In this document: positions 1 to 50,536 of the stretch, in pieces
Layout: each line of letters begins with the position of its first letter
Numbering within the stretch: the first letter of the stretch is position 1
Source of the DNA: a virus
Length of the DNA stretch: 50,536 bases
Direction: 5' to 3' (one strand)
IMG/VR virus record: IMGVR_UViG_3300048562_000008
The notes under the pieces: model-generated
What the model was told of the DNA's origin: nothing
Seen by the model: only the letters and a program-made list of their open reading frames with translations
Databases searched by the model: none
Translations under genes and position numbers: made by a program

Positions 1-127
1 TGCCGTCATTTGTGCAGGCGAAGCCGGAGCGAGTTCGCTCCGGAGCACTTCGGTGGAGGAGAACTGGCGCTTCACGACGTGCGCTTCTTCCGGCGGGCCT
101 CAGTCCGCTCCAGCCGCCAGTGCAGCG
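1..127. repeat. 127-bp terminal identity with 50410..50536 (circular closure, assembly overlap or terminal redundancy)
   Basis: Bases 1..127 (tgccgtcatttgtgcagg...ccagtgcagcg) are repeated exactly at 50410..50536. Gene order is continuous across the junction. Confidence 0.9.
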
Positions 128-338
128 TCTGGAGGGCGTGCAGGGTCGCGGCCGGGACGATGTCCTTGACCAGGCTGCGCCCGTCGAGCTTGACCGCCGA
201 TTCCTTCGGCTGCGGCGGCGCCTTTCGCTCGGGCTTCCGGCTCGGGTTGTCCGTGCCATGAACCACGTCGAAGATTGGCATGGGCCGCTTCTTGAGCAGC
301 TCCAGCGGCGTGAGCTTCGGTGACTTTTCGTCGGACAC
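72..338 (-). CDS. hypothetical protein (88 aa) whose C-terminus LHWRLERTEARRKKRTS is shared with 50209..50484
   Basis: GTG start preceded by AAGGAGG. High GC3. The stop lies in a GTGA overlap with the next cassette gene. Confidence 0.65.
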   Translation of the reverse strand: MSDEKSPKLTPLELLKKRPMPIFDVVHGTDNPSRKPERKAPPQPKESAVKLDGRSLVKDIVPAATLHALQTLHWRLERTEARRKKRTS

Positions 339-386
339 GGGAACCTCCTTGTTAGTAGGGCGAGCGCCCCTGACTTCCGGGGATCA

Positions 387-465
387 TGGAGCTGCTCGGA
401 GTCGAACCGAGGTCCGCGGCGTTCCCTCTCGGGCCTTGCGCCACGTCGATGCCGTTCTCAGCCCC
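387..465 (-). ncRNA. tmRNA-like tRNA-like-domain-only RNA (mini-tmRNA / alanine-identity tRNA-like RNA)
   Basis: The minus strand reads GGGGCTGAGAACGGCATCGACGTGGCGCAAGGCCCGAGAGGGAACGCCGCGGACCTCGGTTCGACTCCGAGCAGCTCCA. It forms a 7-bp acceptor stem GGGGCTG/CAGCTCC with G3:U70 and A73, and a T arm CTCGG-TTCGACT-CCGAG preceded by GGAC. The D-analog GGCATCGACG resembles the tmRNA 5' end. There is no anticodon arm and no tag ORF. Confidence 0.6.
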
Positions 466-523
466 GGGGTGGGGTGTGTGGTACGTCAGCGGCCACGGTT
501 AGACGTTACGGCCACCCCGTGCG

Positions 524-730
524 CTACTCGTCGTCCGCCTCGGGAGCGAACGCGCCCTGGCCGTGGCCGATGAGCGCCTCGATCAGGAACCCCACGTCGT
601 GCGCGTCGAGGGCGCAGACGATGGGGGGACGATCCTCGCCCGGCAGGCTCATCGTGAGCAGGATCGTGCCGGGCAGGTCGCCAATCTCCAGCGTGGAACC
701 GCCAGACATCGGGAACTCCATCTTACACAT
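524..730 (-). CDS. hypothetical small acidic protein (68 aa)
   Basis: ORF with very high GC3 in the operon orientation, tightly packed behind the upstream micro-ORF. Confidence 0.6.
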   Translation of the reverse strand: MCKMEFPMSGGSTLEIGDLPGTILLTMSLPGEDRPPIVCALDAHDVGFLIEALIGHGQGAFAPEADDE

Positions 731-736
731 CAGCCC

Positions 737-862
737 TCATTTCTTGTTCGATCCGGGCCGCTTGGTGCCGGATCGAGCGGTTTCGGAGAGCGCGTCCCAC
801 TGCTTGCGACGCAGCTCCAGGTTGGTGAGAGGCCGCTTGCGACCTCCTCGGACTCGTGGCAT
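737..862 (-). CDS. micro-ORF, basic 41-aa protein (MPRVRGGRKRPLTNLELRRKQWDALSETARSGTKRPGSNKK)
   Basis: My own translation; the ORF is below the track cutoff. The ATG sits immediately after the TAG stop of 863..1090, and the ORF fills an otherwise empty 130-nt gap. Confidence 0.4.
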   Translation of the reverse strand: MPRVRGGRKRPLTNLELRRKQWDALSETARSGTKRPGSNKK

Positions 863-1090
863 CTACGGCCTCCTCTTGTTGGGGATGATGACGGTGGCCC
901 CGTCGTTTGGATCGTAGTGGCACCACAGGAGCCACCCGGGCTTGCCGATCTCCGTCACGTACACGTCTCGCCGCTCGGCCATCGACAGCGACCCGGCGTA
1001 CGCGCTGATCGCGTTGAGGGAGGACGAGCTGCGGTCGCCCGCGACGTACCGCCCTCCCTCGTGCTTGACCTTACGGCGTTGCCGGGCCAT
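863..1090 (-). CDS. hypothetical protein (75 aa)
   Basis: Track ORF with high GC3. It overlaps the end of the upstream gene by 20 nt. Confidence 0.55.
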   Translation of the reverse strand: MARQRRKVKHEGGRYVAGDRSSSSLNAISAYAGSLSMAERRDVYVTEIGKPGWLLWCHYDPNDGATVIIPNKRRP

Positions 1091-1298
1091 CGGCCTGCGG
1101 ACGCTTGGCCTTGAGCACGGCCTGCTTCTCGCGCAGGGCGGCCGGGCCTTCGGGGTACCTGTCGACGGTGGCCTTCGGGAGCGTGCCCTCAGCTCCCTCC
1201 ACCCACGGCAGGGTGTACGGGTCGGTGCAGCTCGCCCGGTCGGGGTACGTGACCTTGCCGTCCTCGGCCACGCGCATGGGGAGTCGCGGCCAGCTCAT
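1071..1298 (-). CDS. hypothetical protein (75 aa, MSWPRLPMRV...)
   Basis: The internal ATG forms an ATGA overlap with the stop of 1295..1741. The track ORF 1071..1511 is trimmed to this start. Confidence 0.55.
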   Translation of the reverse strand: MSWPRLPMRVAEDGKVTYPDRASCTDPYTLPWVEGAEGTLPKATVDRYPEGPAALREKQAVLKAKRPQADGPATP

Positions 1299-1741
1299 GC
1301 TTCCGCCACCTTCCAGGTCGTCGGGTGGCCCTCCTCGATGCTGTTGATGGTGCCCGTGCGGTAGCTCTTGACGAGCGGCTCCGGGTGCGTCACGCCGTCC
1401 TTGGACAGCTCGATGCCGACGAGCAGCACGTCGTCCAGGCCCTCCTTGATCGTGACCGGGATGACGTTCCGGCGCGTCCTCGGGTTGCCGAGGTTGCCGT
1501 AGTCGAACCACACCGTCGGGCGCTGGAACGTCGCGTTGGCGATCCCGTCCTCGAACCCCTCGGCGTACCCGCCGTCGGGGGCGTCTGAGTTGAGTGGGCG
1601 CTCGACGCCGCGCAGCACGGCGGTGAGCTGGTCGTACAGCTCGTCGGCCGTGCTCTCGTCCAGGAACACCGGCTCCTGGTCGCCCACCGTGACGGCAAGT
1701 AGGGGCAGGAGCTGGATCTGGCTGACTGAAACTTCGGACAT
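1295..1741 (-). CDS. hypothetical protein (148 aa, MSEVSVSQIQ...)
   Basis: ATG preceded by GGAG. It is the first gene downstream of the consensus promoter at 1772..1801. The track ORF 1295..1891 is trimmed. Confidence 0.7.
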   Translation of the reverse strand: MSEVSVSQIQLLPLLAVTVGDQEPVFLDESTADELYDQLTAVLRGVERPLNSDAPDGGYAEGFEDGIANATFQRPTVWFDYGNLGNPRTRRNVIPVTIKEGLDDVLLVGIELSKDGVTHPEPLVKSYRTGTINSIEEGHPTTWKVAEA

Positions 1742-1771
1742 GGTGAAGTCTCCTCTGTTGGGTGTCCTTCT

Positions 1772-1801
1772 AGTATATCGCGCGAAGGGGGTGTTTGTCA
1801 A
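1772..1801 (-). promoter_or_regulatory. sigma70-type promoter (TTGACA-18-TATACT)
   Basis: The minus strand reads gcccTTGACAaacacccccttcgcgcgaTATACT. It is nearly identical to the sites at 45787..45816 and 48321..48350. Confidence 0.75.
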
Positions 1802-1826
1802 GGGCTTACGCCCACCCCCTCGCGAC

Positions 1827-2690
1827 CTAGTAGTTGCAGTAGTCGCAGGCGTCGTCCCACGCGCCCTCGCCGTCGCCCCACAGGTCACCATCGTCCTCGT
1901 AGTCGTACGGCTTGACTGCCGTGGTGTACGGCTGGTCGATGATGTCGATGACGACGTACCGGCACGTGCGCATCTTCTGCGCGGAGCAGTCGGTCGGGAC
2001 GCTCACCACGTCGCGCGGGTGGACATGCACCTCCAGGAGCGCGCCCTGGGCGAACCCGTTGGCGTACTCGTAGGTGCCGACGTGCAGACCGGTGTGGCAG
2101 CCGACGCTCGGGTCGTGCTGAACCTCACCGCGCGGCATCTCGATGACGCTGCCGAGGTTGTTCGGGATCGCCCCGCTGACCTCGACGCCGTCCACGATGG
2201 CCCGGCCGCGGTTGATGGACTCGTAGCCCTCGCCGGTCGGGCGCACGCCCTTGTACCCGACGATCATGCCGTCGACCGTGATGGTGAAGGCCCCCGCGGC
2301 GAGCCAGGCGTAGAGCTGCTCGCGGCTGTGCTCGTTCGGGTTGCTCTGCACGTTCTCGAAGAACCTGACCAGCGGCAGCCAGTCGTTGACGCCCTCGTCC
2401 AGGAACCGGAGCACCTGCTCGGTGAGCGCGTTCGCGATCTCCTCGCCGTCGAGGTACAGCCGACCGTTCTTGGTCGTGACCCGCTCGGAGAGCCGCTCGA
2501 ACTTCTGGCCCACCGTGGCGGCGACATCGAACAGGGCGACGATGCTCTCGTCGTTGGCGAGTGCCAGCGCGACGATCTTCGCGAAGTTGGGGTGCGTGCT
2601 GTGGGCGACCTGCGGTGCAGCGCCCGGGACGAACACGACGATGTTGGAGTCGCCGTCGTCGTTACCGATGAGGGTGAACTGAACTGACAT
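1827..2690 (-). CDS. rIIB: rIIB-like protein
   Basis: The C-terminal block LLEVHVHPRDVVSVPTDCSAQKMRTCRYVVIDII matches T4 rIIB VVKVKVHPRDVVSIPIDYNDAKMRTCQYEVVEDV, recalled from memory. It lies directly downstream of the rIIA homolog. ATG at 2690 with a GAAGGGAG RBS. Confidence 0.85.
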   Translation of the reverse strand: MSVQFTLIGNDDGDSNIVVFVPGAAPQVAHSTHPNFAKIVALALANDESIVALFDVAATVGQKFERLSERVTTKNGRLYLDGEEIANALTEQVLRFLDEGVNDWLPLVRFFENVQSNPNEHSREQLYAWLAAGAFTITVDGMIVGYKGVRPTGEGYESINRGRAIVDGVEVSGAIPNNLGSVIEMPRGEVQHDPSVGCHTGLHVGTYEYANGFAQGALLEVHVHPRDVVSVPTDCSAQKMRTCRYVVIDIIDQPYTTAVKPYDYEDDGDLWGDGEGAWDDACDYCNY

Positions 2691-2695
2691 AGGAG

Positions 2696-4660
2696 TCAGC
2701 TCCCTTCTGCGGCGTGCGCCGCGTTGATGTAGGTGACGGCATGCTTGAGTATGTCGCCGTACAGGTCGTACTGCGGAGCGAGCAGCGGGTACTTGTCGAG
2801 CGGGTTGTCGGGCACCTTCGGAGCCTCCACCCAGGAGGCCCAGGTGACGAGCTGGGTCTTGATCGCCTTCGTGTCGTGGGTCGCGAGCTTGATGCCCTCG
2901 ACCACGGCGGGGTCGGTCACGCCGGTGAGCTTCTTGAGCTTGTTCAGCTCGCGGTTGCCCACGGTGCGCTGGAACTGCGCCGCCTTGAGGGTGTAGGCGT
3001 CCCACCCCTTAACGACCTGCTTGACGTAGGCCGCGGCGTACTGCGTCACGCTCTGCGCCATCGGGAAGTCACGCTTGAACTTCTCGACGCGGTTCGCTTC
3101 GAGGCAGACCACCAGCATGTCCTCGGGGATCATGCCGAGACGCACCTCGTTGCTGTTCTGGAGCGACCAGCGGTTGCCCTGGTAGTATAGCACAGGCTTG
3201 CTGGTGTCGATTTTCTCGGCCAGGATCGGGGCGTCCCAGCGCCCGGCCACCCGGCCCTTGTACGCGCCGCGCGGCCCAGCCTTGCGCGGGTTCGCGGGAT
3301 CGCGGGGGAGCTTGATCGCGTCGATGGTCGCCCAGTCGATGACGGTCGCGCCCTCCAGCCAGAACCGCTCGGTCGCGTTGAAGCGGCCGGGCACGAACAC
3401 GTACCGGGCCGTGTTGTCCGGGATGCCTCCGTTCTTCGCCCAGTAGTAGTCGAGCTTGGCGCGCTTCGTGGCGGTGAATGTTGCGCCCTCGAAGTTCTCG
3501 AAGTAGATGTTGGCGAGGTCGATGTTGGCCGCGCTCTGCCACGATCCGGTCAGCCTGTAGGTGCTGCTTCGGTGCGGTGTGGCGACCAGGTACGTCTCGG
3601 CCGCCTGCCGGACGTGGCCCTGGGCGTCGGTCGGTTCGCGGGAGAGGTCGCCCTGCATGGGCCTGCCGCGGTACGACGCCTCGACGGTGAGGCCAATGAC
3701 GCGCGCCTGCTGCCAGATACGGATGGCCGCAACGGGCGTCTCGGCCGCTGCTATGTTCGCGAGGAGAGCGTCGTTGAGCCTGCTGTCGCGCTCGACCTTG
3801 AGCGCCTCCAGGGTGTCCTTCGTGAGCTTGGTCATCTGGAGCGCCTCACGGCTCGGGGTGAACTGCACCGCCCCGATGGGCACGAAGGCCACCGTGTGAT
3901 CCCGCCGGTAGTACGGGCGGCGATTGTTTTTGTCCGCCGACAGCGGATCGTCCGCGACGGGGTAGGGCACGTTCCCCATGACCACGGTGTCCTCGGACAC
4001 CTCGGTCGTGATGAGGATGCTGTCGGTGATCCACTGGCCGTCGATGCGCTTCGGCTCCTCGCCGTTGACCAGCACGGTGCCGGGCTGCCAGAAGCGGAAG
4101 AACTCGTGCGCCTTGCTCTCGAACTTGTGGTGGCGCTTCGCGGGGATCGTGACCTCCACGCCCGGCAGGTCGTCGGTGTCGTGCTCGGCCACGATGGTCA
4201 TGCTGCCCGCGCCGTCCTCGTCCCGGCCGATGAGCACCTGGATCATGCGTCCGTCCTTGATGCCGGTGAGCGTGAACTGGTCGGTGTAGGTCAGGGCCGA
4301 CTTGCAGCCGAGGCCCAGCATCCCCACCACGTCGTTGCTCTGGCGCTTCGTGCTCGTGCCGTAGCGGGAATAGATGTCCCGGATGCCGTCGCCGTCCAGG
4401 CCGATGCCGTAGTCCCGGATGCGCAGGAAGGGCGACAGGGGGCTGGGGAGCGTGACCTCGATGGGGCGCTTCGTCCCGGCCTCGATGTGGCTGTCCAGCG
4501 CGTTCGTGCTGTACTCCCGGATGACGGCGGCCTCGGGGTCGGAGTAGAGGTCGGTGAGCACCGACATGATGTGCGCGAGCGCGCTCGTGTCGATGGTCAT
4601 GCCGACCTTCTCGCCGCTCACGTGGCCCTGTACGTCGAGCACTCTGTCAACTACCTTCAT
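2696..4660 (-). CDS. rIIA: rIIA-like protein with an N-terminal GHKL (HATPase_c) ATPase fold
   Basis: The motifs LYSDPEAAVIREYSTNALDSH, DYGIGL, GMLGLGCKSALTYTDQFTLT and FTPSREAL align with T4 rIIA [41 protein letters not shown] and APSREAL, recalled from memory. Confidence 0.9.
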   Translation of the reverse strand: MKVVDRVLDVQGHVSGEKVGMTIDTSALAHIMSVLTDLYSDPEAAVIREYSTNALDSHIEAGTKRPIEVTLPSPLSPFLRIRDYGIGLDGDGIRDIYSRYGTSTKRQSNDVVGMLGLGCKSALTYTDQFTLTGIKDGRMIQVLIGRDEDGAGSMTIVAEHDTDDLPGVEVTIPAKRHHKFESKAHEFFRFWQPGTVLVNGEEPKRIDGQWITDSILITTEVSEDTVVMGNVPYPVADDPLSADKNNRRPYYRRDHTVAFVPIGAVQFTPSREALQMTKLTKDTLEALKVERDSRLNDALLANIAAAETPVAAIRIWQQARVIGLTVEASYRGRPMQGDLSREPTDAQGHVRQAAETYLVATPHRSSTYRLTGSWQSAANIDLANIYFENFEGATFTATKRAKLDYYWAKNGGIPDNTARYVFVPGRFNATERFWLEGATVIDWATIDAIKLPRDPANPRKAGPRGAYKGRVAGRWDAPILAEKIDTSKPVLYYQGNRWSLQNSNEVRLGMIPEDMLVVCLEANRVEKFKRDFPMAQSVTQYAAAYVKQVVKGWDAYTLKAAQFQRTVGNRELNKLKKLTGVTDPAVVEGIKLATHDTKAIKTQLVTWASWVEAPKVPDNPLDKYPLLAPQYDLYGDILKHAVTYINAAHAAEGS

Positions 4661-4691
4661 GGGTCGAGCCTCCTTGCTGCGTGGTACAGTA

Positions 4692-4721
4692 AGTATATCG
4701 CGTTAGGGTGGTGTCTGTCAA
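4692..4721 (-). promoter_or_regulatory. sigma70-type promoter (TTGACA-18-TATACT) upstream of rIIA
   Basis: The minus strand reads tacTTGACAgacaccaccctaacgcgaTATACT, about 30 nt upstream of the rIIA start. Confidence 0.7.
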
Positions 4722-4823
4722 GTACGCCTTACACAATCCTTACACCACCGACCACGCGCCCCCAGGGAGCGCCGTCGCGCGGTCGTTGGCCGGAATCACC
4801 GCCGATTCTGTCAGGTGCGGCGG

Positions 4824-5120
4824 TCATTCCCCGTCCTTGACCTCGATCTTCCTGGCCGGTGCGGCCGTTGTCGGAACCTTGCTCTCGTCCAGCTCGTACC
4901 AGCCGTCGCTGTCGACGCCGAGGTACGTCCGGCTCATCGGGATGCCCTCGGGCGCCCATCGGCCGTCTGTTTCCCAGTGCGCGCGCATCACGTACGCGCC
5001 GCTCACGGGGAAGCCGTCCCGCTCGATGATGCGTGCGAGACGATCCTCGACCTCATCACGTCCGCCCGCGGCGATGACGCTGCCGTTCGGCGCGGTCAGG
5101 GTGTGCTTGTCCCAGTACAT
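4824..5120 (-). CDS. hypothetical protein (98 aa, MYWDKHTL...)
   Basis: ATG preceded by GGAG, 1 nt after the stop of 5122..5385. The track ORF 4824..5237 is trimmed. Confidence 0.65.
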   Translation of the reverse strand: MYWDKHTLTAPNGSVIAAGGRDEVEDRLARIIERDGFPVSGAYVMRAHWETDGRWAPEGIPMSRTYLGVDSDGWYELDESKVPTTAAPARKIEVKDGE

Positions 5121-5121
5121 G

Positions 5122-5385
5122 CTATCGCTCCTGGTCGCGGGTGGATTCGTCGTTCTCGCTCGCTTGGTGCCCGTAGCACGTCGCCAGGTACTCATCCTGG
5201 GCCTCGTGCCACGCCTGCTCGTCCGGCGGGAGGGCATCGCCGTTCTCGTCCAGCCCGCCCTCGCCTCGCGGCATCGCGGTCGTGGCGTACTGCGCGCCGC
5301 AGTACCGGCAAGCGTTCCAGTCCAGCGCGCCCAGCGTGCCTGTCCAGCGCACCGCGGTCGATCCGCACTGCGGGCATCCGATCAT
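5122..5385 (-). CDS. zinc-ribbon protein (87 aa, MIGCPQCGS...CRYCG)
   Basis: CxxC...CxxC motif. AAGGAG RBS. The track ORF is trimmed to the RBS-supported ATG. Confidence 0.65.
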   Translation of the reverse strand: MIGCPQCGSTAVRWTGTLGALDWNACRYCGAQYATTAMPRGEGGLDENGDALPPDEQAWHEAQDEYLATCYGHQASENDESTRDQER

Positions 5386-5501
5386 CGTACACGCTCCTTC
5401 GTCGTGGTGGGTACAGTGTAGCATGCCTTGACGCGCTTGTCAAGGATGCGCTTCTCGCGCTTGCGCTTCTCGCACAGGCGGCGGTACATGTCGTTGGTCA
5501 T
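5382..5501 (-). CDS. possible micro-ORF (39 aa, MTNDMYRRLCEKRKREKRILDKRVKACYTVPTTTKERVR)
   Basis: ATGA overlap with the next gene and a start 9 nt after the previous stop. However, it fully contains the promoter-like site at 5415..5443, so the two calls may be alternatives. Confidence 0.3.
   Translation of the reverse strand: MTNDMYRRLCEKRKREKRILDKRVKACYTVPTTTKERVR
5415..5443 (-). promoter_or_regulatory. sigma70-type promoter (TTGACA-17-TACACT)
   Basis: The minus strand reads tccTTGACAagcgcgtcaaggcatgcTACACTgt. Confidence 0.55.
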
Positions 5502-5510
5502 CGTGTCCCC

Positions 5511-6083
5511 CTACTCCTCGATGTCGTGGATGTCCACCAGCTTGACGCGCGTGCCGTCCGGCCGTGTCATTGCCTCGCGGCCGATTGTCCAGATGATCGC
5601 TTGCAGGTCGCGCACGCTCTCGTCCAGCTCCGCAGCGGCCTCGCGGTACAGTCGTTCGGCCTCGCGCCGGTTGCCCACGCTGGTCGCGTCGCTCCCTGTC
5701 GCCAGCCGGAGCGCCCATCGGTCGAGCACGAGCGCGCCCGTGTCGCCCATGATCGCATCGTAGAACGGCCGCACCTTGTCGCCGGTCACGTGCTGCGACG
5801 GCTGCGGCGCGTGCCACGCCTTCCAGCACTGCGCGCCCATCCGTACGGGGTACCGGCCAACCTTCGCGCCAGGGGACGCTGCCCACGCGCGCGCCCATCG
5901 CAGGTTCGTGACTAGCTGCGTGTCGGGCGACGTGATGGCGAGCACTGCGGCGACTCGTGCCGTCGTGCTGCCGTACTGCCGCGCGATGGCCGCGCACTTG
6001 CGGCGGGTCGCAGGGTACCATGCTCGGCCGCGCTCGTGCTGCGCGGTCGTGCCGCTGCGGTACAGTGTGACGAGCGGATTCAT
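5511..6083 (-). CDS. hypothetical protein (190 aa)
   Basis: Track ORF with high GC3 and a 4-nt overlap with the upstream gene. I recognise no motif in it. Confidence 0.7.
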   Translation of the reverse strand: MNPLVTLYRSGTTAQHERGRAWYPATRRKCAAIARQYGSTTARVAAVLAITSPDTQLVTNLRWARAWAASPGAKVGRYPVRMGAQCWKAWHAPQPSQHVTGDKVRPFYDAIMGDTGALVLDRWALRLATGSDATSVGNRREAERLYREAAAELDESVRDLQAIIWTIGREAMTRPDGTRVKLVDIHDIEE

Positions 6084-6415
6084 CGTGCCGACTCCCGCGT
6101 GCCTGCGACGAATCCCACGTGGTCGACCGTCTCGACCGTGACGAGGACGCAGTCCTGATTCAGGTCGTCGGCAAGCTCACACGCCACGTGCTCTAGCCAC
6201 GTCGTGCAGTCTGCGGCGTACAGCGATTCATATCGCGCCGATTCGTCGCGGACGATGCGCGCGTCGTCGTCCAGCCACGCGCCCACGATGACCGTCGCGG
6301 AGAATCCGCCGAACCGTGCGAGTAGCGCGCGCTCCAGCCTTGCGTGCGCTGCCGTCGTCACGTCGTCGGGCAGTCCCGGTACGCGCGTCGGTAGGATGAT
6401 GGTATGCCGGTACAC
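6080..6415 (-). CDS. hypothetical protein (111 aa, VYRHTIILPT...)
   Basis: GTG start with a GAGAGGA RBS. The track ORF 6080..6472 is trimmed. Confidence 0.5.
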   Translation of the reverse strand: MYRHTIILPTRVPGLPDDVTTAAHARLERALLARFGGFSATVIVGAWLDDDARIVRDESARYESLYAADCTTWLEHVACELADDLNQDCVLVTVETVDHVGFVAGTRESAR

Positions 6416-6471
6416 GTCAGTCCTCTCGGTCGTGGGTAGACACAGTGTAGTCGAGTCGTGCGGGTCGCGCA

Positions 6472-6494
6472 TCCGTAGTAACTACTGATTCTCG
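6472..6494. repeat. 23-bp perfect direct repeat, copy 1 (tccgtagtaactactgattctcg), containing the palindrome GTAGT-A-ACTAC
   Basis: Identical to 6694..6716. It covers the last four codons plus stop (ENQ*) of 6482..6664 and the 10 nt downstream. Confidence 0.9.
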
Positions 6495-6664
6495 TCCAGC
6501 TCCCGCACGCCCCACGCGCTGTTCCGGTTGGCGCGGCCTTCGCGCTCATTGCGCTCCCGCGCCGCGCGCTGTATGGCCTCGCGCGGCAACCCGGTGAAGG
6601 CATGCTCGATGCGCAGCACGCGGCCGGTGGCCCTGTTCCAGAAGATCAGCTGATGCTTTCTCAT
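6482..6664 (-). CDS. hypothetical protein (60 aa)
   Basis: Track ORF with high GC3. It ends in ENQ* inside the 23-bp repeat. Confidence 0.55.
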   Translation of the reverse strand: MRKHQLIFWNRATGRVLRIEHAFTGLPREAIQRAARERNEREGRANRNSAWGVRELDENQ

Positions 6665-6693
6665 CAGTGTACTCGCTTTCGGTCGGGGTGTCG

Positions 6694-6716
6694 TCCGTAG
6701 TAACTACTGATTCTCG
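6694..6716. repeat. 23-bp perfect direct repeat, copy 2
   Basis: Identical to 6472..6494. It covers the last codons (ENQ*) of 6704..7027. Confidence 0.9.
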
Positions 6717-7027
6717 CGGACGGCTTGCGCGGCGGCTCGGATGCCCTTGCGGGACTTGACTCCGCGGGCGACCACGTCCGCGCGGTCGAGCATCGCGTCC
6801 GACAGGGTACCGCCGTTCCGCTTGCGCGCCGTGCGGAGCCGCGCGGGGTCGAGATGGAGAACCGTGACGGATGAGCGGAGCTTGCCGCGCGGAACGCTCG
6901 TGCGGGGCTTGCGGACGTAGCTCGCGAGGTGCCGAGCGCCTGCGTTCGGATTGCCGTGCCGTCGGGTGTCGTCGGGCGACGGGGGCGCGTGTGGGTGGAC
7001 AAGTTGCGGGCGGGATAGGGTAGACAT
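6704..7027 (-). CDS. hypothetical basic protein (107 aa, MSTLSRPQL...)
   Basis: ATG preceded by GGAG. It is the first gene of the leftward block. The track ORF 6704..7060 is trimmed. Confidence 0.6.
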   Translation of the reverse strand: MSTLSRPQLVHPHAPPSPDDTRRHGNPNAGARHLASYVRKPRTSVPRGKLRSSVTVLHLDPARLRTARKRNGGTLSDAMLDRADVVARGVKSRKGIRAAAQAVRENQ

Positions 7028-7189
7028 GGTCGCTCCATTCGTCGCGCGGATAGGGTTCACTTGGTGTGTGGATACAGCGTAGTCGATTGCGTCGGCGCGC
7101 GTGTAAAGACTTTGTAAGGATACGGGGGTCGTGAGGGGTAGCCCCGTTCGCTGTCATCGGTGCCCATAGCTGACGACACCCCGTCGATT

Positions 7190-7219
7190 CGAACGTCTGT
7201 TCGTACGAACACATGTTCG
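7190..7219. promoter_or_regulatory. tandem CGAAC-N4-GTTCG inverted repeats (candidate operator pair)
   Basis: The sequence CGAACgtctGTTCGtaCGAACacatGTTCG is followed at once by TTGACA (7222..7227). A third copy, CGAACacacGTTCG, lies at 11079..11092. Confidence 0.5.
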
Positions 7220-7377
7220 TGTTGACATCCACGTCAAGACACGCGAGGCGTCCTAGCCCAGTTGGGAAGGGTGTGGCCCCCGTTATTGGGGTGACACGCG
7301 ACTATGAACGCGTAGGTCACAATGTGCGCACCCTGGGTCCTCGACCCCCGCAGTGTGGGACACACAGGCCTCAGAAC

Positions 7378-7396
7378 GGTACTCTATGAGTAGAGG
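7378..7396 (+). repeat. 19-nt AT-rich repeat GGTACTCTATGAGTAGAGG, copy 1
   Basis: Exact second copy at 7838..7856. It contains the hairpin CTCTA-tgag-TAGAG. These are the only two copies in the window. Confidence 0.85.
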
Positions 7397-7837
7397 GGCA
7401 AAACAGGCCCCCCGGTAGCAAGCACTGTGGAACAGGTCACAGAGAGCGCGTCCCCGCTCCCTTGGCGTCCGCGGGCACGCTGGAACGATGGATGGAGACG
7501 TAGTGAGTACTGGGGCGCAGCCCCTAATTGTTAGGCCCCCGGCAGTGCTACCGGCGGGTCCAACCGCTGCTACAAGCGCCTACCGTATAGACAACAACCA
7601 CCTCGGCTAGGGTTCTCTAGCCTGGCACGGCAGCGAGGTGGGAATACCGCAGCCCCTACCGGCGTTTACTACACTAGGACGGGTCCGGCCCCCAGGTGTC
7701 GATAAGGGGGCCGGACGGCGGGGAATGGACCCTGCCCTCTACACCTGCCAGGGGCGGGGGAGCGACCCCCCGGAGCGACTCCCGCACCGCTCAAGTCATC
7801 ACGCGCGCGATCCGCTGGGACAGACACACCCCAAAAG

Positions 7838-7856
7838 GGTACTCTATGAGTAGAGG
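7838..7856 (+). repeat. 19-nt AT-rich repeat GGTACTCTATGAGTAGAGG, copy 2
   Basis: Exact copy of 7378..7396, lying 28 nt upstream of the first tRNA. Confidence 0.85.
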
Positions 7857-7883
7857 CCCGTTTTGCGACGCAGCCTCAACCGT

Positions 7884-7954
7884 GCATCGTCCTCCGGGAG
7901 GCCCAGCGGCTCCAACCCGCCGGGAGCAGCGTTCGACTCGTTGACGGTGTGCCA
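7884..7954 (+). tRNA. tRNA-Trp(CCA), reduced D arm
   Basis: Acceptor GCATCGT/ACGGTGT (2 GU pairs), then G and CCA. D hairpin CCTC-cgg-GAGG. Anticodon loop CTCCAAC. T arm CAGCG-TTCGACT-CGTTG. 68 nt before the CCA. Confidence 0.55.
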
Positions 7955-7955
7955 T

Positions 7956-8032
7956 GCACGCGTAGCTCAGTCAGTGAGAGCGTCGGCTTGCCAAGTCGAA
8001 GGTCGCGGGAGCAAAGCCCGCCACGTGCTCCA
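7956..8032 (+). tRNA. tRNA-Gly(GCC)
   Basis: Acceptor GCACGCG/CACGTGC (1 mismatch). D arm TAGCTCAGTCAGTGAGAGC. Anticodon loop TTGCCAA. T arm GCGGG-AGCAAAG-CCCGC. CCA is encoded. Confidence 0.7.
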
Positions 8033-8085
8033 TGGCGAAACGGGGTCGGCCACCGGCCGTGTACCCGGAGTAGCCTCCCTTTCAA

Positions 8086-8161
8086 GCCGCTGTAGTGTCA
8101 GCACTCAGCACACCTGCCTTCCAAGCAGGGGGCCTCGGTGGGAATCCGAGTAGCGGCTCCA
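8086..8161 (+). tRNA. tRNA-Gly(TCC)
   Basis: Acceptor GCCGCTG/TAGCGGC. Anticodon stem CCTGC/GCAGG with loop CTTCCAA. T arm CTCGG-TGGGAAT-CCGAG. CCA is encoded. Confidence 0.65.
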
Positions 8162-8235
8162 ATTCCCCGCAGCATCCAACGACACGTCTTCACCCATACC
8201 CAGAGACGTTGCAGGCAGCGCGGGGAACCTCCTTC

Positions 8236-8308
8236 GGGGCCAGCCAGAAGGCTGGGGGCCAGGCTTGCACCCTGCGCCAGTAGGGCGCGATACCCTATGG
8301 CTCCACCA
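8236..8308 (+). tRNA. tRNA-Ala(TGC), reduced D arm
   Basis: Acceptor GGGGCCA/TGGCTCC with G3:U70. D hairpin CCAG-aagg-CTGG. Anticodon loop CTTGCAC. T arm TAGGG-CGCGATA-CCCTA. CCA is encoded. Confidence 0.55.
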
Positions 8309-8382
8309 TCTTGCCCGGACTAGGGGCATACACGACGGCGCGCTGCTAGTCCCAGCGCGCCAACTGCCATCTCGTACGACAT

Positions 8383-8468
8383 GCGGAGGCGTCGGAGTTG
8401 GAGAGCCGAGACGGGCTGTAACCCCGTTGCCACAGGCTGAGTGAGTTCGAATCTCACACCCCGCACCA
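8383..8468 (+). tRNA. tRNA-Tyr(GTA), long variable arm
   Basis: Anticodon stem ACGGG/CCCGT with loop CTGTAAC. D stem TCGG/CCGA. Variable arm of 13 nt. T arm GTGAG-TTCGAAT-CTCAC. The acceptor has 2 mismatches. CCA is encoded. Confidence 0.65.
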
Positions 8469-8469
8469 T

Positions 8470-8545
8470 GTTGACGTAGCTGAGTCAGTTCAAGCACCGG
8501 GTTGAAACCCCGGGGACGCAGGGGCGGAACCTGCCGTTGACACCA
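8470..8545 (+). tRNA. tRNA-Phe(GAA)
   Basis: Acceptor GTTGACG/CGTTGAC (2 GU pairs). Anticodon stem CCGGG/CCCGG with loop TTGAAAC. T arm GCAGG-GGCGGAA-CCTGC. CCA is encoded. Confidence 0.65.
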
Positions 8546-8616
8546 TGTTCGAGAGCCTTCGTGGTCCGAAGTACAAGGGCTGGGCCGGACGCATCGCGCC
8601 CCTCTCGGCACACCTT

Positions 8617-8689
8617 CTCGTCGTAGCTCAGTGGACAGAGCGCAGCCCTGCGAAGGCTGAGGCCGGTGGTTCGACCCCACCCGTCGAGA
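8617..8689 (+). tRNA. tRNA-Arg(GCG)
   Basis: Acceptor CTCGTCG/CGTCGAG. D arm TAGCTCAGTGGACAGAGC. Anticodon stem CAGCC/GGCTG with loop CTGCGAA. T arm GGTGG-TTCGACC-CCACC. No CCA is encoded. Confidence 0.75.
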
Positions 8690-8696
8690 CCTACAA

Positions 8697-8767
8697 GCCC
8701 ACGCCGCTAGTGCGGCCTCTCCCCTGGTACGGGAGGGAACCTGGCGCGAAACCAGGCGTTGGCTCCA
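8697..8767 (+). tRNA. tRNA-Thr(GGT), reduced D arm
   Basis: Acceptor GCCCACG/CGTTGGC (1 mismatch). D hairpin CCGC-tagt-GCGG. Anticodon stem CTCCC/GGGAG with loop CTGGTAC. T arm CCTGG-CGCGAAA-CCAGG. 68 nt before the CCA. Confidence 0.55.
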
Positions 8768-8768
8768 T

Positions 8769-8843
8769 GAGCCGCAAGTCTCAAGTGAGATCCCTGGGCT
8801 GTGAATCCGGGCGGGCTGGGCGCGATACCCAGGCGACTCTCCA
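8769..8843 (+). tRNA. tRNA-His(GTG), reduced D arm
   Basis: Acceptor GAGCCGC/GCGACTC (1 mismatch). D hairpin TCTC-aagt-GAGA. Anticodon loop CTGTGAA. T arm CTGGG-CGCGATA-CCCAG. CCA is encoded. Confidence 0.55.
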
Positions 8844-8850
8844 TCTTCAT

Positions 8851-8925
8851 CCGTCGGTACGCTAACTGGCAAACGGCCTGGCTCTTACCCAGGTATTCTA
8901 GGTTCGACCCCTAGGCGACGGACCA
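8851..8925 (+). tRNA. tRNA-Lys(CTT)
   Basis: Acceptor CCGTCGG/GCGACGG. Anticodon stem CCTGG/CCAGG with loop CTCTTAC. T arm CTAGG-TTCGACC-CCTAG. CCA is encoded. Confidence 0.75.
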
Positions 8926-9195
8926 TTTCGGCAGGACAGACCAGCGCGGCGACTCTGACTTTACGGGCGCCGAGGAAGGTCGGGACACCTGACCCCGGGG
9001 CGGACAGAACCGGGCGAAACGTGCCGCAGCCAACAGGGAGCCTCCGGGCGTCACACCTGAACGCCGGGCGGGGTGCAACCTCAAGAGGACGGCCACCGCA
9101 GGCTGGACGGGTAGAGGGCAGCGCGACGGCGCATCCGCAAGGATAGACAGATGCTGGTCCACGACAAAATCCCGCCTACAAAGCCGAAACACCCC

Positions 9196-9272
9196 GCACC
9201 GCAAGTCCACCGGTTGTGGACGATGTCCTGATAAGGCATTTGAGCTAGGTTCGACTCCTAGGCGCTGCACCA
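9196..9272 (+). tRNA. tRNA-Ile(GAT)
   Basis: Acceptor GCACCGC/GCGCTGC (1 mismatch). D stem GTCC/GGAC. Anticodon stem ATGTC/GGCAT with loop CTGATAA. T arm CTAGG-TTCGACT-CCTAG. CCA is encoded. Confidence 0.75.
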
Positions 9273-9273
9273 C

Positions 9274-9346
9274 CTCCTCGTAGCTCAGCGGACAGAGCGG
9301 CACGTTTCTACCGTGCGCGCCGGGCGTTCGACTCGTCCCGAGGAGT
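9274..9346 (+). tRNA. tRNA-Arg(TCT)
   Basis: Perfect acceptor CTCCTCG/CGAGGAG. D arm TAGCTCAGCGGACAGAGC. Anticodon stem GCACG/CGTGC with loop TTTCTAC. T arm GGGCG-TTCGACT-CGTCC. Confidence 0.8.
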
Positions 9347-9365
9347 CTACTTGACAGGTACGCAT

Positions 9366-9441
9366 GGCCCGGTCGTCTACAGGTTGTGGACACTCGGCTC
9401 TCAACCGAGAGGTCAGGGATCGTTACCCTGTCGGGCTACCA
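9366..9441 (+). tRNA. tRNA-Glu(CTC)
   Basis: Acceptor GGCCCGG/TCGGGCT (GU pairs). D stem GTCT/GGAC. Anticodon stem CTCGG/CCGAG with loop CTCTCAA. T arm CAGGG-ATCGTTA-CCCTG. CCA is encoded. Confidence 0.65.
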
Positions 9442-9537
9442 TTTTCGAGAGATGTAGGATCAGCACGAGGCGCCCCGCTATAACGGGATAAAGCGGACGC
9501 TGCCCCTGATGGCTGGTTCGTCCCGAGGCATTTTCCA

Positions 9538-9613
9538 CGCTCCATAGCTCAGCGAACAGAGCAGCGGGCTTCGAACCCGCGTGTCGGAGGTTTGACTCCT
9601 CCTGGGGCGTCCA
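9538..9613 (+). tRNA. tRNA-Arg(TCG)
   Basis: Acceptor CGCTCCA/TGGGGCG. D arm TAGCTCAGCGAACAGAGC. Anticodon stem GCGGG/CCCGC with loop CTTCGAA. T arm GGAGG-TTTGACT-CCTCC. CCA is encoded. Confidence 0.75.
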
Positions 9614-9617
9614 TCGT

Positions 9618-9691
9618 GTCGACGTGGCCGAGCGGCAAGGCACTGGGTTGCAACCCCAGCTACGCAGGTCCGAACCCTGCCGTCGATTCCA
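9618..9691 (+). tRNA. tRNA-Cys(GCA)
   Basis: Acceptor GTCGACG/CGTCGAT. Anticodon stem CTGGG/CCCAG with loop TTGCAAC. T arm GCAGG-TCCGAAC-CCTGC. CCA is encoded. Confidence 0.7.
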
Positions 9692-9796
9692 ATTCCATCC
9701 CAACCGCGCTTGACCAGCCGAGAACCCTTCGGGGGGTAGCAGAAATGGTCTCTGCATACGGGATGACAGCACCGCCCCGACTCCAACAACTTTCAT

Positions 9797-9873
9797 CCGC
9801 GAGTAGCTCAGTCCAGGAGAGCGCCTGCCTTACAAGCAGGGCGTCGGGGGAGCGAAGCCCTCCTTGCGGACCA
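9797..9873 (+). tRNA. tRNA-Val(TAC)
   Basis: Acceptor CCGCGAG/CTTGCGG. D arm TAGCTCAGTCCAGGAGAGC. Anticodon stem CCTGC/GCAGG with loop CTTACAA. T arm GGGGG-AGCGAAG-CCCTC. CCA is encoded. Confidence 0.75.
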
Positions 9874-9876
9874 TTT

Positions 9877-9961
9877 GCCCCAGTGATGGAACTGGTAGAC
9901 ATGACCGGCTCAGACCCGGTTGCCGAGAGGCGTGAGGGTTCGACTCCCTCCTCGGGGCACC
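9877..9961 (+). tRNA. tRNA-Leu(CAG), long variable arm
   Basis: Leu-type D region TGATGGAACTGGTAGACAT. Anticodon stem ACCGG/CCGGT with loop CTCAGAC. Variable arm of 13 nt. T arm GAGGG-TTCGACT-CCCTC. The acceptor GCCCCAG/CTCGGGGC has one extra nt. CCA is encoded. Confidence 0.65.
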
Positions 9962-9967
9962 ACTTCA

Positions 9968-10042
9968 AGCCGGACAGGTGTAGACAGCGACATCCCTGTT
10001 TCGTAATCAGGGGAGCGCGGTGCAAGTCCGTGGTTCGGCTCC
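9968..10042 (+). tRNA. tRNA-Thr(CGT)
   Basis: Acceptor GCCGGAC/GTTCGGC. Anticodon loop TTCGTAA on a 4-bp stem. T arm CGCGG-TGCAAGT-CCGTG. CCA is encoded. Confidence 0.6.
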
Positions 10043-10049
10043 AGCTTCA

Positions 10050-10125
10050 CCCACGTGTCGTTCAATTGGTAGGACGCGCCCCTGTTAAGGGCAGAATCTA
10101 GGTTCGAGACCTAGCGTGTGGGCCA
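10050..10125 (+). tRNA. tRNA-Asn(GTT)
   Basis: Acceptor CCACGTG/CGTGTGG (GU pairs). D arm GTTCAATTGGTAGGAC. Anticodon loop CTGTTAA. T arm CTAGG-TTCGAGA-CCTAG. CCA is encoded. Confidence 0.75.
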
Positions 10126-10131
10126 CTTCGT

Positions 10132-10206
10132 CTGAGAGTCCTCTAACCGGTAGGAGACCTGGCTCTGAACCAGGCAATCTAGGTTCGATCCCTAGCACTC
10201 AGGCCA
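10132..10206 (+). tRNA. tRNA-Gln(CTG)
   Basis: Acceptor CTGAGAG/CACTCAG (1 mismatch). Anticodon stem CCTGG/CCAGG with loop CTCTGAA. T arm CTAGG-TTCGATC-CCTAG. CCA is encoded. Confidence 0.75.
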
Positions 10207-10213
10207 TATTCAT

Positions 10214-10288
10214 CGAGACGTAGGCATCTAGTGAGGCCGCGCGGCTGTCTACCGCGTGAGGCGGGTGCGATCCCCGTCGTCTTGACCA
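10214..10288 (+). tRNA. tRNA-Asp(GTC)
   Basis: Acceptor CGAGACG/CGTCTTG. Anticodon stem CGCGG/CCGCG with loop CTGTCTA, which has an unusual T at position 37. T arm GCGGG-TGCGATC-CCCGT. CCA is encoded. Confidence 0.65.
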
Positions 10289-10294
10289 CTTCAT

Positions 10295-10372
10295 CCGAAA
10301 GAGGCGGTGGTAGATCCGCACCCGGTTCGGAGCCGGGAGACCTCGCTGGTGCAATTCCAGCCTTTCGGACCA
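10295..10372 (+). tRNA. tRNA-Pro(CGG)
   Basis: Perfect acceptor CCGAAAG/CTTTCGG. D stem GCGG/CCGC. Anticodon stem CCCGG/CCGGG with loop TTCGGAG. T arm GCTGG-TGCAATT-CCAGC. CCA is encoded. Confidence 0.7.
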
Positions 10373-10378
10373 TTTCGA

Positions 10379-10451
10379 CGCGGGTTACTTCCGGTGACGT
10401 AGACGGCCTCATAAGCCCTCCAGACGAGTTCGACTCTCGTACCCGCTACCA
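10379..10451 (+). tRNA. tRNA-Met(CAT) (elongator, initiator or Ile2 not resolved)
   Basis: Anticodon loop CTCATAA. T arm ACGAG-TTCGACT-CTCGT. The acceptor CGCGGGT/ACCCGCT has a 1:72 mismatch, which is initiator-like. Short D arm. CCA is encoded. Confidence 0.6.
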
Positions 10452-10501
10452 CCGTGCCCCGTGCGCGCGCCCGTTGGGGCGCTGGCGGCGGGGATCCCCT
10501 T

Positions 10502-10586
10502 GGAAGGTCGCATTGGCGTGCTTATGCGGTTCGAACCCGTTGATGGCCTCACGGCCGTGGGAGTTCGACTCTCCCACCTTCCTCCA
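10502..10586 (+). tRNA. tRNA-Ser(CGA), long variable arm
   Basis: Perfect acceptor GGAAGGT/ACCTTCC. Anticodon loop TTCGAAC on a weak 4-bp stem. Variable hairpin GGCC-tcac-GGCC. T arm GGGAG-TTCGACT-CTCCC. CCA is encoded. Confidence 0.6.
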
Positions 10587-10593
10587 GTTTCAT

Positions 10594-10679
10594 GGAAAGC
10601 GTCCGAATGGACGAGGACCCGCCCTGCTAAGGCGGCGCGCCGCAAGGCGTTGAGGGTTCGATGCCCTCGCTTTCCTCCA
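10594..10679 (+). tRNA. tRNA-Ser(GCT), long variable arm
   Basis: Perfect acceptor GGAAAGC/GCTTTCC. Anticodon stem CCGCC/GGCGG with loop CTGCTAA. Variable hairpin CGCC-gcaa-GGCG. T arm GAGGG-TTCGATG-CCCTC. CCA is encoded. Confidence 0.75.
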
Positions 10680-10680
10680 T

Positions 10681-10698
10681 CTTGGCCTTCGGGCCAAG
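10681..10698 (+). other. 7-bp hairpin with a UUCG tetraloop directly after the last tRNA
   Basis: CTTGGCC-ttcg-GGCCAAG begins 2 nt after tRNA-Ser(GCT). It may be a processing or stability element. There is no U-tract. Confidence 0.4.
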
Positions 10699-11043
10699 TT
10701 CCGCCCCCGGGCGGGTGTTGTGTGCGGCTTGTCTAGGCAGTCGTGTCGATCCGCGAGCGTGCTGCAGTCGTCCACGTGGTGTCCCCACCATAGGGCATGT
10801 GCGGGGCGTAAGGCAGCTAGGCGTTAGAGTCCTGATCCGACTCGTTGCGCTCCGCAGTAGGGCACAGGTGGTACCGTGAAGTCGGCCACCCAGTCCGAAC
10901 CGGAAGCGCAGGCGCTGACCAGCCAGAGCTGCGCGTGTTCGATGCTAAGGCGCCTCTGCTGACGGCAGTAAGTCCAGAGGCTAAACCGATGGTCACTCCC
11001 AAGGTGGCCGTGGAGTCGGGGCGGTCACTTCGTCACTCAACAC

Positions 11044-11067
11044 CCGCCGGGGGCGGTTTCTCTATTT
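11044..11067 (+). terminator. candidate intrinsic terminator closing the RNA island
   Basis: CCGCC-ggg-GGCGG followed by TTTCTCTATTT. The stem is short, so this call is tentative. Confidence 0.4.
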
Positions 11068-11078
11068 GCCCTGAAATA

Positions 11079-11092
11079 CGAACACACGTTCG
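11079..11092. promoter_or_regulatory. CGAAC-N4-GTTCG inverted repeat, third copy, just upstream of the first late gene
   Basis: TACGAACACACGTTCG differs at one base from TACGAACACATGTTCG at 7204..7219. It lies 9 nt upstream of the ATG at 11101. Confidence 0.5.
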
Positions 11093-11100
11093 GAGGTGCG

Positions 11101-11424
11101 ATGGCCGGAACCTTTCAGGGCGGCGTGCTCGTCGTGCCCTCAGGGCTGGACGTTGTGACCCTCACCGTGAGCACCGCTGCGGTGGGTCCGGTCGCGCTAT
11201 CCTTCCCCGCACACAACCTGCGGCGCACCGTAGCACAGGCCAGCGGCAAGCTGCGCTGGACGGCCGCACCCGGAGCCTCCACAGACCCAACGGCGACCTT
11301 CGGACTCAAGCTGGACGTTGACCAGACGCTGGTGTACGACGGCGACCTGGAGAACCTGCGGTTCATCCGCGACGCGGCGCAGGGATCGGATGTCACCGTG
11401 ACACTTCACTACTTCGGACTCTAG
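11101..11424 (+). CDS. hypothetical protein (107 aa), first gene of the rightward protein block
   Basis: GGAGG RBS, high GC3, track ORF. Confidence 0.65.
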   Translation: MAGTFQGGVLVVPSGLDVVTLTVSTAAVGPVALSFPAHNLRRTVAQASGKLRWTAAPGASTDPTATFGLKLDVDQTLVYDGDLENLRFIRDAAQGSDVTVTLHYFGL

Positions 11425-11432
11425 GAGGCCCC

Positions 11433-11627
11433 ATGTTTCAGCGCAAGACGCGCGTGCAGATGCTCGTATCTGTCGACGCCAAGGCCGCAGGCACCAAGCA
11501 CCGCCTGCCCAAGCAGCTCGCGGACGAGTACATCCTCAAGGGGTACGCGACCGGGAGCCTGACCCGCCAGTACTCGGAGTTCGAGCGCGCGGCGCTCACC
11601 GCCAACTCCCAGGTAGTGGGGGCGTAA
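11433..11627 (+). CDS. hypothetical protein (64 aa)
   Basis: Track ORF with an AGGAGG RBS and tight spacing to its neighbours. Confidence 0.55.
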   Translation: MFQRKTRVQMLVSVDAKAAGTKHRLPKQLADEYILKGYATGSLTRQYSEFERAALTANSQVVGA

Positions 11628-11630
11628 CTC

Positions 11631-12047
11631 ATGGCCTCCGCGTTCTACAACATCGCCCTGGAGAACTTCCTCACCAGCGGCAGCTATATCAACCTCGCGT
11701 CGGACACTATCCGTGTCCGACCTGTTCGTGTGTCTGGGTACACGTTCGCGGCGACGCACACGTCCATGACGCCGGTAGTCGCGGCGACGGGCGGGCCGGG
11801 CGACGGAACGCTCGGCACCAAGGTCATCAAGACGGGCACGGACGGCGGCTGCTTCGACGCGGCTGACCAGGTGTTCACCGGCTGGGCGGCGGGCGCGGCA
11901 ATCGACGCGCTGGTCATCTTCAAGTTCGTCACCAACGACGCGGCATCAACGCCGATCTGCTACCTCGACGGCTTCTCGGTAACGCCCAACGGCGGCGACA
12001 TCACCTTCCAGTGGGCGGCAGCTAACCCGTTCATCTTCAAGATTTAG
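11631..12047 (+). CDS. hypothetical virion-associated protein (138 aa)
   Basis: Track ORF with high GC3, sitting in the structural block. Confidence 0.6.
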   Translation: MASAFYNIALENFLTSGSYINLASDTIRVRPVRVSGYTFAATHTSMTPVVAATGGPGDGTLGTKVIKTGTDGGCFDAADQVFTGWAAGAAIDALVIFKFVTNDAASTPICYLDGFSVTPNGGDITFQWAAANPFIFKI

Positions 12048-12062
12048 TTCCTAGGGGGCCGC

Positions 12063-12917
12063 ATGCTACACGTACAGCCGCAGGCCAGTGGTCCCTGGAC
12101 CTACGACAACTACGGCACCAACCCGTCCGGCACATACGGCACGTCCGTCACTCCGGGCGCATCCGGGGCTGAGGGGTCCTGGACGCAGGTAGCGTCCGCG
12201 GCCAACGTCGCCCAGGACGTGTACGGGATGCTGGTGCGCGTGTATCTTGGCAGCACCTCGGGAGCAATCAAGAACCACCTCATGGACATCGGGGTAGACC
12301 CGGCGGGCGGCACCTCCTACACCGCTGTCATCTCCGACATCGTGTGCGGAGAGTCGGGCACGGTCGCTGTCACACTGGGGCACCGCTACTTCTTCCCGCT
12401 GTTCATCAAGGCGGGTTCCAGCATCGCCGTGCGCATCCAGGGCAGTGCTGCAACCGCCGGAACCGTGCGCGTTCCTGTTCGGCTCTACGGGTACCGCAGC
12501 CGCCCCGAGTTCATGCCGGTGGGCAGCTTCTCGGAGACGATTGGCACCATCGCCAGCACCCAGGGAGTGGCCTTCACTCCCGGCAACGCGGCAGATGGGT
12601 CGTGGGTCAGCCTCGGCACCACGGCGAAGCCCCTGTGGTGGTGGCAGCTAGCCTACCAGATGAACAACGGGGTCATCACGGCGGAGTACACCTACATCGA
12701 CCTCGCGTGGGGCGACGCCTCCAACAAGCACATCATCACCCGGCAGGTTCACGGCGGTCTTACGACCGAGAGCCTGGGGGATCTGCAGGGGGCCAACCTC
12801 TGCATGTTCGAGGCGTACCAGCCGGTACCCGCAGGTGCAACTCTCTATGTACGCGGCCGAGCGGACTCAGCCCCCGACACGGGGTACAACGCCGTCGCAA
12901 TCGGAATCGGAGGGTAG
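12063..12917 (+). CDS. hypothetical structural protein (284 aa)
   Basis: Track ORF with a GGGGG RBS and high GC3. Confidence 0.65.
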   Translation: MLHVQPQASGPWTYDNYGTNPSGTYGTSVTPGASGAEGSWTQVASAANVAQDVYGMLVRVYLGSTSGAIKNHLMDIGVDPAGGTSYTAVISDIVCGESGTVAVTLGHRYFFPLFIKAGSSIAVRIQGSAATAGTVRVPVRLYGYRSRPEFMPVGSFSETIGTIASTQGVAFTPGNAADGSWVSLGTTAKPLWWWQLAYQMNNGVITAEYTYIDLAWGDASNKHIITRQVHGGLTTESLGDLQGANLCMFEAYQPVPAGATLYVRGRADSAPDTGYNAVAIGIGG

Positions 12918-12919
12918 CC

Positions 12920-13264
12920 ATGGCGATCACAGAGGCCTTCGCCGGAACCGAGGCCGTGGGAACCACGGAGCACTCCTGTACGACTGACACCGCCGGTCCG
13001 GACGCTGAGACGAGTGACGGGGTCTTCCAGGTCTTCCTCGACGTGAGCGACATGATCGCGGGCGACCAGCTCCAGATCCGCGTCTACGAGAAGGTCGGCG
13101 CCGCGAGCACGCAGCGCATCGTCTACCAGGCGTACCTCACCGGCGCGCAGTCCGAGCCGATCTGGGTGAGTCCCAGCCTGATTCTCCTGCACGGGTGGGA
13201 CGTTACGCTCGACGCCCTGGCCGGAACCATCACCGTCGACTGGTCCATCCGTAAGGTAGCGTAG
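12920..13264 (+). CDS. hypothetical protein (114 aa, MAITEAFAG...)
   Basis: The ATG follows GGAGGGTAGCC. The track ORF 12344..13264 is trimmed. Confidence 0.6.
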   Translation: MAITEAFAGTEAVGTTEHSCTTDTAGPDAETSDGVFQVFLDVSDMIAGDQLQIRVYEKVGAASTQRIVYQAYLTGAQSEPIWVSPSLILLHGWDVTLDALAGTITVDWSIRKVA

Positions 13265-13266
13265 CC

Positions 13267-14391
13267 ATGAGCTGGGCGTACCAGCCGCTAGTCCCGGCCT
13301 CCGCGGACCTGCTAGCGAGTGGTGCGTCCAACCAGACCCAGGCCGTAAGCGGGCTGGGGTCGGCCGCAGCCTTCGGCACGGTCACCGCAGCGGCGGGCAA
13401 CGTCAACGTCGCGGTAGCGGGCAAGACGAGCGCGGCACAGTTCGGTACCGTCACCATCGCAACCGCGATCACCGTCGCCGTAACGGGCAAGGCGAGCGAC
13501 GCGGCCTTCGGCGCTGTACAGGTCAACCACGCCATCCCGGTCGCTGGTAAGGGCAGCGACGCAGCCTTCGGCACGGTCACCCCCGTTCCGGGCGGTGTCG
13601 GCGTGGCCGTCGCGGGCCTCGGCAGCGCGGCAGCCTTCGGATCGGTCACCCCGGTCCCGGGCAACGCGAACGTGGCCGTGGCGGGCAAGACCTCAGCAGC
13701 CGCGTTCGGTAGCGTAGCGATCACCACCGCCATCACGGTGGTCGTAGCGGGCAAGACCTCGGACGCCGCCTTCGGCAGCGTGGGCGTGGACACCGCCATC
13801 GCGGTAGCAGTCGCGGGCAAGACCTCCGCAGCCGCCTTCGGCGCTGTACAGGTCAACCACACCATCCCCGTAGCGGGCCTCGGCAGCGCAGCGGCCTTCG
13901 GGGCCGTGGGCGCCTCGACCGGGGGTAGCGCGCAGGACGTGGCCGTCTCGGGACTGGCCTCGGCAGCAGCCTTCGGGTCGGTGCAGGTCAACCACGCCAT
14001 CCAGGTGTCGGGCAAGTCGTCCGCCGCCCAGTTCGGCGCAGTGACCGCGGTGCCCGGCATCGTACTGGTGTCGGTGCCCGGCCTGGCCTCGGCGGCGCAG
14101 TTCGGCAGCGTCGTGGCAGTTCCTGGCGGCGTATCGGCCGCAGTGCCGGGCCTCGGAACTGTCGCGCAGTTCGGCAGCGTCACGGTCCTGGCGGGCAACG
14201 TCGACGTGGCAGTCGCAGGCGCGGGCAGTGCAGCGGCCTTCGGGTCCGTCACCCCCGTACCGGGCGGCGTACTCGTGGCAGTCGCAGGCAAGCCCTCGGG
14301 CGCACAGTTCGGAACCATCACAACGCAGGGCGGCGCGGTCGTCGTAGTGACCAGCAAGACCATCGACCTCGGGCGCTTCGGCATCTACTAG
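13267..14391 (+). CDS. Ala/Gly-rich repetitive fibre-like protein (374 aa)
   Basis: About 17 tandem units of 18 to 21 aa with the pattern S-AAAFG-x-V...V-AV-G. It sits beside tail-fibre-like genes. Confidence 0.75.
   Translation: MSWAYQPLVPASADLLASGASNQTQAVSGLGSAAAFGTVTAAAGNVNVAVAGKTSAAQFGTVTIATAITVAVTGKASDAAFGAVQVNHAIPVAGKGSDAAFGTVTPVPGGVGVAVAGLGSAAAFGSVTPVPGNANVAVAGKTSAAAFGSVAITTAITVVVAGKTSDAAFGSVGVDTAIAVAVAGKTSAAAFGAVQVNHTIPVAGLGSAAAFGAVGASTGGSAQDVAVSGLASAAAFGSVQVNHAIQVSGKSSAAQFGAVTAVPGIVLVSVPGLASAAQFGSVVAVPGGVSAAVPGLGTVAQFGSVTVLAGNVDVAVAGAGSAAAFGSVTPVPGGVLVAVAGKPSGAQFGTITTQGGAVVVVTSKTIDLGRFGIY
13354..14320 (+). repeat. in-frame tandem repeat array (about 17 units of 54 to 63 bp) inside the fibre-like gene
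   Basis: Recurrent ...gcagccttcggc.c.gtcac... DNA encodes AAAFG(S/T/A)V units. The boundaries are approximate. Confidence 0.7.
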
Positions 14392-14400
14392 GGGGCGAGC

Positions 14401-15321
14401 ATGACTGAGGTATTCTACGAAGGGCGCAAGCTGTCCCGCCTCGTTATCGGGGACTCAAGCGGCGCGTACATCGATGGCGACTACGACATCAGCCTCATCC
14501 CCGGCACGCCTGGAACGATCACGCCCGGCGACACGGTCACGGACGGCACGGGCAGCACGAACACGCTGATCCTGCAGCCCACGGCCAACAAGGGCGCCTC
14601 GATCAGCACGGGCGGCTGTCTCAAGATCCTCAACACCGACTCCAACGGCGTGGGCCTGCTCGTGTACTCGAACCAGGCCACGCCGTCGGGTCGACTCGTG
14701 GTCATCAACGCCGCGCACGCGACGTTCAACCAGGCCGCGCTGCGCATTGAGCACGGCGGCACGGGCCGAGGGCTGGACGTGAACCAGTCGGGCACGGGCA
14801 TCGGCGCGAACATCGTCGGCAACGGCGGGGCCACGGCGAACTCCCACGCACTGGCGGTCAGCCTCGCAGGCACTGGCTCGGCCACGTCCAGCGCGGCCTC
14901 GTTCAGCTCGACCAACCAGGCCCACTCCGCACTGCAGGTCACGGGCAACGAGACGGGTCGCGGCACGATCAAGATCGCCCACGTTGGACAGGGCGCGGGA
15001 GTCGACGCGAACGCCTCGGCACTCAGCATCGACGTGGACGCCACGGCTGGAACGGCTGCCAAGGGCATCTACATCGTGTCCACCGGCGGGTCGGGAACGA
15101 CCGGGGCGCTGCTGGACGTGCGCAACAACGGCGCGGGGGACTTCCTGTTCCAGGTTCAGCCTGGGCAGATCATCTTCGATGCACCGGGATCCGATCCAGG
15201 TACCTCACTCATGTGGAACGGATCGTGGAATGCCTACCTCAACGAGGCGGGCAACACCCTGGTGTTCAAGGTCAAGTACGCGGGCGGAACCATCAAGAGC
15301 GGCACCGTCGCACTCGCCTAG
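14401..15321 (+). CDS. beta-helix tail spike or tail fibre-like protein (306 aa)
   Basis: Gly/Thr/Ala-rich repeats (GTGRGLDVNQSGTGIGANIVGNGG..., ASALSIDVDATAGTAAKGIYIV) are typical of parallel beta-helix tail proteins. Confidence 0.6.
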   Translation: MTEVFYEGRKLSRLVIGDSSGAYIDGDYDISLIPGTPGTITPGDTVTDGTGSTNTLILQPTANKGASISTGGCLKILNTDSNGVGLLVYSNQATPSGRLVVINAAHATFNQAALRIEHGGTGRGLDVNQSGTGIGANIVGNGGATANSHALAVSLAGTGSATSSAASFSSTNQAHSALQVTGNETGRGTIKIAHVGQGAGVDANASALSIDVDATAGTAAKGIYIVSTGGSGTTGALLDVRNNGAGDFLFQVQPGQIIFDAPGSDPGTSLMWNGSWNAYLNEAGNTLVFKVKYAGGTIKSGTVALA

Positions 15322-15330
15322 GAGGACACC

Positions 15331-15507
15331 ATGTACACCCCATTCAAGTTCGTAATTCAGGCAGTGCTTGTGCAGCAGGACGACACCGGCCGCGTTGTAG
15401 GCGAGGCCTCGTCGGAGACTGTGGCCGTATACGGCCTCGACGGGCTGCGCGAGTACCTAGACGGTTTCGAGGAGGAGCTGGCTAGGCTGAACGAAGGAAC
15501 ACAGTAG
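15331..15507 (+). CDS. micro-ORF (58 aa, MYTPFKFVIQAVLVQQDD...)
   Basis: GGAGGACACC precedes the ATG. The ORF is below the track cutoff and fills the gap before the terminase gene. Confidence 0.5.
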   Translation: MYTPFKFVIQAVLVQQDDTGRVVGEASSETVAVYGLDGLREYLDGFEEELARLNEGTQ

Positions 15508-15653
15508 TGCAGATCGTAGTACCCAACGGGACCAGCGCAGGCTGGCGCGTCGTGCGCGAGAAGCCGCGCGACTGGCGGTGCCCGGTGTGTGCGCAGAAGC
15601 TACGCTATTACTGGAGCCAGTGCCCCGCAGACGGAGCACCAAGGCCACAGTAG
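15507..15653 (+). CDS. micro-ORF (48 aa), zinc-ribbon-like (CPVC...C)
   Basis: The GTG start overlaps the preceding TAG. The ORF ends 11 nt before the TerL start. Confidence 0.35.
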   Translation: MQIVVPNGTSAGWRVVREKPRDWRCPVCAQKLRYYWSQCPADGAPRPQ

Positions 15654-15664
15654 AGGAGGCCTAC

Positions 15665-17194
15665 GTGCCCCACAACTACCGCTCGATCCTCGCAGGGGGC
15701 ACGACCTCGACCACCGAGTTTGTCGCCCCCCTGCAGGCCCGCTGGTCCCGCATGCCGCAGAAGCTGTACTGGTTCCTGGCTCACAAGTATCAGCCGCACG
15801 TGTACCAGCAGCTGTTCCACACGGCCATCCAGGACGGCAAGCTCGTCCGCTTCCGCCACCTCGTGGCTGGGCGGCGAGGCGGCAAGACCCTGAGCGCCGC
15901 GTGGGAGGTCGTCTACTACTGCCTGCACCCGGAGCAGTTCCACCGCGACGCGCACAACGAGGACTCGCGCCGCCCCCTGTGGGTGTGGGCGCTGGCGAAG
16001 GACCACAAGCTGGGCCGACCGAGCCTGCTCACGACGCTCGAAGTGCTCGACCAGGTGGGCCTCATCAAGGACAAGGACTACCGCTACAACCGCTCCGAGA
16101 AGATCATCGAGTTCAACGACTCGGGGACCCTCCTGGAGTTCAAGTCCGCAGACGATCCGCAGTCCCTACGAGGCGCAGGCCTCGACATCCTCTGGGTTGA
16201 CGAGGCGGCGTTCGTGCCGAACGACGAGGCATGGAACGTCGTGCGCCCGTCTCTGTCGGACAAGCTCGGCCTCCTCATCACCACGACCACGCCCGCGGGC
16301 AAGAACTGGTTTCACGACGAGTTCTGGAGCGACCTGGCGATGTCGGATGTCAACCAGTTCCGCGTCGAGTACACGAGCATCGACAACCCGTTCTTCCAGC
16401 GCGGGGAGTGGGAGTACGCTCGCACGCACTCGCACCCGGTCCAGTTCAAGCAGGAGTACATGGCCTCGTTCGACGCGATGGCCGGTATCGCCCTGCACGG
16501 CGAGTGGCTCAAGTTCTTCATCCTGGGCCAGGGCACGCCGTATGGCTCCCCGGAAGACGTACGACTCATCCCGAAGGACGGCCAGCTCACGCTGCGCAAG
16601 TTCATCGGGATCGACCCGGCCATCTCCCAGTCAGACAAGGCCGACCACTTCGCGATGTGCCTCATTGGCATCGAGGAGGACAACTCCCGCGCCTACGTGC
16701 TCGACACGTTCAAGGGGCGCATGGAGTTCCCCGAGCAGATCGACAAGATCCAGGAGTGGTGGCACCGCTACCGCCCGCAGATGATCGGCGTCGAGGCCGT
16801 GGCCTTCCAGGCCGCGCTCGTGCAGCAGCTGGAGCGCCTGCCGGGCCTTCCGCCCATCGTGCCGGTGTTCAGCCGCGGCAAGAAGAAGGAGCGCATCCTC
16901 TCGATGTCGCCCCTGTTCAAGATCGGCCGCATCCGCATCCACCGCCAGCACCACGACTTCATTGACGAGTGGGTGTCCTACAACCCCGACGACAAGAACC
17001 CGAAGGACGACCTCCTGGACGCGACTGAGATCGCTCTCAGCCTCGCGGGCGTGCTCCTGCCGTACGTGGCGGACCACAGTCAGGACCCCGACGGGTACGC
17101 GTCCATCGAGGACGAGGCTCGCGCGCAGATCCTGGCGATCCAGAACAAGGACGGCTCGCCGCCCATTGACGAGCACCTCGGAGGGGAGTACTGA
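15665..17194 (+). CDS. terminase large subunit
   Basis: Walker A GRRGGKT. Walker B ILWVDEAAF. C-terminal nuclease-like IGIDPA...D. GTG start with a GAGGAGG RBS. The track ORF 15578..17194 is trimmed. Confidence 0.9.
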   Translation: MPHNYRSILAGGTTSTTEFVAPLQARWSRMPQKLYWFLAHKYQPHVYQQLFHTAIQDGKLVRFRHLVAGRRGGKTLSAAWEVVYYCLHPEQFHRDAHNEDSRRPLWVWALAKDHKLGRPSLLTTLEVLDQVGLIKDKDYRYNRSEKIIEFNDSGTLLEFKSADDPQSLRGAGLDILWVDEAAFVPNDEAWNVVRPSLSDKLGLLITTTTPAGKNWFHDEFWSDLAMSDVNQFRVEYTSIDNPFFQRGEWEYARTHSHPVQFKQEYMASFDAMAGIALHGEWLKFFILGQGTPYGSPEDVRLIPKDGQLTLRKFIGIDPAISQSDKADHFAMCLIGIEEDNSRAYVLDTFKGRMEFPEQIDKIQEWWHRYRPQMIGVEAVAFQAALVQQLERLPGLPPIVPVFSRGKKKERILSMSPLFKIGRIRIHRQHHDFIDEWVSYNPDDKNPKDDLLDATEIALSLAGVLLPYVADHSQDPDGYASIEDEARAQILAIQNKDGSPPIDEHLGGEY

Positions 17195-17472
17195 TGTTCG
17201 GACGACCGAGCAAGAGCGAGCGTGCCCTCTACGAGCGCATGATCGTCATTCTCGCGGACCAGGTCGACTGGCTGCGGCAGCACGCGGGTTCGCCCGCCCT
17301 GCCGGTGCCCACCGCCCTCGCGGGACCCTCCCAGGCCCCCAAGTGGCTCTCGGAGGACGAGGAAGTCCTGCAGTGGCAGGCCGACAACCAGCTCATCGAC
17401 CTGGATGACGCCCGCGCAGCCCTGGAGCAGATCGGTGCATTGAACACCGAAGTGTCCGACTACATGAACTAG
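17194..17472 (+). CDS. hypothetical protein (92 aa)
   Basis: ATGA-type overlap with the TerL stop. Track ORF. Confidence 0.6.
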   Translation: MFGRPSKSERALYERMIVILADQVDWLRQHAGSPALPVPTALAGPSQAPKWLSEDEEVLQWQADNQLIDLDDARAALEQIGALNTEVSDYMN

Positions 17473-17482
17473 GGGGTGATCC

Positions 17483-19843
17483 ATGGCAGCTGACTCCGAG
17501 ACGATGACGGCCGACTACCAGTCGCCCGCAGACCTCAAGACCGCCGACGACCTGACGCGCAGACGCAAGCAGCTGCAGGATGGACGCCGGGACGACACGC
17601 GGGACTGGGCGCTCAATCGCGCCTTCTTCAACAACCAGCAGTGGGCGTTCTACAACAAGATCAACGGCCGGGTGGAGAACCTCCCGAGCGAGGACGGCGA
17701 GAAGCCGCGCTATATCGTGCGCCTCGTCAGCAATCAGATCCTCCCGGGAGTCATGGCGTACGTCGCCATGCTCACGAAGACCAAGCCGACCATCTACGCG
17801 ACCCCGGACAGCTCGGACAACGCTGACCGCAAGGCCGCAGAAATGGGCCAGCGCCTGTTCGAGTACTGGTGGCACGAGATGGGCCTGGAGTCGAAGCTCC
17901 AGAAGGCCCTCTACCACTCGACGCTGTCGCGCGGGTACTGGAAGATCACGTGGGACCCGTACGCGGGCAAGCCCATGCGCTTCACGATCAACCCGCAGAC
18001 CGGCGAGCCGATCACGCAGGAGCGCCTGCGCGACCTGTTCGTGGCCGAGCTGCGCAACGCGGGCCTCCCGCCGGACGCGTTCGACCAGCAGGTCGCCCTA
18101 GGCGACATCCGCGTCGAGCCGATGAAGGGCGAGGACGTGTGGCTCTCCCCGGGCGCAACGTGCCCCGAGGACGCCGAGTACGCGATCTGCCGCCACAGCA
18201 TGACCCCCGAGGAGGTCTTCACTCGCTACGGCAAGAAGGTGTCGCCGGACGCGAAGTCGGAGGACCCCGAGGACCAGGCCCAGCCGTTCGGCCAGATCCG
18301 GGTCGAGAGCAAGCCGACGAACATGATGAAGAACGTGTTTGTGGGCTACTTCAAGCCGTCGCGCTCGCAGCCGAAGGGCCGCTACGTGGTGTGGATGGAG
18401 TCCCCGTCCATGATCCTCGTGGACACCCCGTGGGAGCTGCCGTTCCAGGACCTGCCGCTCGTCGGCTGGCCGGGACAGGGCTATGCTGACACGCCGGTGG
18501 TCACGGCCGCGCGGCCACTCCAGAAGGAGCTGAACCGCACGCTGTCGCAGATCGTCATGCACAAGAACCTGACGGTCAAGCCCCAGCTCATCTACCCGAC
18601 CGGCTCGCTGCTCGGGAAGCTGACCTCGGAGCCGGGCGTCGGCGTGGCGTACAACCCGGTCGCAGGACTCAAGCCCGAGTGGCGCGACATGCCCGCCCTA
18701 CCGGCGTACGTGTTCGAGCACCTCAGCGGCATCCAGCAGCGACTGGACCGACTATTCAACCTCCAGGCCGTCTCTCGCGGCGATCTGCCGAACAGTCAGG
18801 TCGAGGCGGGTGTGGCGATTGACCTCCTCCAGGAGGCAGCAGTCGACCAGGTCGTGCCTGTCATCAAGCGAATTGAGCACTGCCTCTCGCACGCGGGCAT
18901 GCTCATGGCGAAGCTCGCCCAGGAGTACTACATCGAGCCTCGCCTCCTCAAGATCAAGGGACCCTCGGGGTCCAACCAGGTACAACACTTCATGGCCGCA
19001 GACCTGCAGGGCGGGTTCACCTTCCACGCAGAGGCCGGATCAGGCATCCCGCGCACGCGCGCCGGGCGGCTCATGCGCATCGAGAAGCTCATCAATCTCG
19101 GCGTGATGTCCCCCCAGCAGGCGGCGAAGGAGATGGACCTAGGCGACATGCGCTCCATCACGGAGGGCATGGCCCAGGACGAGGACCACGCTCTGCGAGA
19201 GCAGGACAAGATCCTCAACGGCATTCCAACCAATCTGCAGGCGTACCAGTCGTACATGTCCGCGCTACAGGCCGGGTTCAACCCGGAGACGGGCGAGCCT
19301 CTGCAGCAGGAGCAGGAGGTCCAGATGCTCGCGCAGAAGGCGATGGTCATGCCGACCCCGTACGAGAACGTGGGAATCCACCTGGAGGTTCACCGCAAGT
19401 ACCTCACCTCGGGCGAGTTCGAGACGCTGCCCGAGCCGGTGCAGGCGATGTACCTCATCCACTACCAGCTGACCCAGCAGCAGGCTGCCCAGCAGACGCC
19501 GCAGGTTCAGCCGCAGCCGATCCGCACCAGCCTGCAGCTCAAGGGCACGGTCGGGCCGACTGCAGCCGCCGAGATCCTCCGCAACAGCGGGGTGTCGGGT
19601 GCTACGCCAGAGACGATGGCAGAGCAGCCCCTGGAGACGGAGGTATACGACTCCGTCGACAAGATGGACCAGGGTTCGGCAGGAAACAACCCGCTCGATC
19701 CCATCGAGCAGGCCGTGGCACTGCAGCAGGCAGAGGACATGCACCAGGTCAAGATGGCCGAGGCTACCGCCAAGGCGGGACTCGCCATCAAGCGCGTGGA
19801 GCAGTCCGACTTCCGGCCCAAGCCACCGGCTGGAAAGAAGTAA
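17483..19843 (+). CDS. portal protein (786 aa)
   Basis: The size, its position after TerL, and the N-terminal RDWALNRAFFNNQQW-type portal signature. Confidence 0.85.
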   Translation: MAADSETMTADYQSPADLKTADDLTRRRKQLQDGRRDDTRDWALNRAFFNNQQWAFYNKINGRVENLPSEDGEKPRYIVRLVSNQILPGVMAYVAMLTKTKPTIYATPDSSDNADRKAAEMGQRLFEYWWHEMGLESKLQKALYHSTLSRGYWKITWDPYAGKPMRFTINPQTGEPITQERLRDLFVAELRNAGLPPDAFDQQVALGDIRVEPMKGEDVWLSPGATCPEDAEYAICRHSMTPEEVFTRYGKKVSPDAKSEDPEDQAQPFGQIRVESKPTNMMKNVFVGYFKPSRSQPKGRYVVWMESPSMILVDTPWELPFQDLPLVGWPGQGYADTPVVTAARPLQKELNRTLSQIVMHKNLTVKPQLIYPTGSLLGKLTSEPGVGVAYNPVAGLKPEWRDMPALPAYVFEHLSGIQQRLDRLFNLQAVSRGDLPNSQVEAGVAIDLLQEAAVDQVVPVIKRIEHCLSHAGMLMAKLAQEYYIEPRLLKIKGPSGSNQVQHFMAADLQGGFTFHAEAGSGIPRTRAGRLMRIEKLINLGVMSPQQAAKEMDLGDMRSITEGMAQDEDHALREQDKILNGIPTNLQAYQSYMSALQAGFNPETGEPLQQEQEVQMLAQKAMVMPTPYENVGIHLEVHRKYLTSGEFETLPEPVQAMYLIHYQLTQQQAAQQTPQVQPQPIRTSLQLKGTVGPTAAAEILRNSGVSGATPETMAEQPLETEVYDSVDKMDQGSAGNNPLDPIEQAVALQQAEDMHQVKMAEATAKAGLAIKRVEQSDFRPKPPAGKK

Positions 19844-20334
19844 TGGCGGGGCGTACCACGTACACCGACGAGCACAAGGCGGCGGTGTACGTGGCGCTCG
19901 CGTCCAACGAGGGGAACGTCAAGAGAACGGCCCGGGACACCGGGGTGCCCGTCTCAACGATCCGCCGTTGGCGTGACGAGTGGGAGGCTCACGAGAACCT
20001 ACCCGCCCCCGATGCACTCGACTTCGCGGTCGGGGACTTCGTGGAGCGCGCCACTACTGTGCGTTGGAAGGCCCTGGTCGAGCTGGATCGTCAGATCCCC
20101 CTCGCCAAGCCCGCCGACCTCGTGAAGATCGTCCAGATCCTCGATGACAAGGTCACGAGGGCGACTGGACTGGCCGACCGCACGGTCGACCACCGCTTCG
20201 TGCTACCCAAGCCCGAGGAGCTACAGGCCCTCGTGGCCGGGTTCGCTGAGGCAACCCGTCAGACGGCACTCGCCAACGCTGACGACATCATTGACGCGGA
20301 GGTGCTGGAGCTTGCTCCAGCCCTGCCGCGCTAG
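19843..20334 (+). CDS. helix-turn-helix DNA-binding protein (possible small terminase subunit)
   Basis: N-terminal HTH (NVKRTARDTGVPVSTIRRWRDEW). TAATG overlap with the portal gene. The function is inferred only from this motif. Confidence 0.5.
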   Translation: MAGRTTYTDEHKAAVYVALASNEGNVKRTARDTGVPVSTIRRWRDEWEAHENLPAPDALDFAVGDFVERATTVRWKALVELDRQIPLAKPADLVKIVQILDDKVTRATGLADRTVDHRFVLPKPEELQALVAGFAEATRQTALANADDIIDAEVLELAPALPR

Positions 20335-20379
20335 CGTGACCAAGCCCTAGGGCAGTCACCGACAAAGGAGTTCGACACG

Positions 20380-21351
20380 ATGGATCCCACAGAGGCAGAG
20401 GCGCTACTCGACGCGGCCATGGACGCGGATGGAGCTGGGGACGACCCCAACTCACAGCCGTACGACCTAGGGCCGGGCAACGGGTTCGACCCAGCAAATG
20501 AGGGACTCTCCCAGGGGGATGAGCCGAACCAGGACGCACCACCCACCGACGAGCCGGTAGCCCCGGTCGAGGTGGAGTCGTTCGCGGAGAAGTTCGACCC
20601 CAACACGATCCCCGAGGAACTGGTACCCGCGTACAAGCTGATGCAGGCTGACTACACGCGGAAGACGCAGAGCCTCGCGGAGCGTGCGCGTGCGCTGGAG
20701 CAGTACGGTGACATCGACATCGACACCGCCGCCCAGCTCATGCAGCGAGTGAGCACCCCGGAGGGACTCGCCGCCTTCACGCAGGAGGCGACCGAGTGGC
20801 TCCAGGGCCAGGGCTACACCGCCCAGGAGGCCCAGCAGGCCGTGGCCGACGTGACCCAGCAGCCGACGGACGATCCGTTCGCCGGACTGGACACGCTCGT
20901 GGCCGACGACCCTGACCTCGCCCCGCTCGCACAGGCCGTGAAGGCACTGCAGGCTCAGGTTCAGAGTTTCGAGCAGACCCAGCAGAGCGCCTTCGAGGCC
21001 GAGCGCCAGAAGACCGAGACGATGCAGGTCCTCGGGGAACTCCAGCGGATGGAGAACTTCATCCGAACGGAGAACCCGCAGTACAGCGACCAGGACGTGG
21101 AGAACATCTACGAGCTGGCCGCGTACTACGACGGCAACCTCATCGAGGCCCAGCAGCGTTACGAGGCTCAGTTCGCTGACCGCCTCGGGCGCTACCTGCA
21201 GTCCAAGGGCACCCCCGTGGGGGTCCAGCCCGTGGGCACGCCGGGTGGTCCGCCGGTCGTGGACAGCGACTTCGACCCGCTCGATCCGAAGCAGGCCCAC
21301 GAGGCCGCTCTGGAGATGCTTCGCCGCATCGAGAGCGAGCCGGATGGCTAG
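20380..21351 (+). CDS. scaffolding protein
   Basis: Acidic, Gln/Glu/Ala-rich, coiled-coil-like 323 aa lying between the portal and capsid genes. Confidence 0.7.
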   Translation: MDPTEAEALLDAAMDADGAGDDPNSQPYDLGPGNGFDPANEGLSQGDEPNQDAPPTDEPVAPVEVESFAEKFDPNTIPEELVPAYKLMQADYTRKTQSLAERARALEQYGDIDIDTAAQLMQRVSTPEGLAAFTQEATEWLQGQGYTAQEAQQAVADVTQQPTDDPFAGLDTLVADDPDLAPLAQAVKALQAQVQSFEQTQQSAFEAERQKTETMQVLGELQRMENFIRTENPQYSDQDVENIYELAAYYDGNLIEAQQRYEAQFADRLGRYLQSKGTPVGVQPVGTPGGPPVVDSDFDPLDPKQAHEAALEMLRRIESEPDG

Positions 21352-21391
21352 GCGCTCCTTCCCCGCACCATCCACCTAGGAGAACACAGAA

Positions 21392-22600
21392 ATGGCAGGG
21401 GCAACCCTCACCACTCTGAGCAACATCCTCAAGGAGATGTATCTCCCGCCGGTTGTTGACCAGATCAACAACGAGATCCTCGTTCTGTCCCGCTGGGACG
21501 TGAACAAGAAGGACCTCGTCGGCCTCCAGGCCAACGTACCTCTGCACACCGGACGCTCGGGCGGAATCGGCGCTCGACCGGAGCTGGGTACGCTGCCGAC
21601 GGCGTACGCTCAGTCGTACGCGAAGGCCGTCTACAACCTCAAGTACCTCTACGGAACGATCCAGGTATCCGGTCCTTCGATCCAGAAGACGAAGAACTCC
21701 TCGGGTGCCTTCCTGGAGGCGTACAAGAGCGAGCTGGACGGCATCAAGGACGACCTGATGAACGACCTCGCCCGCCAGTTCTACGGCAACGGCGACGCTC
21801 GTCTCGCGACCTGCGGTGTGACCACGGCGTCCAACGTCGTGGTGCTCAACAGCGCAGAGCCGATCCGTCAGGGCTTCCTGTACATCGGCCAGGTTGTCGA
21901 CATCGGCACGGCGGCTGACCCCAACACCCTGGTGTCGGGCGAGGTCATCACCGCGATCAACGAGTCGACCCCCAGCATCACGGTCACCACGGCGATCACG
22001 ACCACGACGGCGAACTTCGTGTACACCACGGGCAACACCCTGGGCACGGACGCAACGGTCGTGTACGAGATCGACGCAGGCCTGCAGAAGCTGGTGTCGA
22101 CCTCGGCCAACACGGTCGGCGGCATCAACGCGGCGACCAACGCCTACTGGGACAACCTCCGCGACACCGCGGGCGGCGCCCTGACCGAGGACAACCTGCT
22201 CAAGAACTGGAACAACGTGCGCATCCGTGGCGGCAAGCCGTCCCTGGTGCTCTCGTCGTTCGGCCTCCAGCGCGTGTACTTCAACGCCCTGCAGGGCAAC
22301 CGTCGCTACGTGGAGCCGACCAAGCTCCGCGGCGGGTTCGAGAGCCTGGAGTTCCAGGGCCAGGCGTTCGTGGCTGACCGCCACGCGCCGTACAGCAAGC
22401 TGTTCATCCTGGACGAGTCCAAGCTGATGGTGTTCTCACCGGCAGACTGGGACTTCCTCGCACGCGACGGCCAGGCCGTCAAGTGGGTCCAGAACATCGA
22501 CGCCTTCCAGTCGATCCTGTTCCGCTACATCAACATCGGCACGAACCGTCGGAACGTGCAGCTGGTGATGTCCGGCCTGACGGACGCACTGGGCTACTAG
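21392..22600 (+). CDS. major capsid protein
   Basis: 402 aa immediately after the scaffold gene and followed by a strong hairpin. The call rests on position and size. Confidence 0.75.
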   Translation: MAGATLTTLSNILKEMYLPPVVDQINNEILVLSRWDVNKKDLVGLQANVPLHTGRSGGIGARPELGTLPTAYAQSYAKAVYNLKYLYGTIQVSGPSIQKTKNSSGAFLEAYKSELDGIKDDLMNDLARQFYGNGDARLATCGVTTASNVVVLNSAEPIRQGFLYIGQVVDIGTAADPNTLVSGEVITAINESTPSITVTTAITTTTANFVYTTGNTLGTDATVVYEIDAGLQKLVSTSANTVGGINAATNAYWDNLRDTAGGALTEDNLLKNWNNVRIRGGKPSLVLSSFGLQRVYFNALQGNRRYVEPTKLRGGFESLEFQGQAFVADRHAPYSKLFILDESKLMVFSPADWDFLARDGQAVKWVQNIDAFQSILFRYINIGTNRRNVQLVMSGLTDALGY

Positions 22601-22634
22601 GCCTCGCCTAGTAGTATCGTCACCCCAAGGCCTT

Positions 22635-22673
22635 CCCCGGTTGAGCCTGAGCTTCGGCTCGAATCAACCGGGG
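22635..22673 (+). terminator. strong hairpin after the capsid gene (10-bp outer stem)
   Basis: CCCCGGTTGA...TCAACCGGGG encloses an inner GAGCC/GGCTC stem. The downstream sequence is only weakly T-rich (acctacttt). Confidence 0.5.
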
Positions 22674-22694
22674 ACCTACTTTCAAGGAGGACGT

Positions 22695-23168
22695 ATGAGC
22701 GAAGTAATGTACCGTGTGAAGAACACGGACACTCGGCTGTGGGTCCCCGGCCGCAGCGACGGAGCGGACCTCGACGCCCTCCAGGCCGCGGTGCGGCAGT
22801 ACGACGAGGCGCTGTTCCTGGCCCGTCACGAGAAGACCGGCGACTGGTGCATCTTCATCCAGGGGATCTCCGAGGAGTCGCGCGACAAGCCGCTGCCCGT
22901 CATCGGGCTGGGCAAGCAGCTGCCCCCGCGAGAGGTGCTCATGGAGCGGCTCCGCGCGGCAGACACGCGCATCCACGGTTCGGCCATCCTGAGCAAGATC
23001 AACGACACCAACGCGGGCGTCAAGGCCATCAAGCGCGCGGCAGCCGACCAGGCCACCGAGGCCGCGGTCGAGGCGTACGAGTGGGCGCACCGCGACATCA
23101 AGGGCTACAGCGGACGCACCGCGAACATCAAGGGCCGCAAGCGCAACACCAAGGAGGCGATGGTCTAG
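22695..23168 (+). CDS. hypothetical virion protein (157 aa)
   Basis: AAGGAGG RBS. The track ORF 22641..23168 is trimmed. Confidence 0.65.
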   Translation: MSEVMYRVKNTDTRLWVPGRSDGADLDALQAAVRQYDEALFLARHEKTGDWCIFIQGISEESRDKPLPVIGLGKQLPPREVLMERLRAADTRIHGSAILSKINDTNAGVKAIKRAAADQATEAAVEAYEWAHRDIKGYSGRTANIKGRKRNTKEAMV

Positions 23169-23836
23169 TGCGACCAGCAGAGATGGACGTGCGCCAGGGC
23201 AACCAGCGGCGCAAGAAGGCCGCAGCGGCCCTGCTCGCGCAGATGCAGGCCCGCACGGCAGGCAACGCCTCGGCGGGCCTCGGCGGGGTACGGCAGTCTG
23301 GCGGGCTGGCACGCGCGGGCGCGAAGGCAGGCATCATCCGCGGCCAGGGCCGGGGCATCCCGGCGGGGCTGGAGGGTCTGTACGCCCGGGCGGGCGACTT
23401 CGCTCGACAGAACCAGCTGGGCGACTACTCGCTCAACGCCGAGCAGCAGGTGGGCGCGCCGGACCCGGGCGTCTTCGCAGGCGGCTACGCTACCGCGAAC
23501 GCCCCGATCAGCGATCCGGGCGGTGTGGGCGGACAAGCGCAGGGCGTGCAGGATCCGGTGGTGGCTGGCGCGCAGGCGCAGGAGTCGCAGGCCGTAGAGG
23601 GCAGCACCGCCTACGCCAACCAGGCACAGGGTGTGGGCGTCATCAACGACCCAGGTCTTAGCGACCTGCAGAAGCTGCAGACCCTAGTCCCGGGCTACGG
23701 AAGCACGCTCGGCGGGCCGCTGCAGGGGCAGACCGCTGACGCACCGCGGGACGGTCAGCCAATGAACGGCGGCATCTACTACCAGGGCACCATCATCCCC
23801 ATGGGTGTGTGGCGCGCGATCAGCCAGGGACTCTAG
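23168..23836 (+). CDS. Gly/Gln/Ala-rich hypothetical virion protein
   Basis: The GTG overlaps the preceding TAG; an alternative ATG lies at 23183. It is in frame with track ORF 22739..23836. Confidence 0.5.
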   Translation: MRPAEMDVRQGNQRRKKAAAALLAQMQARTAGNASAGLGGVRQSGGLARAGAKAGIIRGQGRGIPAGLEGLYARAGDFARQNQLGDYSLNAEQQVGAPDPGVFAGGYATANAPISDPGGVGGQAQGVQDPVVAGAQAQESQAVEGSTAYANQAQGVGVINDPGLSDLQKLQTLVPGYGSTLGGPLQGQTADAPRDGQPMNGGIYYQGTIIPMGVWRAISQGL

Positions 23837-23848
23837 GGAGGTGACCTG

Positions 23849-24493
23849 ATGGACGTTGCCGACATGATCTCGGAGATCGATGACCACGGATTCACCGACA
23901 CGGAGGCGGCGCGCAAGGTCGCCATGCTCAACAAGGCTATGTACGACATCGCCTCGCGGGCCAACCTGCCGTGGCTGCTGACCACCGCGACGCTGTCCTT
24001 CGACGGCACGTCGAACGTCGCCACGACGGGCTACCCCACGAACCTCGACACGGTCTACGACCTATCGCGCACAGACGGGTCGAACTTCTACCCGCTGGAG
24101 CCGATCCGACTGGACGACCTCGACAAGCGCGGGGTAGACCTGGCCGCGGTCAGCGACCCACAGGAGTACTACTTCATCGGGGAGCAGCTGACGGTCAACC
24201 CGCGCCCCGCAAGCGGCACCACGCTGCGGCTGCGGTACTACCGCGTACCGGCCGAGCTGACCGATGCGACCGTGGAGGCGAACGTGGACCTGCCCAAGCA
24301 GTGGCACGACGTGCTGGTACTGGGTGGGCTGTACCGCCTGTACGACATGGAGGACGACCCGGAGCAGTCCGTGCGCTTCCAGGACCACTACGAGCGCCGT
24401 CTCAGCACCATCGGCAGCGAGCAGGTGCAGCAGGTAGACCGTCCCGAGTACATCCACCCGGTCGACGGCTTCGACTACGATTGGTGGGACTAA
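23849..24493 (+). CDS. head-tail adaptor or tail tubular A-like protein (214 aa)
   Basis: The size and its position before a 750-aa protein mimic a podovirus gp11/gp12 pair. This is a positional inference only. Confidence 0.5.
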   Translation: MDVADMISEIDDHGFTDTEAARKVAMLNKAMYDIASRANLPWLLTTATLSFDGTSNVATTGYPTNLDTVYDLSRTDGSNFYPLEPIRLDDLDKRGVDLAAVSDPQEYYFIGEQLTVNPRPASGTTLRLRYYRVPAELTDATVEANVDLPKQWHDVLVLGGLYRLYDMEDDPEQSVRFQDHYERRLSTIGSEQVQQVDRPEYIHPVDGFDYDWWD

Positions 24494-24512
24494 TCCCAGC
24501 TAGGAGGTGACC

Positions 24513-26774
24513 ATGCCGGTACTCTCGCAGACGCTCCCGGGTGCCCCGGGCGGCATGAACCTCGCGCTCCCGGCGCAGGAGCTGGACGACACCGAGGCGC
24601 GCTACATCCAGGACGGCCTGCTCGACAAGCCGGGCCTGATCCGCTCGCGCGGGCCGGTGCAGGCCATCACCGGCCTCCCGACCACGCCGTACCGAGGCAG
24701 CGGCCTGGTCGTGACCATCGACCCGGTCGGCAACGACCGCTACGCGGTGCTCAACGGCGACTCGACGCACGGGCTGTTCTCGATGCTCAACCCGGGACAG
24801 ACCGCGTTCGAAAGCTACACGTGGCCGTACAACCTCAACTCATCGCCCAGTACCGGCGTCGCGCAGGCGCACCGGCTCGTGGACTCCAAGCCCACCCCGG
24901 GCGGGGGCGCGTGGATCGGCGTGTCGAGCGGCTACGGCGCAGACGTGACCGAGCAGACCCTCGCCAAGTGGGAGGGCGGCTACCGTGACACGTACACGAC
25001 GGGCACGATCCGCTTCACCGGCGGCTCGTACACCGTGCAGGGCAGCGGCACCGCGTTCACCACGAAGGTGACGCCGGGCATGTACATCTTCGCGACGGTC
25101 GAGAACTCGGCGTACACTCCGGGGTCGTTCTTCGCGGGCGTCAAGCCGCTCATCGGCGTCGTCCGTTCCATCGAGTCGGACACGTCGCTCACGCTGCAGT
25201 CCCCGGCCCCGTACGCTTCGTCCGGCACGGCCTGGAACGAGGCTATCGGCACGCTGGCCTACAAGGCGTGGAGCTGCACCCCGGTGCGCGGATTCCAGTA
25301 CAAGATCGCCAAGGGCCTCATCACCACGTCGACCACGTCGACCACGGTGACGGGCGGCAAGACCAAGTTCATCAGCATGGGCATGCCCACGGTGGTGGAG
25401 GGGTCGCGCGCGTCCAACTACTGGAACATCTACCGCGCGAGCGACATGACGTGGATCGGCCGGGTCACCCAGGCGGTGTCCGAGACGAGCCTCACCCTGG
25501 TCGCCAACGCGAACATCGCGGTCGTGGATACGCCCTACGTGGCGCTCCGCGGCGACGGCGACTGGAGCCTCAACCTCCAGGCCACGTCGACCAAGCCCGG
25601 CTGGCTCAACGCGACCTACGCCGAGCTGGCCTGGTTCGCCAACGTCGGGACCTCGGTGGAGCGCACGTCGCGCCTCTACTTCGCAGACCCGTCGGACCCC
25701 GAGGCTATGGACGTATCGACGTACGACGGTGACTTCATCGACATCGCGTCGACGGTGTCCACAACCGAGCCAATCCGCGGCCTGCTGCCGACGTACAACT
25801 CGCTCCTCGTCTTCAAGGAGACGGAGACGTTCGGCGTCTTCGGCAGCTCCCCCTCGCAGTTCAACGTCCGCAAGATGGAGGACGACGGCTGCCTGCACCC
25901 CATGGGAATCCAGCCCTACGGCGGTGGCGCGGTGTGGCCGGGGCGCAACGGCATCTACTACTACGACGGCGTCAACACGCAGAACATCACGCAGAACAAG
26001 CTGGGCGACGTGTGGAAGAACGCGATCCGCGACATCGACCACGACCGCTACCGCTGCTGGAGCGTGATGGCCCGCAACCACTACATGCTGTTCCTGGAGA
26101 ACCTCGATCCCAGCGTGAAGCCGCGCAAGGGGAACACGGCCCAGGCCGTCACGCAGTGGACCGTGGTAATCAACATGGTGACTCAGGCCGTGACCCTGTT
26201 CACGAACGTCGGCATCCGCGGCAGCATCATCATCCCGCGCACGACCTCGCGGCAGTCCTGGTACCTGCTCAACAGCGGCAGCGTCGGGTACCTCTGCGAC
26301 ACCGAGGACCTGTTCGACCTGGAGGGCCTGGACGTACTCACGTCCCAGGACGCCACGGCGACGGGGCCGGACATCTTCTTCGAGTCCAAGAAGTTCGACA
26401 TCGGAGACGGCCTGCACCTCAAGCGGTTCAAGCAGTTCTCCGTGTGGTACCTCGCCCAGGGCGGGGGCATCCGCATGGACACCGTGCTCGGACTCAACAG
26501 CATCGGCACACAGCTCACCACGGTCCTACCGGCTTCGGTGCTCAGTTGGAGCCAGCTAGGCGTTCTGTTCAGCACCTGGGACGCCCTCGCGCTGGAGTTC
26601 GCGACGTGGGACGATATCGCAGAGGCCGTGTTCCTGCCGAAGCGTGCGCGCTTCTCCAAGAAGTCGCAGTACTTCGCCATCCGACTCTACCGCGAGAACG
26701 CAAACGTGCAGCGAGCGCAGTTCGGCCCGTTCCAGCTGCTGTTCAAGCCGCTACGAAAGGGCCGGGTGAACTAG
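24513..26774 (+). CDS. tail tube or nozzle-like protein (753 aa)
   Basis: The ATG is 7 nt after AGGAGG; the track start at 24507 is a GTG inside the RBS. The call is a size and position inference. Confidence 0.55.
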   Translation: MPVLSQTLPGAPGGMNLALPAQELDDTEARYIQDGLLDKPGLIRSRGPVQAITGLPTTPYRGSGLVVTIDPVGNDRYAVLNGDSTHGLFSMLNPGQTAFESYTWPYNLNSSPSTGVAQAHRLVDSKPTPGGGAWIGVSSGYGADVTEQTLAKWEGGYRDTYTTGTIRFTGGSYTVQGSGTAFTTKVTPGMYIFATVENSAYTPGSFFAGVKPLIGVVRSIESDTSLTLQSPAPYASSGTAWNEAIGTLAYKAWSCTPVRGFQYKIAKGLITTSTTSTTVTGGKTKFISMGMPTVVEGSRASNYWNIYRASDMTWIGRVTQAVSETSLTLVANANIAVVDTPYVALRGDGDWSLNLQATSTKPGWLNATYAELAWFANVGTSVERTSRLYFADPSDPEAMDVSTYDGDFIDIASTVSTTEPIRGLLPTYNSLLVFKETETFGVFGSSPSQFNVRKMEDDGCLHPMGIQPYGGGAVWPGRNGIYYYDGVNTQNITQNKLGDVWKNAIRDIDHDRYRCWSVMARNHYMLFLENLDPSVKPRKGNTAQAVTQWTVVINMVTQAVTLFTNVGIRGSIIIPRTTSRQSWYLLNSGSVGYLCDTEDLFDLEGLDVLTSQDATATGPDIFFESKKFDIGDGLHLKRFKQFSVWYLAQGGGIRMDTVLGLNSIGTQLTTVLPASVLSWSQLGVLFSTWDALALEFATWDDIAEAVFLPKRARFSKKSQYFAIRLYRENANVQRAQFGPFQLLFKPLRKGRVN

Positions 26775-26775
26775 C

Positions 26776-27285
26776 GTGCAGCAGGACACCATCGGGGACT
26801 GGACTCCGACCACGCTCATCAAGTTCGTCCGCGATCTCCAGGACCAGCAGCCGAAGATCCAGTACGGCACGCTGCAGGTCGACTACCTGGATGTCGTCAA
26901 GTCGCTCACTCTCACGGGTGACATCACCGTGCCGACCCGGCCCGCCTACTCACTGGTGGGCGGGCAGGGTCAGCCAGCCTTCGAGAACTCCTGGGCCAAC
27001 TGGGGCGCGGGCGGGCTGGGCGTTGCGGGGTACTGGAAGGACCCGTTTGGGTTCATCCACCTCAAGGGCGCGATCAAGTCCGGCACGATCAGCACCACCG
27101 CGTTCACCCTGCCGCCAGGATACCGACCGCCCGAGTACAAGGTGTTCGCGGCGCTCAAGGTCGACGCAGGCGTCACCTCGCTCGCGCGGGTGGACGTGAA
27201 CACGGACGGCACGGTCGTCCCGCAGACCGCCCCGGCGACGGGGTACATCACCCTCGACGGGATCTACTTCCGGCTGACGGTCTAG
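26776..27285 (+). CDS. tail fibre or receptor-binding-like protein (169 aa)
   Basis: The motif YWKDPFGFIHLKGAIKSG...FTLPPGYRP resembles the conserved C-terminal tail-fibre motif of actinophage minor tail proteins, recalled from memory. Confidence 0.6.
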   Translation: MQQDTIGDWTPTTLIKFVRDLQDQQPKIQYGTLQVDYLDVVKSLTLTGDITVPTRPAYSLVGGQGQPAFENSWANWGAGGLGVAGYWKDPFGFIHLKGAIKSGTISTTAFTLPPGYRPPEYKVFAALKVDAGVTSLARVDVNTDGTVVPQTAPATGYITLDGIYFRLTV

Positions 27286-27295
27286 GAGGACCCCC

Positions 27296-28117
27296 ATGCC
27301 AGCGAACGCATCAGGAACGCCCACGACCAACTACGGGTTCTACACGCTGAATCCCAGCGTGGACGCCCCGAACGGCACGGGCCTCAACACCATCATCACC
27401 TCAATCGACACCGAGCTATTCGCCAAGGTCATCGGCAAGGCGCTGCTGACCACGACGGGCGACATGCTCTACGCCTCAGCGGCGAGCACCCCCGCCCGCC
27501 TCGCGGCCGGTACGTCGGGCTACGTGCTGACGGCCAACGGCGCGGGTGTGGCTCCGTCCTGGGCGGCGCCCGCGGCCAGCTTCCCAGCGCCTGCGACCTC
27601 GCTACCCGGCTCTCCGTCAGACGGCCAGGCCACGATCTACACGGACAGCCTCACGGCCCCGACGTACCACTGGCTGCTCATCTACGAGGCCAGCACCAGT
27701 AAGTGGATGTACGCGGGCGGTACGCCAATGAGCCACCACGTCGTCACCTCCGAAGCGCCTGGCTCGTCCGGGTCCTGGGTGGATCTCGCCACGGCGGGAC
27801 CCACACTGACCACCCCGCTCGCTGGTGACTGGATCGCGTCGTTCGGCGCGCGCATCTCGCAGGGTGGAGTGGCGAACCAGACAAACCTCATCGGGATCAA
27901 GGTCGGCGCGGCTGCCGTGGGCAACGCGCAGACCGGCGGACTCACGGCGCAGAACACGGGCTTTGGGGCGGCGTCTGTGTACGGCCCGGCCGGGGACACG
28001 GCGCTTGCTGGTGTTGCGGCCTCGACCGTTATCAAGGTGCAGTACAACTCCTCCGGCAACACGTCGAGCGCCTTCGCCAACCGCTACCTGCATCTCACCC
28101 CCGTCAAGGTGAGCTAG
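27296..28117 (+). CDS. tail fibre protein (273 aa)
   Basis: The N-terminal GDMLYASAASTPARLAAGTSGYVLTANGAGVAPSWA motif is typical of phage tail fibres. Confidence 0.65.
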   Translation: MPANASGTPTTNYGFYTLNPSVDAPNGTGLNTIITSIDTELFAKVIGKALLTTTGDMLYASAASTPARLAAGTSGYVLTANGAGVAPSWAAPAASFPAPATSLPGSPSDGQATIYTDSLTAPTYHWLLIYEASTSKWMYAGGTPMSHHVVTSEAPGSSGSWVDLATAGPTLTTPLAGDWIASFGARISQGGVANQTNLIGIKVGAAAVGNAQTGGLTAQNTGFGAASVYGPAGDTALAGVAASTVIKVQYNSSGNTSSAFANRYLHLTPVKVS

Positions 28118-28127
28118 GAGGTTCTGA

Positions 28128-28940
28128 ATGGGCGTTCTCAGCAGTGTAGTAGACGCGGTATTCGGCAAGTCCCCCGTGCAGGAGGACCCGCTGTTCAAGT
28201 ACCGCCAGGGCGAGGCCGGGCAGGTCCCGGGCACCGGTAACGTCGCGCAGGCGTATCTGCAGGGCAAGCAGCTCTACGGCAACGCGCTCATCAAGTACAA
28301 CCAGGAGCGCACCAGCACGGCCCAGGGCTTCGGCTATCAGGGCGACATCGACCCGACCACGGGCGTGATGACCAACCTCCGCGTCGACCAGACGAACCCG
28401 TACGGCGCGTACCAGATGAACCGGCGGGCGCACGCGGACCAGTGGGACGCGCTTCGCCAGCAGAACGCAAGTCGACGCATCGGAGGCAAGGGACTCGGCG
28501 CGCAGGCGCAGAGCGACGCCCGCTTCGTGTGGGGCGGCGAGGACGCTGCGCAGGCCCAGGACTTCATCGGGCGACTCGCAGGCATCGACCAGGGACAGCA
28601 GCAGGCGTACCAGGGATGGCAGGACACGTACTGGAACGCGCTGGCACAGCAGACCCGCGACGCCATCGAGCAGCAGCGGTTCGACCAGGCGATGGCTCGC
28701 GGATCCGAGGAGGACTACGCGGGCAGCACCGGCGGTGGAGCCACCACCAAGGCAGCGGCCTACCCGACTTCCGGCCCCGCCTGGGGACCCGCGCCGTCCG
28801 CCGCGATGAAGAAGATCATCGCGGGCATCCAGAAGGTACCGGCCAAGGCTCCGGTCAAGTCGCCAAGCACCACCCTCACCCCGGCCAAGACCGCAGCACT
28901 CAACGCGGCCATCAGGGCCGCATCCAAGAAGAAGAAGTAG
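28128..28940 (+). CDS. internal virion protein-like (270 aa)
   Basis: Gln-rich with a Lys-rich tail, inside the run of three genes that precede the largest virion protein. Confidence 0.5.
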   Translation: MGVLSSVVDAVFGKSPVQEDPLFKYRQGEAGQVPGTGNVAQAYLQGKQLYGNALIKYNQERTSTAQGFGYQGDIDPTTGVMTNLRVDQTNPYGAYQMNRRAHADQWDALRQQNASRRIGGKGLGAQAQSDARFVWGGEDAAQAQDFIGRLAGIDQGQQQAYQGWQDTYWNALAQQTRDAIEQQRFDQAMARGSEEDYAGSTGGGATTKAAAYPTSGPAWGPAPSAAMKKIIAGIQKVPAKAPVKSPSTTLTPAKTAALNAAIRAASKKKK

Positions 28941-28950
28941 AGGAGGCCCC

Positions 28951-30411
28951 ATGGCTTATCCAGGCTCACGCCGCGTAGAGGGCTACCTGCGCCTCCCTGA
29001 CGGCCCGAACATTCAGAAGGCCGAGAACGTCGTCAAGTTCATGCGGGAGAACCCGGGCTGGGTGTACAAGCACCGAGACTGGGTTCGCCGCAGCGGTGCC
29101 ATGCTCGGCAAGAAGAAGGTCAAGGACCTCGCGGGCCTGGCTGGCTACGAGCTGACGAAGGACGGCACCGTCCTGCAGTACGAGGGCGGTGCAGCGGGGA
29201 ACCGCGGCAAGATGCTCAAGGCCTGGTTCCCGCCAAAGAGCACCAACGCCTCAGCGGGGGCGGTCAAGGCCCTCGCGAACAACGAGAACAAGCCCACCGT
29301 GTTCGTCGGCGGGAAGAAGGCCGACCCCAAGACCGGCCTGCCCAAGGGCGTAAAGCCTCCGACGACGACCACGAAGAAGCCACCAGTAGTCACCAAGCCT
29401 GGACCGTCCGGAGTTGGCGGGGGTGCGGGGGGCGGTGCGCTCACGGGGAGCCAGGAGCAGACCAGCAACTCCGGTCTGTTCGACCAGATCGCGGGCCTCG
29501 ACCCGAACACGGGCACCCCCATGACGCGCAGCATGATCGATGCCATCGTCAACGGCACGTACGACCCGCAGATGAACGAGGTGCGCCGGGAGATCGGCAA
29601 GAACCCGGCCCAGCTCCAGACCAACCTCGCGGACATCGCGCGCTGGTACGGCGACACGATCAAGAGCGTCGAGACGGCCAAGACCCGCGGGGCCGACATG
29701 ACCAAGTCGGTCGCGGACGCGTCGGTCGGGAACGCCAAGGCGATCCTGGAGTCCATCGGCGGACAGGCTGCGCTCGGAGCACAGGGTGTGGCGCAGTCCG
29801 GCGCGAACGCGGCGGGCACGATCCAGGCGCTCGGGGCGAACGACCAGACGTACCTGAACGACATCCAGCCGCTCCTCAAGGGCGAGGCTGCGAACGCCTC
29901 GACTGCGGAGACGGCGCGCATGGGCAACCTCCTCCAGGGCTACAAGCAGCGACTCGCGGACCTCGCACTCCAGAAGGGCGGGGCGCGCGGCTCGGGCATC
30001 GTGGAGGCGATCCAGAGCAACAACGCCATCGACCAGCAGCGGTTCTCCAACAGGGTGGGCCTGATCCAGACGGCGGGTGCGCTCGCCCTGGACAACGCGA
30101 AGGCGCAGAACTACCTGGCGGACCAGCAGGCGGCAGCGGACAAGGACGCCAAGGACAGCAGCAAGACGATCCTGGCGACCGTCCAGAAGGCGAACGCCCA
30201 GGCGAACCAGTACGGGTACGACCCCAAGGAGCTGCACGCGCAGTACCCGAAGGGCGGACTGGCTCCCGGCGAGCTGGTGTCGAACATCCTGAACACCTAC
30301 CGCGCGAACTCCCTGCCACTCACGGACCCGCGGGTCCGCTCGGCAGCAGCGGCCCTCATCCAGACATACGGCTACAAGGTCGACCCGAAGTGGGTCAGCG
30401 GTTGGCGATAA
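28951..30411 (+). CDS. internal virion protein-like (486 aa)
   Basis: Track ORF with a GAGGAGG RBS, low-complexity Lys/Pro/Gly linker and Ala/Gln-rich helices. Confidence 0.5.
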   Translation: MAYPGSRRVEGYLRLPDGPNIQKAENVVKFMRENPGWVYKHRDWVRRSGAMLGKKKVKDLAGLAGYELTKDGTVLQYEGGAAGNRGKMLKAWFPPKSTNASAGAVKALANNENKPTVFVGGKKADPKTGLPKGVKPPTTTTKKPPVVTKPGPSGVGGGAGGGALTGSQEQTSNSGLFDQIAGLDPNTGTPMTRSMIDAIVNGTYDPQMNEVRREIGKNPAQLQTNLADIARWYGDTIKSVETAKTRGADMTKSVADASVGNAKAILESIGGQAALGAQGVAQSGANAAGTIQALGANDQTYLNDIQPLLKGEAANASTAETARMGNLLQGYKQRLADLALQKGGARGSGIVEAIQSNNAIDQQRFSNRVGLIQTAGALALDNAKAQNYLADQQAAADKDAKDSSKTILATVQKANAQANQYGYDPKELHAQYPKGGLAPGELVSNILNTYRANSLPLTDPRVRSAAAALIQTYGYKVDPKWVSGWR

Positions 30412-30432
30412 CCCAGTAAAGGAGGGCGCATC

Positions 30433-33400
30433 ATGGCGAGAGGCAGAAGCCGAATCGTTGAGACGAAGAAGGGCGGCAGCTTCCTCGGGGGCATTACGTC
30501 GTCCGCGCCCTTCGAGCTGGGCACGAACCTGGTCGAGGATATCAAGGACGCTGTCGTTGGTATCCCGACCGGGATCGTCATGCTCGCGAAGGACCCCATC
30601 AAGACGACCAAGGCCATCGGTGAGTCCACGTGGCAAACGTGGTCACCGCTGTTCTCGGGCGACTTCAAGAAGTTCGGGGAGCAGGCCTGGGACCACCCGC
30701 TGGCCCCGCTCCTGGACGTGCTAACGGTAGTCACCCTCGGCGGGGCAGGCGCGGCCAAGGTTGCCACGAAGGTCGGCGGCATTGAGAAGGCGGTCGCGCG
30801 GCAGGCGAGCGCCACCCGCATCATCAAGGGATCAGACGTGGTGACGGGCGCTCCGAACGCGTACAAGATCTACCACAACAATCCCGTAGTGCGCGCTCGG
30901 CAGAAGGCCATCGAGGGCGTCGTCAACCGCTTCGCTACCCTGACCCCCGCGCAGTGGTACACCGGCGGCACGAAGTACGCGAACGACCTCAACGCAGCTC
31001 GGGCGCTCTCAGGCAAGGAGCTGGCAGACCTCAAGCGATGGACGAGCTGGGACAAGTACGACACCGCAGCTCGCGCTCACGCCGCGGGATCCGCGCGTAA
31101 CCTGCAGCTGGACGCCTACGCCCTCGCGGCAAAGCGCCTGAACTACGACCTCAAGGGCGCGGCCGCGGAGGTATTCCCGCACATCCACGAGGTGGCCCGC
31201 ACGCACGCCTTCGCCTTCGAGCCGAAGTACCTGATTGGCGAGGAGATGGTGAAGCGGTCGGACATCGGCGTGCAGACCACCAAGCTCATCAATCGCCACA
31301 AGCGCATGAACAAGCCCCTGGTGGCGCAGCTCAACACGACCGAGCTGGCCCTCAAGGACGCCATCAAGGAGTTCGAGGACGCCTCCCGCGCATACCGGGT
31401 CAAGTACCCCGACGCCCCGCCGCTGTCGCAGAGCGACAAGGCGTTCGTCGCGCAGGCTCGCAGCACCCGGGTCGAGCTGGCGAGCGCGGAGCGGGCTGAC
31501 GCACGCATGCGCTCGAAGCTGACCAAGAAGGCCCAGCGGTACGACGACGCCAAGGCGCGGTACGATCGCGTGCTCGGGCGCTCGGAGTACGAGCTGGCCG
31601 ACTTCCAGCACTTCGGCATGGCGCTGCCCTCGAAGCTGGAGCACGGCAACCGCGGCGTGCAGGCGCTCAAGAAGCGCGTGCAGGCAGAGCTGGACGACAG
31701 CGTCGCGGCTCGCGACAAGCTGGAGGCCCTCAAGAAGGACCGCCAGCGGGCGGTCAGCAACGCAGACCAGGCGATGAAGTCCGAGCGCACCGTGCGCGCG
31801 GAGGCCAAGACCCGGTCGGACAAGCGCGTGCTTGACGAGCGCACGGCCGCAGCGGAGCGCATGAACGCCGCCAAGGCCAAGATCGCGGAGCACTCCAAGA
31901 CCAAGCAGTCCCTGCGAGAGCAGAAGGATGCCCTCGACGCAGCCCTCAAGGAGGGCAAGGAGCGCCTCTATGATCCCGTCCAGAACCGCAAGCTGCGCCC
32001 GGCTACGGGCTTCACGTATCTCCGCGACCGAGCCGACTACGACCGCCGCGTGTCGGCAAAGAACTTCGGCAGCGTCGCGGATTACGAGACGTACCTGCGC
32101 AAGCAGCACACGAAGGACCTGACCACCCGGAACGCCCGCCTAGCGGCGCGTGACGATCAGGGTCGGCTGCTCGTAGTGCGCGACCACTCGGTATCCCGCT
32201 ACGGCGAGGAGGCCGCGCGGTCCACGCACGTGCTAGGCAAGTTGGGCCGGGGTATCACCACGGTGTGGAAGTACGCCGTGCTCGCACTTCGCCCCGCCTT
32301 CCTCGTGAACAACGCGGTCGGCAACTCGCTCATGTACATGCTGTCCTCGGGTCCGGGCGCTATGCGCGGGTTCGTGGACGCCATGCGGCAGATCCACGGC
32401 TCCCGTGCCACCCGCCAGGGGCTGGGGCGTGCGGAGCGAGAGCTGCGCCGCTACATGCACGACTGGCAGGACAAGTACTACCTCGGCCTCCACCGCGGGT
32501 TCGGCAAGGACACCTCGGAGTGGATGACCATTGACATCGGGCAGCGCGGCACCAAGGGGCACAAGGCGGTTCGCCTCCTGACCACGGGCCTGTACGACGT
32601 AACGCACCGCGTGTCAGACACGACGCTGCGCCGCGCGTACATCAACGACATCATGCGCCGTCACCCGGAGGTCCAGGCCCTGCAGAAGAAGGGCATGCAC
32701 TTCAACGACGCTGCGGAGGCTGTCTCGCAGAACCGCGCCGTGCGCGAGTTCGTGCAGCAGCGAGTCAACGACGCCCTGGGGCAGTATCACTACCTCAACC
32801 CGACGGAGCGGTTCATCCGCGCGGTCGTGCCGTTCTACACCTGGGACCGGGCCATCGCCCGGCACGGCGGCAAGCTGTTCCTGGAGAAGCCGGGCACGGC
32901 GCTCGCCCTCACCGAGGTCGGCAAGGTGGGCACGGAGACGACGGAGGAGCTGCTCGGGCAGATCCCGGACTGGCTCAAGGGCGCGCTCCCGCTGTCCCTC
33001 CTCGGGTTCCCGGAGGAGGCCAACGGCCGCACCCCCATCGCGACGACGCAAGGGTTCAACCCGTACGCCACGCTGGAGCAGCTGATGAACCTCGGGCAGG
33101 CTGCCATCACGGGCAAGGGTAACGTTACCTCGGCCGTGGCTAGCGAGCTGCACCCGGCACTCTCGGGCGCCATCGAGTCCCTCACGGGAACGAGCATGCT
33201 GACGGGCGCGCCGATCACTCGCGACGATACGGGCGTTCTGCCCGCAGTCGCGGGTGGGCTGGTCAGCGGGCTGCCGCAGGTTAACCTCATCAAGTCCTGG
33301 CTGGGCAAGACCGGCAGCAGCGCCGACACGCTGTTCGCCAAGGACGCCAAGCAGTACACCAGCGCGTACCTCGGCGTGCCCATCAAGGAACTCAACCTCA

Positions 33401-33477
33401 AGACGGCCGCTGCTATGGCCGAGCGGGCTGACGGTAAGCCCAAGAAGAAGCGACGAAGGGGGCGGTCCCGTGGCTGA
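30433..33477 (+). CDS. large internal virion or DNA-ejection protein-like (1014 aa)
   Basis: The largest ORF in the window. It has long coiled-coil stretches and a basic C-terminal tail KKKRRRGRSRG. The call is positional. Confidence 0.6.
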   Translation: MARGRSRIVETKKGGSFLGGITSSAPFELGTNLVEDIKDAVVGIPTGIVMLAKDPIKTTKAIGESTWQTWSPLFSGDFKKFGEQAWDHPLAPLLDVLTVVTLGGAGAAKVATKVGGIEKAVARQASATRIIKGSDVVTGAPNAYKIYHNNPVVRARQKAIEGVVNRFATLTPAQWYTGGTKYANDLNAARALSGKELADLKRWTSWDKYDTAARAHAAGSARNLQLDAYALAAKRLNYDLKGAAAEVFPHIHEVARTHAFAFEPKYLIGEEMVKRSDIGVQTTKLINRHKRMNKPLVAQLNTTELALKDAIKEFEDASRAYRVKYPDAPPLSQSDKAFVAQARSTRVELASAERADARMRSKLTKKAQRYDDAKARYDRVLGRSEYELADFQHFGMALPSKLEHGNRGVQALKKRVQAELDDSVAARDKLEALKKDRQRAVSNADQAMKSERTVRAEAKTRSDKRVLDERTAAAERMNAAKAKIAEHSKTKQSLREQKDALDAALKEGKERLYDPVQNRKLRPATGFTYLRDRADYDRRVSAKNFGSVADYETYLRKQHTKDLTTRNARLAARDDQGRLLVVRDHSVSRYGEEAARSTHVLGKLGRGITTVWKYAVLALRPAFLVNNAVGNSLMYMLSSGPGAMRGFVDAMRQIHGSRATRQGLGRAERELRRYMHDWQDKYYLGLHRGFGKDTSEWMTIDIGQRGTKGHKAVRLLTTGLYDVTHRVSDTTLRRAYINDIMRRHPEVQALQKKGMHFNDAAEAVSQNRAVREFVQQRVNDALGQYHYLNPTERFIRAVVPFYTWDRAIARHGGKLFLEKPGTALALTEVGKVGTETTEELLGQIPDWLKGALPLSLLGFPEEANGRTPIATTQGFNPYATLEQLMNLGQAAITGKGNVTSAVASELHPALSGAIESLTGTSMLTGAPITRDDTGVLPAVAGGLVSGLPQVNLIKSWLGKTGSSADTLFAKDAKQYTSAYLGVPIKELNLKTAAAMAERADGKPKKKRRRGRSRG

Positions 33478-34546
33478 CTGGCGCGTAGCCGTGCTGCAGG
33501 CACGGGGCTACCCCGTAACTAAGTCGAACATGAACCTGCTCACGGCATGGCAGCGGATGGAGGGTGGCGGCACGCATAACGACGCCACCTTCAACCCGCT
33601 CAACACGACGCGGAACGCTCCGGGCGCCGTGCGGTCCATCAACAGCGTGGGCGCCAAGGCGTTCGACACCTTCGACCACGGCATCAACGCCACCGTCGAG
33701 ACGCTCGACAACTACGAGACGATCTCGTCCTACCTCAAGGCGGGCAAGGGCAGCGACGCGCTGCGCGACCCCGCGGGGCAGGGCGATTTCAACATGTGGG
33801 TCAGCGGCAAGGATGCCCCGGGGGCTAGCCCGTACGTGACGAAGATCGCGGGCCTGCTGGGGCAGGACGTAAGCAGCGCGAAGGTTACGCTCGGCGGACA
33901 GACCTACGGCACCGGCGAGAAGGCTTCTCCGCAGGCGGCGCAGGCCAAGGTAGCGGACATGATCGGCGCACAGCAGCAGATGACCGCGGGCTTCCTCATG
34001 CAGGCGGCGAACAACGCCATCAACGGGGGGCAGCTCGGGGGCGGCTCGCTGCTCTCGCTCGCGCAGGCGCGCAAGGCCCTGCAGGAGCAGGCGGACTTCT
34101 CGCAGGCTGACCTGTCGGCCAACCTCGACACGCGCGGGCAGCACCCGCAGCAGAACGCACCCACCGGGTCGCAGGGTCCGTCCGGCAACCTGCCCACGCA
34201 GGGCGGGGGAGGCTGGAAGGGTGTAGACACGGACGGCTTCACCGACGACTTCTCCGCGCGCCTCAACGCGCTCATCAAGGCGTCGGGCGGCAAGCTGTCG
34301 ATCACGAGCGGCTACCGCAGCGCGGACTACCAGGCCAAGCTATACGCAGAGGCCGTCAAGAAGTACGGCTCGGAGGCAGCGGCCCGTAAGTGGGTGGCCC
34401 CGCCGGGCAAGAGCAACCACGGACGAGGGATCGCAGCTGATATCGGTGGGGACCTGAGCTGGGCGCGCGCGAACGCGGCTAAGTTCGGCCTGCACTTCCC
34501 GATGAGCTGGGAGAACTGGCACATCGAACCGATCAGGAGCAATTAG
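33470..34546 (+). CDS. endolysin with a C-terminal peptidase M15 (VanY-like D-Ala-D-Ala carboxypeptidase) domain
   Basis: Motif SGYRSADYQAKLY...APPGKSNHGRGIAADI...W.NWHIEP. GTG start with an AAGGGGG RBS. The track ORF 33254..34546 is trimmed. Confidence 0.8.
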   Translation: MADWRVAVLQARGYPVTKSNMNLLTAWQRMEGGGTHNDATFNPLNTTRNAPGAVRSINSVGAKAFDTFDHGINATVETLDNYETISSYLKAGKGSDALRDPAGQGDFNMWVSGKDAPGASPYVTKIAGLLGQDVSSAKVTLGGQTYGTGEKASPQAAQAKVADMIGAQQQMTAGFLMQAANNAINGGQLGGGSLLSLAQARKALQEQADFSQADLSANLDTRGQHPQQNAPTGSQGPSGNLPTQGGGGWKGVDTDGFTDDFSARLNALIKASGGKLSITSGYRSADYQAKLYAEAVKKYGSEAAARKWVAPPGKSNHGRGIAADIGGDLSWARANAAKFGLHFPMSWENWHIEPIRSN

Positions 34547-34863
34547 TGGGAGAGGAGATCGAGGTAACGGAGGCGCGGGTCACCTACACGACCAAGGAAC
34601 TTCTCAAGCGCATTGATGACCGCTTCGAGCGTATGGAGATCCTGGTACAGAGCGCGCCCACCCGCCCGGAGTTTGACCACCTGGACGCCCGGGTGAGCCG
34701 CCTTGAGGAAGACGCCGTCAAGATCGCCGCGGTGGCGGCGGCGCTGAATGAGTCGTCCAAGAAGCGGTGGACCGCGACCGAGAAGATCGTCGGCCTCACC
34801 TTCGTCGCGGCGAACCTACTACTGAACCTCGCAATCGTCCACTTCACTGTGGGCGGGATTTAG
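34546..34863 (+). CDS. membrane-anchored lysis-cassette protein (105 aa, C-terminal TM)
   Basis: The GTG overlaps the TAG of the endolysin gene. The C-terminal hydrophobic segment is IVGLTFVAANLLLNLAIVHF. Confidence 0.55.
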   Translation: MGEEIEVTEARVTYTTKELLKRIDDRFERMEILVQSAPTRPEFDHLDARVSRLEEDAVKIAAVAAALNESSKKRWTATEKIVGLTFVAANLLLNLAIVHFTVGGI

Positions 34864-34871
34864 GAGACAAC

Positions 34872-35039
34872 ATGAAGAACTATCGCAAGTTCCTGGTCGC
34901 GCTCTCGGGCGTGCTCGTCGCTGTAGGCGTAGTCATCGAGGATGGCGACGTGTCGGGCGACGAGGCGCTGACCGTCGGTGGCGCACTCGTCATCGCCGTC
35001 GGCGTATTCTTCGCCCGCAACACCCCGCCGGGGGCCTAG
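34872..35039 (+). CDS. holin-like protein (55 aa, two hydrophobic segments)
   Basis: MKNYRKFLVALSGVLVAVGVVIEDGDVSGDEALTVGGALVIAVGVFFARNTPPGA. GGAG RBS. Below the track cutoff. Confidence 0.55.
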   Translation: MKNYRKFLVALSGVLVAVGVVIEDGDVSGDEALTVGGALVIAVGVFFARNTPPGA

Positions 35040-35040
35040 C

Positions 35041-35673
35041 GTGGCAGGCGCTCGGCACCTCGGGACGGGTCACGGCGAGAACATCAAGGTCGACATCGAC
35101 CTGAGCCTCATCAACGCGGGCGTGAAGCACGGCGTCGCGGCGAAGGATCAGATCGTGCTTCACGAGACTGTCAGCCCAGACTACCCAGGGCCGGGCGAGC
35201 TGGTTGCGAACGCCTCCTACCTCGCGCGGGCTGGGCTGGGCATCCACGGCGTCATCGATGCCGAGGGCTACCTGGGCTGGTCGCTGGGCGACCGCAAGGC
35301 GGTGTTCTACCACACGGCGTCGAACGGCGGGAACACGAACACCCGCAGCATCGGCATCGAGCTGGTGTCGCGCGTGATGATCGACAAGCCGGACAACCTG
35401 AGCCGGTGGCGCAAGTGGTGGAGCCGGGACAAGCAGATCGACAAGCTGGCCCAGCTCATCGCGTTCTGCGCGTACACCGAGAAGATCCCGCTCGTCTACT
35501 CCGGCGGCAAGACCCCGGGCATCACGACCCACTGGTCCGTCACGCGCGCCTACAAGGTGCGCGGGGGGCACGTGGACTGCTGGCCGCGCCACGAGGGCGG
35601 CTACTTCCCGGTGCTCCGCGTCATCAGCGAGGCCAAGCGGTACCACGCCAAGTGGTACGGCCCGGCCCTCTAA
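35041..35673 (+). CDS. peptidoglycan amidase-like lysis protein (210 aa)
   Basis: The GTG start is 1 nt after the holin stop. The motifs VLHETVS and GIELV resemble the amidase_2/PGRP type, recalled from memory. Confidence 0.6.
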   Translation: MAGARHLGTGHGENIKVDIDLSLINAGVKHGVAAKDQIVLHETVSPDYPGPGELVANASYLARAGLGIHGVIDAEGYLGWSLGDRKAVFYHTASNGGNTNTRSIGIELVSRVMIDKPDNLSRWRKWWSRDKQIDKLAQLIAFCAYTEKIPLVYSGGKTPGITTHWSVTRAYKVRGGHVDCWPRHEGGYFPVLRVISEAKRYHAKWYGPAL

Positions 35674-35690
35674 GCCCCCAGGAGGCCTGA

Positions 35691-36434
35691 ATGGGCATTG
35701 CCGACTCAGTACTCAAGTCCATCACCGCTGCCCCGCGGGGGGCCGCTCGTGGCCTCCTGGAGGCACTTGCGGGTAGGGATAGACGTTCAGTGACAGGATG
35801 GTCCGGCAAGGGACCGACCGTGACGGACGCGGCGCGCACCGGCGCGGCCGCTGCGTACGAACTGTCGGGCGCGGCGGACATCGAGAACTTCCGCCAGAAC
35901 CCGAACCTGCAGACCGGCGCGTGGGCGGCGATGGCCGTCACGGGCGCCCCGATGGGAAGTGCAGGTAGGCTTGGTCGCAGCAGGCACAGCCTGGCGCGGC
36001 TGGTTGCCAACAAGGGCCAGGGCGGACTCGTCTACTCGGGCGGGGACATCGGGTTCGACCGCATCCTGGGCGTCGCGAAGTCCGGCAAGGCCCGCGGGCA
36101 GTTCATCAAGGCCGAGCAAAGCGCCGGACACGCCCCGTACGTGGACAAGGAGACGCTCGACCGCGCGGCCGCACTCGTCCACCCGCGGGGTGAGCGTGTG
36201 CTCGTCGGCCAGCCCGGGCTGCACCACCACGATGTCGCTCGCGGCGCGGGCCTGTCAGACTACACCGGCTGGGCGCAGATGGAGGTTGTCAAGGGCGATC
36301 CGTCCATGGACATCCCGGCCCGCCTGTTCACCACGAACGGCATCGGGCCACAGCCCAACCCCCGTCAGATCGCGGCCACGTCCCGGCTCCTCAAGAAGGC
36401 GAAGGGCGTGCGGTACACACCGATGCACAAGTAG
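35691..36434 (+). CDS. hypothetical protein (247 aa), last gene of the rightward block
   Basis: Track ORF with an AGGAGG RBS. It is followed by the bidirectional terminator. Confidence 0.6.
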   Translation: MGIADSVLKSITAAPRGAARGLLEALAGRDRRSVTGWSGKGPTVTDAARTGAAAAYELSGAADIENFRQNPNLQTGAWAAMAVTGAPMGSAGRLGRSRHSLARLVANKGQGGLVYSGGDIGFDRILGVAKSGKARGQFIKAEQSAGHAPYVDKETLDRAAALVHPRGERVLVGQPGLHHHDVARGAGLSDYTGWAQMEVVKGDPSMDIPARLFTTNGIGPQPNPRQIAATSRLLKKAKGVRYTPMHK

Positions 36435-36444
36435 AAACAAAGAA

Positions 36445-36483
36445 GGCCCCTAGGGAGAGATCCCTAGGGGCCATTCTTTTGTG
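36445..36483. terminator. bidirectional intrinsic terminator between the convergent blocks
   Basis: A perfect 12-bp stem GGCCCCTAGGGA-gaga-TCCCTAGGGGCC, flanked by aaacaaagaa upstream and attcttttgtg downstream. Confidence 0.85.
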
Positions 36484-36484
36484 C

Positions 36485-36703
36485 CTATGCGCTGACGTAC
36501 ACGAGGGCGGGGCGACCGCGGTTGCCGGTGCGCACCGTGTCGATGACCTCCACCGACCCCTGCTTGCGCAGGAAGGTGAGGTACGACCGGACAGTGCTGA
36601 GGGGCACGCCCGTCTTGATCGCGACCTGCTCGGCGGTGATCCCACTCTTGCGGGATCCCGTAGCCTTGAGCACGAGGTCGAGAGAAGTGGCCTTCTTTGC
36701 CAT
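36485..36703 (-). CDS. winged-helix/HTH DNA-binding protein (72 aa)
   Basis: HTH GITAEQVAIKTGVPLSTVRSYLTFLRKQG. GGGAGGGGG RBS. The track ORF 36485..37189 is trimmed. Confidence 0.7.
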   Translation of the reverse strand: MAKKATSLDLVLKATGSRKSGITAEQVAIKTGVPLSTVRSYLTFLRKQGSVEVIDTVRTGNRGRPALVYVSA

Positions 36704-36708
36704 GTTAT

Positions 36709-37659
36709 TCACCCCCTCCCGCGCGTGACGTAGTTGCTCCACCCCGGCGAGGTGAGGGAGAAGTAGCCGTCCTTGGCGATATGGCCGTACCCCTGCGTCC
36801 ACTCCGGGAAGTTGGTGCTCCGCTGGAGGTACTCCACCGGGTCCTTGGTGTGCAGCCCGCCCAGCTCGGCCACGATGAACTGGCCTGAGCGGTCGTACCC
36901 GACGGCGGCGTGGTGCGAGTGCCCCGTCAGTACGTGGGAGAGCTTCTTGCCCGCGAGCTTGATCGCGCTCGTGAGCGGCACCTGGCTGTACGTCTTCGGG
37001 TGCGCGACGTAGTACGGGCCGCGCGGGGTGTCGATCCAGACGTGGTCGAGGTTCGAGAACGTGATCCGCTTGAGCAGCTTCGGGTCGAGGTCCTCGAACA
37101 TCATCTTCATCGCCTTGATGAAGTCCACCTTGTACCCCAGGGCCTTGTGCATCCGGGCGTCGTGGTTGCCCCACGAGAAGAACACCCACTTGAAGGTCTT
37201 GAGTACCGCCTCCATCGTCTCGGTCGACGCGAACATCTCCCGATCCAGCCCGGCCTGGCTCTGCTTGTAATCGAACTGCGAGAGCGAGTCCACGTTGAAC
37301 CAGTCACCCGCGACGACCAGCCAGTTCGTGGCCTTGATGTCGCGCGAGTGATCGATGAAGGTGTTGACCAGGTCGTAGTCGCACAGCGGGTGGTGCCAGT
37401 CGGCAGTCACCGCGCCCGCGCCCAGCTCACCCACGTCCACGCGCAGCGGCTTTTCCAGCTCGGTGCGCAGGCGGGTGATGGTGGCGGTGGGCAGGAGGTA
37501 CGGCTTGTAGCCGACGCTGTTCAGTCCGCGCCGCACCGAGGCCTCGTCCACCCCGGTCATGTTGCCGATCTCCCTGTTCGTGTAGCGTCGGCCGGTGGCC
37601 GGGTTGACCTGATCCCGCAGCGCAGCATAGATCGCGGGGTCGTTCTTCCTTTCAGCCAT
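36709..37659 (-). CDS. calcineurin-like metallophosphoesterase with an N-terminal HTH
   Basis: Motifs VVAGDWFN, WGNHD and TGHSHH. The N-terminus carries YTNREIGNMTGVDEASVRRGL. Confidence 0.8.
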   Translation of the reverse strand: MAERKNDPAIYAALRDQVNPATGRRYTNREIGNMTGVDEASVRRGLNSVGYKPYLLPTATITRLRTELEKPLRVDVGELGAGAVTADWHHPLCDYDLVNTFIDHSRDIKATNWLVVAGDWFNVDSLSQFDYKQSQAGLDREMFASTETMEAVLKTFKWVFFSWGNHDARMHKALGYKVDFIKAMKMMFEDLDPKLLKRITFSNLDHVWIDTPRGPYYVAHPKTYSQVPLTSAIKLAGKKLSHVLTGHSHHAAVGYDRSGQFIVAELGGLHTKDPVEYLQRSTNFPEWTQGYGHIAKDGYFSLTSPGWSNYVTRGRG

Positions 37660-37969
37660 TGCGGCCTCCGTTCATCTCGTAGGTGAGGTTCTTGATGGCG
37701 GTGACGTACTCACGCGCCACCCAGCTCTTGGACTTCTCGAAGTACCCAGCGGCCTCGCGGACGGGCACCCCGAGCACCCCGCAGACCAGCACCATGTCCT
37801 GGGAGGTCAGCGAGAGCCGACGGTACGCCAGCTTGAGGTCAGCGACGGCGACGAGGGTGCGCAGGCCCCGCTCCGTGGTGTCTCGATCCTCCAGCGCAAC
37901 AGCGTACTCCTCGATGTACGCTCGAACCTCTGTCTCACGGTACCTACCTCCCCTCGTCCTCGTCATCAT
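37652..37969 (-). CDS. sigma-70 region-4-like HTH protein (105 aa)
   Basis: The pattern LSLTSQDMVLVCGVLGVPVREAAGYFEKSKSWVAREYVTAIKNL matches a sigma region 4 layout. It overlaps the upstream sigma-2-like ORF by 26 nt in another frame. Confidence 0.55.
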   Translation of the reverse strand: MMTRTRGGRYRETEVRAYIEEYAVALEDRDTTERGLRTLVAVADLKLAYRRLSLTSQDMVLVCGVLGVPVREAAGYFEKSKSWVAREYVTAIKNLTYEMNGGRNG

Positions 37970-38231
37970 GCATCTCCTCGATGTAGGGGGTGACCTCGGC
38001 CGAACCTCCGCGCTTCTCGGCGCCCATCTTGCGGACGTACTTGAGCATCACGCCGCGGACGACAGCCGCACTGGGGCGGGCACCACGTGCGAGAGTCTCC
38101 CACACGGCGATCAGCCCCTCCTGCACGAGGTCCTCGTGCTCAACTCCGGTGCGGGACATGCGCCCCGGCCGCACGATGCGCGCGGCCAGGGCTTCGCAGA
38201 GGTCGCGGTACTCGGCTACCGCTGCGCTCAT
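37944..38231 (-). CDS. sigma-70 region-2-like protein (95 aa)
   Basis: Motif HEDLVQEGLIAVWETL (region 2.1/2.2-like) and VMLKYVRKMGAEKR. The ATG is 5 nt after the SSB stop. The track ORF 37944..38375 is trimmed. Confidence 0.55.
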   Translation of the reverse strand: MSAAVAEYRDLCEALAARIVRPGRMSRTGVEHEDLVQEGLIAVWETLARGARPSAAVVRGVMLKYVRKMGAEKRGGSAEVTPYIEEMHDDEDEGR

Positions 38232-38235
38232 GTCT

Positions 38236-38601
38236 CTACCAGGTGGTGTCGTCGTCGTCATCGCCCGCGTCGTCGTCCGAAGTGGACTCCGTCTCGACGC
38301 CGTAGTCGGCCTTGCCGAGGACAGCGAAGGCGTTGGCGGAAACATTGAAGTAGGTCTTCGGATTCCCTTCGCCATCCTTGCCCTTGTTGACCGCGAACTT
38401 GCCGTCCACGATCACGATGTCACCCTTCTCGACCTTGATCGCCTCGTGGTTCGGCCAGAGCGTGATCGACACGAGCTGGGCCTGATCCTTCAAGCCGACC
38501 TGGCGGATCGTGACGTTGCGGACGGGCTTGCCCGCGGCCTCACGATCCACCGGGTCGAACTGGACGATGCCGATGAAGGTTCTGTATTGAACGTCAGACA
38601 T
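38236..38601 (-). CDS. single-stranded DNA-binding protein
   Basis: OB-fold-sized 121 aa with an acidic C-terminal tail DDDAGDDDDDTTW, inside the replication module. Confidence 0.75.
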   Translation of the reverse strand: MSDVQYRTFIGIVQFDPVDREAAGKPVRNVTIRQVGLKDQAQLVSITLWPNHEAIKVEKGDIVIVDGKFAVNKGKDGEGNPKTYFNVSANAFAVLGKADYGVETESTSDDDAGDDDDDTTW

Positions 38602-39113
38602 TATGACCTCTTTCTCTTACGTCGTTTGTTTGTGACCCGCCCCTTGCGGCCGTACACCTCTCCGAGGACGCGAACAGCGGGCGGTGATTCCAGGTAGTCC
38701 GCAGCGTTGCGGAGCGCCTGGGGATTCTCGCGGGCCGCACCTAGCAGCCGCGTGTTGCAGTGCCAGCAGAGCAGACCTCGGGTGAGTCCCGTCTTGTGGT
38801 CGTGGTCTACACTAAGGCGGACGTTCTTAGGGGGTCTGCCGCAAATGGCGCAGCCCCCTCCCTGCGACTCCAGCAGCTCGTCGTACTGCGCAGACGTTAT
38901 GCCGTACAGGCGCATCAGACGAGTCTCTCTGTTACGGTCGCTGGCACTTCGCGCGGCCGTAGCCTCCCGAACCTCGGGCTGCGTGCGGTACCGCTTACCG
39001 GCGTACTCCCGCGTACACTCCTTGCACCGATTGACGTGGCCGTTTGCTCGGCTCTTGTCACGGTGGAACGAGGTCAGCGGCTTTTCCACGCCGCACGTGC
39101 GACATACCTGCAT
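38601..39113 (-). CDS. recombination endonuclease VII
   Basis: Signature CAICGRPPKNVRLSVDHDHKTGLTRGLLCWHCN. TGATG overlap with the upstream gene. The track ORF is trimmed to MQVCRTCG. Confidence 0.85.
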   Translation of the reverse strand: MQVCRTCGVEKPLTSFHRDKSRANGHVNRCKECTREYAGKRYRTQPEVREATAARSASDRNRETRLMRLYGITSAQYDELLESQGGGCAICGRPPKNVRLSVDHDHKTGLTRGLLCWHCNTRLLGAARENPQALRNAADYLESPPAVRVLGEVYGRKGRVTNKRRKRKRS

Positions 39114-40498
39114 CAGTAGTCCGTCTCGTCCGACTCGTCGTAGGCGCGGAGGCTTACACGCCCTTCGTCGCCCTCGACTCGCTCTGTCAGCATCGACTCG
39201 CCCCACGGCGGGGTGTTGCGGAGCTTGTCGGGCTGCACCCACTGCCGCCCCGTCTCGTATTCTTCGGTACCCTTGCCGCTGGGGTGGGGCCGGGTCTTGG
39301 TCTGCTGCCGAACGCTCAGGTTGAGATCGGCAGCCGCCGGAAGGGCCGTCGACCCACGCGCACCGCCATGCTTGGCTAGGTGGTGGATCATAATGACGGT
39401 CGTATCCAGCTCTCGCGCGATGGGGTAGATCCCGCCGTTCATCAGGGGGTTCATGTCCTCCGCGCTGTTCTCGTTCTTGAAGTGCATGCGGCTGATCGAG
39501 TCGAGGATCAGCAGCCGGGGCCGCACGATCTCGCAGTACTCAAACAGCAGCTCAGGATGGGCGTCGAGACGCACGCCCTGGTACCACAGGTAGTGGATGT
39601 TGTCGGACACCTCGGTCTGACCCTCCTGCATACCCAGCAGGGTCAGCCGCCTGCGCGCGGTAACCTGGGGATTTTCTTGGTCTACGATGACCACCGGGCC
39701 GTGATCCAGCACCGGCATGCCCAGCCACGCGTCCCGCAGCCCGGCCACGCAGAGCGCGAGGTCGAGCGTGAGCCAGGACTTGCCGACACCCGGGTCGCCC
39801 GCCACCATGACCACGTCGCCCTTGGCGATCAGGTCGGTCACGAGCCAGTCGTACTCGGGCACCGGCCCCGCGAGGTCGAGCCGCTGGAACGGCAGCTTGA
39901 CATCGAGGGCCTGGTCGAGCAGCACCCTGAACGCGGGCCACCCGTACCGGGAGAAGAAGTCGCACACGTCGTTGACACCCTGCGGGAGGAAGACGCGCCG
40001 CACTCGGTTCGCGCCGAGGCTGGCCTTGATCTTCTTGAACCCGCGGTCGCCGCTCTCCGCTGCGTTCGCGTTCTCGTACGGGTCGTCGTTGTCCATGATG
40101 ACGAAGATGATCTCCGCGTCAGCGAAGTCATCCGCGAAGTGGGGCTTCCAGGACTCGGTGCCCGGCAGGCCTCGTACGAGCTGCTTGACCGCAGCCGGTG
40201 CGTGCTGCCAGAGGCACATCGTGTCCGTCTCGCCCTCCACCAGGAGCATCTTCTTCCCCCCGGCCGCGCCGGGCGGGGTGAACATTGCTTGACCGTGCTT
40301 GTCGGGCGGGTCCCACCAAAACTCGCGGCCCTCCTTCTCCAGCCCCTTCCGGTACTTGGTCGCCCCCGGGTACGGCATCTTGATGATTGGCAGGTCGTCA
40401 CGGACGCCGTCCTGCTCGATGCTGAACGCGGAGAGCGTCTCCGCGGTGATGCCACGACGGTCGAGGAACCACCTAGCGACGTTCGGATTTACTGCCAT
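39113..40498 (-). CDS. bifunctional primase (TOPRIM) / RecA-fold replicative helicase
   Basis: TOPRIM motifs LLVEGETDTMCL and IFVIMDNDDP. Walker A GDPGVGKSW. Walker B LLILDSISR. Confidence 0.85.
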   Translation of the reverse strand: MAVNPNVARWFLDRRGITAETLSAFSIEQDGVRDDLPIIKMPYPGATKYRKGLEKEGREFWWDPPDKHGQAMFTPPGAAGGKKMLLVEGETDTMCLWQHAPAAVKQLVRGLPGTESWKPHFADDFADAEIIFVIMDNDDPYENANAAESGDRGFKKIKASLGANRVRRVFLPQGVNDVCDFFSRYGWPAFRVLLDQALDVKLPFQRLDLAGPVPEYDWLVTDLIAKGDVVMVAGDPGVGKSWLTLDLALCVAGLRDAWLGMPVLDHGPVVIVDQENPQVTARRRLTLLGMQEGQTEVSDNIHYLWYQGVRLDAHPELLFEYCEIVRPRLLILDSISRMHFKNENSAEDMNPLMNGGIYPIARELDTTVIMIHHLAKHGGARGSTALPAAADLNLSVRQQTKTRPHPSGKGTEEYETGRQWVQPDKLRNTPPWGESMLTERVEGDEGRVSLRAYDESDETDY

Positions 40499-40507
40499 AT
40501 CACCTCC

Positions 40508-41056
40508 CTAGTTGTAGGCGACGTACAGCCACTCGCTCCTGAACCTGGCCCACGCCTTGTCGGACGACCACGGCTTGATCGGCTCCCGGTACGACAGCAG
40601 GGCCGGGAACTCCCCGAACTCGGGGTGCATGAGGTCGCGGGCCTCCGCGGCTAGCAGGGCGTTGTCGATGGCGTGGACGATGGGCGGGAACGGGTAGATC
40701 AGGTCGTACCGCTCGCTGATCGCGGCCTGTAGTCCGTCCTCGATGTCCCGGTAGCCGTCACCGAATCCCGCCGCGTGCTTCACCGGCCGGGCGATGTCGC
40801 TGAGGTACGCCTCGCTGGCATCGTGCAACAGCACTGTGCGCAGTAGCTGCGTGTCGTCGTACTCGCCCCCCAGCGTGTACGCCAGGTCGAGGCAGCGCAC
40901 GCTGTGCTCCGCCACGCTGTAGAAGTACTTGACGTGTCCGGTGAAGCGGCACTGGTTGCTCAGGCTGTGCGCGATGTCGTTGATGTCGAGCAGCGCCGGG
41001 TCGGGATTGATCGGGTCGAAGCGCGTCCCGCCGAACGTGATGATCGAGCTGCTCAC
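40508..41056 (-). CDS. HD-domain phosphohydrolase
   Basis: AEHSVRC...LLHDASEAYLSDI motif (H...HD...D). Confidence 0.8.
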   Translation of the reverse strand: MSSSIITFGGTRFDPINPDPALLDINDIAHSLSNQCRFTGHVKYFYSVAEHSVRCLDLAYTLGGEYDDTQLLRTVLLHDASEAYLSDIARPVKHAAGFGDGYRDIEDGLQAAISERYDLIYPFPPIVHAIDNALLAAEARDLMHPEFGEFPALLSYREPIKPWSSDKAWARFRSEWLYVAYN

Positions 41057-41520
41057 TGCCGCAGCCCGGGTGGACGGTACGACAGCGACGGCTGCGGGAA
41101 GTCCGGCACCTTGACGCTGTACTCTGGCTCCTCCAGGGACTCCAGGAACTCGTCGCCGCTATCGTAGATGCCGTTTTCCAGGTCGAACATGAGGCGGTCG
41201 AGCACGTACTCCGCGGCGTTGATATTGAAGAACACCGCAGCCGCGTGATCCTCGTCCCGCTCGCCGTTGAGCCACTGCTCGAAGTGCCGGGCCGCGGAGT
41301 CCTTGAACCGCTCCAGCTCCTCCTCGGAGTTGGCGAGCGTCCAGTTGTCCCGCCCGTACTTGACCGCGCCCTTCGTGAGGTGGATCGCCCACCGCATGAA
41401 CATCGGGCCGCTGCGGATCAGGCGCACCATGGGCTTGTCGTCCTGCACGTCACGCACCATACCGGACGCGAACTCCTGGCGCTGGCCGCTGTCCTTGACG
41501 ATGAACTGGTCAGAGTTCAT
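41053..41520 (-). CDS. putative dNTP pyrophosphohydrolase-like protein (155 aa)
   Basis: The pattern KYGRDNW...ARHFEQW...DEDHAAAVFFN resembles phage dATP/dGTP diphosphohydrolase domains, recalled from memory. The track ORF is trimmed to MNSDQF. Confidence 0.5.
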   Translation of the reverse strand: MNSDQFIVKDSGQRQEFASGMVRDVQDDKPMVRLIRSGPMFMRWAIHLTKGAVKYGRDNWTLANSEEELERFKDSAARHFEQWLNGERDEDHAAAVFFNINAAEYVLDRLMFDLENGIYDSGDEFLESLEEPEYSVKVPDFPQPSLSYRPPGLRQ

Positions 41521-41725
41521 CGCGGAAGTCCTGCTCCACGTCGGCCACCGTGAAGCGGTCGAGGCCGATAGCAAAACCGCGGTTAGTGCGCATGATCGCG
41601 TCCTCAACCGCGGTAATGGCGATTGAGAACTCTCGCGCTGCGGGACTGCGGCCGGTGTCCTCCCGGATGTTCTCCAGCGCCGTCAGGGCCTGCTTGAGGA
41701 TGCTTACTACTGTCGGTAGGGCCAT
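41510..41725 (-). CDS. hypothetical protein (71 aa)
   Basis: Track ORF with high GC3 that overlaps the next gene by 11 nt. Confidence 0.55.
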   Translation of the reverse strand: MALPTVVSILKQALTALENIREDTGRSPAAREFSIAITAVEDAIMRTNRGFAIGLDRFTVADVEQDFRDEL

Positions 41726-41733
41726 GGTGCCTC

Positions 41734-42498
41734 CTAGAATGGGATGTGGTTGCCGTACGTCTGCTTCTCGGCCATGTTATAGACGCCGACCTCGTGGTCG
41801 ACGCCGATGGGCACGACCGACTGAATCGGGTCACCCGCCTTCGCCATGAGGAAGGGCACCATCTCGTTCAGCCGCGCCAGCTCCTGCGGCGGACCCTCCC
41901 ACACGATCTCGTCGTGGACGACCGACAGCATCTTGCTCTCGATCTCCTCGGCCTCAGCCCACACCTCGCAGAGGAGGAGTGCGCGCTTCATCAGGTGAGC
42001 CGCGCTGCCCTGGATCAGTTTGTTCAACAGCTTGTGCTCGCCGTACGCCTCCGGGTGAAGGTGTCGCCCCCACGGGGTGCGCACGAAGCCCCGCGAACTT
42101 GCAGTACGCGCCACGCCATCCTGGAGTGTGCGTACGATGGGAAGGCCTCGATGGAACTTGCTGACCATCGCCTTGGCCTTGGCCTGATCGACGCCGAACT
42201 GCTCCTGAATAGTGCGCACGCCCCCGCCGTACATCAGCGAGAGGAACATGATCTTGCCCTCCTGCCGCTGCTCGGGAGTGATCTTGTCGCCGTAGACCGA
42301 CACCAGGATGGCGGTGTACGGATCGAGGCCGTCGATCATGCGCTGCGCGAGGTCCTTGTCGCCCTTGAGGGACGCGAAGTATGCGAGGATGCGCGGCTCG
42401 ATCTGCTGATAGTCGAAGAATGAGAAGACACACCCGTCCCGGGGGACGAAGGCGGTCTTCACCACCTTGTCGTCCCTCGGGATGTTCTGGAAGTTGAT
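41734..42498 (-). CDS. family-A DNA polymerase, C-terminal fragment (palm and fingers, motifs A, B and C)
   Basis: In-frame INFQNIPRDD begins directly after the TAG of the upstream ORF. Motif A FFDYQQIEPRILA. Motif B RQEGKIMFLSLMYGGG. Motif C VVHDEIVWE. The first canonical start is a GTG at 42465, downstream of NFQNIP. Confidence 0.8.
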   Translation of the reverse strand: MNFQNIPRDDKVVKTAFVPRDGCVFSFFDYQQIEPRILAYFASLKGDKDLAQRMIDGLDPYTAILVSVYGDKITPEQRQEGKIMFLSLMYGGGVRTIQEQFGVDQAKAKAMVSKFHRGLPIVRTLQDGVARTASSRGFVRTPWGRHLHPEAYGEHKLLNKLIQGSAAHLMKRALLLCEVWAEAEEIESKMLSVVHDEIVWEGPPQELARLNEMVPFLMAKAGDPIQSVVPIGVDHEVGVYNMAEKQTYGNHIPF

Positions 42499-42816
42499 CT
42501 AAACCAGCTCCTTCCACCGCCGAACCTTGAGCGAATGCTCTCCCAGGTAGGGCGCAAGGAGTTCGAGCACGAGGCCCGCCTCCTCATGGTAGGCTGCCCA
42601 CCGCCAGCGCAGTCGGCCCGACCCGGAGCCGTACGGCCCGTAGGTCTTGCCGAGAAGCACCGCGCGGTGGAAGCGGTTGATGAGTTCCGGCGCGTCGGTC
42701 TGATCGAGGGAGCAGGCGAGCCGGGGCACCTTCGTCTTGGTGCTGTGCCGGAACACGGAGCCTTCGCCCTCGAAGAACCCCGCCGCCCACGCCTCCTCCA
42801 GCTCCGTCTCGTTCAC
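42499..42816 (-). CDS. LAGLIDADG-like homing endonuclease (single motif, 105 aa)
   Basis: Motif AWAAGFFEGEGSV. The GTG start lies in a GTGA overlap with the upstream ORF. The stop abuts the polymerase C-terminal fragment. Confidence 0.55.
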   Translation of the reverse strand: MNETELEEAWAAGFFEGEGSVFRHSTKTKVPRLACSLDQTDAPELINRFHRAVLLGKTYGPYGSGSGRLRWRWAAYHEEAGLVLELLAPYLGEHSLKVRRWKELV

Positions 42817-43001
42817 TTCGCCGCGCCGACGCCCACGCGGGCACCGGCGGCGGTCAGGGCGAGCGCGACGGTACCGCGCCAGTCGTCGGGGGTGCCAACC
42901 ACCCCGGCGAGCCAGTAGTAGACGCCGAACACGAGTAGCATCGCAGCCGCGATGGCAAGCGACACCAGGATCGCGCCAAGTAGTGTGAGTTGCTTGAGCA
43001 T
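42813..43001 (-). CDS. small membrane protein (62 aa)
   Basis: Two hydrophobic segments (LTLLGAILVSLAIAAAMLLVFGVYYWLAGVV). Track ORF. Confidence 0.5.
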   Translation of the reverse strand: MLKQLTLLGAILVSLAIAAAMLLVFGVYYWLAGVVGTPDDWRGTVALALTAAGARVGVGAAK

Positions 43002-43010
43002 GAAGCCCTC

Positions 43011-43634
43011 CTAGATGTAGACGTACGTGAATGGGTCGGGCCTCAGCGCGTAGCTGAGGTCGACCGCGGACGCATTGACAATGGTGCTCCACCCGGTCGC
43101 GTAGATGCCGCGGGCCTCGTGGATGTGCCCCGTCACGGTAAGCGCGGGCTTGATCTCCCGAATACGCGTGGTGAGCGAGGGCGACCCCGCGTGGTACCCG
43201 TTCTGGCACTCGTCTCCGTAGCCCTTCGGCGGGCCGTGCGCGATGACGATGTCGGCGTACGGGTCGATGTCCACGAACGTGCGGTTGAGGTCCTCCTCGT
43301 CCCGCATGAAGGCCCACTTACCGAACCGGCCGGACAGCGGGGTGCCCCACATCGCGAGGCCACCGTACTGCGTGGAGCTGTTGTCGAGGTACGTCCACGG
43401 GAGGTCGAACCGGAACTTCTCCAGCGCGAAGTCGTGGTTCCCGGCGACGCCCACCTTGAAGTGCGCGGGCTGGCGCTCCAGCCATTCCTTGAACTCGGTG
43501 GAGAGCCAGAGGCTCTGCCGGTCGAGTCCGTGGTCGACCACGGGGCAGATGTCGCCCGCGATGATGAGCACGTCCACCACGTCGGGCAGCTCGGGCAGGA
43601 ACCCGTGCAGGTCGCTGATGATTGCAACCTTCAT
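43011..43634 (-). CDS. calcineurin-like metallophosphoesterase (207 aa)
   Basis: Motifs ISDLHG, IAGDI, AGNHDF, AHGPP and TGHIHE. Confidence 0.8.
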   Translation of the reverse strand: MKVAIISDLHGFLPELPDVVDVLIIAGDICPVVDHGLDRQSLWLSTEFKEWLERQPAHFKVGVAGNHDFALEKFRFDLPWTYLDNSSTQYGGLAMWGTPLSGRFGKWAFMRDEEDLNRTFVDIDPYADIVIAHGPPKGYGDECQNGYHAGSPSLTTRIREIKPALTVTGHIHEARGIYATGWSTIVNASAVDLSYALRPDPFTYVYI

Positions 43635-43724
43635 GGCTTACTCTCTGTGTAGGGCCACGGCCAGTCGTAGTGCTGGTCGTCCCACCACTGGTTATCCAGC
43701 CAGGCGATCCAGCGACGATATAGG

Positions 43725-44768
43725 CTACGCATTGGCGCTCCCTGATGACATCCGACCAGTCCGCGCCCCTGTTACGTTGAACCAGGGATGCACCGTGGCA
43801 TCGACCTGCTCCGCGAGGAGCGACGTGAGGTACGTGGAGTGCAGCTTGGCGTCGTGCCGGTAGTCGAGCAGCTTGACCGCCAGCTCGTCGTCCAGCGTCT
43901 CCAGGGTCTTGGCCTGCGTGTCGGCCAGCTCCAGGCCCCGGGCGGCGAACGCCTCCTTGACCTGCTTCGGGCTGTTCGGGTTGAACTCCGGGTTTCCCAG
44001 CAGCTTGACGATCCCCTGCCACTTCTCCATGACCTGCACGCCGTACTGCTCGGTCGTGCGTTCGAGGTACGGCATGTCCAGCTTGAAGCCCCGCGCCTCC
44101 ATGCGCCGCAGCGTCTCGCTGACGCGGATCTCCTCGTCGTACACGTCCGCGACCTTCGGGTCGTGATCGATCATGCGGTCAAGCACCGGCCGCAGCTTGT
44201 CGTACAGCCGCAGCGTGATCTCGGTGTCCATCATGGCGTACGGAATGATGACCTCGCGCGGGAGATGGTAGTACCCGTCGTCCTTGGTCAGGCCGTACGC
44301 CTTGCGCACCTTCTTGAGCCGCTCGTCCTCGTTCGTCTCCAGCCCTAGCTGGGTCTTGGCGAGGATCTTGAGCGCCTTGCGCTCGTTCTCGTTGATGAGG
44401 TTGAAGATCGTCTGCGTGTCCTCAATGCGGAACCCGCCGTCGGGGAGCATGCCGTCCAGCTCCAGCTTCTGTAGGTCGAACTTCGCGTTGTGGAACACGA
44501 GCACGTCGGCCGTGGACAGCAGCGTCTTGATGCGTACCCTGCGGGCCTCGGCACCGGGGTTCGCCTCGTCGGTGTCGAAGTACGCGCTGCGCACCGTGGT
44601 CGACTCGGGGTCGGGGTGCCAGCTCACGGTGACGCAGAACGGCCGGTCGTGGAAGGCGAGGCCGGAAGTCTCGGTGTCCACCGCGAGCACCTTCGGGCGG
44701 TCGTCCTCAAGCTGGCGCATGAAGTGGTCCATCCACTCGCTCCAGCGGTGCCTCTTGATTCTCGGCAT
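43725..44768 (-). CDS. family-A DNA polymerase, N-terminal fragment (3'-5' exonuclease plus the N-terminal polymerase part)
   Basis: Exo I LAVDTETSGL. Exo II FHNAKFDLQKL. The fragment ends ...NVTGARTGRMSSGSANA*, exactly where PN(L/F)QNIP should follow. Confidence 0.85.
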   Translation of the reverse strand: MPRIKRHRWSEWMDHFMRQLEDDRPKVLAVDTETSGLAFHDRPFCVTVSWHPDPESTTVRSAYFDTDEANPGAEARRVRIKTLLSTADVLVFHNAKFDLQKLELDGMLPDGGFRIEDTQTIFNLINENERKALKILAKTQLGLETNEDERLKKVRKAYGLTKDDGYYHLPREVIIPYAMMDTEITLRLYDKLRPVLDRMIDHDPKVADVYDEEIRVSETLRRMEARGFKLDMPYLERTTEQYGVQVMEKWQGIVKLLGNPEFNPNSPKQVKEAFAARGLELADTQAKTLETLDDELAVKLLDYRHDAKLHSTYLTSLLAEQVDATVHPWFNVTGARTGRMSSGSANA

Positions 44769-45175
44769 GTCTCACCTCCTAGTTGAAAGATTAGGGAAGC
44801 ACCACCCTCCCGCACAAGGCGCAGGCCGATGGCCTTATCTGGCGGTGCTTCCGTGCCCGGGTGAGCCGGGACTTGGTCGGCGTTACCACGCAGCGAGGGT
44901 ACCGCCCTGCCACGCCCTAATCCGTTGGCCCGGCCCGCGTTGCGGGTACCCGTGATCTACTGCGCTTGAGGCATCGCTTCCGTATCCGACGAGGGACACC
45001 CCTCACCTACCGATCCCGCCGCGCGGGCAACCGTAGTCGGTACCACGGATGGCTCCGTCGAGCCAGTTCTAGCCTGCGCCCGCTACGGTCGGTCGAGGTT
45101 CGGGACGATTGTCTCGGGCTTGAAGATCACCCGGTACCGCGTGGTTGACACGGCGATGGGGTCGATCTGCTCGAC

Positions 45176-45757
45176 TCATACGCCCTCCTCTAGGATGTCA
45201 TCAAGAACGCTCTCGGTGTCGAGGTCGCCCGGGTTCACCCCGAACAGCTCCGCGATCTGCGTGAGGGTCGGGGTCTTGTTGTCGAGCGCCGCCACGGCGA
45301 GCGCCTTGACGGCCTTCTTCTTGGCGGGCAGCCCGCCTGCGGCCGTCTTGGCCTTCTTGTTGACGGCCTCGCGCTTCTCGGCGTCCCACAGGTACAGGCC
45401 CACGCCCGCCTGGTGCCACGCCTTCTTGATGGCCTCGGCCAGCGCGGTCTTGACCGCCATGTCCGGGTCCTTGTTGGTCATCGCGCCCACGCCGTACAGC
45501 GTCTTGGTGACGCCGTCGATCTGCGCCTCGATGAACAGCTCGCACTCCGCGAAGAACGGACCGCCCTGGGACTGCGGCGGGGTGATCTTCGACCGCGACG
45601 GGGGCATGACGCTCCAGTCCGGGCCGAGGACGGCGTTCACGCGGTTGATGGTCGCGCTGATGTCGATGTACGTGAGCTGCGTCCCGCCCTGCGAGCGGTT
45701 CTTGTGCTCGCCGGGGGCGAACTCAGCCTGGAGCTGGTCGAGCTGGGTGTCGGTCAT
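45176..45757 (-). CDS. Rad52-like single-strand annealing protein
   Basis: The pattern TYIDISATINRVNAVLGPDW...LYGVG...AEAIKKAWHQAGVGLYLW is typical of Rad52/Sak-type annealases, recalled from memory. It neighbours the exonuclease. Confidence 0.6.
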   Translation of the reverse strand: MTDTQLDQLQAEFAPGEHKNRSQGGTQLTYIDISATINRVNAVLGPDWSVMPPSRSKITPPQSQGGPFFAECELFIEAQIDGVTKTLYGVGAMTNKDPDMAVKTALAEAIKKAWHQAGVGLYLWDAEKREAVNKKAKTAAGGLPAKKKAVKALAVAALDNKTPTLTQIAELFGVNPGDLDTESVLDDILEEGV

Positions 45758-45786
45758 GCGACCTCCTCGTAGCTTGTCCTTGTCAC

Positions 45787-45816
45787 AGTATATCGCGCGA
45801 AGCCCCTGTTTGTCAA
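45787..45816 (-). promoter_or_regulatory. sigma70-type promoter (TTGACA-18-TATACT)
   Basis: The minus strand reads gcccTTGACAaacaggggcttcgcgcgaTATACT, about 30 nt upstream of the annealase ATG. Confidence 0.75.
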
Positions 45817-45992
45817 GGGCGGCGCGGAATGGGGCACACGTCGATGCTGCGCTTGAGGCGCGGCCCCGCGCGGAACACTACCCGCGTGTCCGCCGGACAG
45901 CCCGGCCCCACGGTCGGGTGCGCCTTGAGCGCCGTGGGCTTGCCGCCCGCGCCGGTGAGCAGCACGAGCGACACCGCCACGACGCAGATCAC
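45813..45992 (-). CDS. micro-ORF (59 aa) with an N-terminal hydrophobic segment (VICVVAVSLVLLTGAGG...)
   Basis: GTGA overlap with the exonuclease stop. Very high GC3. The stop TGA lies inside the promoter -35 element. Confidence 0.45.
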   Translation of the reverse strand: MICVVAVSLVLLTGAGGKPTALKAHPTVGPGCPADTRVVFRAGPRLKRSIDVCPIPRRP

Positions 45993-46900
45993 GGCGCGTA
46001 CCCGGGCTGCACGGTCGGCTCGATGTCCTCGTACCCCGTACGCGGGATGTACGTGCCATCGAAGTCGTACGTGCCGATCTTGGTCTGCCCGACGTTGTTG
46101 CAGTCGCACAGCTCGTCGGGGAACGGGCAGAACGCTGCGGTCCAATGAGGCACAAGCCTCACCTCCGACGTACCGGATGCCCTATCCGCGAAAAGCCGCT
46201 GCTCCCGCTCGTCCACGGGGGCCAGCTCGGGCGTGATCCAGAACCCGAACTCGTCCGGCTCGGGCGCGGTCGGGCGCTCGGGCAGTGACTCCAGGTACTT
46301 CGTCACGCTCTTGCCGCGCCCCTTCATCAGCGCGTTCAGCTCCCGAACGGGAGTGGGGGCGAAGTCCACCAGGATAGGCTGGACATCACGACCGCTGACT
46401 CCGTTCTTCGGAAGGTAATAGACGCCGATCTTCTTTGCGAGGGGCAGACCCATCTTGCGGAGCGCGTGCCAGTAGCTCGACGCCTGCAGGATGTGCTCAT
46501 CCTTCGCTCCCTTCTGTTCGATGAAGCGGATGCCCTCGCCCTTCGTGGTCTTTACGTCCACAAGCACCCACGCCTTGAGCTGCGGGTTCCAGGCCACGAT
46601 GTCGGCCGTGCCAGCCCAGCCCGGCGGGAGCCAGGGGTCGAGCTTGACTTCGAGCATGACCGGAAGCCCCAGTCGGGTTAGCGTGTCCCCGATCCACTGG
46701 TGCCATAGCGTGCCCGTCATCAGCGTAACCTCGCTGGTCAGGGGGTTCCGGTTCTCGGGCGCACCGGCCGCGTTGAGCTGCGCGTGACGCAGCGGCCCCG
46801 CGAGGTGCGTCGAGGGGTGAAGCTTGTCGTCGGGAGCGCGGCGCGCCCCCTCCAGCTCGGCATGGATGATCTCCGTCAGGTCGAACGGTAGAAGATCCAT
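45989..46900 (-). CDS. PD-(D/E)XK exonuclease (Cas4/RecB-like) with a C-terminal Cys cluster
   Basis: GTADIVAW...VLVDVKTTK (D...D-x-K) and CPFPDELCDC. The track ORF is trimmed to MDLLPFDL. Confidence 0.7.
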   Translation of the reverse strand: MDLLPFDLTEIIHAELEGARRAPDDKLHPSTHLAGPLRHAQLNAAGAPENRNPLTSEVTLMTGTLWHQWIGDTLTRLGLPVMLEVKLDPWLPPGWAGTADIVAWNPQLKAWVLVDVKTTKGEGIRFIEQKGAKDEHILQASSYWHALRKMGLPLAKKIGVYYLPKNGVSGRDVQPILVDFAPTPVRELNALMKGRGKSVTKYLESLPERPTAPEPDEFGFWITPELAPVDEREQRLFADRASGTSEVRLVPHWTAAFCPFPDELCDCNNVGQTKIGTYDFDGTYIPRTGYEDIEPTVQPGYAP

Positions 46901-47073
46901 CAGGCGCGGCACCCACTCGGAGCAGGCACACGGGCCAGGAACCTCTCGCCCTTGGCGTTGACGCGAGTGACCTGGATCTCGGTTCGTCCACACACGACCG
47001 CCCCGGTCTTGACCCAGCCGTGGCCCTTGCGGCCCGGCAGCGGCGTACCGCAGCACGTGCAGAGGCGCGGCAT
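46900..47073 (-). CDS. micro-ORF (57 aa), Cys-rich (MPRLCTCCGTPLPGRKGHGW...)
   Basis: TGATG overlaps at both ends. Below the track cutoff. High GC3. Confidence 0.5.
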   Translation of the reverse strand: MPRLCTCCGTPLPGRKGHGWVKTGAVVCGRTEIQVTRVNAKGERFLARVPAPSGCRA

Positions 47074-47648
47074 CACAGCTCCCAGGGGGCGGTCACGATG
47101 TTGCGCAGCGCCTGGAGCCGCTCCCCCTGCTCCTTGATGACGATGAGGTACCCGTCGAGGAGCTGCCGGGCGTTGGCGAGGTCTGTCTCCAGGCTCGCGA
47201 CGGTGTCCATCAGCTCCTCCTCGCGGGGCGTCGCCGCGCCCTCGCAGGCCAGGAACTTCTCGCGGAACTCCTTGACCGCCATGTTGGCGAGCTTCACCCC
47301 GCCGAGGAACGTCTCGACCTTGCGGCGCAGCGCGAACTTCTCGGCGCTGTCGTACGTCACGTACCCGCCGTCGATCAGCCCGGCCACGTCATCCCACGAG
47401 CGTACCGGGGTCATGTCGCCGGTGCCGCGGTAGTCCTCGAACGGCGACGGGCACGAGCACCCGCTGTCGCGCGCCGCGAGCAGCGTGTTCGTCTCGTTGT
47501 CGATCCAGACCACGACGGTGTCGAACGAGTAGGAGGCGCCCGGGTCCTCCAGCACGCCGAGGATCGTCAGGCCGCACGTCTCCGGGTTGTAGTACGGGTT
47601 GAAGTCGTAGCTGTACCCGTCTCCGTTGGTGTCGAACAGACGGCTCAT
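47073..47648 (-). CDS. hypothetical protein (191 aa, MSRLFDTNGDG...)
   Basis: ATGA overlap with the sigma gene stop. The track ORF is trimmed. Confidence 0.65.
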   Translation of the reverse strand: MSRLFDTNGDGYSYDFNPYYNPETCGLTILGVLEDPGASYSFDTVVVWIDNETNTLLAARDSGCSCPSPFEDYRGTGDMTPVRSWDDVAGLIDGGYVTYDSAEKFALRRKVETFLGGVKLANMAVKEFREKFLACEGAATPREEELMDTVASLETDLANARQLLDGYLIVIKEQGERLQALRNIVTAPWEL

Positions 47649-48133
47649 GCCGCCACCTCCTCGATGATGCGTAGGCGCGCGCGCTCGGCGCGCTGATGGA
47701 TTCGCTGGCGGGACGTGCCCAGTCGCTGCCCGATCTCGTCGTACGTCAGGCCGTTGATGTAGTGCAGGACGAACGCCTGCGCGTCGGCCGGGCGGCACCG
47801 CTCAAGGCAGTCCCGCAGCTCGACGCCGAACATGTGGTCGTCCTCGGTGGGTGTGGGCGCTGGCGAGGTGTAGCTCTGGCCCGGCCGCAGCTCGACCTGC
47901 ACGCCGATGGGGCGCTCGGTCTGCGTCGGGGCGGACGGACGATGACGCCGGGAGTCGACCATGCGCGCCCGGTGGATAGCCATCATCAGCGCGCCGGTCG
48001 GTCTGTCCTTTGTGAGGAGCTGCGCGAACGTCTCGCTCGCCAGGTCCTCGGCGTCGTCGGGGCCGAAGCCCTGATTTACTGCGATTCCCACGAGTGCCCT
48101 GTATGACCGCTCGAACAGCTCTGTTGTCGTCAT
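47645..48133 (-). CDS. ECF-like sigma factor (162 aa, regions 2 and 4)
   Basis: Region 2-like DAEDLASETFAQLL. Region 4 HTH LTYDEIGQRLGTSRQRIHQRAERARLRI. It is the first gene after the promoter at 48321..48350. Confidence 0.8.
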   Translation of the reverse strand: MTTTELFERSYRALVGIAVNQGFGPDDAEDLASETFAQLLTKDRPTGALMMAIHRARMVDSRRHRPSAPTQTERPIGVQVELRPGQSYTSPAPTPTEDDHMFGVELRDCLERCRPADAQAFVLHYINGLTYDEIGQRLGTSRQRIHQRAERARLRIIEEVAA

Positions 48134-48167
48134 AGTGGCGCATCCTTTCAGCGGGTTCGGTGATGGG

Positions 48168-48219
48168 TTGCGCCCGCCTGCCCCCGACCACAAGGAGGGG
48201 CAGGCACGCTTGGGCGCAA
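48168..48219 (-). other. 16-bp interrupted hairpin in the sigma-gene leader
   Basis: TTGCGCCC-g-CCTGCCCC ...loop... GGGGCAGG-cacgctt-GGGCGCAA, lying between the promoter and the RBS. Confidence 0.5.
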
Positions 48220-48320
48220 AACGCGGTGGTGCCCGCGTAGGGCTTACTACTTTTCCCGGCTCACGTTGTGGCCGGGTAGTGTTCAACGGGCTTCCGTAGC
48301 TGATGTTTACTACTCCAAGG

Positions 48321-48350
48321 AGTATATCGCGCGAGCACCCCGTTTGTCAA
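48321..48350 (-). promoter_or_regulatory. sigma70-type promoter (TTGACA-18-TATACT) with a roughly 190-nt leader before the sigma gene
   Basis: The minus strand reads gcccTTGACAaacggggtgctcgcgcgaTATACT. Confidence 0.75.
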
Positions 48351-48436
48351 GGGCGGGTGATGTGCAGGTAGAGCAGGAACCCCAGGAGCGGCAGCCAGAT
48401 GGCCGCGATACCGAGGAGGTACCACCCCCAACTCAC
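48347..48436 (-). CDS. possible hydrophobic micro-peptide (29 aa, VSWGWYLLGIAAIWLPLLGFLLYLHITRP)
   Basis: GTGA overlap with the upstream stop. The stop TGA lies inside the promoter -35 element, the same arrangement as 45813..45992. Confidence 0.35.
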   Translation of the reverse strand: MSWGWYLLGIAAIWLPLLGFLLYLHITRP

Positions 48437-48762
48437 GCTTCCGGCTCCTGTTCTTCGCCGGAACCGAGGAGAGCGCGGTTCCGCTGCATGCGGCGCATCG
48501 CGCCCTCTGTCGGCATCGCCTCGACGGCCACGCATGAAGCGATCCAGAGGTTGATGTCTCGCAGCGCCTCTTCCAGTTCACGCACACGCGCCTCCGCTGC
48601 CTCGACCCGGCACCCCCACTCCGCAGCACCCTCGCGATAAAGCTCGGCTGCGGCGGCCCACCCCTGCTCCTTCACACGCGCCTCGTCCCGTTCCCGCTCC
48701 GCTGCCTCGGCGCGAGCCCTCCATGCCCATATCAATCTCTCTGAATCGCTCAACCGGGCCAT
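48433..48762 (-). CDS. hypothetical coiled-coil protein (109 aa)
   Basis: The track ORF is trimmed to MARLSDSERL. Ala/Glu/Arg-rich. Confidence 0.5.
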   Translation of the reverse strand: MARLSDSERLIWAWRARAEAAERERDEARVKEQGWAAAAELYREGAAEWGCRVEAAEARVRELEEALRDINLWIASCVAVEAMPTEGAMRRMQRNRALLGSGEEQEPEA

Positions 48763-48992
48763 ACGCCACCAACTGCGCTCAGAAGTTCGTCGTATCGCTG
48801 CTCCCACTCGTCCCGTTCCCGCTCGGCTTCACGCAGGCGGGCGGCGAAGCGTTCCAAGGCTTCGTACGCAGCCGGTCTCTTGTCTCTGCCGGGGCCGTAT
48901 ACGCCAGCCTCGATAGCGAGCCAGATCGTGCTTCTGTCTTGGTCCACGTTCGCCTCCGGGGCGGGCGGCTGCGGGTCAGGCACGTCAGTCAT
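48750..48992 (-). CDS. hypothetical protein (80 aa, MTDVPDPQPPAPEA...)
   Basis: The track ORF is trimmed. It shares the 23-nt segment tcgcctccggggcgggcggctgcg (QPPAPEA) with 49068..49559. Confidence 0.5.
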   Translation of the reverse strand: MTDVPDPQPPAPEANVDQDRSTIWLAIEAGVYGPGRDKRPAAYEALERFAARLREAERERDEWEQRYDELLSAVGGVWPG

Positions 48993-49071
48993 GGCGCACC
49001 GTCCGCATCCAGCACCGACATCTCTGGGGGTAGTAGCGGCGCAGGCCACAGATACACGCAGGCAGTTTCAT
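48985..49071 (-). CDS. possible Cys-rich micro-ORF (28 aa, MKLPACICGLRRYYPQRCRCWMRTVRHD)
   Basis: ATGA overlap with the upstream stop. GGAAAGGA RBS. It overlaps the next start. Confidence 0.3.
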   Translation of the reverse strand: MKLPACICGLRRYYPQRCRCWMRTVRHD

Positions 49072-49559
49072 GCCACGTCCTTTCCGGCGAGGGCAGCGTG
49101 CGCGTCCTCGACGGCGGCATGGAGACGCCGTAGCTCCTGCTGGTGGTACGCCTCCACGATGTTGGCGGGGATGCACCACAAACCTTCGTCCTCGGCCTGC
49201 TCGTCCACGATCGCCTTGAGCTTGTCCATCGCGTCCGCGCTCGCCTCCGGGGCGGGCGGCTGCGATAGTGGGGGTAGTGGCCCATCTGTCCAATACGAAG
49301 CGTTTAGCTCTTCCTCGTCCCAACGGTCGAGAGCGTCCTGTTCCGGGGCGGGCAAGTCAGCGGACAAGGTGTTGCTCGGCGCCCGCAGTCGAAGGTCGGG
49401 ATAGTTCTCGCGCAGGGCAACGACAGGCTGTGCGTAACTCTTAGGTCTGCGCACTTCGCGGCTGAACTTCATCGCCTCGTCATAGGTGAATGGCCCCCAG
49501 CCCCACTCATCGCGGACAGCGTCGATGTCAACAAGGAAGACAACCCACTCGTTGGTCAT
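49068..49559 (-). CDS. hypothetical protein (163 aa, MTNEWVVFLV...)
   Basis: The track ORF is trimmed. The ATG is 1 nt after the upstream stop. Confidence 0.6.
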   Translation of the reverse strand: MTNEWVVFLVDIDAVRDEWGWGPFTYDEAMKFSREVRRPKSYAQPVVALRENYPDLRLRAPSNTLSADLPAPEQDALDRWDEEELNASYWTDGPLPPLSQPPAPEASADAMDKLKAIVDEQAEDEGLWCIPANIVEAYHQQELRRLHAAVEDAHAALAGKDVA

Positions 49560-49560
49560 G

Positions 49561-49995
49561 TCAGCCTCCCAGGTCGAGTTGTGCTTCTTCGGCCTCAAGC
49601 TGCGCCTTGAGGGCCTCGGCCTCCGCAGCAGCGGCCTCGTCGGCCTCCTCGCGAGCCTTCGCGCGGGAGTCAAGGAACTCACGCACGGCGGGTGACAGCC
49701 ACGAGTCGTCGCCGTCGCGCACCTCGTGCGTGATGTCCTGGATCAGCGCCTCCAGCAGCGCGCCGATGTCTGCGAACCCGTCCCGCATTGCCGCACCCAG
49801 TAGGTTCAGGTGCTCGTTCAGGAAGTTGGCGGCGCGGAACAGCTCGGTCACGCCTGCGGTCAGTTCGATGGCGCTTGCCACTGGGGTAACGCGCCCCTTC
49901 GTCGGGTCGAGCGGATCTACGGGGACGCTGCCGTCCGCGCCGGGTATGATGACCGGGCCGGTGTAGGGCTTAGGGCCTTCGGGACGTGAGGGCAT
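49561..49995 (-). CDS. hypothetical protein (144 aa) with an acidic coiled-coil C-terminus
   Basis: Track ORF. Its start region GAAAGGACGTGGCAT is duplicated at 49068..49085. Confidence 0.6.
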   Translation of the reverse strand: MPSRPEGPKPYTGPVIIPGADGSVPVDPLDPTKGRVTPVASAIELTAGVTELFRAANFLNEHLNLLGAAMRDGFADIGALLEALIQDITHEVRDGDDSWLSPAVREFLDSRAKAREEADEAAAAEAEALKAQLEAEEAQLDLGG

Positions 49996-50212
49996 TATGC
50001 CACGTCCTTTCTTGGAGCTGGCGCTCCAGTTGGGTTATGCGGCGGTACGCCGCCCTGCGTAGGGTTACTTCCACGTCGATGCGCGCCTGCAGGGAGTCGA
50101 GCGCGGACAGCAGCGCGCGCCTCTGGGCCGAATCCGCGCCCTCGTTGGCCTCCAGCTCCTCGATGTACGCGGCCATGCCGTCGTAGTCGGTAGAGGAGAA
50201 CTGGCGCTTCAC
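49970..50212 (-). CDS. hypothetical protein (80 aa) with the MKRQFSST N-terminus
   Basis: The GTG start lies in a GTGA overlap inside the 74-bp junction repeat. It is an N-terminal paralog of 50209..50484. Confidence 0.6.
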   Translation of the reverse strand: MKRQFSSTDYDGMAAYIEELEANEGADSAQRRALLSALDSLQARIDVEVTLRRAAYRRITQLERQLQERTWHNALTSRRP

Positions 50213-50266
50213 GACGTGCGCTTCTTCCGGCGGGCCTCAGTCCGCTCCAGCCGCCAGTGCAGCGAC
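50193..50266. repeat. 74-bp direct repeat spanning a gene junction, internal copy
   Basis: It matches 50464..50536 (the same sequence as 54..127) with one mismatch. It encodes ...LHWRLERTEARRKKRTS* plus the start MKRQFSST. Confidence 0.85.
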
Positions 50267-50484
50267 CCAGCGACCATGGTGATCGTCTCCAAGCGCTGAG
50301 CAGCCAAGTTGAGGTCCCGGCATTCAATTGGGCCGAGCCCACTCTCACGCATTGTCTTGACAAGCTCCGCGCGAGCCGAGTGCGCCTCGGTGAGAATACG
50401 AGCTATATCTGCCGTCATTTGTGCAGGCGAAGCCGGAGCGAGTTCGCTCCGGAGCACTTCGGTGGAGGAGAACTGGCGCTTCAC
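50209..50484 (-). CDS. hypothetical protein (91 aa), MKRQFSST N-terminus and LHWRLERTEARRKKRTS C-terminus
   Basis: Track ORF. Both termini lie in copies of the junction repeat. Confidence 0.6.
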   Translation of the reverse strand: MKRQFSSTEVLRSELAPASPAQMTADIARILTEAHSARAELVKTMRESGLGPIECRDLNLAAQRLETITMVAGSLHWRLERTEARRKKRTS

Positions 50485-50536
50485 GACGTGCGCTTCTTCC
50501 GGCGGGCCTCAGTCCGCTCCAGCCGCCAGTGCAGCG

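Follow-up and report, generated by a model that had tools for sequence, protein, structure and literature searches.

A phage tmRNA gene reduced to its tRNA-like domain is a member of a widespread DS6A-type family

The tmRNA literature contains one phage molecule that consists of the tRNA-like domain (TLD) alone. The tmRNA listing in Hudson 2014, citing Mao 2009, includes the entry 'Mycobacterium phage DS6A (TLD only)', and the passage of Nawrocki 2025 that cites Mao 2009 groups DS6A with the tmRNAs of mitochondria and two plastids that contain no coding sequence (CDS). In the parts of this literature that discuss the DS6A molecule, its proposed role is to titrate SmpB and inhibit tmRNA. According to secondary citations of Mao 2009, inhibition was observed in E. 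coli under over-expression, and also with a non-chargeable molecule; the passages of these secondary sources disagree on the RNA that was used, either that of DS6A itself or 'a similar molecule'. The CDS-less organellar forms described in portions of two reports (PMC11915505; PMC3590771) include the mitochondrial tmRNA of jakobids and oomycetes (RF02544) and ~65-bp plastid forms of Mallomonadaceae. Like the phage form, they retain only the tRNA-like domain and have no tag reading frame, but they arose by reductive evolution of a resident gene, and each is its compartment's only tmRNA, working with imported SmpB. Other phages carry full-length tmRNAs, including cluster C mycobacteriophages (Bxz1), Bacillus phage G and the two-piece marine forms (Melnitz); these genes are likewise phage-borne, often in or beside tRNA arrays. 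TLD fragments have also been engineered for structural and kinetic studies, with an acceptor stem, a T arm and a truncated P2 carrying a small loop, and in vitro such constructs are reported to accept alanine, to bind both SmpB and EF-Tu, and to enter the A site of the ribosome.

Here, we characterize a TLD-only tmRNA gene on a 50,536-nt stretch of viral DNA (IMG/VR record IMGVR_UViG_3300048562_000008, hereafter the window), place it in the DS6A type, and show that this family is widespread and conserved among phages, beyond the single published example. The size of the family, its conservation, its association with tRNA arrays and its unannotated carriers among cultured phages are new; no report of a TLD-only family beyond DS6A was found in the open full-text literature.

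The gene occupies window positions 387-465 on the minus strand and is 79 nt long, with RNA position i at window position 466-i. From 5' to 3' the RNA reads GGGGCUG-AGAACGGCAUCGA-C-GUGGCG-CAAGG-CCC-GAGA-GGG-AA-CGCCGC-G-GAC-CUCGG-UUCGACU-CCGAG-CAGCUCC-A, and it is built from the following parts:

459 to 465, minus strand: acceptor stem, 5' strand, GGGGCUG; the G3 that pairs with U70 lies at 463, and the pairing probability is at least 0.99
446 to 458, minus strand: D-loop analog AGAACGGCAUCGA with a GG..UCGA motif, aligned to the RF00023 consensus cuGGaUUCGAC
439 to 445, minus strand: P2 helix, 5' strand, C-GUGGCG, pairing with 415-421
422 to 438, minus strand: 17-nt insert of loop CAAGG, hairpin CCC-GAGA-GGG and AA, in place of the tag ORF and pseudoknots
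415 to 421, minus strand: P2 helix, 3' strand, CGCCGC-G, identified by folding and family covariation
395 to 414, minus strand: GAC spacer and T arm CUCGG-UUCGACU-CCGAG, aligned to the RF00023 T arm
387 to 394, minus strand: acceptor 3' strand CAGCUCC and discriminator A73, with U70 at 390 and A73 at 387

The original prediction had placed a 79-nt element at these coordinates in a protein-free gap of 185 nt, with this acceptor stem including G3:U70 and A73, the same D-analog, GGAC followed by this T arm, and a 6-bp helix capped by CCC-GAGA-GGG, and had read it as an alanine-identity tmRNA reduced to its tRNA-like domain, with neither tag ORF nor pseudoknots. Our analysis agrees with this description. 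The RNA is encoded on the window's minus strand, the gap spans exactly 185 nt (339-523), and both flanking ORFs lie on the element's strand. The helix reaches 7 bp when the flanking C:G pair is counted, and a 5/2-nt internal loop separates it from the 3-bp hairpin. This P2a helix (C-GUGGCG/CGCCGC-G) sits right after UCGAC and right before GGAC, with a pairing probability of at least 0.97. The D-analog ends in ..GGCAUCGAC, carrying AUCGAC rather than UUCGAC, and the D stem is absent. Because the 17-nt insert contains no stop codon in any frame, a terminated tag ORF is excluded; ARAGORN returned no tag peptide for the element. Pseudoknots PK1-PK4 are likewise absent, 310 positions of the RF00023 model being deleted with 17 nt in their place. 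In both respects the element differs from full-length phage tmRNAs, which keep the tag ORF and pseudoknots and are detectable by ARAGORN. No CCA is encoded, A73 being followed by UGAUCC, unlike in most of the window's own tRNAs. The original prediction had also likened both ends to actinobacterial ssrA, with that of M. tuberculosis as its example; an actinobacterial tmRNA (L089) and the window element have only generic TLD features in common.

When the element was searched alone (93 nt, laxer filters), the Rfam tmRNA model RF00023 matched it at 49.5 bits (E 2.3e-19), above the gathering score of 47 bits. The alignment includes both termini and covers model positions 1-371 of 374, taking in the acceptor, D-analog, nine P2a pairs, GGAC and T arm, and the match to tmRNA models is far beyond chance. 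At gathering thresholds with default filters, Rfam reported only tRNAs in the window and missed the element, and an E-value search of 400 nt gave a weak match of the 3' half only, to permuted-tmRNA models; in light of the 49.5-bit match, we regard these earlier negatives as filter artefacts. RF02544 was not among the element's reported matches, in an output that hides overlapping lower-scoring matches of the same clan. A covariance model of the family described below (R1, built from nine gapless 79-mers with explicit structure) scored the element at 62.5 bits (E 2.6e-13) and found no second copy in the window.

The consensus TLD fold has an energy of -34.6 kcal/mol, against -35.9 for the minimum free energy structure. 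On the single sequence, RNAfold favours an alternative pairing of the T region, leaving the T stem a probability of ~0.15, and given the family covariation we judge this alternative to be an artefact of ignored tertiary contacts. Some family members are miscalled by ARAGORN as tRNA-Pyl(cta), tRNA-Ser(cga), tRNA-Ile or tRNA-???, as might be expected if the element were an aberrant tRNA, a suppressor or tRNA-Ala variant that decodes codons. We consider this very improbable: folding the window element gave no anticodon arm, and in place of a D stem and anticodon arm it has the 7-bp helix and the 3-bp tetraloop hairpin with a variable loop. Moreover, RF00023 calls the element, while ARAGORN, which found 18 tRNAs (7956-10679, plus strand) and no tmRNA in the window, and the tRNA model RF00005 do not.

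The element lies in a unit of small ORFs downstream of rIIA/rIIB-like genes, with these neighbors:

72 to 338, minus strand: ORF of 88 aa with an AAGGAGG ribosome-binding site, downstream of the element; no family match
524 to 730, minus strand: ORF of 68 aa, upstream of the element; no family match
1772 to 1801, minus strand: promoter-like site TTGACA-18-TATACT, matching the sigma-70 consensus at 11/12 positions, with 0.0 expected in shuffles
1827 to 2687, minus strand: rIIB-like protein gene
2696 to 4660, minus strand: rIIA-like protein gene

The ORFs at 72-338, 524-730, 737-862, 863-1090 and 1295-1741 had no Pfam or PHROG match. Transcription of the small-ORF series to which the element belongs could start from the promoter-like site (1801-1772), which lies immediately downstream of the rIIA/rIIB-like genes, and the 'early operon' setting in the original prediction is plausible. 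Elsewhere the window encodes a large terminase, portal, major head protein, family-A DNA polymerase, primase/helicase and tail proteins, and its DNA shows only short matches to the Streptomyces phages Coruscant and Kenrey. The window is part of a genome, and the 52 of its ORFs that were scanned contain no integrase, recombinase, transposase or SmpB domain.

The original prediction knew of no described phage element of this kind, a claim overturned by the 'TLD only' tmRNA of DS6A, which is already in the tmRNA literature and falls in the same family by R1. In the DS6A genome, R1 located the element at 28478-28557, between gp33 and gp34 (tmRNA Website tmID 11587 / Phage__Mycobacterium.9); the GenBank record of DS6A carries no annotation of the TLD-only RNA. 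Because R1 captures DS6A and the window at comparable scores (59.5 and 62.5 bits), with the next-best non-family matches being tRNAs at 27.8 bits or less, we assign the window element to the DS6A type as a new member. At 80 and 79 nt, the two RNAs are laid out alike, running from acceptor and D-analog through P2, the A-rich loop and the small hairpin to the T arm and A73; both have G3:U70, no tag ORF and no encoded CCA, and each is an actinophage gene located between protein genes and on their strand. The inner part of the DS6A element (GAAAA-CCGCACGCGG-UA) has the family architecture, and its inner motif AAAACCGCACGCGG is common to DS6A and metagenomic members. The two differ in the acceptor (GGGGCCG in DS6A, GGGGCUG in the window), the spacer (GCAC versus GGAC) and the hairpin (CCGCACGCGG versus CCCGAGAGGG). 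These acceptor and spacer differences explain why literal sequence patterns missed DS6A whereas R1 found it. Their carriers are also unlike: DS6A, a temperate siphophage of 60 kb, has an integrase but lacks a tRNA array, whereas the phage of the window is large, bears rIIA/rIIB and has at least 18 tRNAs, and no integrase was seen in the window.

To define the family we searched IMG/VR. The first patterns required both tmRNA termini within ~80 nt with the acceptor sequence fixed, and returned 62 loci with 33 distinct sequences besides the window, on contigs ranging from 33% to 71% GC. A third scan was anchored on internal features only (TCGAC..AANCCGCANGCGG..GGACNNNGGTTCGA), leaving the acceptor unconstrained; it added 29 further distinct sequences, and R1 recognized all newly returned loci (59.9-89.5 bits). 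In total, IMG/VR yielded 103 loci with 59 distinct element sequences.

Members are 67-86 nt long (mode 78-79) and follow a common plan: acceptor, GG..UCGAC D-analog, P2, a purine/A-rich 5' loop, a hairpin, 1-3 nt, T arm and A73. The GG and UCGAC of the D-analog are conserved, although UCGAC was fixed in every search pattern. P2 is typically 5-10 bp and runs from right after UCGAC to right before GGAC, and the inner hairpin has 3-4 bp with a tetraloop, most often as CCGCAYGCGG, from which the window hairpin differs in sequence. Tetraloop sequences vary (GAGA, CACG, CAUG, GUAA, CAAG, GAAA). The conserved A-rich asymmetric loop and hairpin set this natural family apart from the engineered TLD fragments, which are laboratory constructs. 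We also considered a hidden short tag and rejected it: stop triplets occur at the P2/loop junction in some members, not in the window, and their frame is not conserved.

When unanchored sequences were aligned with MAFFT and RNAalifold, P2 came out misaligned and no helices other than the acceptor and T stems emerged; we therefore used an anchored parse. In an R1-guided alignment of 35 members, which is fitted to the model and so favours pairing but whose compensatory changes are the same as in the independent anchored parse, 96.1% of cells formed standard pairs, compared to 37-50% with the partners slid by 1-3 columns. Changes on both sides were found in 15 of 22 pairs in these 35 members, including all seven of P2, all three of the hairpin and four of five in the T stem (pairs 1-4), and the observed covariation score was reached by none of 500 shuffles. 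The secondary structure of the family is under selection.

These data also bear on whether the element is merely an attP relic that once targeted ssrA, or a captured host tmRNA gene decaying without function. tmRNA genes are common integration sites and ssrA fragments do occur in prophages, yet both termini are present here in gene order, whereas an attP has only the 3' part, and compensatory changes preserve every helix across the 59 distinct viral sequences, unlike in a decaying relic. The 52 scanned ORFs of the window contain no catalytic domain of an integrase, recombinase or transposase, and the attB of DS6A is a tRNA-Lys gene, not a tmRNA gene. The original prediction had already thought an attP relic the less likely reading on the first and third of these grounds, and we concur that such an origin is extremely unlikely.

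The acceptor stem carries a distinct signature. Among the 29 distinct members found without an acceptor constraint, the acceptor is fully paired (7/7) in every one, and none departs from G1:C72, G2:C71, G3:U70 and A73. By contrast, positions 4-7 covary, with stems such as GGGCCUG/CAGGUCC, GGGGGUG/CACCUCC, GGGUCUG/CAGAUCC and others, and CCA is encoded in 2 of the 29. Invariance of the G1-G3:U70 set and A73 while the rest of the stem covaries argues for alanylation by AlaRS, and this pattern indicates that the alanine identity set is under purifying selection.

Twelve of the 59 distinct viral elements have a same-strand tRNA within 300 nt, and 10 lie in loci with at least five tRNAs (for example L012, L031, L037, L051 and L056); the remaining viral elements are on tRNA-less contigs. 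Members of one actinophage lineage neighbor genes for WhiB, a PD-(D/E)XK nuclease, endonuclease VII, primase and a DnaB-like helicase. Clustering of the neighbors of 106 loci revealed only lineage synteny, with no SmpB, Pth, ArfB, AlaRS or CCA-adding enzyme as a partner.

Isolated phages carry the element as well. Direct blastn of the window element gave no match in 50,697 phage records, and only when the query was a concatenation of 27 diverse members did BLAST find homologues in five isolated Streptomyces phages: LuckySocke, GiJojo, pSt2308, Alone3 and BRock. R1 scored the LuckySocke and BRock copies at 81.3 and 67.9 bits, and RF00023 calls the LuckySocke copy at 57.1 bits; in both phages it is flanked by tRNA-Val(tac) on one side and tRNA-Ser(gct) on the other, with an RNA ligase and a phosphoesterase close by. 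Like the window phage, these isolates are large Streptomyces-type phages with tRNA arrays, although they show no close DNA similarity to the window, and their element is inside the array, whereas that of the window is outside it, ~7.5 kb away on the opposite strand. The element is not marked as an RNA gene in any of the five isolates: at its locus four of them carry no feature, and in GiJojo it is covered by a hypothetical-protein CDS. This points to an annotation gap, in which ARAGORN misses or miscalls TLD-only genes and the default filters of Rfam can miss ones that score above threshold. In the available portions of tRNA-array surveys, the only tmRNAs mentioned are ARAGORN-detectable ones.

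A relaxed scan of bacteria and archaea, with one genome per species, returned 35 loci, about 30 of which score with R1. Actinomadura has two copies inside a 20-tRNA array and Hydrogenophaga a copy inside a 17-tRNA array; further bacterial carriers include several Actinomycetota, Chloroflexota, Gemmatimonadota and Patescibacteria MAGs, and two subgroups, Nostoc/Tolypothrix and Eremiobacterota, are conserved within their lineages. By its same-strand placement in phage and bacterial tRNA arrays, the TLD-only element behaves as a tRNA-type gene.

Another reading is that the element serves mainly as a tRNA-like processing signal, an RNase P / RNase Z site that splits the cistrons of an operon and releases an RNA without a role. 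The window element does sit between two small same-strand ORFs of one putative transcription unit, and in actinophage relatives that have no tRNAs the element is flanked by replication genes. However, any tRNA-like fold would serve this purpose, leaving the alanine set, the tmRNA D-analog and GGAC unexplained, as well as an inner hairpin conserved across phages of 33-71% GC, and many copies reside in tRNA arrays, where processing sites already abound. We therefore consider this explanation improbable.

Taken together, we favour the interpretation that this DS6A-type TLD-only tmRNA gene probably competes with host tmRNA for SmpB and so suppresses SsrA-tagging. In the model that we infer from established tmRNA biology, the element would be transcribed together with the flanking small genes and then released in the manner of a tRNA, with RNase P generating the 5' end and trimming producing the 3' end. 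The host CCA-adding enzyme would then complete the terminus, host AlaRS would charge the RNA with alanine through G3:U70 and A73, and host SmpB would bind it. As resume codon, tag ORF and stop codon are all missing, trans-translation could not be completed. The RNA would instead compete with host tmRNA, most likely for SmpB and probably also for EF-Tu and stalled ribosomes, and the tagging and degradation of proteins in the infected cell would be suppressed. Unlike the organellar forms, the phage form is an extra gene in a cell with a complete tmRNA, and would thus act as a competitor. Competition for SmpB fits the inhibition reported in E. coli, and the decoy or inhibitor idea of the original prediction agrees with the role that the literature proposes for the DS6A molecule.

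Several observations sit less easily with this interpretation. The CCA end is left unencoded in a phage most of whose tRNAs encode it, and no conserved protein partner adjoins the element. If titration of SmpB were the whole function, the reported inhibition by a non-chargeable molecule would leave the strict conservation of G3:U70 and A73 unexplained. In addition, some phages need trans-translation, and the benefit of inhibiting it is therefore not self-evident.

A different purpose, rescue without tagging rather than inhibition of host tmRNA, is possible, though we hold it only tentatively. Alanyl-TLD with SmpB and EF-Tu might enter non-stop ribosomes, where the nascent chain would gain only an alanine; release of the peptidyl-TLD might then fall to ArfB, to ArfA/RF2, or to drop-off and Pth, recycling the ribosomes and sparing phage proteins the degradation tag. 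The invariant G1-G3:U70 set and A73 (29/29) point to charging, which would be superfluous for a pure SmpB sponge and keeps tag-free rescue in consideration; the placement of the element among tRNAs in translation-supporting arrays is in line with it, and a passage of PMC11915505 describes CDS-less mitochondrial tmRNAs that co-occur with SmpB as thought to help with incomplete mRNAs. On the other hand, no release mechanism is encoded nearby, and the lack of a stop codon would strand the ribosome with a peptidyl-TLD and an empty A site. The only experiment reported in the secondary citations of Mao 2009 shows inhibition, independent of chargeability.

Beyond competition for SmpB, we entertain, as a more speculative view that we think unlikely though worth stating, that these genes form an old, horizontally spreading family with its own A-rich-loop/hairpin module, obligately alanylated, that reprograms host ribosome rescue. 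If true, the RNA would provide tag-free rescue or a block on tagging when host defence or phage nucleases truncate mRNAs, and would represent a translation-level counter-defence or takeover tool that moves with phages and mobile tRNA arrays. Since five cultured Streptomyces phages carry the element, knock-outs and biochemistry are possible. The tag-less form sharpens the question of why phages carry tmRNA genes at all, and poses it in its sharpest version, because such an RNA can only interfere with tagging or bypass it.

The mini-tmRNA family is an annotation blind spot. The window element, a tmRNA reduced to its tRNA-like domain (TLD; 387-465, minus strand), was missed by Rfam cmscan with default filters, although its score of 49.5 exceeds the gathering score of the Rfam tmRNA model RF00023 (47), and two further loci (L046:6659-6748 and L054:9508-9600) fall in the same blind spot. 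ARAGORN either missed family members or called them tRNA-Pyl or tRNA-???, and the mini-tmRNA is left unannotated in the GenBank records of DS6A (the mycobacteriophage with a published TLD-only element), LuckySocke, GiJojo, pSt2308, Alone3 and BRock.

The insert enclosed by helix P2, which replaces the tag ORF and pseudoknots, is not arbitrary. In DS6A, and in most members from contigs that range from 33% to 71% GC, it opens with an A-rich loop on the 5' side (AAAG/AAAA), continues with a tetraloop hairpin of 3-4 bp (usually CCGCAYGCGG) and closes with 1-3 nt. The window version of this module (422-438) reads CAAGG, CCC-GAGA-GGG, AA.

Elsewhere in the window, Rfam identified a tRNA that is absent from the ARAGORN list, which brings the array to at least 19 tRNAs; several of the tRNAs that ARAGORN called lie below the Rfam gathering list. 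Immediately upstream of the small-ORF unit with the element sits a pair of rII-like genes, and neither Pfam nor PHROG gave a match for any of the five small ORFs that surround the element (0/5).

7956-10679: tRNA array
9797-9870, plus strand: Rfam-only tRNA, 50.8 bits
within 1827-4660, minus strand: rIIA-like gene, 654 aa, phrog_612, E 1.7e-95
within 1827-4660, minus strand: rIIB-like gene, 286 aa, phrog_609, E 4e-55

In an ORF set that included, among others, 36709-47795 on the minus strand, two separate ORFs matched family-A DNA polymerase (PF00476, phrog_17), which suggests a split or interrupted polymerase gene. A HylP-type hyaluronidase domain is also encoded in the window, as are two metallophosphoesterases.

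Carriers of the family include mobile tRNA arrays as well as phages. Copies lie inside tRNA arrays of two bacteria: Actinomadura sp. 3N407 has two within an array of 20 tRNAs on a contig of 279 kb (L090:4640-4718 and L090:4935-5013; 63.5 and 57.9 bits), and Hydrogenophaga has one within a 17-tRNA array (L098:5894-5973). In element-bearing phage arrays ARAGORN also made unusual calls, namely tRNA-SeC(tca) and, with anticodons of 2 nt, tRNA-??? (L037:1203-1277; L046; L051:9717-9790); these could represent suppressors or tRNAs that are atypical in some other way.

An 81-nt variant is common to Nostoc, Tolypothrix and related cyanobacteria (L069, L073, L083, L086, L087 and L099; for example L073:6918-6998), scoring 44-52 bits against R1, our covariance model of the DS6A-type family. 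In 4/6 of these loci a suppressor-like 'tRNA-Pyl(cta)' was called by ARAGORN ~100-130 nt away.

Nine Eremiobacterota / WPS-2 / Vulcanimicrobiota genomes (L066, L067, L068, L074, L075, L084, L088, L092 and L094) contain a conserved TLD-only form of 72-74 nt, GGGGCGGUUCGAUGGNGUCGAC...GGGUUCGAUUCCCGYCCGCUCCA, with R1 scores of 33-41 bits (for example L088:262-334, chromosome OY970335.1). Its copies lie on long chromosomal contigs; most resemble each other in their flanks, with gct upstream and gcccgg downstream. ARAGORN miscalled some of them as tRNA-Ser(cga) or tRNA-Ile. This form may not be phage cargo but a chromosomal gene of the whole lineage, tmRNA-like and tag-less.

Mini-tmRNA carriers often co-encode RNA-repair enzymes. 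In LuckySocke (L100:5679-6761 and 7488-8078) and BRock (L101:6035-7114 and 7814-8069), genes for an RNA ligase and a phosphoesterase follow the element downstream at a distance of a few kb; DS6A encodes an RNA ligase of RtcB-like type (L064:301-1503). This co-occurrence in individual carriers hints at a putative link between the mini-tmRNA and RNA-damage or tRNA-cleavage defence.

Follow-up and report, generated by a model that had tools for sequence, protein, structure and literature searches.

A probable tRNA operon with an embedded miniature RNase P RNA in an uncultured 50-kb phage

For tRNA genes carried by phages, codon compensation is the most widely accepted hypothesis according to PMC10264068, and the idea that such genes provide insurance against tRNA cleavage or depletion is already in print (PMC10264068, PMC11555353 and PMC11464382). 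Mobile tRNA arrays are also found in mycobacteria and in phages of these bacteria (PMC5966550, PMC6582537). Here, a tRNA array was analysed in a 50-kb uncultured phage (IMG/VR record IMGVR_UViG_3300048562_000008), the whole stretch of 50,536 nt being referred to below as the window. The array is located just upstream of the structural genes and on the same strand. A preliminary description had put the island at about 7% of the genome, whereas the tRNA stretch takes up 5.5% and the whole non-coding island (7061-11100) 8.0%. With moderate confidence, positions 7884-10679 are read as a single operon whose 25 tRNA genes (22 with good support, three tentative) all point the same way. An RNase P RNA is inserted into it (Table 1), and a mechanism and a role are proposed for the whole.

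Table 1. Features of the tRNA island and its flanks (window coordinates)
Feature	Position	Strand	Evidence and remarks
Promoter-like repeat, copy 1 (41 nt)	7356..7396	+	3' part is the 19-mer GGTACTCTATGAGTAGAGG
Promoter-like repeat, copy 2	7816..7856	+	ends 27 nt upstream of tRNA-Trp
tRNA-Trp (CCA)	7884..7954	+	ARAGORN -ps; CCA encoded; no Rfam match
tRNA-Gly (GCC)	7956..8032	+	ARAGORN default; Rfam 56.1 bits; T-loop AGCAAAG
tRNA-Gly (TCC)	8086..8161	+	ARAGORN default; Rfam 46 bits
Candidate tRNA-Ala (TGC)	8236..8308	+	manual only; weakest call
tRNA-Tyr (GTA), long variable arm	8383..8468	+	ARAGORN default; weak tRNA-Sec clan match, 27.3 bits
tRNA-Phe (GAA)	8470..8545	+	ARAGORN default; Rfam 47.2 bits
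tRNA-Arg (GCG)	8617..8691	+	ARAGORN default; Rfam 62.8 bits, island's best; 3' end ACCU, CCA incomplete
Candidate tRNA-Thr (GGT)	8697..8767	+	ARAGORN -ps80 only; tiny D-loop; T-loop CGCGAAA
Candidate tRNA-His (GTG)	8769..8843	+	ARAGORN -mt only; T-loop CGCGAUA; without G-1:C73
tRNA-Lys (CTT)	8851..8925	+	ARAGORN default; Rfam 40.6 bits
Miniature bacterial-type RNase P RNA (270 nt)	8926..9195	+	Rfam RF00010, 19.6 bits
P1 of RNase P RNA	8926-8932/9183-9189	+	
P2 of RNase P RNA	8939-8945/9153-9159	+	
CR-I of RNase P RNA	8972-8986	+	GAGGAAGGUCGGG matches Rfam
P5 of RNase P RNA	8986-8989/9072-9075	+	
S-domain remnant (82 nt)	8990-9071	+	not alignable to Rfam model
L15 GGU of RNase P RNA	within 9107-9114	+	ACGGGUAG matches Rfam
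P18 (AUCC-GCAA-GGAU)	9133-9144	+	
CR-IV of RNase P RNA	9144-9153	+	UAGACAGAUG matches Rfam
CR-V of RNase P RNA	9164-9179	+	ACAAAAUCCCGCCUAC matches Rfam
tRNA-Ile (GAT)	9196..9272	+	ARAGORN default; Rfam 41.2 bits
tRNA-Arg (TCT)	9274..9347	+	ARAGORN default; Rfam 50.4 bits; CCA not encoded
tRNA-Glu (CTC)	9366..9441	+	ARAGORN default; Rfam 43.2 bits
tRNA-Arg (TCG)	9538..9613	+	ARAGORN default; Rfam 57.4 bits
tRNA-Cys (GCA)	9618..9691	+	ARAGORN default; Rfam 58.3 bits
tRNA-Val (TAC)	9797..9873	+	ARAGORN -ps; Rfam 50.8 bits; T-loop AGCGAAG
tRNA-Leu (CAG), long variable arm	9877..9962	+	ARAGORN default; Rfam 39.4 bits; CCA encoded
tRNA-Thr (CGT)	9969..10043	+	ARAGORN -ps80 and -mt; T-loop UGCAAGU
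tRNA-Asn (GTT)	10051..10125	+	ARAGORN default; Rfam 47.4 bits
tRNA-Gln (CTG)	10132..10206	+	ARAGORN default; Rfam 50.8 bits
tRNA-Asp (GTC)	10214..10288	+	ARAGORN default; no Rfam match; U37; T-loop UGCGAUC
tRNA-Pro (CGG)	10295..10372	+	ARAGORN default; T-loop UGCAAUU
tRNA-Met (CAT), initiator-like	10379..10451	+	ARAGORN -ps; C1xU72 mismatch
tRNA-Ser (CGA)	10502..10586	+	ARAGORN default; orthologs in L027, L030, L061
tRNA-Ser (GCT)	10594..10679	+	ARAGORN default; orthologs in L027, L030, L061
Conserved structured RNA (about 360 nt)	10700..11065	+	closes island; compensatory changes
Terminator-like hairpin and U-tract	11044-11065	+	3' end of structured RNA

The 25 candidates previously folded by hand all matched in position, order and anticodon, every one on the + strand. 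ARAGORN returned 18 calls in the island at default settings and 21 with -ps (the gains being Trp, Val and Met), with none elsewhere in 47.7 kb of both strands at either setting. Use of -ps80 added Thr (GGT) and Thr (CGT) at an off-island background of about 1.1 per kb-strand, and -mt added His and, again, Thr (CGT), with 11 matches elsewhere in the window. Off-island -ps80 matches that end in CCA and read Thr, His or Ala occurred at 0.032 per kb-strand, so that about 0.03 would be expected in the 843 nt of the + strand left unoccupied, where two were observed. The Rfam tRNA covariance model spoke partly for and partly against the calls: 14 of the 25 reached its gathering score, while 11 fell below it (four weak tRNA-Sec matches, seven without any match), because about half of the genes have non-canonical T or D loops.

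The calls for Thr (GGT), His and Ala are regarded as tentative. Thr (GGT) encodes CCA, fits exactly into the gap between Arg and His, and has a perfect cloverleaf as its minimum-free-energy structure (60% of the ensemble); the His candidate likewise encodes CCA and is separated from its neighbours by 1 nt and 7 nt. Ala was recovered by none of the tools run. By eye it shows G3:U70, A73, CCA, the anticodon loop CUUGCAC and a T-arm resembling that of His (UAGGG-CGCGAUA-CCCUA), with irregular D and anticodon stems, and its minimum-free-energy fold is not a cloverleaf. Thr (CGT) was a fourth weak ARAGORN call, yet support comes from the relative L061, where an ortholog in the syntenic position is called at default settings and shows two double-compensatory acceptor changes. 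The claim that all 20 amino acids are served thus stands firmly for 18, Ala and His depending on weak calls.

Comparison with related phages indicates that these are genuine tRNAs evolving under selection. Orthologs retain the cloverleaf despite many compensatory changes: between the window and L061, 15 of 28 acceptor pairs showed double-compensatory changes and none was broken. Four such pairs were seen in Asn (against L061) and four in Asp (against L061 and the near-identical genome L031, in which the Asp and Pro genes differ). The odd T-loop of Pro is kept in L061 while five acceptor pairs and the T-stem covary, the C1xU72 mismatch and cloverleaf of Met survive compensatory changes in L027 and L061, and relatives at 72% TerL identity have unusual loops in common. 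Gly (GCC) and Val (TAC) are paralogs (70% identical), as are Lys (CTT) and Gln (CTG) (74%), and discriminator bases follow identity rules after paralog divergence (Gly U73, Val A73). Relatives at 62-64% TerL identity lack the island and have no tRNAs at all.

As had been claimed, the genes are tightly spaced (15 tRNA-tRNA junctions of 1-7 nt) and most encode CCA (23/25, the exceptions being Arg (GCG) and Arg (TCT)); a 5' leader ending in TTCAT (yUUCAU) recurs. With such gaps, leaders and 3' ends, single RNase P cuts would suffice for near-mature tRNAs, and the packing fits RNase P-only processing; eight longer spacers (18-105 nt) would require processing past RNase P. Upstream, the window contains exactly two copies of the 19-mer GGTACTCTATGAGTAGAGG, which appeared in none of 100 shuffles, and the extended 41-nt copies are 85% identical; a promoter role is proposed for this repeat, and no sigma-70 consensus was found in its region. 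Downstream, the RNA at 10700-11065, also present in L061, folds with a z-score of -3.63 (no equally stable structure in 100 shuffles) and shows compensatory changes in 27 of 128 consensus pairs (three sequences); it had no Rfam match at E<=10. As a separate observation, two ECF-like sigma factors are encoded by the phage. The island would be transcribed as a single precursor, likely from the repeat ending at 7856 to the hairpin and U-tract near 11060, and one RNase P cut at each tRNA 5' end would yield nearly mature tRNAs. The same cuts would release the ribozyme itself, whose 5' end adjoins the CCA of tRNA-Lys and whose 3' end is separated by 6 nt from the site of cleavage at tRNA-Ile.

This RNase P element sits flush between the two tRNAs. 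Its alignment to RF00010 spans the full-length model (E = 0.0028 over 4.5 kb), at a score far below the gathering score of 100. The catalytic core (CR-I/IV/V, P4, L15 GGU and the P18 GNRA) is intact and the specificity domain shrunken; P1, P2 and P5 are fully complementary, and P4 retains its bulged U. Pattern scans, in which variable P4 and P5 positions were left unconstrained, recovered another 15 different mini RNase P RNAs (14 from IMG/VR and one from a JGI metagenome), five of which pass the Rfam gathering score with 118-155 bits at only 207-290 nt. An HMM built from these five matched the window solely at the RNase P element (E = 3e-4). Across the 15 homologs, P4, P5 and P2 each show complementarity with covariation: 98.9% of P4/P5 cells were paired versus 82.9% in shuffles (observed value reached in 0/500), 31 were altered on both sides versus nine expected, and slid controls gave 29-44% pairing. 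By sequence and covariation, the RNA at 8926-9195 is a true RNase P RNA homolog. tRNA clusters contain or neighbour 13 of the 15 homologs; in about 10 cases the RNA is immediately adjacent to a same-strand tRNA. The same pattern was found in 22 cellular genomes in GTDB, at loci with no tRNA (16) or one or two (6); the association with tRNA clusters is viral. As some phages, L012 among them, combine a mini RNase P RNA with canonical tRNAs, any coupling of S-domain reduction to the odd tRNA elbows of this phage does not hold generally.

The anticodons had been said to match the codons preferred by the phage, and this was borne out: the commonest codon is read in every degenerate family of this 66% GC genome (15 of 17 families through Watson-Crick pairs, Ala and Val through wobble), and usage was alike in early and late genes. 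The anticodon of Arg (GCG) had been read correctly; it pairs directly with CGC, which accounts for 50% of Arg codons in the phage. Such a match to common codons speaks against the classic view of phage tRNAs as a supplement for rare codons. Under standard wobble rules, 82% of the 12,925 codons can be read by the set, a near-complete supply, and "replacement of the host pool" was therefore an overstatement, since the unread 18% or so means that host tRNAs are still needed. Among the codons that go unread are CTC (43% of Leu codons), CCC (33% of Pro codons) and TCC (23% of Ser codons), together with AAA, GAA, CAA and ATA; GCC and GTC are also unread unless U34 covers the whole box. An elongator Met is probably absent, the sole Met tRNA being initiator-like.

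Under classical codon compensation, the tRNAs would serve codons used more by the phage than by its host, speeding late-protein synthesis, and the RNase P RNA would be extra capacity. An incomplete set placed next to the structural genes is what a supplement would look like; this explanation is nevertheless unlikely, as common codons are covered throughout, rare A/T-ending ones (AAA, GAA, CAA, ATA, TTA/TTG) have no dedicated tRNA, and a tRNA for each of the 20 amino acids resembles a full kit rather than gap filling. In the operon reading, translation of G/C-ending codons during infection would largely be freed both from host tRNA supply and from host capacity to process tRNAs; any shortfall could arise from heavy demand, shut-off of the host or defences that target tRNAs. 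Insurance is plausible for this array. The co-encoded RNase P RNA adds independent support for the view that the phage is investing in its own tRNA supply. No tRNA-repair genes were found among the 30 ORFs scanned.

There is also a small chance that the RNase P-like RNA acts instead as a decoy or a regulator, for example by titrating host RnpA or by competing with host RNase P so that maturation of host tRNAs is shut down; the phage array would then be processed by host RNase P. The C-domain of bacterial RNase P RNA binds RnpA and is the part retained, and a scan of the same 30 ORFs revealed no phage rnpA. Loss of the S-domain lowers the in vitro activity of bacterial RNase P RNA, according to PMC5839562. 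A decoy, however, would have no need for P4 geometry with a bulged U, the CCA-binding L15 GGU, J18/2 or CR-IV/V, all conserved in 15 phage versions, and the flush position amid substrates is what co-processing predicts. As an operon component, the ribozyme would instead keep its catalytic domain and the pairing of L15 GGU with the tRNA 3'-CCA, dispense with most of the specificity domain, the reader of the tRNA elbow, and work with host RnpA, proposed as partner because none of the scanned ORFs proved to be rnpA, or with no protein. Finally, a decaying, recently captured mobile "tRNA array unit" with many pseudo-tRNAs and a relic of host rnpB would account for the sub-threshold genes, the non-canonical loops, the absence from more distant relatives and the differing Asp and Pro genes of L031, but is very improbable given unbroken, compensating stems, conserved unusual loops, maintained CCA ends and uniform leaders, and an RNase P core that has all conserved regions, covaries across phages and has deletions that are not random but fall in the S-domain and in the region of P12-P14.

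The main new result is a mini RNase P ribozyme inside what is probably a phage tRNA operon; no published description of such an element in any phage was found. As to known relatives of such an RNA, the bacterial C-domain is catalytically active by itself (PMC5839562), and archaeal type-T RNase P RNAs, without most of the S-domain, are active according to PMC7191817, which cites Lai et al. 2010. By analogy with these reduced forms, catalytic activity of the phage mini RNase P RNA is plausible.

The interval between the end of tRNA-Lys (8925) and the start of tRNA-Ile (9196) was found to hold a 270-nt element giving a weak full-length match to Rfam RF00010, the bacterial class A RNase P RNA (19.6 bits, model positions 1-367, E = 0.0028 over 4.5 kb), a score short of the Rfam gathering score of 100 bits. 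CR-I (GAGGAAGGUCGGG), CR-IV (UAGACAGAUG) and CR-V (ACAAAAUCCCGCCUAC) were all aligned to the model, and the features of the C-domain (P1, P2, P3, P5, P15, P18, the L15 GGU and the L18 GNRA loop) were all found. P1, P2 and P5 were fully complementary in the window (7/7, 7/7 and 4/4 pairs), with P2 and P5 also covarying across homologs, GGUGCAA forming P5 and J5/15, and P18 forming a hairpin with a GNRA loop (AUCC-GCAA-GGAU). The L15 GGU, which pairs with the 3'-CCA of tRNA, was read from the sequence as ACGGGUAG. P4 forms with its bulged U, two of its pairs being compensatorily changed relative to E. coli-type sequences. A full S-domain (P7-P14, CR-II and CR-III) was not found, 82 unaligned nucleotides standing in place of about 140-160 model positions. 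Membership of the archaeal type T was considered and rejected, as bacterial class A was the sole RNase P family matched and both L15 and P18 were present; the likeness to type T is functional, lying in the reduced S-domain, and not one of membership.

To search for similar elements, IMG/VR was scanned for CR-I, CR-IV and CR-V at short spacing, with the variable P4 positions set to N. Sixteen loci were recovered, of which 14 were distinct, on contigs of 22-498 kb, and a JGI scan added one more. Five of the phage homologs passed the Rfam gathering score (118-155 bits at 207-290 nt), and a profile HMM built from these five gave a single match in the window, at 9144-9180 (E = 3e-4). Covariation was assessed over 12 P4 and P5 pairs in 15 distinct sequences (the window and 14 IMG/VR homologs). 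Pairing reached 98.9%, compared with 82.9% in shuffles, none of 500 of which was as high; changes on both sides of a pair were seen in 31 cells against 9 expected, and sliding the partner strand by 1-3 columns lowered pairing to 29-44%. Eight P4 pairs were paired in all 15 sequences, three of them changing on both sides (AU/GC; GC/AU/CG; AU/GC/GU). On sequence grounds, the window element is thus judged to be a genuine, size-reduced RNase P RNA homolog within a phage-associated group.

Location in or near a tRNA cluster was the rule for this group (13 of 15 distinct loci), with about ten directly abutting a tRNA on the same strand. The same pattern occurred 22 times in GTDB (185,579 species genomes), mostly in metagenome-assembled genomes including Patescibacteria; 16 of these loci had no tRNA nearby and 6 had one or two. 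Short-spacing matches away from any tRNA array were seen in Candidatus Shapirobacteria and other Patescibacteria assemblies (L043, L046, L047, L052, L058 and L059); these may represent RNase P RNAs native to the organisms, with the S-domain reduced. The JGI metagenome scan with the window-type pattern gave only a single unrelated small array, on the 1.5-kb contig L032, whose RNase P-like element directly follows tRNA-Lys(CTT), as in the window. A tmRNA was also noted in two arrays with a mini RNase P RNA (L013 and L025), followed in L013 by a 52-nt fragment resembling 23S rRNA positions 1095-1146. No report of a phage-encoded RNase P RNA was found in the full-text literature searched, which included RNase P gene-finder and huge-phage papers, although this is no proof of absence.

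The surrounding array was examined with ARAGORN, which at default settings called 18 tRNAs (7956-10679), all on the + strand, and at the -ps setting added Trp, Val and Met. As the latter setting gave no matches elsewhere (47.7 kb, both strands), these 21 tRNAs were regarded as robust. Elsewhere in the window, the looser settings produced about 1.1 false matches per kb-strand with -ps80 and 11 matches in total with the organellar -mt mode, and detection by these alone was therefore given little weight. Matches at -ps80 that carried a CCA end and supplied a missing amino acid occurred at 0.032 per kb-strand outside the island, which would give about 0.03 for the 843 nt of the + strand left unoccupied in the array, where two were observed. 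Thr(GGT) and His fit exactly between Arg and Lys, leaving spacers of 5, 1 and 7 nt. Context rescues most of the weaker candidates, which are listed in the table with the other mapped features.

Positions of features in the window and on comparison contigs (L-numbers)
Feature	Contig	Position	Strand	Remarks
tRNA-Ala	window	8236-8308	+	called by no tool; by eye G3:U70, A73, CCA and proper anticodon loop; D and anticodon stems irregular
tRNA-Thr(GGT)	window	8697-8767	+	ARAGORN -ps80 only; minimum-free-energy fold a perfect cloverleaf
tRNA-His	window	8769-8843	+	ARAGORN -mt only
tRNA-Thr(CGT)	window	9969-10043	+	ARAGORN -ps80 and -mt; normal-scoring Thr(CGT) at same syntenic position in L061
Mini RNase P RNA	window	8926-9195	+	270 nt
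CR-I	window	8972-		in mini RNase P RNA
S-domain	window	8990-9071		82 nt
CR-IV	window	9144-		in mini RNase P RNA
CR-V	window	9164-		in mini RNase P RNA
Spacers of 50-105 nt	window	8033-8085, 8162-8235, 8309-8382, 8546-8616, 9442-9537, 9692-9796, 10452-10501		seven, in array; several tRNA-sized; stable hairpins
Structured RNA, ~360 nt	window	10700-11065	+	follows last tRNA
Structured RNA, homologs	L027	276-640		
	L061	~790-1150		
	L030			
GAAC-N4-GTTC palindromes	window	7188-7219		two tandem copies
	window	11077-11092		
Split family-A DNA polymerase	window	41734-42465, 43011-43634, 43725-44768	-	two ORFs with metallophosphoesterase gene between
Junction region	L005	4994-7390		2.4 kb
Region without called genes	L009	1556-3470		1.9 kb
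RNase P-like element	L032	1112-1450		after tRNA-Lys(CTT)
tmRNA	L013	10752-11164		array with mini RNase P RNA
tmRNA	L025	2540-2928		array with mini RNase P RNA
Join to unrelated DNA	L034	16901-20324		132-kb JGI contig

A preliminary description of this sequence had listed 25 tRNA candidates with complete coverage of the 20 amino acids. The count proved largely right, ARAGORN and synteny giving good support to 22 and leaving three tentative (Ala, His and Thr(GGT)), while for the coverage 18 amino acids are solid and Ala and His provisional. Rejection of many calls by covariance models, which that description had named as the outcome that would speak against it, was half borne out: the Rfam RF00005 gathering score (29 bits) was reached by 14 of the 25, with four of the remainder giving only weak matches to the tRNA-Sec clan and seven giving none at E<=10. 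ARAGORN gave 24 of the 25 a cloverleaf structure (acceptor stem of 7 bp, anticodon stem of 5 bp, 7-nt anticodon loop with U33); Ala was fitted by hand, its D and anticodon region being irregular. The canonical elbow (T-loop U54-U55-C56-R-A58 and D-loop G18-G19) was not a general feature. About 12 of the 25 T-loops depart from the U54-U55 consensus (AGCAAAG, CGCGAUA and UGCAAUU, for example), C56 being kept in 23, and several D-loops lack GG; the Rfam rejection of 11 tRNAs is attributed to these T- and D-loops. The odd tRNAs were judged instead by false-positive rates and by orthologs. Annotation of such arrays calls for caution, as up to 40% of their genes escape standard tRNA covariance models. 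A causal tie between the reduced S-domain and the odd elbows was down-weighted, given that on contig L012 the tRNAs are canonical although a mini RNase P RNA is present. Phage tRNAs that evade tRNA-targeting defences are described as differing from the cognate host tRNAs in the anticodon loop, which blocks host anticodon nucleases (PMC10264068); in this array one odd anticodon loop was noted, with U37 in tRNA-Asp.

Stems kept intact by compensatory changes were seen in the eight tRNA types, from the 3' third of the island, that have orthologs on the related contigs L027, L030, L031 or L061. L061 keeps the order Thr(CGT)-Asn-Asp-Pro-Met-Ser-Ser, with Gln relocated to the array end. Between the window and L061, 15 of the 28 acceptor-stem pairs of Thr, Asn, Asp and Pro were double-compensatory and none was broken, and the Pro T-loop UGCAAUU was unchanged while its T-stem covaried. 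A C1xU72 mismatch, a hallmark of initiator tRNA, was retained in three variants of Met. This pattern is a signature of structural selection, not of decay. Paralog pairs were evident within the array (Gly(GCC)/Val(TAC), 70%; Lys/Gln, 74%; Phe/Cys; and the three Arg genes), and the discriminator bases suit the new identities (U73 in Gly, A73 in Val), which argues that part of the set arose by duplication and anticodon change in the phage lineage. L031 (sample ERZ650159) matches the window from Met onward but carries other, more canonical Asp and Pro genes (L031 1-190, against window 10180-10372). The array is therefore mosaic, and the Asp/Pro swap indicates cassette-like exchange inside it.

Codon use was analysed over 50 ORFs (12,925 codons) and was alike in early and late genes, a comparison that the preliminary description had proposed. 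Its claim of an anticodon bias toward the codons preferred by the phage was upheld, as the commonest codon of each degenerate family is read by a phage tRNA, and the unusual Arg(GCG) to which it drew attention is real, being the best-scoring tRNA of all and pairing directly with CGC (50% of Arg codons). Bacterial tRNA-Arg(ACG) needs A34-to-inosine editing, whereas Arg(GCG) would, by inference, pair with CGC without it. Its reading of the set as a replacement of the host tRNA pool, perhaps against tRNA depletion, is plausible but overstated: 82% of codons are read with standard wobble and 67% by Watson-Crick pairing. Codons without a tRNA comprise CTC (43% of Leu), CCC (33% of Pro), TCC (23% of Ser), AAA, GAA, CAA and ATA, and also GCC and GTC unless U34 covers the whole box. 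The set is thus a near-complete kit, with host tRNAs still needed for roughly a fifth of codons, and an anti-depletion role for phage tRNAs has already been put forward in earlier publications (PMC10264068, PMC11555353, PMC11464382).

The genes of the array are tightly packed, with 15 tRNA-tRNA junctions of 1-7 nt, 5' leaders mostly of the form ...TTCAT, and a CCA encoded in 23 of 25 genes (all except Arg GCG and Arg TCT). Stable hairpins are present in the eight longer spacers (18-105 nt); the seven of 50-105 nt may represent remnants of tRNAs, signals for processing or small RNAs. Two of these seven, beginning at 8546 and 9442, open with the common motif UUCGAGAG, and the 50-nt spacer upstream of Ser(CGA) is absent from L027. 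The structured RNA following the last tRNA, which was also recovered in three relatives, is closed by a 16-bp long-range helix and has a fold z-score of -3.63, with compensatory changes in 27 of 128 consensus pairs from just three sequences. It is reminiscent of GOLLD and ROOL, the RNAs found alongside tRNA clusters in phages, but belongs to neither, as no Rfam family, these two included, was matched (E<=10, 7000-11500). Upstream of the array, the fold of 7397-7837 was not significant (z-score -1.24), and a sigma-70 promoter scan gave no sites. Palindromes of the TACGAACACATGTTCG form (GAAC-N4-GTTC) lie at both divergent gene starts flanking the island and are kept in relatives, standing upstream of the first late gene in L027 and L061. 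The form matches the LexA/SOS box of Gram-positive bacteria and actinobacteria, which suggests that this phage, of 66% GC, may be under SOS-linked control and may infect an actinobacterial or other Gram-positive host.

The window, a complete contig of 50,536 bp, was independently assembled in several JGI and Logan samples, in two cases at exactly this length but circularly permuted. The genome is podovirus-like, encoding a P22-type portal, an SU10-type capsid protein, TerL, rIIA/rIIB, a split family-A DNA polymerase and two ECF-like sigma factors. Leftward genes stop at 7060 and rightward structural genes begin at 11101, with no convincing ORF in the 4,040 nt between. A 127-bp repeat is common to the two window ends (1-127 and the 3' end, within 50187-50536), with a 78-bp repeat near 50187-50264. 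On L034 the phage sequence passes, at about window position 50259, into unrelated DNA with genes for ThiF and a TrwC-type relaxase; this join may reflect integration, a plasmid junction or chimeric assembly.

Among cultured phages, identity to the window TerL does not exceed 27%. Neither megablast with the island nor blastn with the mini RNase P RNA matched any of 50,697 GenBank phage records, one search matched solely the rnpB of a Salmonella chromosome, and an IMG/VR protein search returned no relatives. Two phages of 48-50 kb with TerL 62-64% identical, the syntenic L005 and the partly syntenic L009, contain zero tRNAs. In L005 the syntenic junction, which separates a leftward block of DUF7178 type from the rightward late genes, holds few and doubtful called genes. 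The uncalled region of L009 lies upstream of an FtsH-like AAA+/M41 protease gene; none of the genes on its left flank matches those of the window, and synteny is therefore not established there. Closer relatives on short contigs (L027-L031 and L061) yielded only the 3' third of the island, with neighbouring proteins 73% (L027/L028) and 65% (L030) identical to the window, TerL 72% identical in L061, and L031 near-identical. A left-flank protein search gave only identical copies or a contig stopping short of the island. As a result, orthologs of Ala, His, Thr(GGT), Trp and the window-type RNase P RNA were not recovered.

The catalytic core of the ribozyme is conserved, the element lies flush among tRNAs, and encoded CCA ends are accompanied by an L15 GGU. 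We propose that the island would be read as one transcript from a promoter-like 41-nt repeat ending at 7856, perhaps by a phage sigma factor, and would stop at a hairpin and U-tract near 11060. RNase P cuts at tRNA 5' ends would then release tRNAs needing only 1-7 nt of 3' trimming, and the same cuts would free the ribozyme itself. No rnpA, tRNA-repair or CCA-adding gene was seen in the 30 ORFs scanned (not every small ORF), and the ribozyme would for this reason partner with host RnpA. Activity is described both for a bacterial C-domain on its own (PMC5839562) and for archaeal type-T RNAs that lack most of the S-domain (PMC7191817), and by analogy such precedent supports a putative catalytic activity of the phage RNA. 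The least certain step is the purpose, which may be autonomy from host tRNA supply and processing. On balance, we lean slightly towards the view that the island is an organelle-like, self-contained tRNA biogenesis module, with tRNAs for the full amino-acid set and an RNase P ribozyme of its own that is S-domain-reduced but catalytically active and that both comes from and processes the one polycistronic transcript, and that this ribozyme represents a widespread, undescribed class of virus-encoded RNase P RNAs (16 viral or metagenomic contigs, 1.5-498 kb).

What is genuinely new here is the mini RNase P RNA embedded in the array. To our knowledge, RNase P RNA is considered a ribozyme universal to cells and organelles; its presence in a virus, if true, would add catalytic RNA to the translation-related functions that phages carry, and would provide structure-function studies with bacterial-type RNase P RNAs minimised by nature, the shortest of about 207 nt. 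The commitment of 8% of a 50-kb genome to the module makes a strong case for asking whether phage tRNAs give independence from the host instead of fine-tuning codon use. With one proposed transcript, all amino-acid specificities, spacers of 1-7 nt, encoded CCA and a built-in ribozyme, the island is also a natural model for synthetic biology, where synthetic "tRNA array" designs serve minimal translation systems (PMC12381190).

Among known systems, the window shares with other phage tRNA clusters its co-oriented genes, found in lytic phages including T4 and T5, and the proposed roles of codon adaptation and escape from tRNA-targeting defences. Such clusters, complete 20-amino-acid sets among them, were already known, typically in large genomes. 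Shigella phage Sf14 has 26 tRNAs for 19 amino acids (PMC12482277), jumbo phage XacN1 has 56 for all 20 (PMC5852040), and huge phages have up to 67, tRNA number normally scaling with genome length (PMC7162821). The window differs in carrying 25 genes in 50.5 kb (about 0.5 per kb overall), in that half have non-canonical elbows, and in the embedded RNase P RNA. Mycobacterial "tRNA array units" comprise about 30 tRNA genes each, are horizontally mobile in actinobacteria of high GC content and the phages of these, and are accompanied by the large structured RNA GOLLD (PMC5966550, PMC6582537); the window array likewise ends with a conserved structured RNA, although this is without a GOLLD/ROOL match in Rfam, and rnpB is not reported in those units. 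Theta (HDV-like) ribozymes, which adjoin tRNAs in gut phages with a proposed role in tRNA maturation (PMC10879173), are also phage ribozymes directly beside tRNA genes, but are small and self-cleaving in cis, whereas the window element would be a trans-acting, multiple-turnover RNase P homolog working at tRNA 5' ends.

With E. coli M1 RNA and class A in general, the phage element has in common CR-I, CR-IV, CR-V, P1-P5, the P4 pseudoknot with bulged U, the P15/L15 GGU and the P18 GNRA loop, differing in its length (270 nt, against about 350-400), its short S-domain and its encoding by a virus inside a tRNA operon. The type-T RNA of Thermoproteaceae such as Pyrobaculum is archaeal, chromosomal and the cell's only RNase P, whereas the phage RNA is built on the bacterial type A plan, L15 and P18 included, and would exist in addition to the host enzyme. 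Fungal mitochondrial DNAs of 40-50 kb hold 24-26 tRNA genes and one rnpB (PMC8856043), and organelle genomes of this kind resemble the window in their small size, near-complete tRNA set, tRNA-punctuated polycistronic transcripts and reduced RNase P RNA on the same genome; unlike the phage gene, which is accessory, organelle rnpB was inherited vertically as what remains of the sole enzyme of the endosymbiont. The closest functional analogs are the type-T RNase P RNA and organelle genomes with rnpB beside a full tRNA set.

Follow-up and report, generated by a model that had tools for sequence, protein, structure and literature searches.

A G55/A18 elbow in ten tRNAs of a phage tRNA array with a predicted reduced RNase P RNA

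In the canonical tRNA T-loop, U54-U55-C56-R57-A58, G18 intercalates and contacts pseudouridine 55. The tRNA array analysed here lies in phage DNA of 50,536 nt (IMG/VR record IMGVR_UViG_3300048562_000008; this whole stretch is the window), and many of its genes depart from that pattern, which raises the question of whether they are misread or decaying genes or, as the first-pass annotation had proposed, a real structural class with matched changes in the D- and T-loops.

A CCA-anchored scan (7-bp acceptor stem, 5-bp T stem, 7-nt loop and N73, then CCA), ARAGORN and Rfam together identified 25 tRNA genes in a dense + strand array at 7884-10679 (Table 1), 22 of them within 7884-10372. tRNA-Ala and tRNA-His received no call from ARAGORN or Rfam and were recovered by the anchored scan. 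The genes, which are directly observed, cover all 20 amino acids, and 23 of the 25 encode CCA. Codon usage in 32 confident ORFs matches the array, whose anticodons read 83% of codons, among them the one used most often for each amino acid. The interval is a single co-oriented, probably polycistronic operon, and a hairpin beyond the last gene probably marks the end of its transcript. The carrier phage is podovirus-like, ~50 kb in size, and has structural genes of SU10 type; the array is an accessory module in it. Relatives of the phage (terminase 62-64% identical) carry no tRNA or a single one at this junction.

Table 1. Features of the tRNA array, with positions in the window.
Feature	Position	Strand	Details
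tRNA-Trp(CCA)	7884-7954	+	canonical TTCGACT; minimal D hairpin CCTC-cgg-GAGG; G73; CCA encoded
tRNA-Gly(GCC)	7956-8032	+	AGCAAAG (A54 G55); D-loop AGTCAGTGA (A18 G19); U73; CCA; ARAGORN, Rfam 56.1 bits
tRNA-Gly(UCC)	8086-8161	+	TGGGAAT (G55 G56); D-loop CAGCACTCAGC (A18 C19); Rfam 46 bits
tRNA-Ala(UGC)	8236-8308	+	CGCGATA (C54 G55); D hairpin CCAG-aagg-CTGG; G3:U70 and A73 identity elements; anchored scan
tRNA-Tyr(GUA)	8383-8468	+	canonical TTCGAAT; long variable arm; ARAGORN
tRNA-Phe(GAA)	8470-8545	+	GGCGGAA (G55, G58); D-loop AGTCAGTTC (A18 G19); ARAGORN, Rfam 47.2 bits
tRNA-Arg(GCG)	8617-8689	+	canonical TTCGACC; CCA not encoded (CCT next); Rfam 62.8 bits
tRNA-Thr(GGU)	8697-8767	+	CGCGAAA (C54 G55); D hairpin CCGC-tagt-GCGG (A18 G19); 6-bp anticodon stem
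tRNA-His(GUG)	8769-8843	+	CGCGATA (C54 G55); D hairpin TCTC-aagt-GAGA; U73; one acceptor mismatch
tRNA-Lys(CUU)	8851-8925	+	canonical TTCGACC; ARAGORN, Rfam, anchored scan
Reduced RNase P RNA (predicted)	8926-9189	+	264 nt; Rfam RF00010 19.6 bits and hand mapping
RNase P RNA P1	8926-8932 with 9183-9189	+	hand mapping
RNase P RNA P2		+	GACCAGC with GCTGGTC; hand mapping
RNase P RNA CR-I / P4 5' strand	8972-8984	+	hand mapping
RNase P RNA P5	8986-8989 with 9072-9075	+	CACC with GGTG; hand mapping
RNase P RNA S-domain motifs	9004-9010; 9014-9021	+	ACAGAAC; GCGAAACG; hand mapping
RNase P RNA J5/15		+	GCAA; hand mapping
RNase P RNA P15	9079-9082 with 9114-9117	+	hand mapping
RNase P RNA L15	9108-9113	+	CGGGTA; hand mapping
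RNase P RNA CR-V / P4 3' strand	9164-9178	+	hand mapping
tRNA-Ile(GAU)	9196-9272	+	canonical TTCGACT; Rfam 41.2 bits
tRNA-Arg(UCU)	9274-9346	+	canonical TTCGACT; D-loop AGCGGACA; CCA not encoded
tRNA-Glu(CUC)	9366-9441	+	ATCGTTA; 54-58 pair swapped to A54/U58; U55 and GG retained
tRNA-Arg(UCG)	9538-9613	+	TTTGACT (U56); D-loop AGCGAACA (A19)
tRNA-Cys(GCA)	9618-9691	+	TCCGAAC (C55); GG retained; U73
tRNA-Val(UAC)	9797-9873	+	AGCGAAG (A54 G55); D-loop AGTCCAGGA (A18 G19); Rfam 50.8 bits
tRNA-Leu(CAG)	9877-9962	+	canonical TTCGACT; long variable arm
tRNA-Thr(CGU)	9969-10043	+	TGCAAGT (G55); D-loop AGACAGCG (A18 G19)
tRNA-Asn(GUU)	10051-10125	+	canonical TTCGAGA; ARAGORN, Rfam
tRNA-Gln(CUG)	10132-10206	+	canonical TTCGATC; ARAGORN, Rfam
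tRNA-Asp(GUC)	10214-10288	+	TGCGATC (G55); D-loop ATCTAGTGAG (A18 G19); ARAGORN
tRNA-Pro(CGG)	10295-10372	+	TGCAATT (G55); D-loop TGGTAGAT (A18 G19); ARAGORN
tRNA-Met(CAU)	10379-10451	+	initiator-like, C1xU72 mismatch; canonical TTCGACT
tRNA-Ser(CGA)	10502-10586	+	canonical TTCGACT; ARAGORN, anchored scan
tRNA-Ser(GCU)	10594-10679	+	canonical TTCGATG; final array gene; ARAGORN, anchored scan
Terminator-like GC hairpin with U-rich tail	10700-10715	+	21 nt past last tRNA; pattern match only

Twelve of the 25 T-loops are canonical TTCRANN, ten carry G55 and three differ in other ways (U56, C55 and an A54/U58 swap). The eleven variant loops quoted by the first-pass annotation are exact to the letter, in a register set by the CCA end, and those of tRNA-Arg(UCG) and tRNA-Cys lie beyond its list; the D-loops that it quoted and its four minimal D hairpins (Trp, Ala, Thr-GGU and His) are all present. 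Canonical loops hidden in a shifted register are excluded, since the variant tRNAs contain no TTCRA anywhere in the T-arm region and the Rfam alignment assigns GGGAGCAAAGCCC to the T-arm columns. Misfolding by eye and gene decay are likewise rejected on account of the retained stems, the compensatory changes and the co-variation of D-loop with T-loop. The T stems, described earlier for the altered loops as perfect or near-perfect 5-bp helices, keep every pair in all 21 type-I tRNAs, with G53-C61 invariant; compensatory changes occur in 16 of 17 RNAalifold pairs, and the acceptor, anticodon and T stems are retained. Four G55 tRNAs score 46-56 bits against RF00005, and the minimum-energy fold is a cloverleaf for tRNA-Thr(GGU) (with its minimal D hairpin), tRNA-Asp and tRNA-Pro. 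Position 73 is U in Gly and Cys, G in Trp, Asn and Gln, and A in Ala, which also has G3:U70. The four tRNAs with minimal D hairpins are devoid of the 8-9 linker and have anticodon stems of 6-7 bp; their three-dimensional fold is uncertain.

A18 is found in 10/10 G55 tRNAs of the window and in 0/15 of the others (Fisher p=3.1e-7). The earlier description of a missing G18G19 is right for G18, which is changed to A, but not for G19, which is retained or changes together with position 56. Positions 19 and 56 co-vary as a Watson-Crick pair: C19 and G56 swap it to C-G in tRNA-Gly(UCC), and U56 with A19 compensates it to A-U in tRNA-Arg(UCG). Elsewhere in arrays, U56 occurs with GA (17/18), G56 with GC (5/6) and A56 with GU (4/5), and loops with both G55 and G56 go with AC or AU. 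Loops of the A54/U58 type, as in tRNA-Glu, were counted 11 times among viral arrays.

One rule, which couples G55 to A18 and makes N19 complementary to N56, was observed both in the window and in a comparison set of ~1,740 tRNAs from arrays on viral contigs or in bacterial genomes, which strongly supports a real structural class with D/T co-variation. Across this set, U55 is accompanied by GG in 95% of cases and G55 by AG in 93%. In viral arrays GG is present in 442/468 U55 tRNAs and AG without GG in 92/104 G55 tRNAs, 10 GG-containing ones also having an in-register AG; in bacterial arrays AG is present in 719/784 G55 tRNAs and GG in 348/368 U55 tRNAs. A peculiarity of one phage can be rejected, since hundreds of array tRNA genes, viral and bacterial, share the combination; judged from these sequences, the G55/A18 elbow is widespread among array-type tRNAs, and we found no published description of it in the literature. 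In arrays with at least 75% G55, the canonical loop is found in 8/28 initiator-type tRNA-Met versus 22/546 other tRNAs (p=3e-5), a preference suggesting that selection is not blind.

The array also holds what is predicted to be a reduced, type A-like bacterial RNase P RNA, which begins directly after the CCA of tRNA-Lys and stops 6 nt before tRNA-Ile. In a search of 361 nt, it matches RF00010 at E=2.3e-4 over model positions 1-367, with a score short of the gathering cut-off (100). The helices can be observed directly: P4 retains 7/7 pairs and the bulged U by way of double changes, and P5 shows compensation. Six further viral tRNA arrays contain homologues, and a literature search found no published description of an RNase P RNA within such an array.

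The array tRNAs are most likely translation-competent and part of a portable module of the "L-array" type. The best joint explanation, which we hold with modest confidence, would be working alternative-elbow tRNAs and an RNase P RNA in a portable operon. The most likely role of such a module would be a plug-and-play tRNA supply that depends on fewer maturation factors from the host: the elbow of the G55 tRNAs would fold without modification, CCA would come from the tRNA genes themselves, and an RNase P RNA would come with the module, its L15 GGU able to pair with the encoded CCA. This supply would remain available if the host's tRNAs, or the maturation of these, were impaired, which would fit arrays of this kind being mobile between phages and bacteria. 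Long tRNA arrays spread horizontally, and 23 of 26 tRNAs of an Anabaena array are charged in vivo (PMC8421152). Against translation competence stands the staphylococcal cell-wall tRNA-Gly, which provides the only experimentally studied G55 tRNAs and is non-functional on the ribosome (PMC7826273). Self-sufficiency would be only partial, since no tRNA-modification enzyme, CCA-adding enzyme or RnpA is recognisable among the window's coding content. We infer the expression and charging of the G55 tRNAs and the selective reason for them; that a lack of pseudouridine 55 and Gm18 is advantageous is conjecture.

As for the geometry of the G55 tRNAs, which we infer, the tRNA-specific T-loop would have been swapped for the generic Y-G-N-R-A loop of riboswitches and rRNA, with A18 as the intercalating adenosine hydrogen-bonding the sugar edge of G55. 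Both the A58/18/57/19/56 stack and the exposed Watson-Crick pair 19:56 would be preserved, so that these tRNAs probably retain their L-shape and outer G19:C56 platform, and docking to the ribosome and RNase P should persist. The exposed G19:C56 is the stacking platform for RNase P RNA, T-box leaders and the ribosomal L1 stalk (PMC4810234); because this pair is conserved or compensated, the elbow is not broadly remodelled, as had been supposed, and changed recognition by these RNAs is unlikely. The altered recognition anticipated earlier is thus improbable for elbow-stacking RNase P and T-boxes, but stands for factors that need U55, U54 or G18 as such. The losses would comprise pseudouridine 55, Gm18 and the T-psi-C sequence and, in the A54 and C54 sub-types, m5U54; on the loop sequences, pseudouridine-55 synthase, Gm18 methylase, m5U54 methylase (for some loops) and T-psi-C-cutting nucleases must be affected.

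Among T-loops in general, tRNA is the exception: riboswitch T-loops are UGNRA in 88.7% and CGNRA in 10.9% of cases, and their intercalating base, A in 99.96%, contacts the sugar edge of the G at position 2 through two hydrogen bonds (bioRxiv 10.1101/2022.12.26.521914). The canonical G18-psi55 contact is a single hydrogen bond (PMC4810234). Two sub-types in the array do not fit the YGNRA consensus: A54 (AGCRAAG) and the Phe loop GGCGGAA, which has G58. As a class, the G55/A18 pattern matches the generic YGNRA T-loop of riboswitches, into which an adenosine intercalates.

The tRNA array of the window is best explained as a putatively translation-competent, horizontally mobile tRNA module whose elbows probably follow the generic T-loop design. 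It comprises 25 genes, all on the + strand within 2.8 kb, which represent all 20 amino acids and in 23 cases are followed directly by an encoded CCA. All 25 passed the stem test of an anchored scan (7-bp acceptor stem, 5-bp T stem with a 7-nt loop, discriminator base and CCA), and Ala and His were recovered by no other method. ARAGORN detected 18 of the tRNAs at default settings and 23 at relaxed settings, and Rfam at its gathering score detected 13; because 7 to 12 of the 25 genes are thus missed by standard annotation, the tRNA content of phages and of such arrays is underestimated. Fourteen genes scored at least 29 bits against RF00005, including four, at 46-56 bits, that have G at T-loop position 55 (G55). 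When the 21 type-I tRNAs of the window were analyzed with RNAalifold, the acceptor, anticodon and T stems were recovered with compensatory changes in 16 of 17 pairs, the T-stem pairs being unbroken and G53-C61 invariant.

Textbooks treat U55, which is modified to pseudouridine 55, and G18 as invariant in elongator tRNAs. In the window, 13 of the 25 tRNAs depart from the canonical elongator consensus (T54-U55-C56-R57-A58 with G18-G19). Twelve T-loops are canonical TTCRANN, ten carry G55, always with A18, and the remaining three are other variants, namely Arg-UCG (U56/A19), Cys (C55) and Glu (A54/U58). Every variant T-loop quoted in the first-pass annotation, most of them under the pattern NGCRANN, is present in the window in a register set by the CCA end, and the G55 loops fall on the T-loop columns of the Rfam alignment. 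Canonical loops in a shifted register are ruled out, as no variant tRNA holds TTCRA in its T-arm region and the register is anchored by the encoded CCA. The further claim that these tRNAs lack G18G19 was half right: when D-loops and T-loops are lined up, G18 is changed to A and G19 is kept. A18 occurs in all ten G55 tRNAs and in none of the other 15 (p=3e-7), and the proposed co-variation of D- and T-loops thus marks a real structural class. The D-loops of the G55 tRNAs include AGTCAGTGA, AGTCCAGGA, AGACAGCG, TAGT and AAGT, and those of the U55 tRNAs AGTGGACA and AATTGGTA. Matching changes also occur at the neighboring pair, where A19 pairs with U56 in Arg-UCG (D-loop AGCGAACA, versus AGCGGACA in Arg-UCU) and C19 pairs with G56 in Gly-UCC. 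The structural inference of the first-pass annotation is right, and the list of host factors that a remodeled elbow might affect narrows to readers of U55, U54 or G18 themselves.

The four minimal D hairpins that had been described are likewise all present. Each of these tRNAs has a 6-7-bp anticodon stem and 0-3 nt where nucleotides 8-9 would normally stand, and together they are a consistent, structurally unexplained sub-type. Genuine minimal D hairpins are rarer outside the window (Ala in locus L075, Gly in L067, Ile in L050). Seemingly recurrent minimal D arms of the form GTAT-AATG-GTAT in other arrays proved to be a parsing artefact, the true D-loop being TAATGGTAT, with GG. Seven of the eight amino acids served by G55 tRNAs in the window are those of class II aminoacyl-tRNA synthetases (p=0.02), but 26 other mixed arrays showed no such association (p=0.40), and the idea that G55 tracks synthetase class was rejected.

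The G55/A18 rule recurs well beyond this phage, both in viral contigs and in bacterial genomes. An exact 22-mer from the T-arm of the window tRNA-Gly(GCC) matches an unrelated 98-kb viral contig (L002), where the identical 22-nt T-arm belongs to a tRNA-Pro and G55 with A18 is found in 15 of 15 tRNAs. Viral contigs searched for one G55 T-arm followed by CCA yielded at least 120 loci. G55-rich arrays among the matches listed were L068 (16/17), L007 (10/17), L021 (8/17), L092 (7/7) and L116 (6/15), and in many arrays a single G55 tRNA stands among 15-27 canonical ones. In bacteria, each species being represented by one genome, a search for pairs of neighboring G55 tRNAs with CCA also gave at least 120 loci. 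About 85 of the 120 listed are from Verrucomicrobiota, complete chromosomes included, and the others from Myxococcota, Planctomycetota, Gemmatimonadota, Cyanobacteria, Acidobacteriota and other phyla. ARAGORN found 1,161 tRNAs in the bacterial loci listed, of which 784 have G55, and in the array at L206 all 21 of 21 do. In Verrucomicrobiota, chromosomal arrays are very common; they reach 22 tRNAs in 8 kb, nearly all of them G55/A18 with CCA encoded, and often have genes for Ro60/Rsr, RtcB and HNH endonuclease as neighbors. In a Planctomycetota MAG of 76% G+C (L182), 19 of 19 tRNAs have G55 and 0 of 19 an encoded CCA, so that an encoded CCA is not obligatory for the class.

Over all sets combined, among the matches listed, the D-loop dinucleotide at positions 18-19 follows the T-loop nucleotides at 55-56 closely. 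With U55 C56 (n=804) it is GG in 95%, and with G55 C56 (n=832) it is AG in 93% and GG in 8%, the latter usually with an in-register AG as well. The rarer combinations behave in the same manner: GA in 17 of 18 tRNAs with U55 U56, GC in five of six with U55 G56, GU in four of five with U55 A56, and AC or AU in those with G55 G56 (n=26). Loops in which positions 54 and 58 are swapped (ATCGT and AGCGT) are likewise recurrent in arrays. Co-variation at 18/55, 19/56 and 54/58 is, on the sequence evidence, the signature of an elbow under selection. The swapped reverse-Hoogsteen pair A54...U58 was seen 11 times as ATCGTNN in the viral arrays listed and 36 times as AGCGTTA in the bacterial ones. A third elbow variant, with C55 (TCCGAWT) and G18G19 kept, occurs in seven tRNAs of the viral locus L127 and in the tRNA-Cys of the window. 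No description of A18/G55 tRNAs as a class was found in the literature searched, which took in few subscription journals, and phage or array tRNAs are absent from the text of a review of atypical-elbow tRNAs (PMC7609411).

Coordinates of features in the window and in comparison loci (L-numbers)
Feature	Locus	Position (strand)	Description
tRNA array	Window	7884-10679 (+)	25 genes
Reduced RNase P RNA	Window	8926-9189 (+)	264 nt
P1, P2	Window	within 8926-9189	7 bp each; hand mapping
P3	Window	within 8926-9189	Hairpin; hand mapping
P4 pseudoknot	Window	within 8926-9189	CR-I + CR-V, 7/7 pairs and conserved bulged U
P5	Window	within 8926-9189	CACC/GGUG
J5/15	Window	within 8926-9189	GCAA
P15	Window	within 8926-9189	CCUC/GAGG
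L15	Window	within 8926-9189	CGGGUA, holds GGU
P18-like hairpin	Window	within 8926-9189	GCAA-capped (GNRA)
tRNA-sized spacer	Window	8162-8235 (+)	Long irregular hairpin closed by TCCCCGC/GCGGGGA, then ACCT
Spacers without detected gene	Window	8309-8382, 8546-8616, 9442-9537, 9692-9796 (+)	71-105 nt
Hairpin in spacer 8309-8382	Window	8337-8361	Perfect 9 bp, 7-nt loop
Motif TTCGAGAG	Window	8548 (Phe), 9444 (Glu)	3' of CCA
U-rich leaders (examples)	Window	9270-9273, 10044-10050, 10126-10131, 10207-10213, 10289-10294	4-7 nt, just 5' of next tRNA
A54...U58 loop	Window	9366-9441
A54...U58 loops	L031, L034, L050, L067, L073, L074, L094, L108; many bacterial loci
C55 tRNA	Window	9618-9691	tRNA-Cys
C55 tRNAs	L127	2538-4739 (-)	Seven tRNAs
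Bacterial chromosomal arrays (examples)	Among L133-L252: L189; L206; L192 in NZ_CP119759.1	1174-7080 (L189)
Arrays with at least 75% G55 (examples)	L189; L169; L211; L231	1647-1724 (L189)
Embedded tmRNAs and group I intron	L068; L073; L074; L051; L016	7094-7530; 5104-5436; 5821-6068; 2777-3297; 6941-7138	In viral tRNA arrays
Non-proteogenic tRNA-Gly(UCC) cluster	L185 (Staphylococcus petrasii)	3979-4317 (-)	Recovered by the G55 scan
Split family A DNA polymerase	Window	41734-42465 and 43725-44768 (-)	Two ORFs

The canonical elbow is a continuous stack, A58-G18-R57-G19-C56, in which one hydrogen bond joins G18 to pseudouridine 55, and the exposed G19:C56 pair is the stacking surface for RNase P, T-box leaders and the ribosomal L1 stalk (PMC4810234). 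T-loops outside tRNA are UGNRA in 88.7% and CGNRA in 10.9% of cases, and in FMN riboswitches the intercalating base is adenosine in 99.96%, making two hydrogen bonds to the sugar edge of the G at position 2; tRNA is named there as an exception to the generic consensus (bioRxiv 10.1101/2022.12.26.521914). Six of the ten G55 tRNAs in the window fit YGNRA (TGCAAGT, TGCGATC, TGCAATT, CGCGATA twice and CGCGAAA), TGGGAAT fits too, and all ten have A18 as a candidate intercalating partner. The loops AGCAAAG and AGCGAAG, with A at position 1, and GGCGGAA miss the consensus. Given the YGNRA match and the A18 partner, the TGCRA and CGCRA loops resemble a tRNA version of the generic T-loop, and we infer from the co-variation and the published riboswitch structures that A18 would lie between nucleotides 57 and 58, bonded to G55.

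Several observations bear on whether such tRNAs serve in translation. In 32 confident ORFs, 83% of codons, including the most frequent one for each amino acid, can be read by the window anticodons. Only G55 tRNAs are present for Gly, Ala, Phe, Thr, His, Val, Asp and Pro, and their anticodons match the top codons of the phage; the tRNA-Ala has the identity elements G3:U70 and A73, and several discriminator bases conform to bacterial rules. In the 47 arrays with at least 75% G55 among the matches listed, initiator-type tRNA-Met is canonical in 8 of 28 cases versus 22 of 546 other tRNAs (p=3e-5). That the initiator type stays canonical in G55-dominated arrays argues that selection acts through translation partners. 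Canonical remnants in such arrays are also enriched for tRNA-Glu, tRNA-Ser in mixed arrays has G55 in 1 of 23, and the Met, Glu and both Ser tRNAs of the window all lack it. In the related long array of the cyanobacterium Anabaena, charging in vivo is reported for 23 of 26 tRNAs (PMC8421152). The indirect evidence says that the window G55 tRNAs are predicted to be working tRNAs.

The idea that the variant genes are decaying pseudogenes or by-eye misfolds would fit the number of them overlooked by ARAGORN at default settings and by Rfam, with Ala and His visible to the anchored scan only, and the Anabaena long array, where three of the 26 genes are pseudogenes (PMC8421152). The stems, however, are perfect or near-perfect, the tertiary co-variation is compensatory, the same rules hold in at least about 900 independent genes, and identity elements are present and anticodons fit codon usage. 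For the class as a whole, decay is refuted by the stems, the co-variation and the codon match, and this explanation is almost certainly wrong, although single genes (His, Trp) could be dead if they are not expressed.

A use outside the ribosome, with G55 species acting as non-proteinogenic aminoacyl donors or as decoys that soak up nucleases, has a precedent in the staphylococcal cell-wall tRNA-Gly, whose TGC/TGT T-loop is without pseudouridine and which binds EF-Tu and the ribosome poorly (PMC7826273), and a sponge role has been suggested for array tRNAs (PMC8421152). The staphylococcal tRNAs are the only G55 tRNAs studied biochemically and as such a caution for the array class. A cluster of them was recovered as L185, with the T-loops TGCAAAT, TGCAAGT and TGTAAGT and D-loops without GG. 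Although the tRNA-Gly(UCC) isoacceptors of the pentaglycine bridges share the replacement of TTC and the absence of pseudouridine 55 (PMC7826273), they have lost both G18 and G19 (D-loop CAACTTTCA), whereas the window G55 tRNAs have a compensating A18-G19. They are also confined to a single isoacceptor of a single genus and kept away from both EF-Tu and the ribosome, whereas the array class covers every amino acid and is codon-matched. With eight amino acids of the window left to G55 tRNAs, and with an initiator-specific avoidance of G55 that implies translational use, we consider a non-ribosomal role very unlikely.

The candidate reasons for the spread of G55 are modification independence, nuclease escape and neutrality. 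A neutral origin would make A18/G55 an equally good elbow, reached through a compensated double change with no specific functional consequence and spread by array duplication, exchange of T-arm modules and horizontal transfer. Structurally the change is a conservative one, in many arrays G55 is confined to a single tRNA, the T-arm common to the window tRNA-Gly and the L002 tRNA-Pro suggests module exchange, and the synthetase-class split of the window does not generalize. However, arrays with 75-100% G55 are hard to reach by drift, and to our knowledge U55 is near-universal in cellular tRNAs outside the G55 class. Furthermore, the change meets resistance in initiator tRNA-Met as well as in Glu and Ser, so that the elbow type appears to be seen by selection. 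On balance neutrality is improbable.

Escape from nucleases assumes the same structure as the modification-independent reading, with G55/A18 (and C54 or A54) removing the T-psi-C/G18 sequence that some toxins or defence nucleases directed at tRNA read or cut, so that array tRNAs would survive an attack disabling housekeeping or host tRNAs. A cleavage of this type is known for the toxin CdiA-CT E479, which cuts the tRNA T-loop between T and pseudouridine (PMC9086364), and damage to translation switches on long arrays, which share their regulation with rtcB (PMC8421152). Genes for RNA repair are found beside G55-rich bacterial arrays: in 72 loci among the matches listed, the neighbors include Ro60/Rsr in 22 and RtcB in 21, as well as HNH endonucleases in 28 and integrases in six. 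A housekeeping context of tuf (EF-Tu) or rrn (16S 3' end) was found at none of the 120 bacterial loci listed. Arrays made up wholly of G55 tRNAs, such as L002 and L206, look like the product of array-wide selection. The window array, in contrast, is mixed (10 G55, 15 not) and would gain only partial protection, and no nuclease of such specificity is known to be linked to these hosts or phages. Pfam and PHROG scans of the ORFs flanking the window array found no HNH homing endonuclease or rtcB, no RtcB, Rsr or HNH gene lies near it, and no RnpA, CCA-adding, tRNA-modification or repair enzymes were found in the window. Escape is a serious but rather unlikely explanation.

Between tRNA-Lys and tRNA-Ile, the array contains a full-span match to the bacterial type A RNase P RNA family RF00010 (19.6 bits, E=2.3e-4 in a 361-nt search) that does not reach the curated threshold, the gathering score being 100 bits. 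Helices were mapped by hand and by regular expression, and all elements of the catalytic core were found (P4 with its bulged U, P1, P2, P3, P5, P15 and the GGU of L15). P4 shows two double compensatory changes relative to the consensus, and P5 is likewise kept through compensation. The GGU of L15 is the element that pairs with the 3' CCA of tRNA in type A RNase P. The S-domain of the window element is reduced to about 79 nt between the P5 strands, with the junction motifs ACAGAAC and GCGAAACG kept and P12-P14 absent; plain MAFFT alignment of the RNase P RNAs and minimum-energy folding of this S-domain were uninformative. Because the element lies directly against the CCA of tRNA-Lys and only 6 nt separate it from tRNA-Ile, normal tRNA maturation would set it free. 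Homologues lie in six viral tRNA arrays, namely L002 (same subtype), L007 (143.3 bits, 278 nt), L116 (82.7 bits, truncated), L126, L127 and L130; a motif search for the window subtype found L002 only in viral contigs and nothing in JGI metagenomes. No report of a phage-encoded RNase P RNA was found in the literature searched, few subscription journals being within reach. Viral tRNA arrays contain other non-coding RNAs as well: tmRNAs, one of standard form (100 bits) and three permuted (83-122 bits), and a group I intron (63.6 bits).

The presence of this ribozyme raises the possibility that its shrunken S-domain is tuned to variant elbows which the host enzyme processes poorly. The window, L002, L007, L116, L127 and L130 arrays, all with RNase P RNA, hold several G55 (or C55) tRNAs, four of the five arrays found by motif have at least three G55 tRNAs, and 14 mostly canonical arrays (148 kb) gave no RF00010 match at the gathering score. 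A strict link is broken, however, by L126, a locus from a 463-kb phage with an RNase P RNA inside a fully canonical array, and by the bacterial arrays, as the motif test found no RNase P RNA in any of the 120 G55 loci listed. The window RNA also retains its S-domain junction motifs, the loci cover their contigs only in part, and the RNase P RNAs include three that are closely related to each other. Because L126 is canonical and the tRNA docking face, the G19:C56 stacking surface, is unchanged in G55 tRNAs, the association is only suggestive, and co-evolution with the ribozyme as the cause of G55 is highly improbable.

The array sits where two gene blocks diverge, a leftward one (RIIA-like and DUF7178 genes) and a rightward structural one (T4-type terminase, P22/SU10-type portal, SU10 capsid and adaptor, and lysis genes). 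A terminator-like hairpin follows its last gene, and no ORF with the GC3 signature of the 66% G+C genome was found in 7100-11400. At the same junction, phages with a terminase 62-64% identical carry at most one tRNA, a tRNA-Met, and the array is therefore an acquired module. In terminase relatives from metagenomes and assemblies (59-90% identical), the upstream region is missing or holds at most one tRNA, and no near match to the array was found in cultured phages. The best cultured terminase matches are haloviruses, but at only 26% identity, and an archaeal virus was rejected; a bacterial host is indicated by the type A RNase P RNA and by the 1x72 mismatch of the initiator-like Met. The array of the cultured actinophage Stella of Streptomyces is canonical, with CCA not encoded. 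Elsewhere in the window, the family A DNA polymerase is apparently split into an exonuclease plus N-terminal polymerase half and a C-terminal polymerase half, and the genes between them include a metallophosphoesterase.

The spacers of the array have features of their own. The hairpin of the tRNA-sized spacer has a z-score of -4.27, and 0 of 200 shuffles fold as well; this spacer was recognizable neither as a tRNA nor as any Rfam family. A gene was detected in none of four further spacers, which may be tRNA relics or processing signals; one contains a perfect hairpin, and a common motif follows the CCA of both Phe and Glu. The inter-tRNA leaders are U-rich, with CCA-N-TTTC or CTTCAY just before the next tRNA, and their common pattern is consistent with a shared RNase P processing signal.

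Taken together, A18/G55 tRNAs, the encoded CCA and the embedded reduced ribozyme may constitute a portable, largely host-independent tRNA supply system, a proposal we put forward tentatively. If it is true, they would form a structurally orthogonal tRNA lineage, invisible to enzymes and nucleases that read T-psi-C or G18 and fully compatible with the ribosome, which phages and bacterial Rsr/RtcB RNA-repair islands would deploy when ordinary tRNAs are attacked; position 55, long held universal, would mark two co-existing natural tRNA designs. U55 and G18 are co-ordinately replaced in ten window tRNAs and at least roughly 900 other viral and bacterial genes, chiefly from Verrucomicrobiota, and the tRNA elbow thus apparently has a second natural solution, the one used by other RNAs. 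The class is a natural test set for the purpose of pseudouridine 55, m5U54 and Gm18, and may offer scaffolds for orthogonal or modification-independent tRNAs. In addition, some phages may carry a tRNA-processing ribozyme of their own, as the RNase P RNAs within arrays suggest.

Naturally reduced RNase P RNAs are known, among them the small RNAs of Mycoplasma and the archaeal type T. The window element resembles bacterial type A RNA (RF00010) in P1-P5, the bulged U of P4, J5/15, P15/L15, the P18-like hairpin, CR-I and CR-V, and differs from it in its length of 264 nt, its small S-domain without P12-P14, its low score and its location in a phage genome within a tRNA operon. With its 25 genes, the array has the properties of published long tRNA arrays, which are acquired horizontally and consist of 20 or more supernumerary tRNA genes packed densely on one strand. 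Such arrays cover most or all amino acids and are absent from close relatives, as in the window; in bacteria they are mobile, flanked by HNH genes and close to rtcB, with which they share regulation, and translational stress induces them (PMC8421152; Tran et al., 2016, PMC4758250). The window array differs in having no HNH or RtcB neighbor but carrying an RNase P RNA gene; U55, G18, T-loops and RNase P are unmentioned in those two papers.

Departure from T54-psi55 is compatible with function in other tRNAs. Eukaryotic initiator tRNA has A54 and A60, yet keeps U55 and G18, and A54 also occurs in the AGCRAAG and ATCGTTA loops of the window. Mitochondrial tRNAs with atypical elbows also remain functional, but in them the elbow is lost rather than rebuilt. 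A further likeness is to the generic YGNRA T-loop of FMN and cobalamin riboswitches and of rRNA, which has the same U/C-G-N-R-A followed by two bulged bases, with position 3 free to pair, and into which the partner loop inserts an adenosine that sits between positions 4 and 5 and is bonded to the G at position 2. The TGCRA and CGCRA loops of the window fit this arrangement with A18, the difference being that the motif here stands within tRNA, where U at position 2, together with G18, had been regarded as the rule.

Follow-up and report, generated by a model that had tools for sequence, protein, structure and literature searches.

A family-A DNA polymerase encoded in two genes in an uncultured phage clade, with a LAGLIDADG gene inserted at the start of the second

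How does a phage produce a replicative DNA polymerase whose coding sequence is cut inside the polymerase domain, in the active-site region, and did the genes that now lie in the cut put it there? The question is raised by a phage genome of ~50.4 kb (66% G+C, assembled complete and circular), whose host is probably an actinobacterium; we refer to the whole stretch of DNA analysed, 50,536 nt, as the window. An earlier note on this DNA described a family-A polymerase with an N-terminal half ending in TGRMSSGSANA, a C-terminal half following a TAG, and a 1,226-bp insert coding for a metallophosphoesterase, a 62-aa protein and a 105-aa LAGLIDADG ORF. All three insert ORFs and both gene ends were confirmed, on the minus strand (Table 1). 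The halves, polN and then polC, are separated by 1,226 nt of tightly packed genes, and every junction within the insert is a 4-nt overlap or a gap of at most 9 nt. The ~90 nt formerly counted as non-coding are spanned by a possible 33-aa ORF, which has no match in Pfam or PHROG and is absent from lineage L084, where the metallophosphoesterase gene overlaps polN directly; real or not, it leaves the insert with essentially no free RNA.

Table 1. Coordinates of features at the split polymerase locus
Feature	Position	Strand	Description
polN	43725..44768	(-)	347 aa; 3'-5' exonuclease, thumb and first palm part; end TGRMSSGSANA-TAG
Possible 33-aa ORF	43631..43732	(-)	ORF list; 8-nt overlap with polN stop, ATGA overlap with metallophosphoesterase start; status uncertain
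Metallophosphoesterase (cargo)	43011..43634	(-)	207 aa; Pfam Metallophos E = 5.6e-14; PHROG phrog_1649
Hydrophobic ORF (cargo), probably membrane	42813..43001	(-)	62 aa; ORF list; TGA overlaps GTG of next gene (GTGA)
LAGLIDADG-like ORF	42499..42816	(-)	105 aa; single motif AAGFFEGEG; PHROG phrog_5046 E = 2.7e-8
In-frame insertion	42493..42810	(-)	318 nt (106 codons), relative to closest LAGLIDADG-free relative, L091
Shine-Dalgarno-like GGAAGGAG	42508..42515	(-)	9 nt upstream of ATC, within 3' end of LAGLIDADG ORF
TAG-ATC	42496..42501	(-)	Sequence; LAGLIDADG stop abutting putative AUC start of polC
GTG of JGI gene call	42463..42465	(-)	First in-frame ATG/GTG/TTG, 11 codons past ATC; 243-aa product
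polC	41734..42498	(-)	254 codons; N-end (I/fMet)-NFQNIP; motifs A, B and C

The two products together cover the domains of a family-A enzyme. PolN matches the Pfam exonuclease family DNA_pol_A_exo1 (PF01612, E = 5.7e-15) and positions 3-127 of the DNA_pol_A profile (PF00476), and aligns with Taq residues 428-580; its start, MPR[IVL]K, is conserved among relatives and has AGGAGG 7 nt upstream. PolC matches positions 127-376 of the same DNA_pol_A profile (E = 4.9e-42) and aligns with Taq 580-807. One match stops at position 127 and the other begins there, so a single position of the profile marks the cut; it corresponds to Taq N580 and to N675 of E. coli Pol I. The polC frame reads I-N-F-Q-N-I-P-R-D-D (ATC-AAC-TTC-CAG) directly after the TAG at 42499-42501, and its relatives are stand-alone proteins with the N-terminus M/V/L-N[FWL]QNIP. 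The concern that the split might be an assembly artefact is answered by a second sample, whose 2,016-nt contig is the same sequence up to and across TAG-ATC, and by the presence of this junction in three other lineages (L127, L129 and L130).

The insert had been taken to split the polymerase gene, but relatives without it still carry two genes cut at the same residue. This arrangement is found in ~40 related lineages and in the top 42 database clusters. The best 120 polC homologues are all stand-alone proteins (240-341 aa), and the 29 of them that were read begin with M/V-N[FWL]QNIP, carry a short N-terminal extension or are truncated gene calls. In an exhaustive search of clusters at 50% identity, the top 42 were likewise stand-alone (119-341 aa), and the first full-length PolA appeared at rank 43. 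Wherever a locus shows both halves, polN stops 5-8 residues past TGRxSS and polC starts one codon before NxQNIP, while the spacing between them varies (-4, 136, 175, 207, 403, 556, 645 ... 2,198 nt). At one extreme, the halves overlap by ATGA (4 nt) in different frames with no insert at all (L088); in L084, only the metallophosphoesterase gene lies between them. Its homologues occupy the gap in L084, L091 and L096, which makes it an older cargo of this sub-clade. The 62-aa hydrophobic ORF, without a family match in Pfam or PHROG, has homologues of 61 and 63 aa in L091 and L083. Across lineages, the cargo may be a metallophosphoesterase, an ATCase, a SLOG protein, a GNAT acetyltransferase, a DUF7574 protein, a conserved basic protein, or nothing. 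The nearest contiguous outgroups read TGRMSCSD-P-NIQNWP, with a CCN (proline) codon at the split position. All split lineages fall in one clade of a quick neighbour-joining tree with midpoint rooting. These sequence comparisons indicate that fission occurred once, at the base of a large clade of uncultured phages and before the insert.

The LAGLIDADG gene is a later arrival. The closest relative, L091, whose polC is 91% identical to that of the window, lacks it, and the difference between the two loci is an in-frame insertion of exactly 318 nt after the original GTG-AAC of polC. A repeated AAC leaves 3 nt of uncertainty in the boundary: L091 reads GGAAAGTGAAC directly before TTCCAG, and the window reads GCGAAGTGAAC, then GAGACG and on to GTTTAGATCAAC before TTCCAG. 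Homologues of the gene, 62-88% identical, occupy the same site in lineages with far more divergent polC; where polC identity between lineages drops to 44-61%, the cassettes retain 62-84%. They always lie immediately 5' of polC, and are borne by lineages scattered over the tree. Four lineages with polC identities of 44-60% share the cassette 3' end, GGAAGGAG-N9-TAG-ATC, and the Shine-Dalgarno-like site is kept as GGAAGGAG or GGAAGGGG in L127, L129 and L130. This distribution and the exact in-frame difference from L091 mark the cassette as a recent, mobile insertion, and it has taken the GTG start of polC. Against Pfam LAGLIDADG_3 the encoded protein scores 13.9 bits, under the 22.5 cut-off, and its AlphaFold2 model (pLDDT 79) has the topology alpha-beta-beta-alpha-beta-beta-alpha; the PDB matches listed by Foldseek are LAGLIDADG enzymes, with I-CvuI, I-CreI and I-MsoI first (TM about 0.5). 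Judged from the model, the 105-aa product has the LAGLIDADG homing-endonuclease fold, with putative endonuclease activity and a putative target; at this length and with a sub-threshold Pfam score, it may be a remnant that has lost activity or been domesticated.

Loss of the GTG leaves the start of polC to be explained. Between the upstream stop and NFQNIP, no canonical in-frame start is present in the window or in six other lineages (L007, L008, L012, L013, L132 and L133). The codon before NxQNIP in 39 dereplicated split lineages is GTG (12), TTG (7), ATG (6), ATC (7), ATA (2), CTG (2), ATT (1) or ACG (1), and no other sense codon occurs there. Near-cognate codons (ATC, ATA, ATT, CTG or ACG) thus fill polC codon 1 in roughly one-fifth to one-third of the lineages, a tally that takes in six loci chosen for their odd look, the unbiased fraction being ~6/32. 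These codons abut or overlap the upstream stop (TAG-ATC, CTGA, ATAA, ATTAA) or follow AGGAGG. No promoter-like site was found inside the insert. On this evidence, the most likely mechanism is initiation of polC at AUC through termination-reinitiation aided by a Shine-Dalgarno sequence. Near-cognate starts in E. coli give around 1% or less of the output of AUG. Re-initiation in that organism does not dispense with IF3, a factor that works against non-canonical codons (PMC2268962). With both constraints, equal amounts of the two subunits would be hard to explain.

We consider it likely that these elements form one account: an ancestral two-gene split, a gap open to cargo, a recent LAGLIDADG insertion and an AUC-started polC. 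Fission at the base of the clade would have separated polN (exonuclease, thumb and TGRxSS) from polC (NFQNIP and motifs A-C), and the products would reassemble non-covalently into an active heterodimeric family-A replicative polymerase. The space between the cistrons has come to serve as a landing pad for cargo genes, here the metallophosphoesterase and the small membrane protein. A free-standing, single-motif LAGLIDADG gene would then have inserted in frame right after the first two codons of polC, taking its GTG start together with the GTGA coupling to the upstream gene. The cassette seems to bring its own restart module (a Shine-Dalgarno sequence, 9 nt, TAG and ATC), and with this module polC now most likely starts at AUC with initiator tRNA, either because ribosomes ending at the adjacent UAG re-initiate, or by direct Shine-Dalgarno-guided initiation, or both. 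The earlier note had put forward, as alternatives to splicing, a polymerase of two subunits and an ATC start reached by translational coupling, and comparative evidence supports both.

Several other explanations deserve consideration. One is that a group I (or group II) intron carrying the LAGLIDADG ORF is spliced out to give a ~600-aa polymerase. Group I introns are the typical home of LAGLIDADG genes, and the insert boundaries can be read, as in the earlier note, as a U at the 5' splice site and a G at the 3' end of the intron. Phage polymerase genes do host such introns, for example in Pf-WMP3 (PMC3428280). We regard splicing as extremely unlikely here: no Rfam intron family matched at E <= 10 on either strand of 41000-45500, the insert is coding throughout and its stops and starts overlap, relatives with no intervening DNA (L088) or unrelated cargo have the same two gene ends, and the recent insertion is confined to the final 318 nt, on the 3' side of the rest of the cargo. 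Joining at the protein or ribosome level has a probability close to nil. Ribosomes bypass a 50-nt gap in T4 gene 60, but the stretch to be crossed here measures 1,226 nt and holds four translated ORFs, and the take-off and landing codons are unmatched. Some fractured genes have split inteins flanking a free-standing endonuclease gene (PMC2677866). Intein halves would not fit here: polN has only 5-8 residues past TGRxSS, and polC opens directly on NFQNIP, lacking a Cys, Ser or Thr nucleophile behind an HN motif.

The remaining alternatives concern polC itself. The JGI gene call starts it at GTG 42465, a normal start codon and, as previously claimed, the first canonical one in frame, past NFQNIP; the 243-aa product would lack that motif, with the polymerase crippled or the loss tolerated. 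This is unlikely, and the called GTG is probably not the real start. No Shine-Dalgarno sequence precedes it (the upstream sequence reads CCGAGGGACGACAAG), and codon 12 in other near-cognate lineages is CTG (L127), ACG (L129, L007), ACA (L013) or ATC (L012). Moreover, the 11 codons upstream are kept, codons 2-11 as NFQNIPRDDK with synonymous changes only, and N2, Q4, N5 and P7 are invariant in 23/23 polC proteins. They are the counterparts of the DNA-contacting Asn/Gln residues of Pol I (Klenow N675, Q677 and N678). Read-through of the in-frame UAG, giving a LAGLIDADG-PolC fusion of ~360 aa as the C-terminal subunit, alone or beside free endonuclease, also has a small probability. The two ORFs share a frame with TAG alone between them in the window, L127, L129 and L130; in-frame TAGs lie 0-4 codons 5' of polC in L132, L133, L105, L098 and L008; and L128 tolerates a 3-residue N-terminal extension of polC. 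However, the shared frame follows automatically from one in-frame insertion, and in L128, L100 and L097 polC and the homologous ORF lie in different frames. TAG is an ordinary stop here (it ends 5/11 neighbouring genes, and polN, the metallophosphoesterase gene and polC), none of the genome's 18 tRNAs is a suppressor, and a Shine-Dalgarno sequence is conserved at the correct spacing before ATC. A fusion made by low-level read-through is possible. Very unlikely, finally, is that polC or the whole polymerase is a pseudogene decaying after the endonuclease insertion, with host enzymes replicating the phage. Gene decay classically begins with the loss of a canonical start, and a near-cognate codon is by definition one mutation from a start. 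Yet the polC ORF is intact, its dN/dS of 0.23 against L091 about equals that between relatives with canonical starts, and the TAG-ATC junction is kept, with no disruption, across lineages with polC at 44-60% identity. The non-canonical codons are only ATH, CTG and ACG, the other single-step neighbours of GTG, TTG and ATG being absent, and the same sequence was recovered from two samples in ten contigs.

If the reading of an ancestral split with an AUC-started polC is correct, a mobile endonuclease gene has captured the start of an essential gene, and the split itself, inside the polymerase domain, has been inherited by a large group of uncultured phages. The replicative polymerase gp43 of the T4-related Aeromonas phages 25 and 44RR is likewise encoded in two cistrons, 43A and 43B, which are separated either by a homing-endonuclease gene of the seg type or by an untranslated spacer (reviewed in PMC2988022). 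The two products co-purify and are active, and the review suggests that the free-standing endonuclease gene invaded an already split gene. That enzyme belongs to family B in a few proteobacterial myoviruses, whereas ours is a family-A enzyme in a deep clade of >40 clusters at 50% identity; multi-gene cargo and a near-cognate start are not reported there. In the Aeromonas phage Aeh1, as cited in the same review, insertion of mobE splits nrdA into two functional pieces; again a free-standing endonuclease gene interrupts coding sequence that is essential and conserved, and translation of the downstream fragment requires a new start. By that account the endonuclease created the split, unlike here, where the split would have come first and the insertion, at the extreme 5' end of the second piece, took its start codon.

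Family-A phage polymerases in two genes are known from the T7-like cyanophages S-SBP1 and S-TIP37 (PMC10201439, PMC12695635), whose split has been called the first seen in PolAs (PMC10201439), and from LUZ24-like Pseudomonas phages, where several small genes separate 'DNA polymerase part I' and 'part II' (PMC3890496). These cuts fall between the exonuclease and polymerase domains, whereas ours falls between TGRxSS and NxQNIP. The OM43 phages MEP401 and MEP402 come closer, with a small ORF between an exonuclease plus N-terminal polymerase piece and a C-terminal one, and their authors also raised an intron (PMC10580990). There, gp13 ends in TGRLSSSSPNLQNFDGEIKTLFLSRYGE and a stop, and gp15 starts MILNADAKALEW, so that the cut lies ~20 residues further on, past NLQN and just before motif A. 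These phages belong to an unrelated lineage of 34% G+C in the Zobellviridae, and the start is an ordinary ATG.

The inserted ORF resembles the homodimeric homing endonucleases I-CreI, I-CvuI and I-MsoI in having one LAGLIDADG motif that keeps both acidic residues (GFFEGEG), in its alpha-beta-beta-alpha-beta-beta-alpha core, and in its sporadic occurrence as a mobile element beside a very conserved target-like sequence. Such enzymes have ~150-165 aa against 105 aa here, where the gene is free-standing, outside any intron or intein, and its nature is predicted from sequence and model. Termination-reinitiation couples overlapping gene pairs, which often encode subunits of one complex and have abutting or overlapping stops and starts (PMC10666635, PMC2268962), and the AUU of E. 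coli infC, as cited in PMC2268962, is a near-cognate codon used as a real, regulated start. Here, by contrast, the near-cognate start recurs at one position of an essential phage gene in many lineages (ATC, ATA, ATT, CTG, ACG), and one such start appears to be delivered by a mobile cassette.

The family-A DNA polymerase of the window is encoded on the minus strand by two genes, polN for the N-terminal part and polC for the C-terminal part, that jointly cover the Pfam profiles DNA_pol_A_exo1 (PF01612) and DNA_pol_A (PF00476, positions 3-376) without overlap or loss. PolN carries PF01612 and positions 3-127 of PF00476, and polC carries positions 127-376; the cut therefore coincides with one profile position and leaves no gap. 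In alignments to solved structures, polN covers Taq 428-580 and polC Taq 580-807, and the cut maps to Taq N580, equivalent to N675 of E. coli Pol I. The 3'-5' exonuclease, the TGR and NxQNIP motifs and motifs A, B and C expected of family A (Pol I type) are all present, carried by two ORFs rather than a single polypeptide in the window and in all close relatives. The anatomy and coordinates put forward in the earlier note were confirmed by ORFs, sequence and Pfam profile positions, as was GTG 42465 as the first canonical in-frame start of polC. The JGI annotation uses that GTG and shortens both genes: NFQNIP is lost from polC, and polN is called 12 codons late, MPR[IVL]K being kept in relatives. 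A separate 2-kb contig, from a second sample, matches the window exactly through TAG-ATC; the junction is therefore no sequencing accident, and the assembly artefact that the earlier note had considered does not account for the split.

Coordinates of the features discussed (window positions unless a related locus, L-number, is named)
Feature	Location	Strand	Remarks
polN	43725..44768	-	347 aa, ends TGRMSSGSANA-TAG
polN stretch outside JGI call	44733-44768	-	
Possible 33-aa ORF	43631..43732	-	spans the sole stretch (~90 nt) earlier taken as non-coding
Metallophosphoesterase ORF	43011..43634	-	in 1,226-nt insert
62-aa hydrophobic ORF	42813..43001	-	in 1,226-nt insert
105-aa LAGLIDADG-like ORF	42499..42816	-	in 1,226-nt insert
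polC frame	41734..42498	-	ATC-AAC-TTC-CAG-AAC-ATC-CCG = I-N-F-Q-N-I-P, directly 3' of TAG 42499-42501
polC stretch outside JGI call	42466-42498	-	
71-aa ORF	41510-41725	-	directly 3' of polC
Gap without genes	44769-45175		~400 nt, between rad52-like gene and polN
Terminator-like hairpin	44811-44794	-	in rad52-like/polN gap
654-aa ORF	2696-4660	-	PHROG rIIA lysis inhibitor family, E = 1.7e-95
tRNA gene cluster	7956-10679	+	18 genes, none tRNA-Met
tRNA-Ile(GAU)	9196-9272	+	not initiator-like
Terminal direct repeat	1-127 = 50410-50536		127 nt
PyrB-like gene	L008:6073-7005		also in L124; Pfam OTCace_N, E = 8.6e-44
Basic cargo protein	L005:5668-6330, L007:5035-5604, L009:6223-6774, L097:4078-4644		
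Basic cargo protein	L100:1192-1626, L106:488-1018, L110:182-760, L133:3181-3735		
Extra T after ATGAAC	L135:3880-3910		

Relatives without any insert still have two genes with the same cut, and the claim of the earlier note that the insert splits the gene was not borne out. Each of the best 120 database homologues of polC (identity down to 44%) is a stand-alone protein, 240-341 aa long, and the 29 that were read start with M/V-N[FWL]QNIPRDDK, are slightly extended at the N-terminus or come from truncated gene calls. An exhaustive HMMER search covered 1.84 billion cluster representatives; its ranks 1-42 are likewise stand-alone and the first full-length PolA appears at rank 43. Among relatives whose DNA came from IMG/VR, metagenomes and assemblies, every locus showing both halves has the polN stop 5-8 residues past TGRxSS and the beginning of polC exactly one codon before NxQNIP, while the spacing between the two genes is -4, 136, 175, 207, 403, 556, 645 and up to 2,198 nt by locus. 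The value of -4 nt belongs to L088-L090, where the two genes overlap by ATGA and lie in different frames. In the comparison with uninterrupted polymerases, which had been proposed for defining the insertion point, the start-type codon of split lineages is replaced by a proline codon in contiguous distant relatives (<=35% identity), whose sequence is TGRMSCSD-P-NIQNWP. The same cut is common to about 40 dereplicated lineages, and in a quick neighbour-joining tree all split lineages fall in one clade, apart from the contiguous ones, which points to a single ancient fission. As in a split polymerase, the pieces are conserved as separate genes under purifying selection (dN/dS 0.21-0.24), and neither their order nor the cut changes. 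We infer that this clade runs a naturally heterodimeric family-A polymerase, with predicted association and activity of the two chains; of the alternatives raised earlier, the two-subunit fractured polymerase and coupling to an ATC start are both supported, and splicing is not. In a sub-group comprising L112, P0020 and P0116, (H/R)ELPNIP replaces NFQNIP, and the proteins P0116 and P0020 are longer at the N-terminus by 6-20 residues; where the chain begins is therefore not absolutely fixed.

The cargo between the halves varies from lineage to lineage. It is missing altogether in some, consists of a metallophosphoesterase alone in L084, and combines a metallophosphoesterase with small membrane proteins in the window and L091, and probably also in L083, whose short contig shows just the 3' end of the upstream ORF. 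Elsewhere it encodes a PyrB-like aspartate carbamoyltransferase (L124 and the marine relative L008, where polC starts at an ATT overlapping the TAA of the PyrB-like gene), a SLOG-domain protein (L012), a GNAT acetyltransferase (L127) or a DUF7574 protein (L005). At least 10 lineages have a very basic conserved protein of 144-243 aa with the motif ..KGPAQPQSRRNRRKARQERR.. between polN and polC; it has no match in Pfam, PHROG or cultured phages and may assist the split polymerase as an accessory factor. Such differences across lineages argue that the 'three-gene insert' of the earlier note is piled-up cargo and not one element. In the window, the junctions within the insert are all 4-8-nt overlaps or gaps of <=9 nt. 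Outside the pair, the 71-aa ORF has a precomputed Pfam match to Acb2_Tad1_hairpin (anti-defence sponge-like) that is faint in the window and clearer in its 68-aa homologue in L083. The gap between the rad52-like gene and polN is absent from L085 and L088, where the two genes abut.

The last gene of the insert has a history of its own. In L091, the closest relative (polC 91% identical), a GTGA provides both the TGA stop of the small membrane ORF and the GTG start of polC (...GGAAA-GTGAAC-TTCCAGAAC...; the LAGLIDADG-free junction of this type is GGAAAGTGAACTTCCAGAACATCCCG), and the window reads ...GCGAA-GTGAAC-GAGACG...(LAGLIDADG ORF)...GGAAGGAGCTGGTTTAG-ATCAAC-TTCCAGAAC.... Exactly 318 nt (106 codons) are inserted in frame after the first two codons of polC in the window compared with L091. 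By this alignment, the LAGLIDADG gene is evidently a recent, precise, in-frame insertion, and the original polC GTG and its upstream coupling would now serve the endonuclease gene, with polC left with ATC. The encoded protein has the motif AAGFFEGEG with a catalytic acidic residue, invariant in 8 homologues, and matches phrog_5046 of PHROG (E = 2.7e-8), a family labelled 'HNH endonuclease'; its score against Pfam LAGLIDADG_3 is 13.9 bits versus a cut-off of 22.5. An AlphaFold2 model (pLDDT 79, pTM 0.74) has an alpha-beta-beta-alpha-beta-beta-alpha core, and all 50 Foldseek PDB matches listed are LAGLIDADG enzymes, led by I-CvuI, I-CreI and I-MsoI, 49 of them at probability 0.92-1.0 and TM-score 0.43-0.54.

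Four other lineages have homologues of this cassette at 62-88% identity, in each case directly 5' of a polC that is only 44-61% identical to the window's; in L127 and L130 the cassette is 84% identical and polC 44% and 60%. The cassette is missing from L091, L083 and L084, its place in L097, L100, L004 and L135 is taken by more distant LAGLIDADG-like genes, and the LAGLIDADG-bearing lineages are scattered over the tree. This distribution is the pattern expected of a homing-endonuclease gene with predicted activity, and the conserved NFQNIP-coding DNA adjoining the cassette, the kind of sequence that such enzymes target, is its putative target. The wider LAGLIDADG-like family (31-41% identity) is not polymerase-specific, with 4 of 80 IMG/VR loci beside PolA; only the close sub-lineage is tied to polC. 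In L135 an extra T puts ATG out of frame with TFQNIPRDD, and the TGA of a LAGLIDADG-like ORF lies in frame ahead of the polC frame; the extra T could reflect either an indel from assembly or a site of frameshifting.

The 3' end of the cassette is kept in the window, L127, L129 and L130 as TGGAAGG(A/G)GCTGGT(C/T)TAG-ATC-AACTTCCAG, that is, a good Shine-Dalgarno sequence (the stretch GGAAGGAG 5' of the polC ATC), nine bases, a stop codon and ATC. Start-type codons before NxQNIP were tallied over 39 split lineages dereplicated at 95% identity, 6 of which were loci chosen for looking odd: GTG was found in 12 lineages, TTG in 7, ATG in 6, ATC in 7, ATA and CTG in 2 each, and ATT and ACG in 1 each, with an apparent 1-nt indel in one further locus (L135). 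No other sense codon occurs at this position among the 39, and near-cognate codons (ATC, ATA, ATT, CTG or ACG) account for about 6 of the 32 lineages of the unbiased set. The window, L007, L008, L012, L013, L132 and L133 have no canonical in-frame start from the upstream stop to NFQNIP, and the GTG further downstream in the window shows no conservation. Near-cognate codons either adjoin or overlap an upstream stop (TAG-ATC, CTGA, ATAA, ATTAA) or follow AGGAGG; in 27 of 42 tabulated loci, an upstream ORF ends in a TGA made by NTG and the A that opens the invariant Asn codon. Only synonymous changes are seen at codons 2-11 (NFQNIPRDDK) in near-cognate lineages, and the polC dN/dS against L091, 0.23, matches that between canonical-start relatives. 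These features suggest that polC is translated from AUC. The insert contains no promoter-like site, and the halves are therefore probably co-transcribed. The most likely route would be for the Shine-Dalgarno sequence to retain a ribosome that has terminated at the neighbouring UAG and to let it re-initiate at AUC, the stop-to-start distance of 0 in the window fitting the spacing of termination-reinitiation.

Several other ways of joining or expressing the halves were weighed against this re-initiation. RNA splicing was the first explanation offered in the earlier note; the covariance-model check for it, an E-value scan of 41000-45500 on both strands against Rfam 15 (E <= 10), returned no intron family and three chance snoRNA-like matches only. 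A group I intron is rejected because the insert has no ribozyme core (P3-P9) by covariance model and no room for one, and because the insert-less L088-L090 have no continuous frame, only two overlapping ORFs in different frames. An intein or split intein would join the two chains as proteins, and is rejected on the lack of Hint-domain blocks and of HN + Cys/Ser/Thr at the C-extein junction; polN ends five residues past TGRMSS and polC starts at NFQNIP, which therefore leaves no room for intein halves. Ribosomal bypassing or frameshifting would have to cross a 1.2-kb gap, and the relatives with an ATGA overlap have no slippery site. Amber suppression or recoding of the TAG is likewise rejected, since none of the 18 phage tRNAs is a suppressor and TAG is an ordinary stop that ends 5 of 11 neighbouring genes. 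Nor is any of these tRNAs initiator-like: tRNA-Ile(GAU) was considered as an AUC-reading initiator and rejected, having a paired G1:C72 and lacking the three G:C pairs of initiator anticodon stems. Re-initiation at AUC is the route that we favour. Against it, near-cognate starts are weak in E. coli. Re-initiation in this bacterium stays sensitive to IF3 (PMC2268962).

The direct repeat at the ends of the JGI metagenome contig is a circular-assembly signature, and the genome is therefore complete, at 50,409 bp. No close cultured relative emerged from a megablast search of 50,697 phage records, and the best tblastn match of polC among cultured phages is at ~32% identity. The sole cultured relatives of the capsid protein are phages of Arthrobacter, Microbacterium and Cellulosimicrobium, at about 30-31% identity (tblastn), and because of these relatives and a G+C content of 66%, an actinobacterial host is suggested. 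A GTDB scan for the host gave merely two MAG contigs (Acidimicrobiaceae and Terriglobales) and a distant Shewanella match. The rIIA match of the 654-aa ORF is unusual company in a high-G+C phage with a capsid distantly related to those of actinophages.

Nothing here is categorically new. The locus most likely belongs to a clade of naturally heterodimeric family-A polymerases, and combines this with a mobile endonuclease cassette and, probably, a restart at AUC. We also entertain, at somewhat short of even probability, a stronger reading, in which an essential polymerase heterodimer is cut through its active-site region and the 5' end of polC is a hotspot for routine near-cognate (AUC/AUA/AUU/CUG/ACG) initiation, with ribosomes passed directly from the stop codon of the upstream gene to the polC start. 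The cassette would then be a mobile element whose portable 'Shine-Dalgarno, stop, AUC' restart module allows it to sit in the opening codons of an essential gene with no need of an intron or intein. As a conjecture, AUC might be kept over AUG because it guards the occupied allele from self-cleavage or tunes subunit dosage.

Family-A polymerases are among the best-studied enzymes, and the intra-active-site split, the recurrent near-cognate starts and the neat insertion mechanism are each of specialist interest and directly testable. In a deep, diverse clade whose cut lies within the polymerase domain, between two DNA-contacting motifs, the palm would be assembled from two chains, offering a natural design for split Pol I enzymes. 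Near-cognate codons at one codon of an essential gene in independent lineages provide a comparative system for re-initiation in high-G+C bacteria, and the cassette may add to introns and inteins a third solution by which a homing-endonuclease gene resides harmlessly in an essential gene. Automatic gene callers shorten these genes, and a call that drops NFQNIP, as the JGI call does, distorts polymerase-based virus surveys.

Other split polymerases are known. In T7-like cyanophages, the family-A polymerase is split between the exonuclease and polymerase domains (PMC10201439, PMC12695635), and a recent family-wide survey describes this gene split as the first seen in PolAs (PMC10201439). LUZ24-like phages have a similar family-A split, labelled 'part I / part II' (PMC3890496); phage YuA is rejected as a further example, its gp21 being one 664-aa gene. 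The polymerase of the OM43 phages MEP401/402 is split inside the polymerase domain (PMC10580990). Read from sequence, their cut lies ~20 residues further downstream than the window's, just before motif A and with a normal ATG, and is not the same cut. Our search of the open-access literature turned up no account of a polymerase cut between TGRxSS and NxQNIP, a cargo site there, a LAGLIDADG cassette that captures a start codon or recurrent near-cognate starts. In Aeromonas phages 25 and 44RR, the family-B gp43 consists of 43A and 43B, which co-purify and are active, and a seg endonuclease gene may have entered gp43 after it had been split (PMC2988022). In its logic, this split gp43, although of family B, is the closest analogue of the window's polN and polC.
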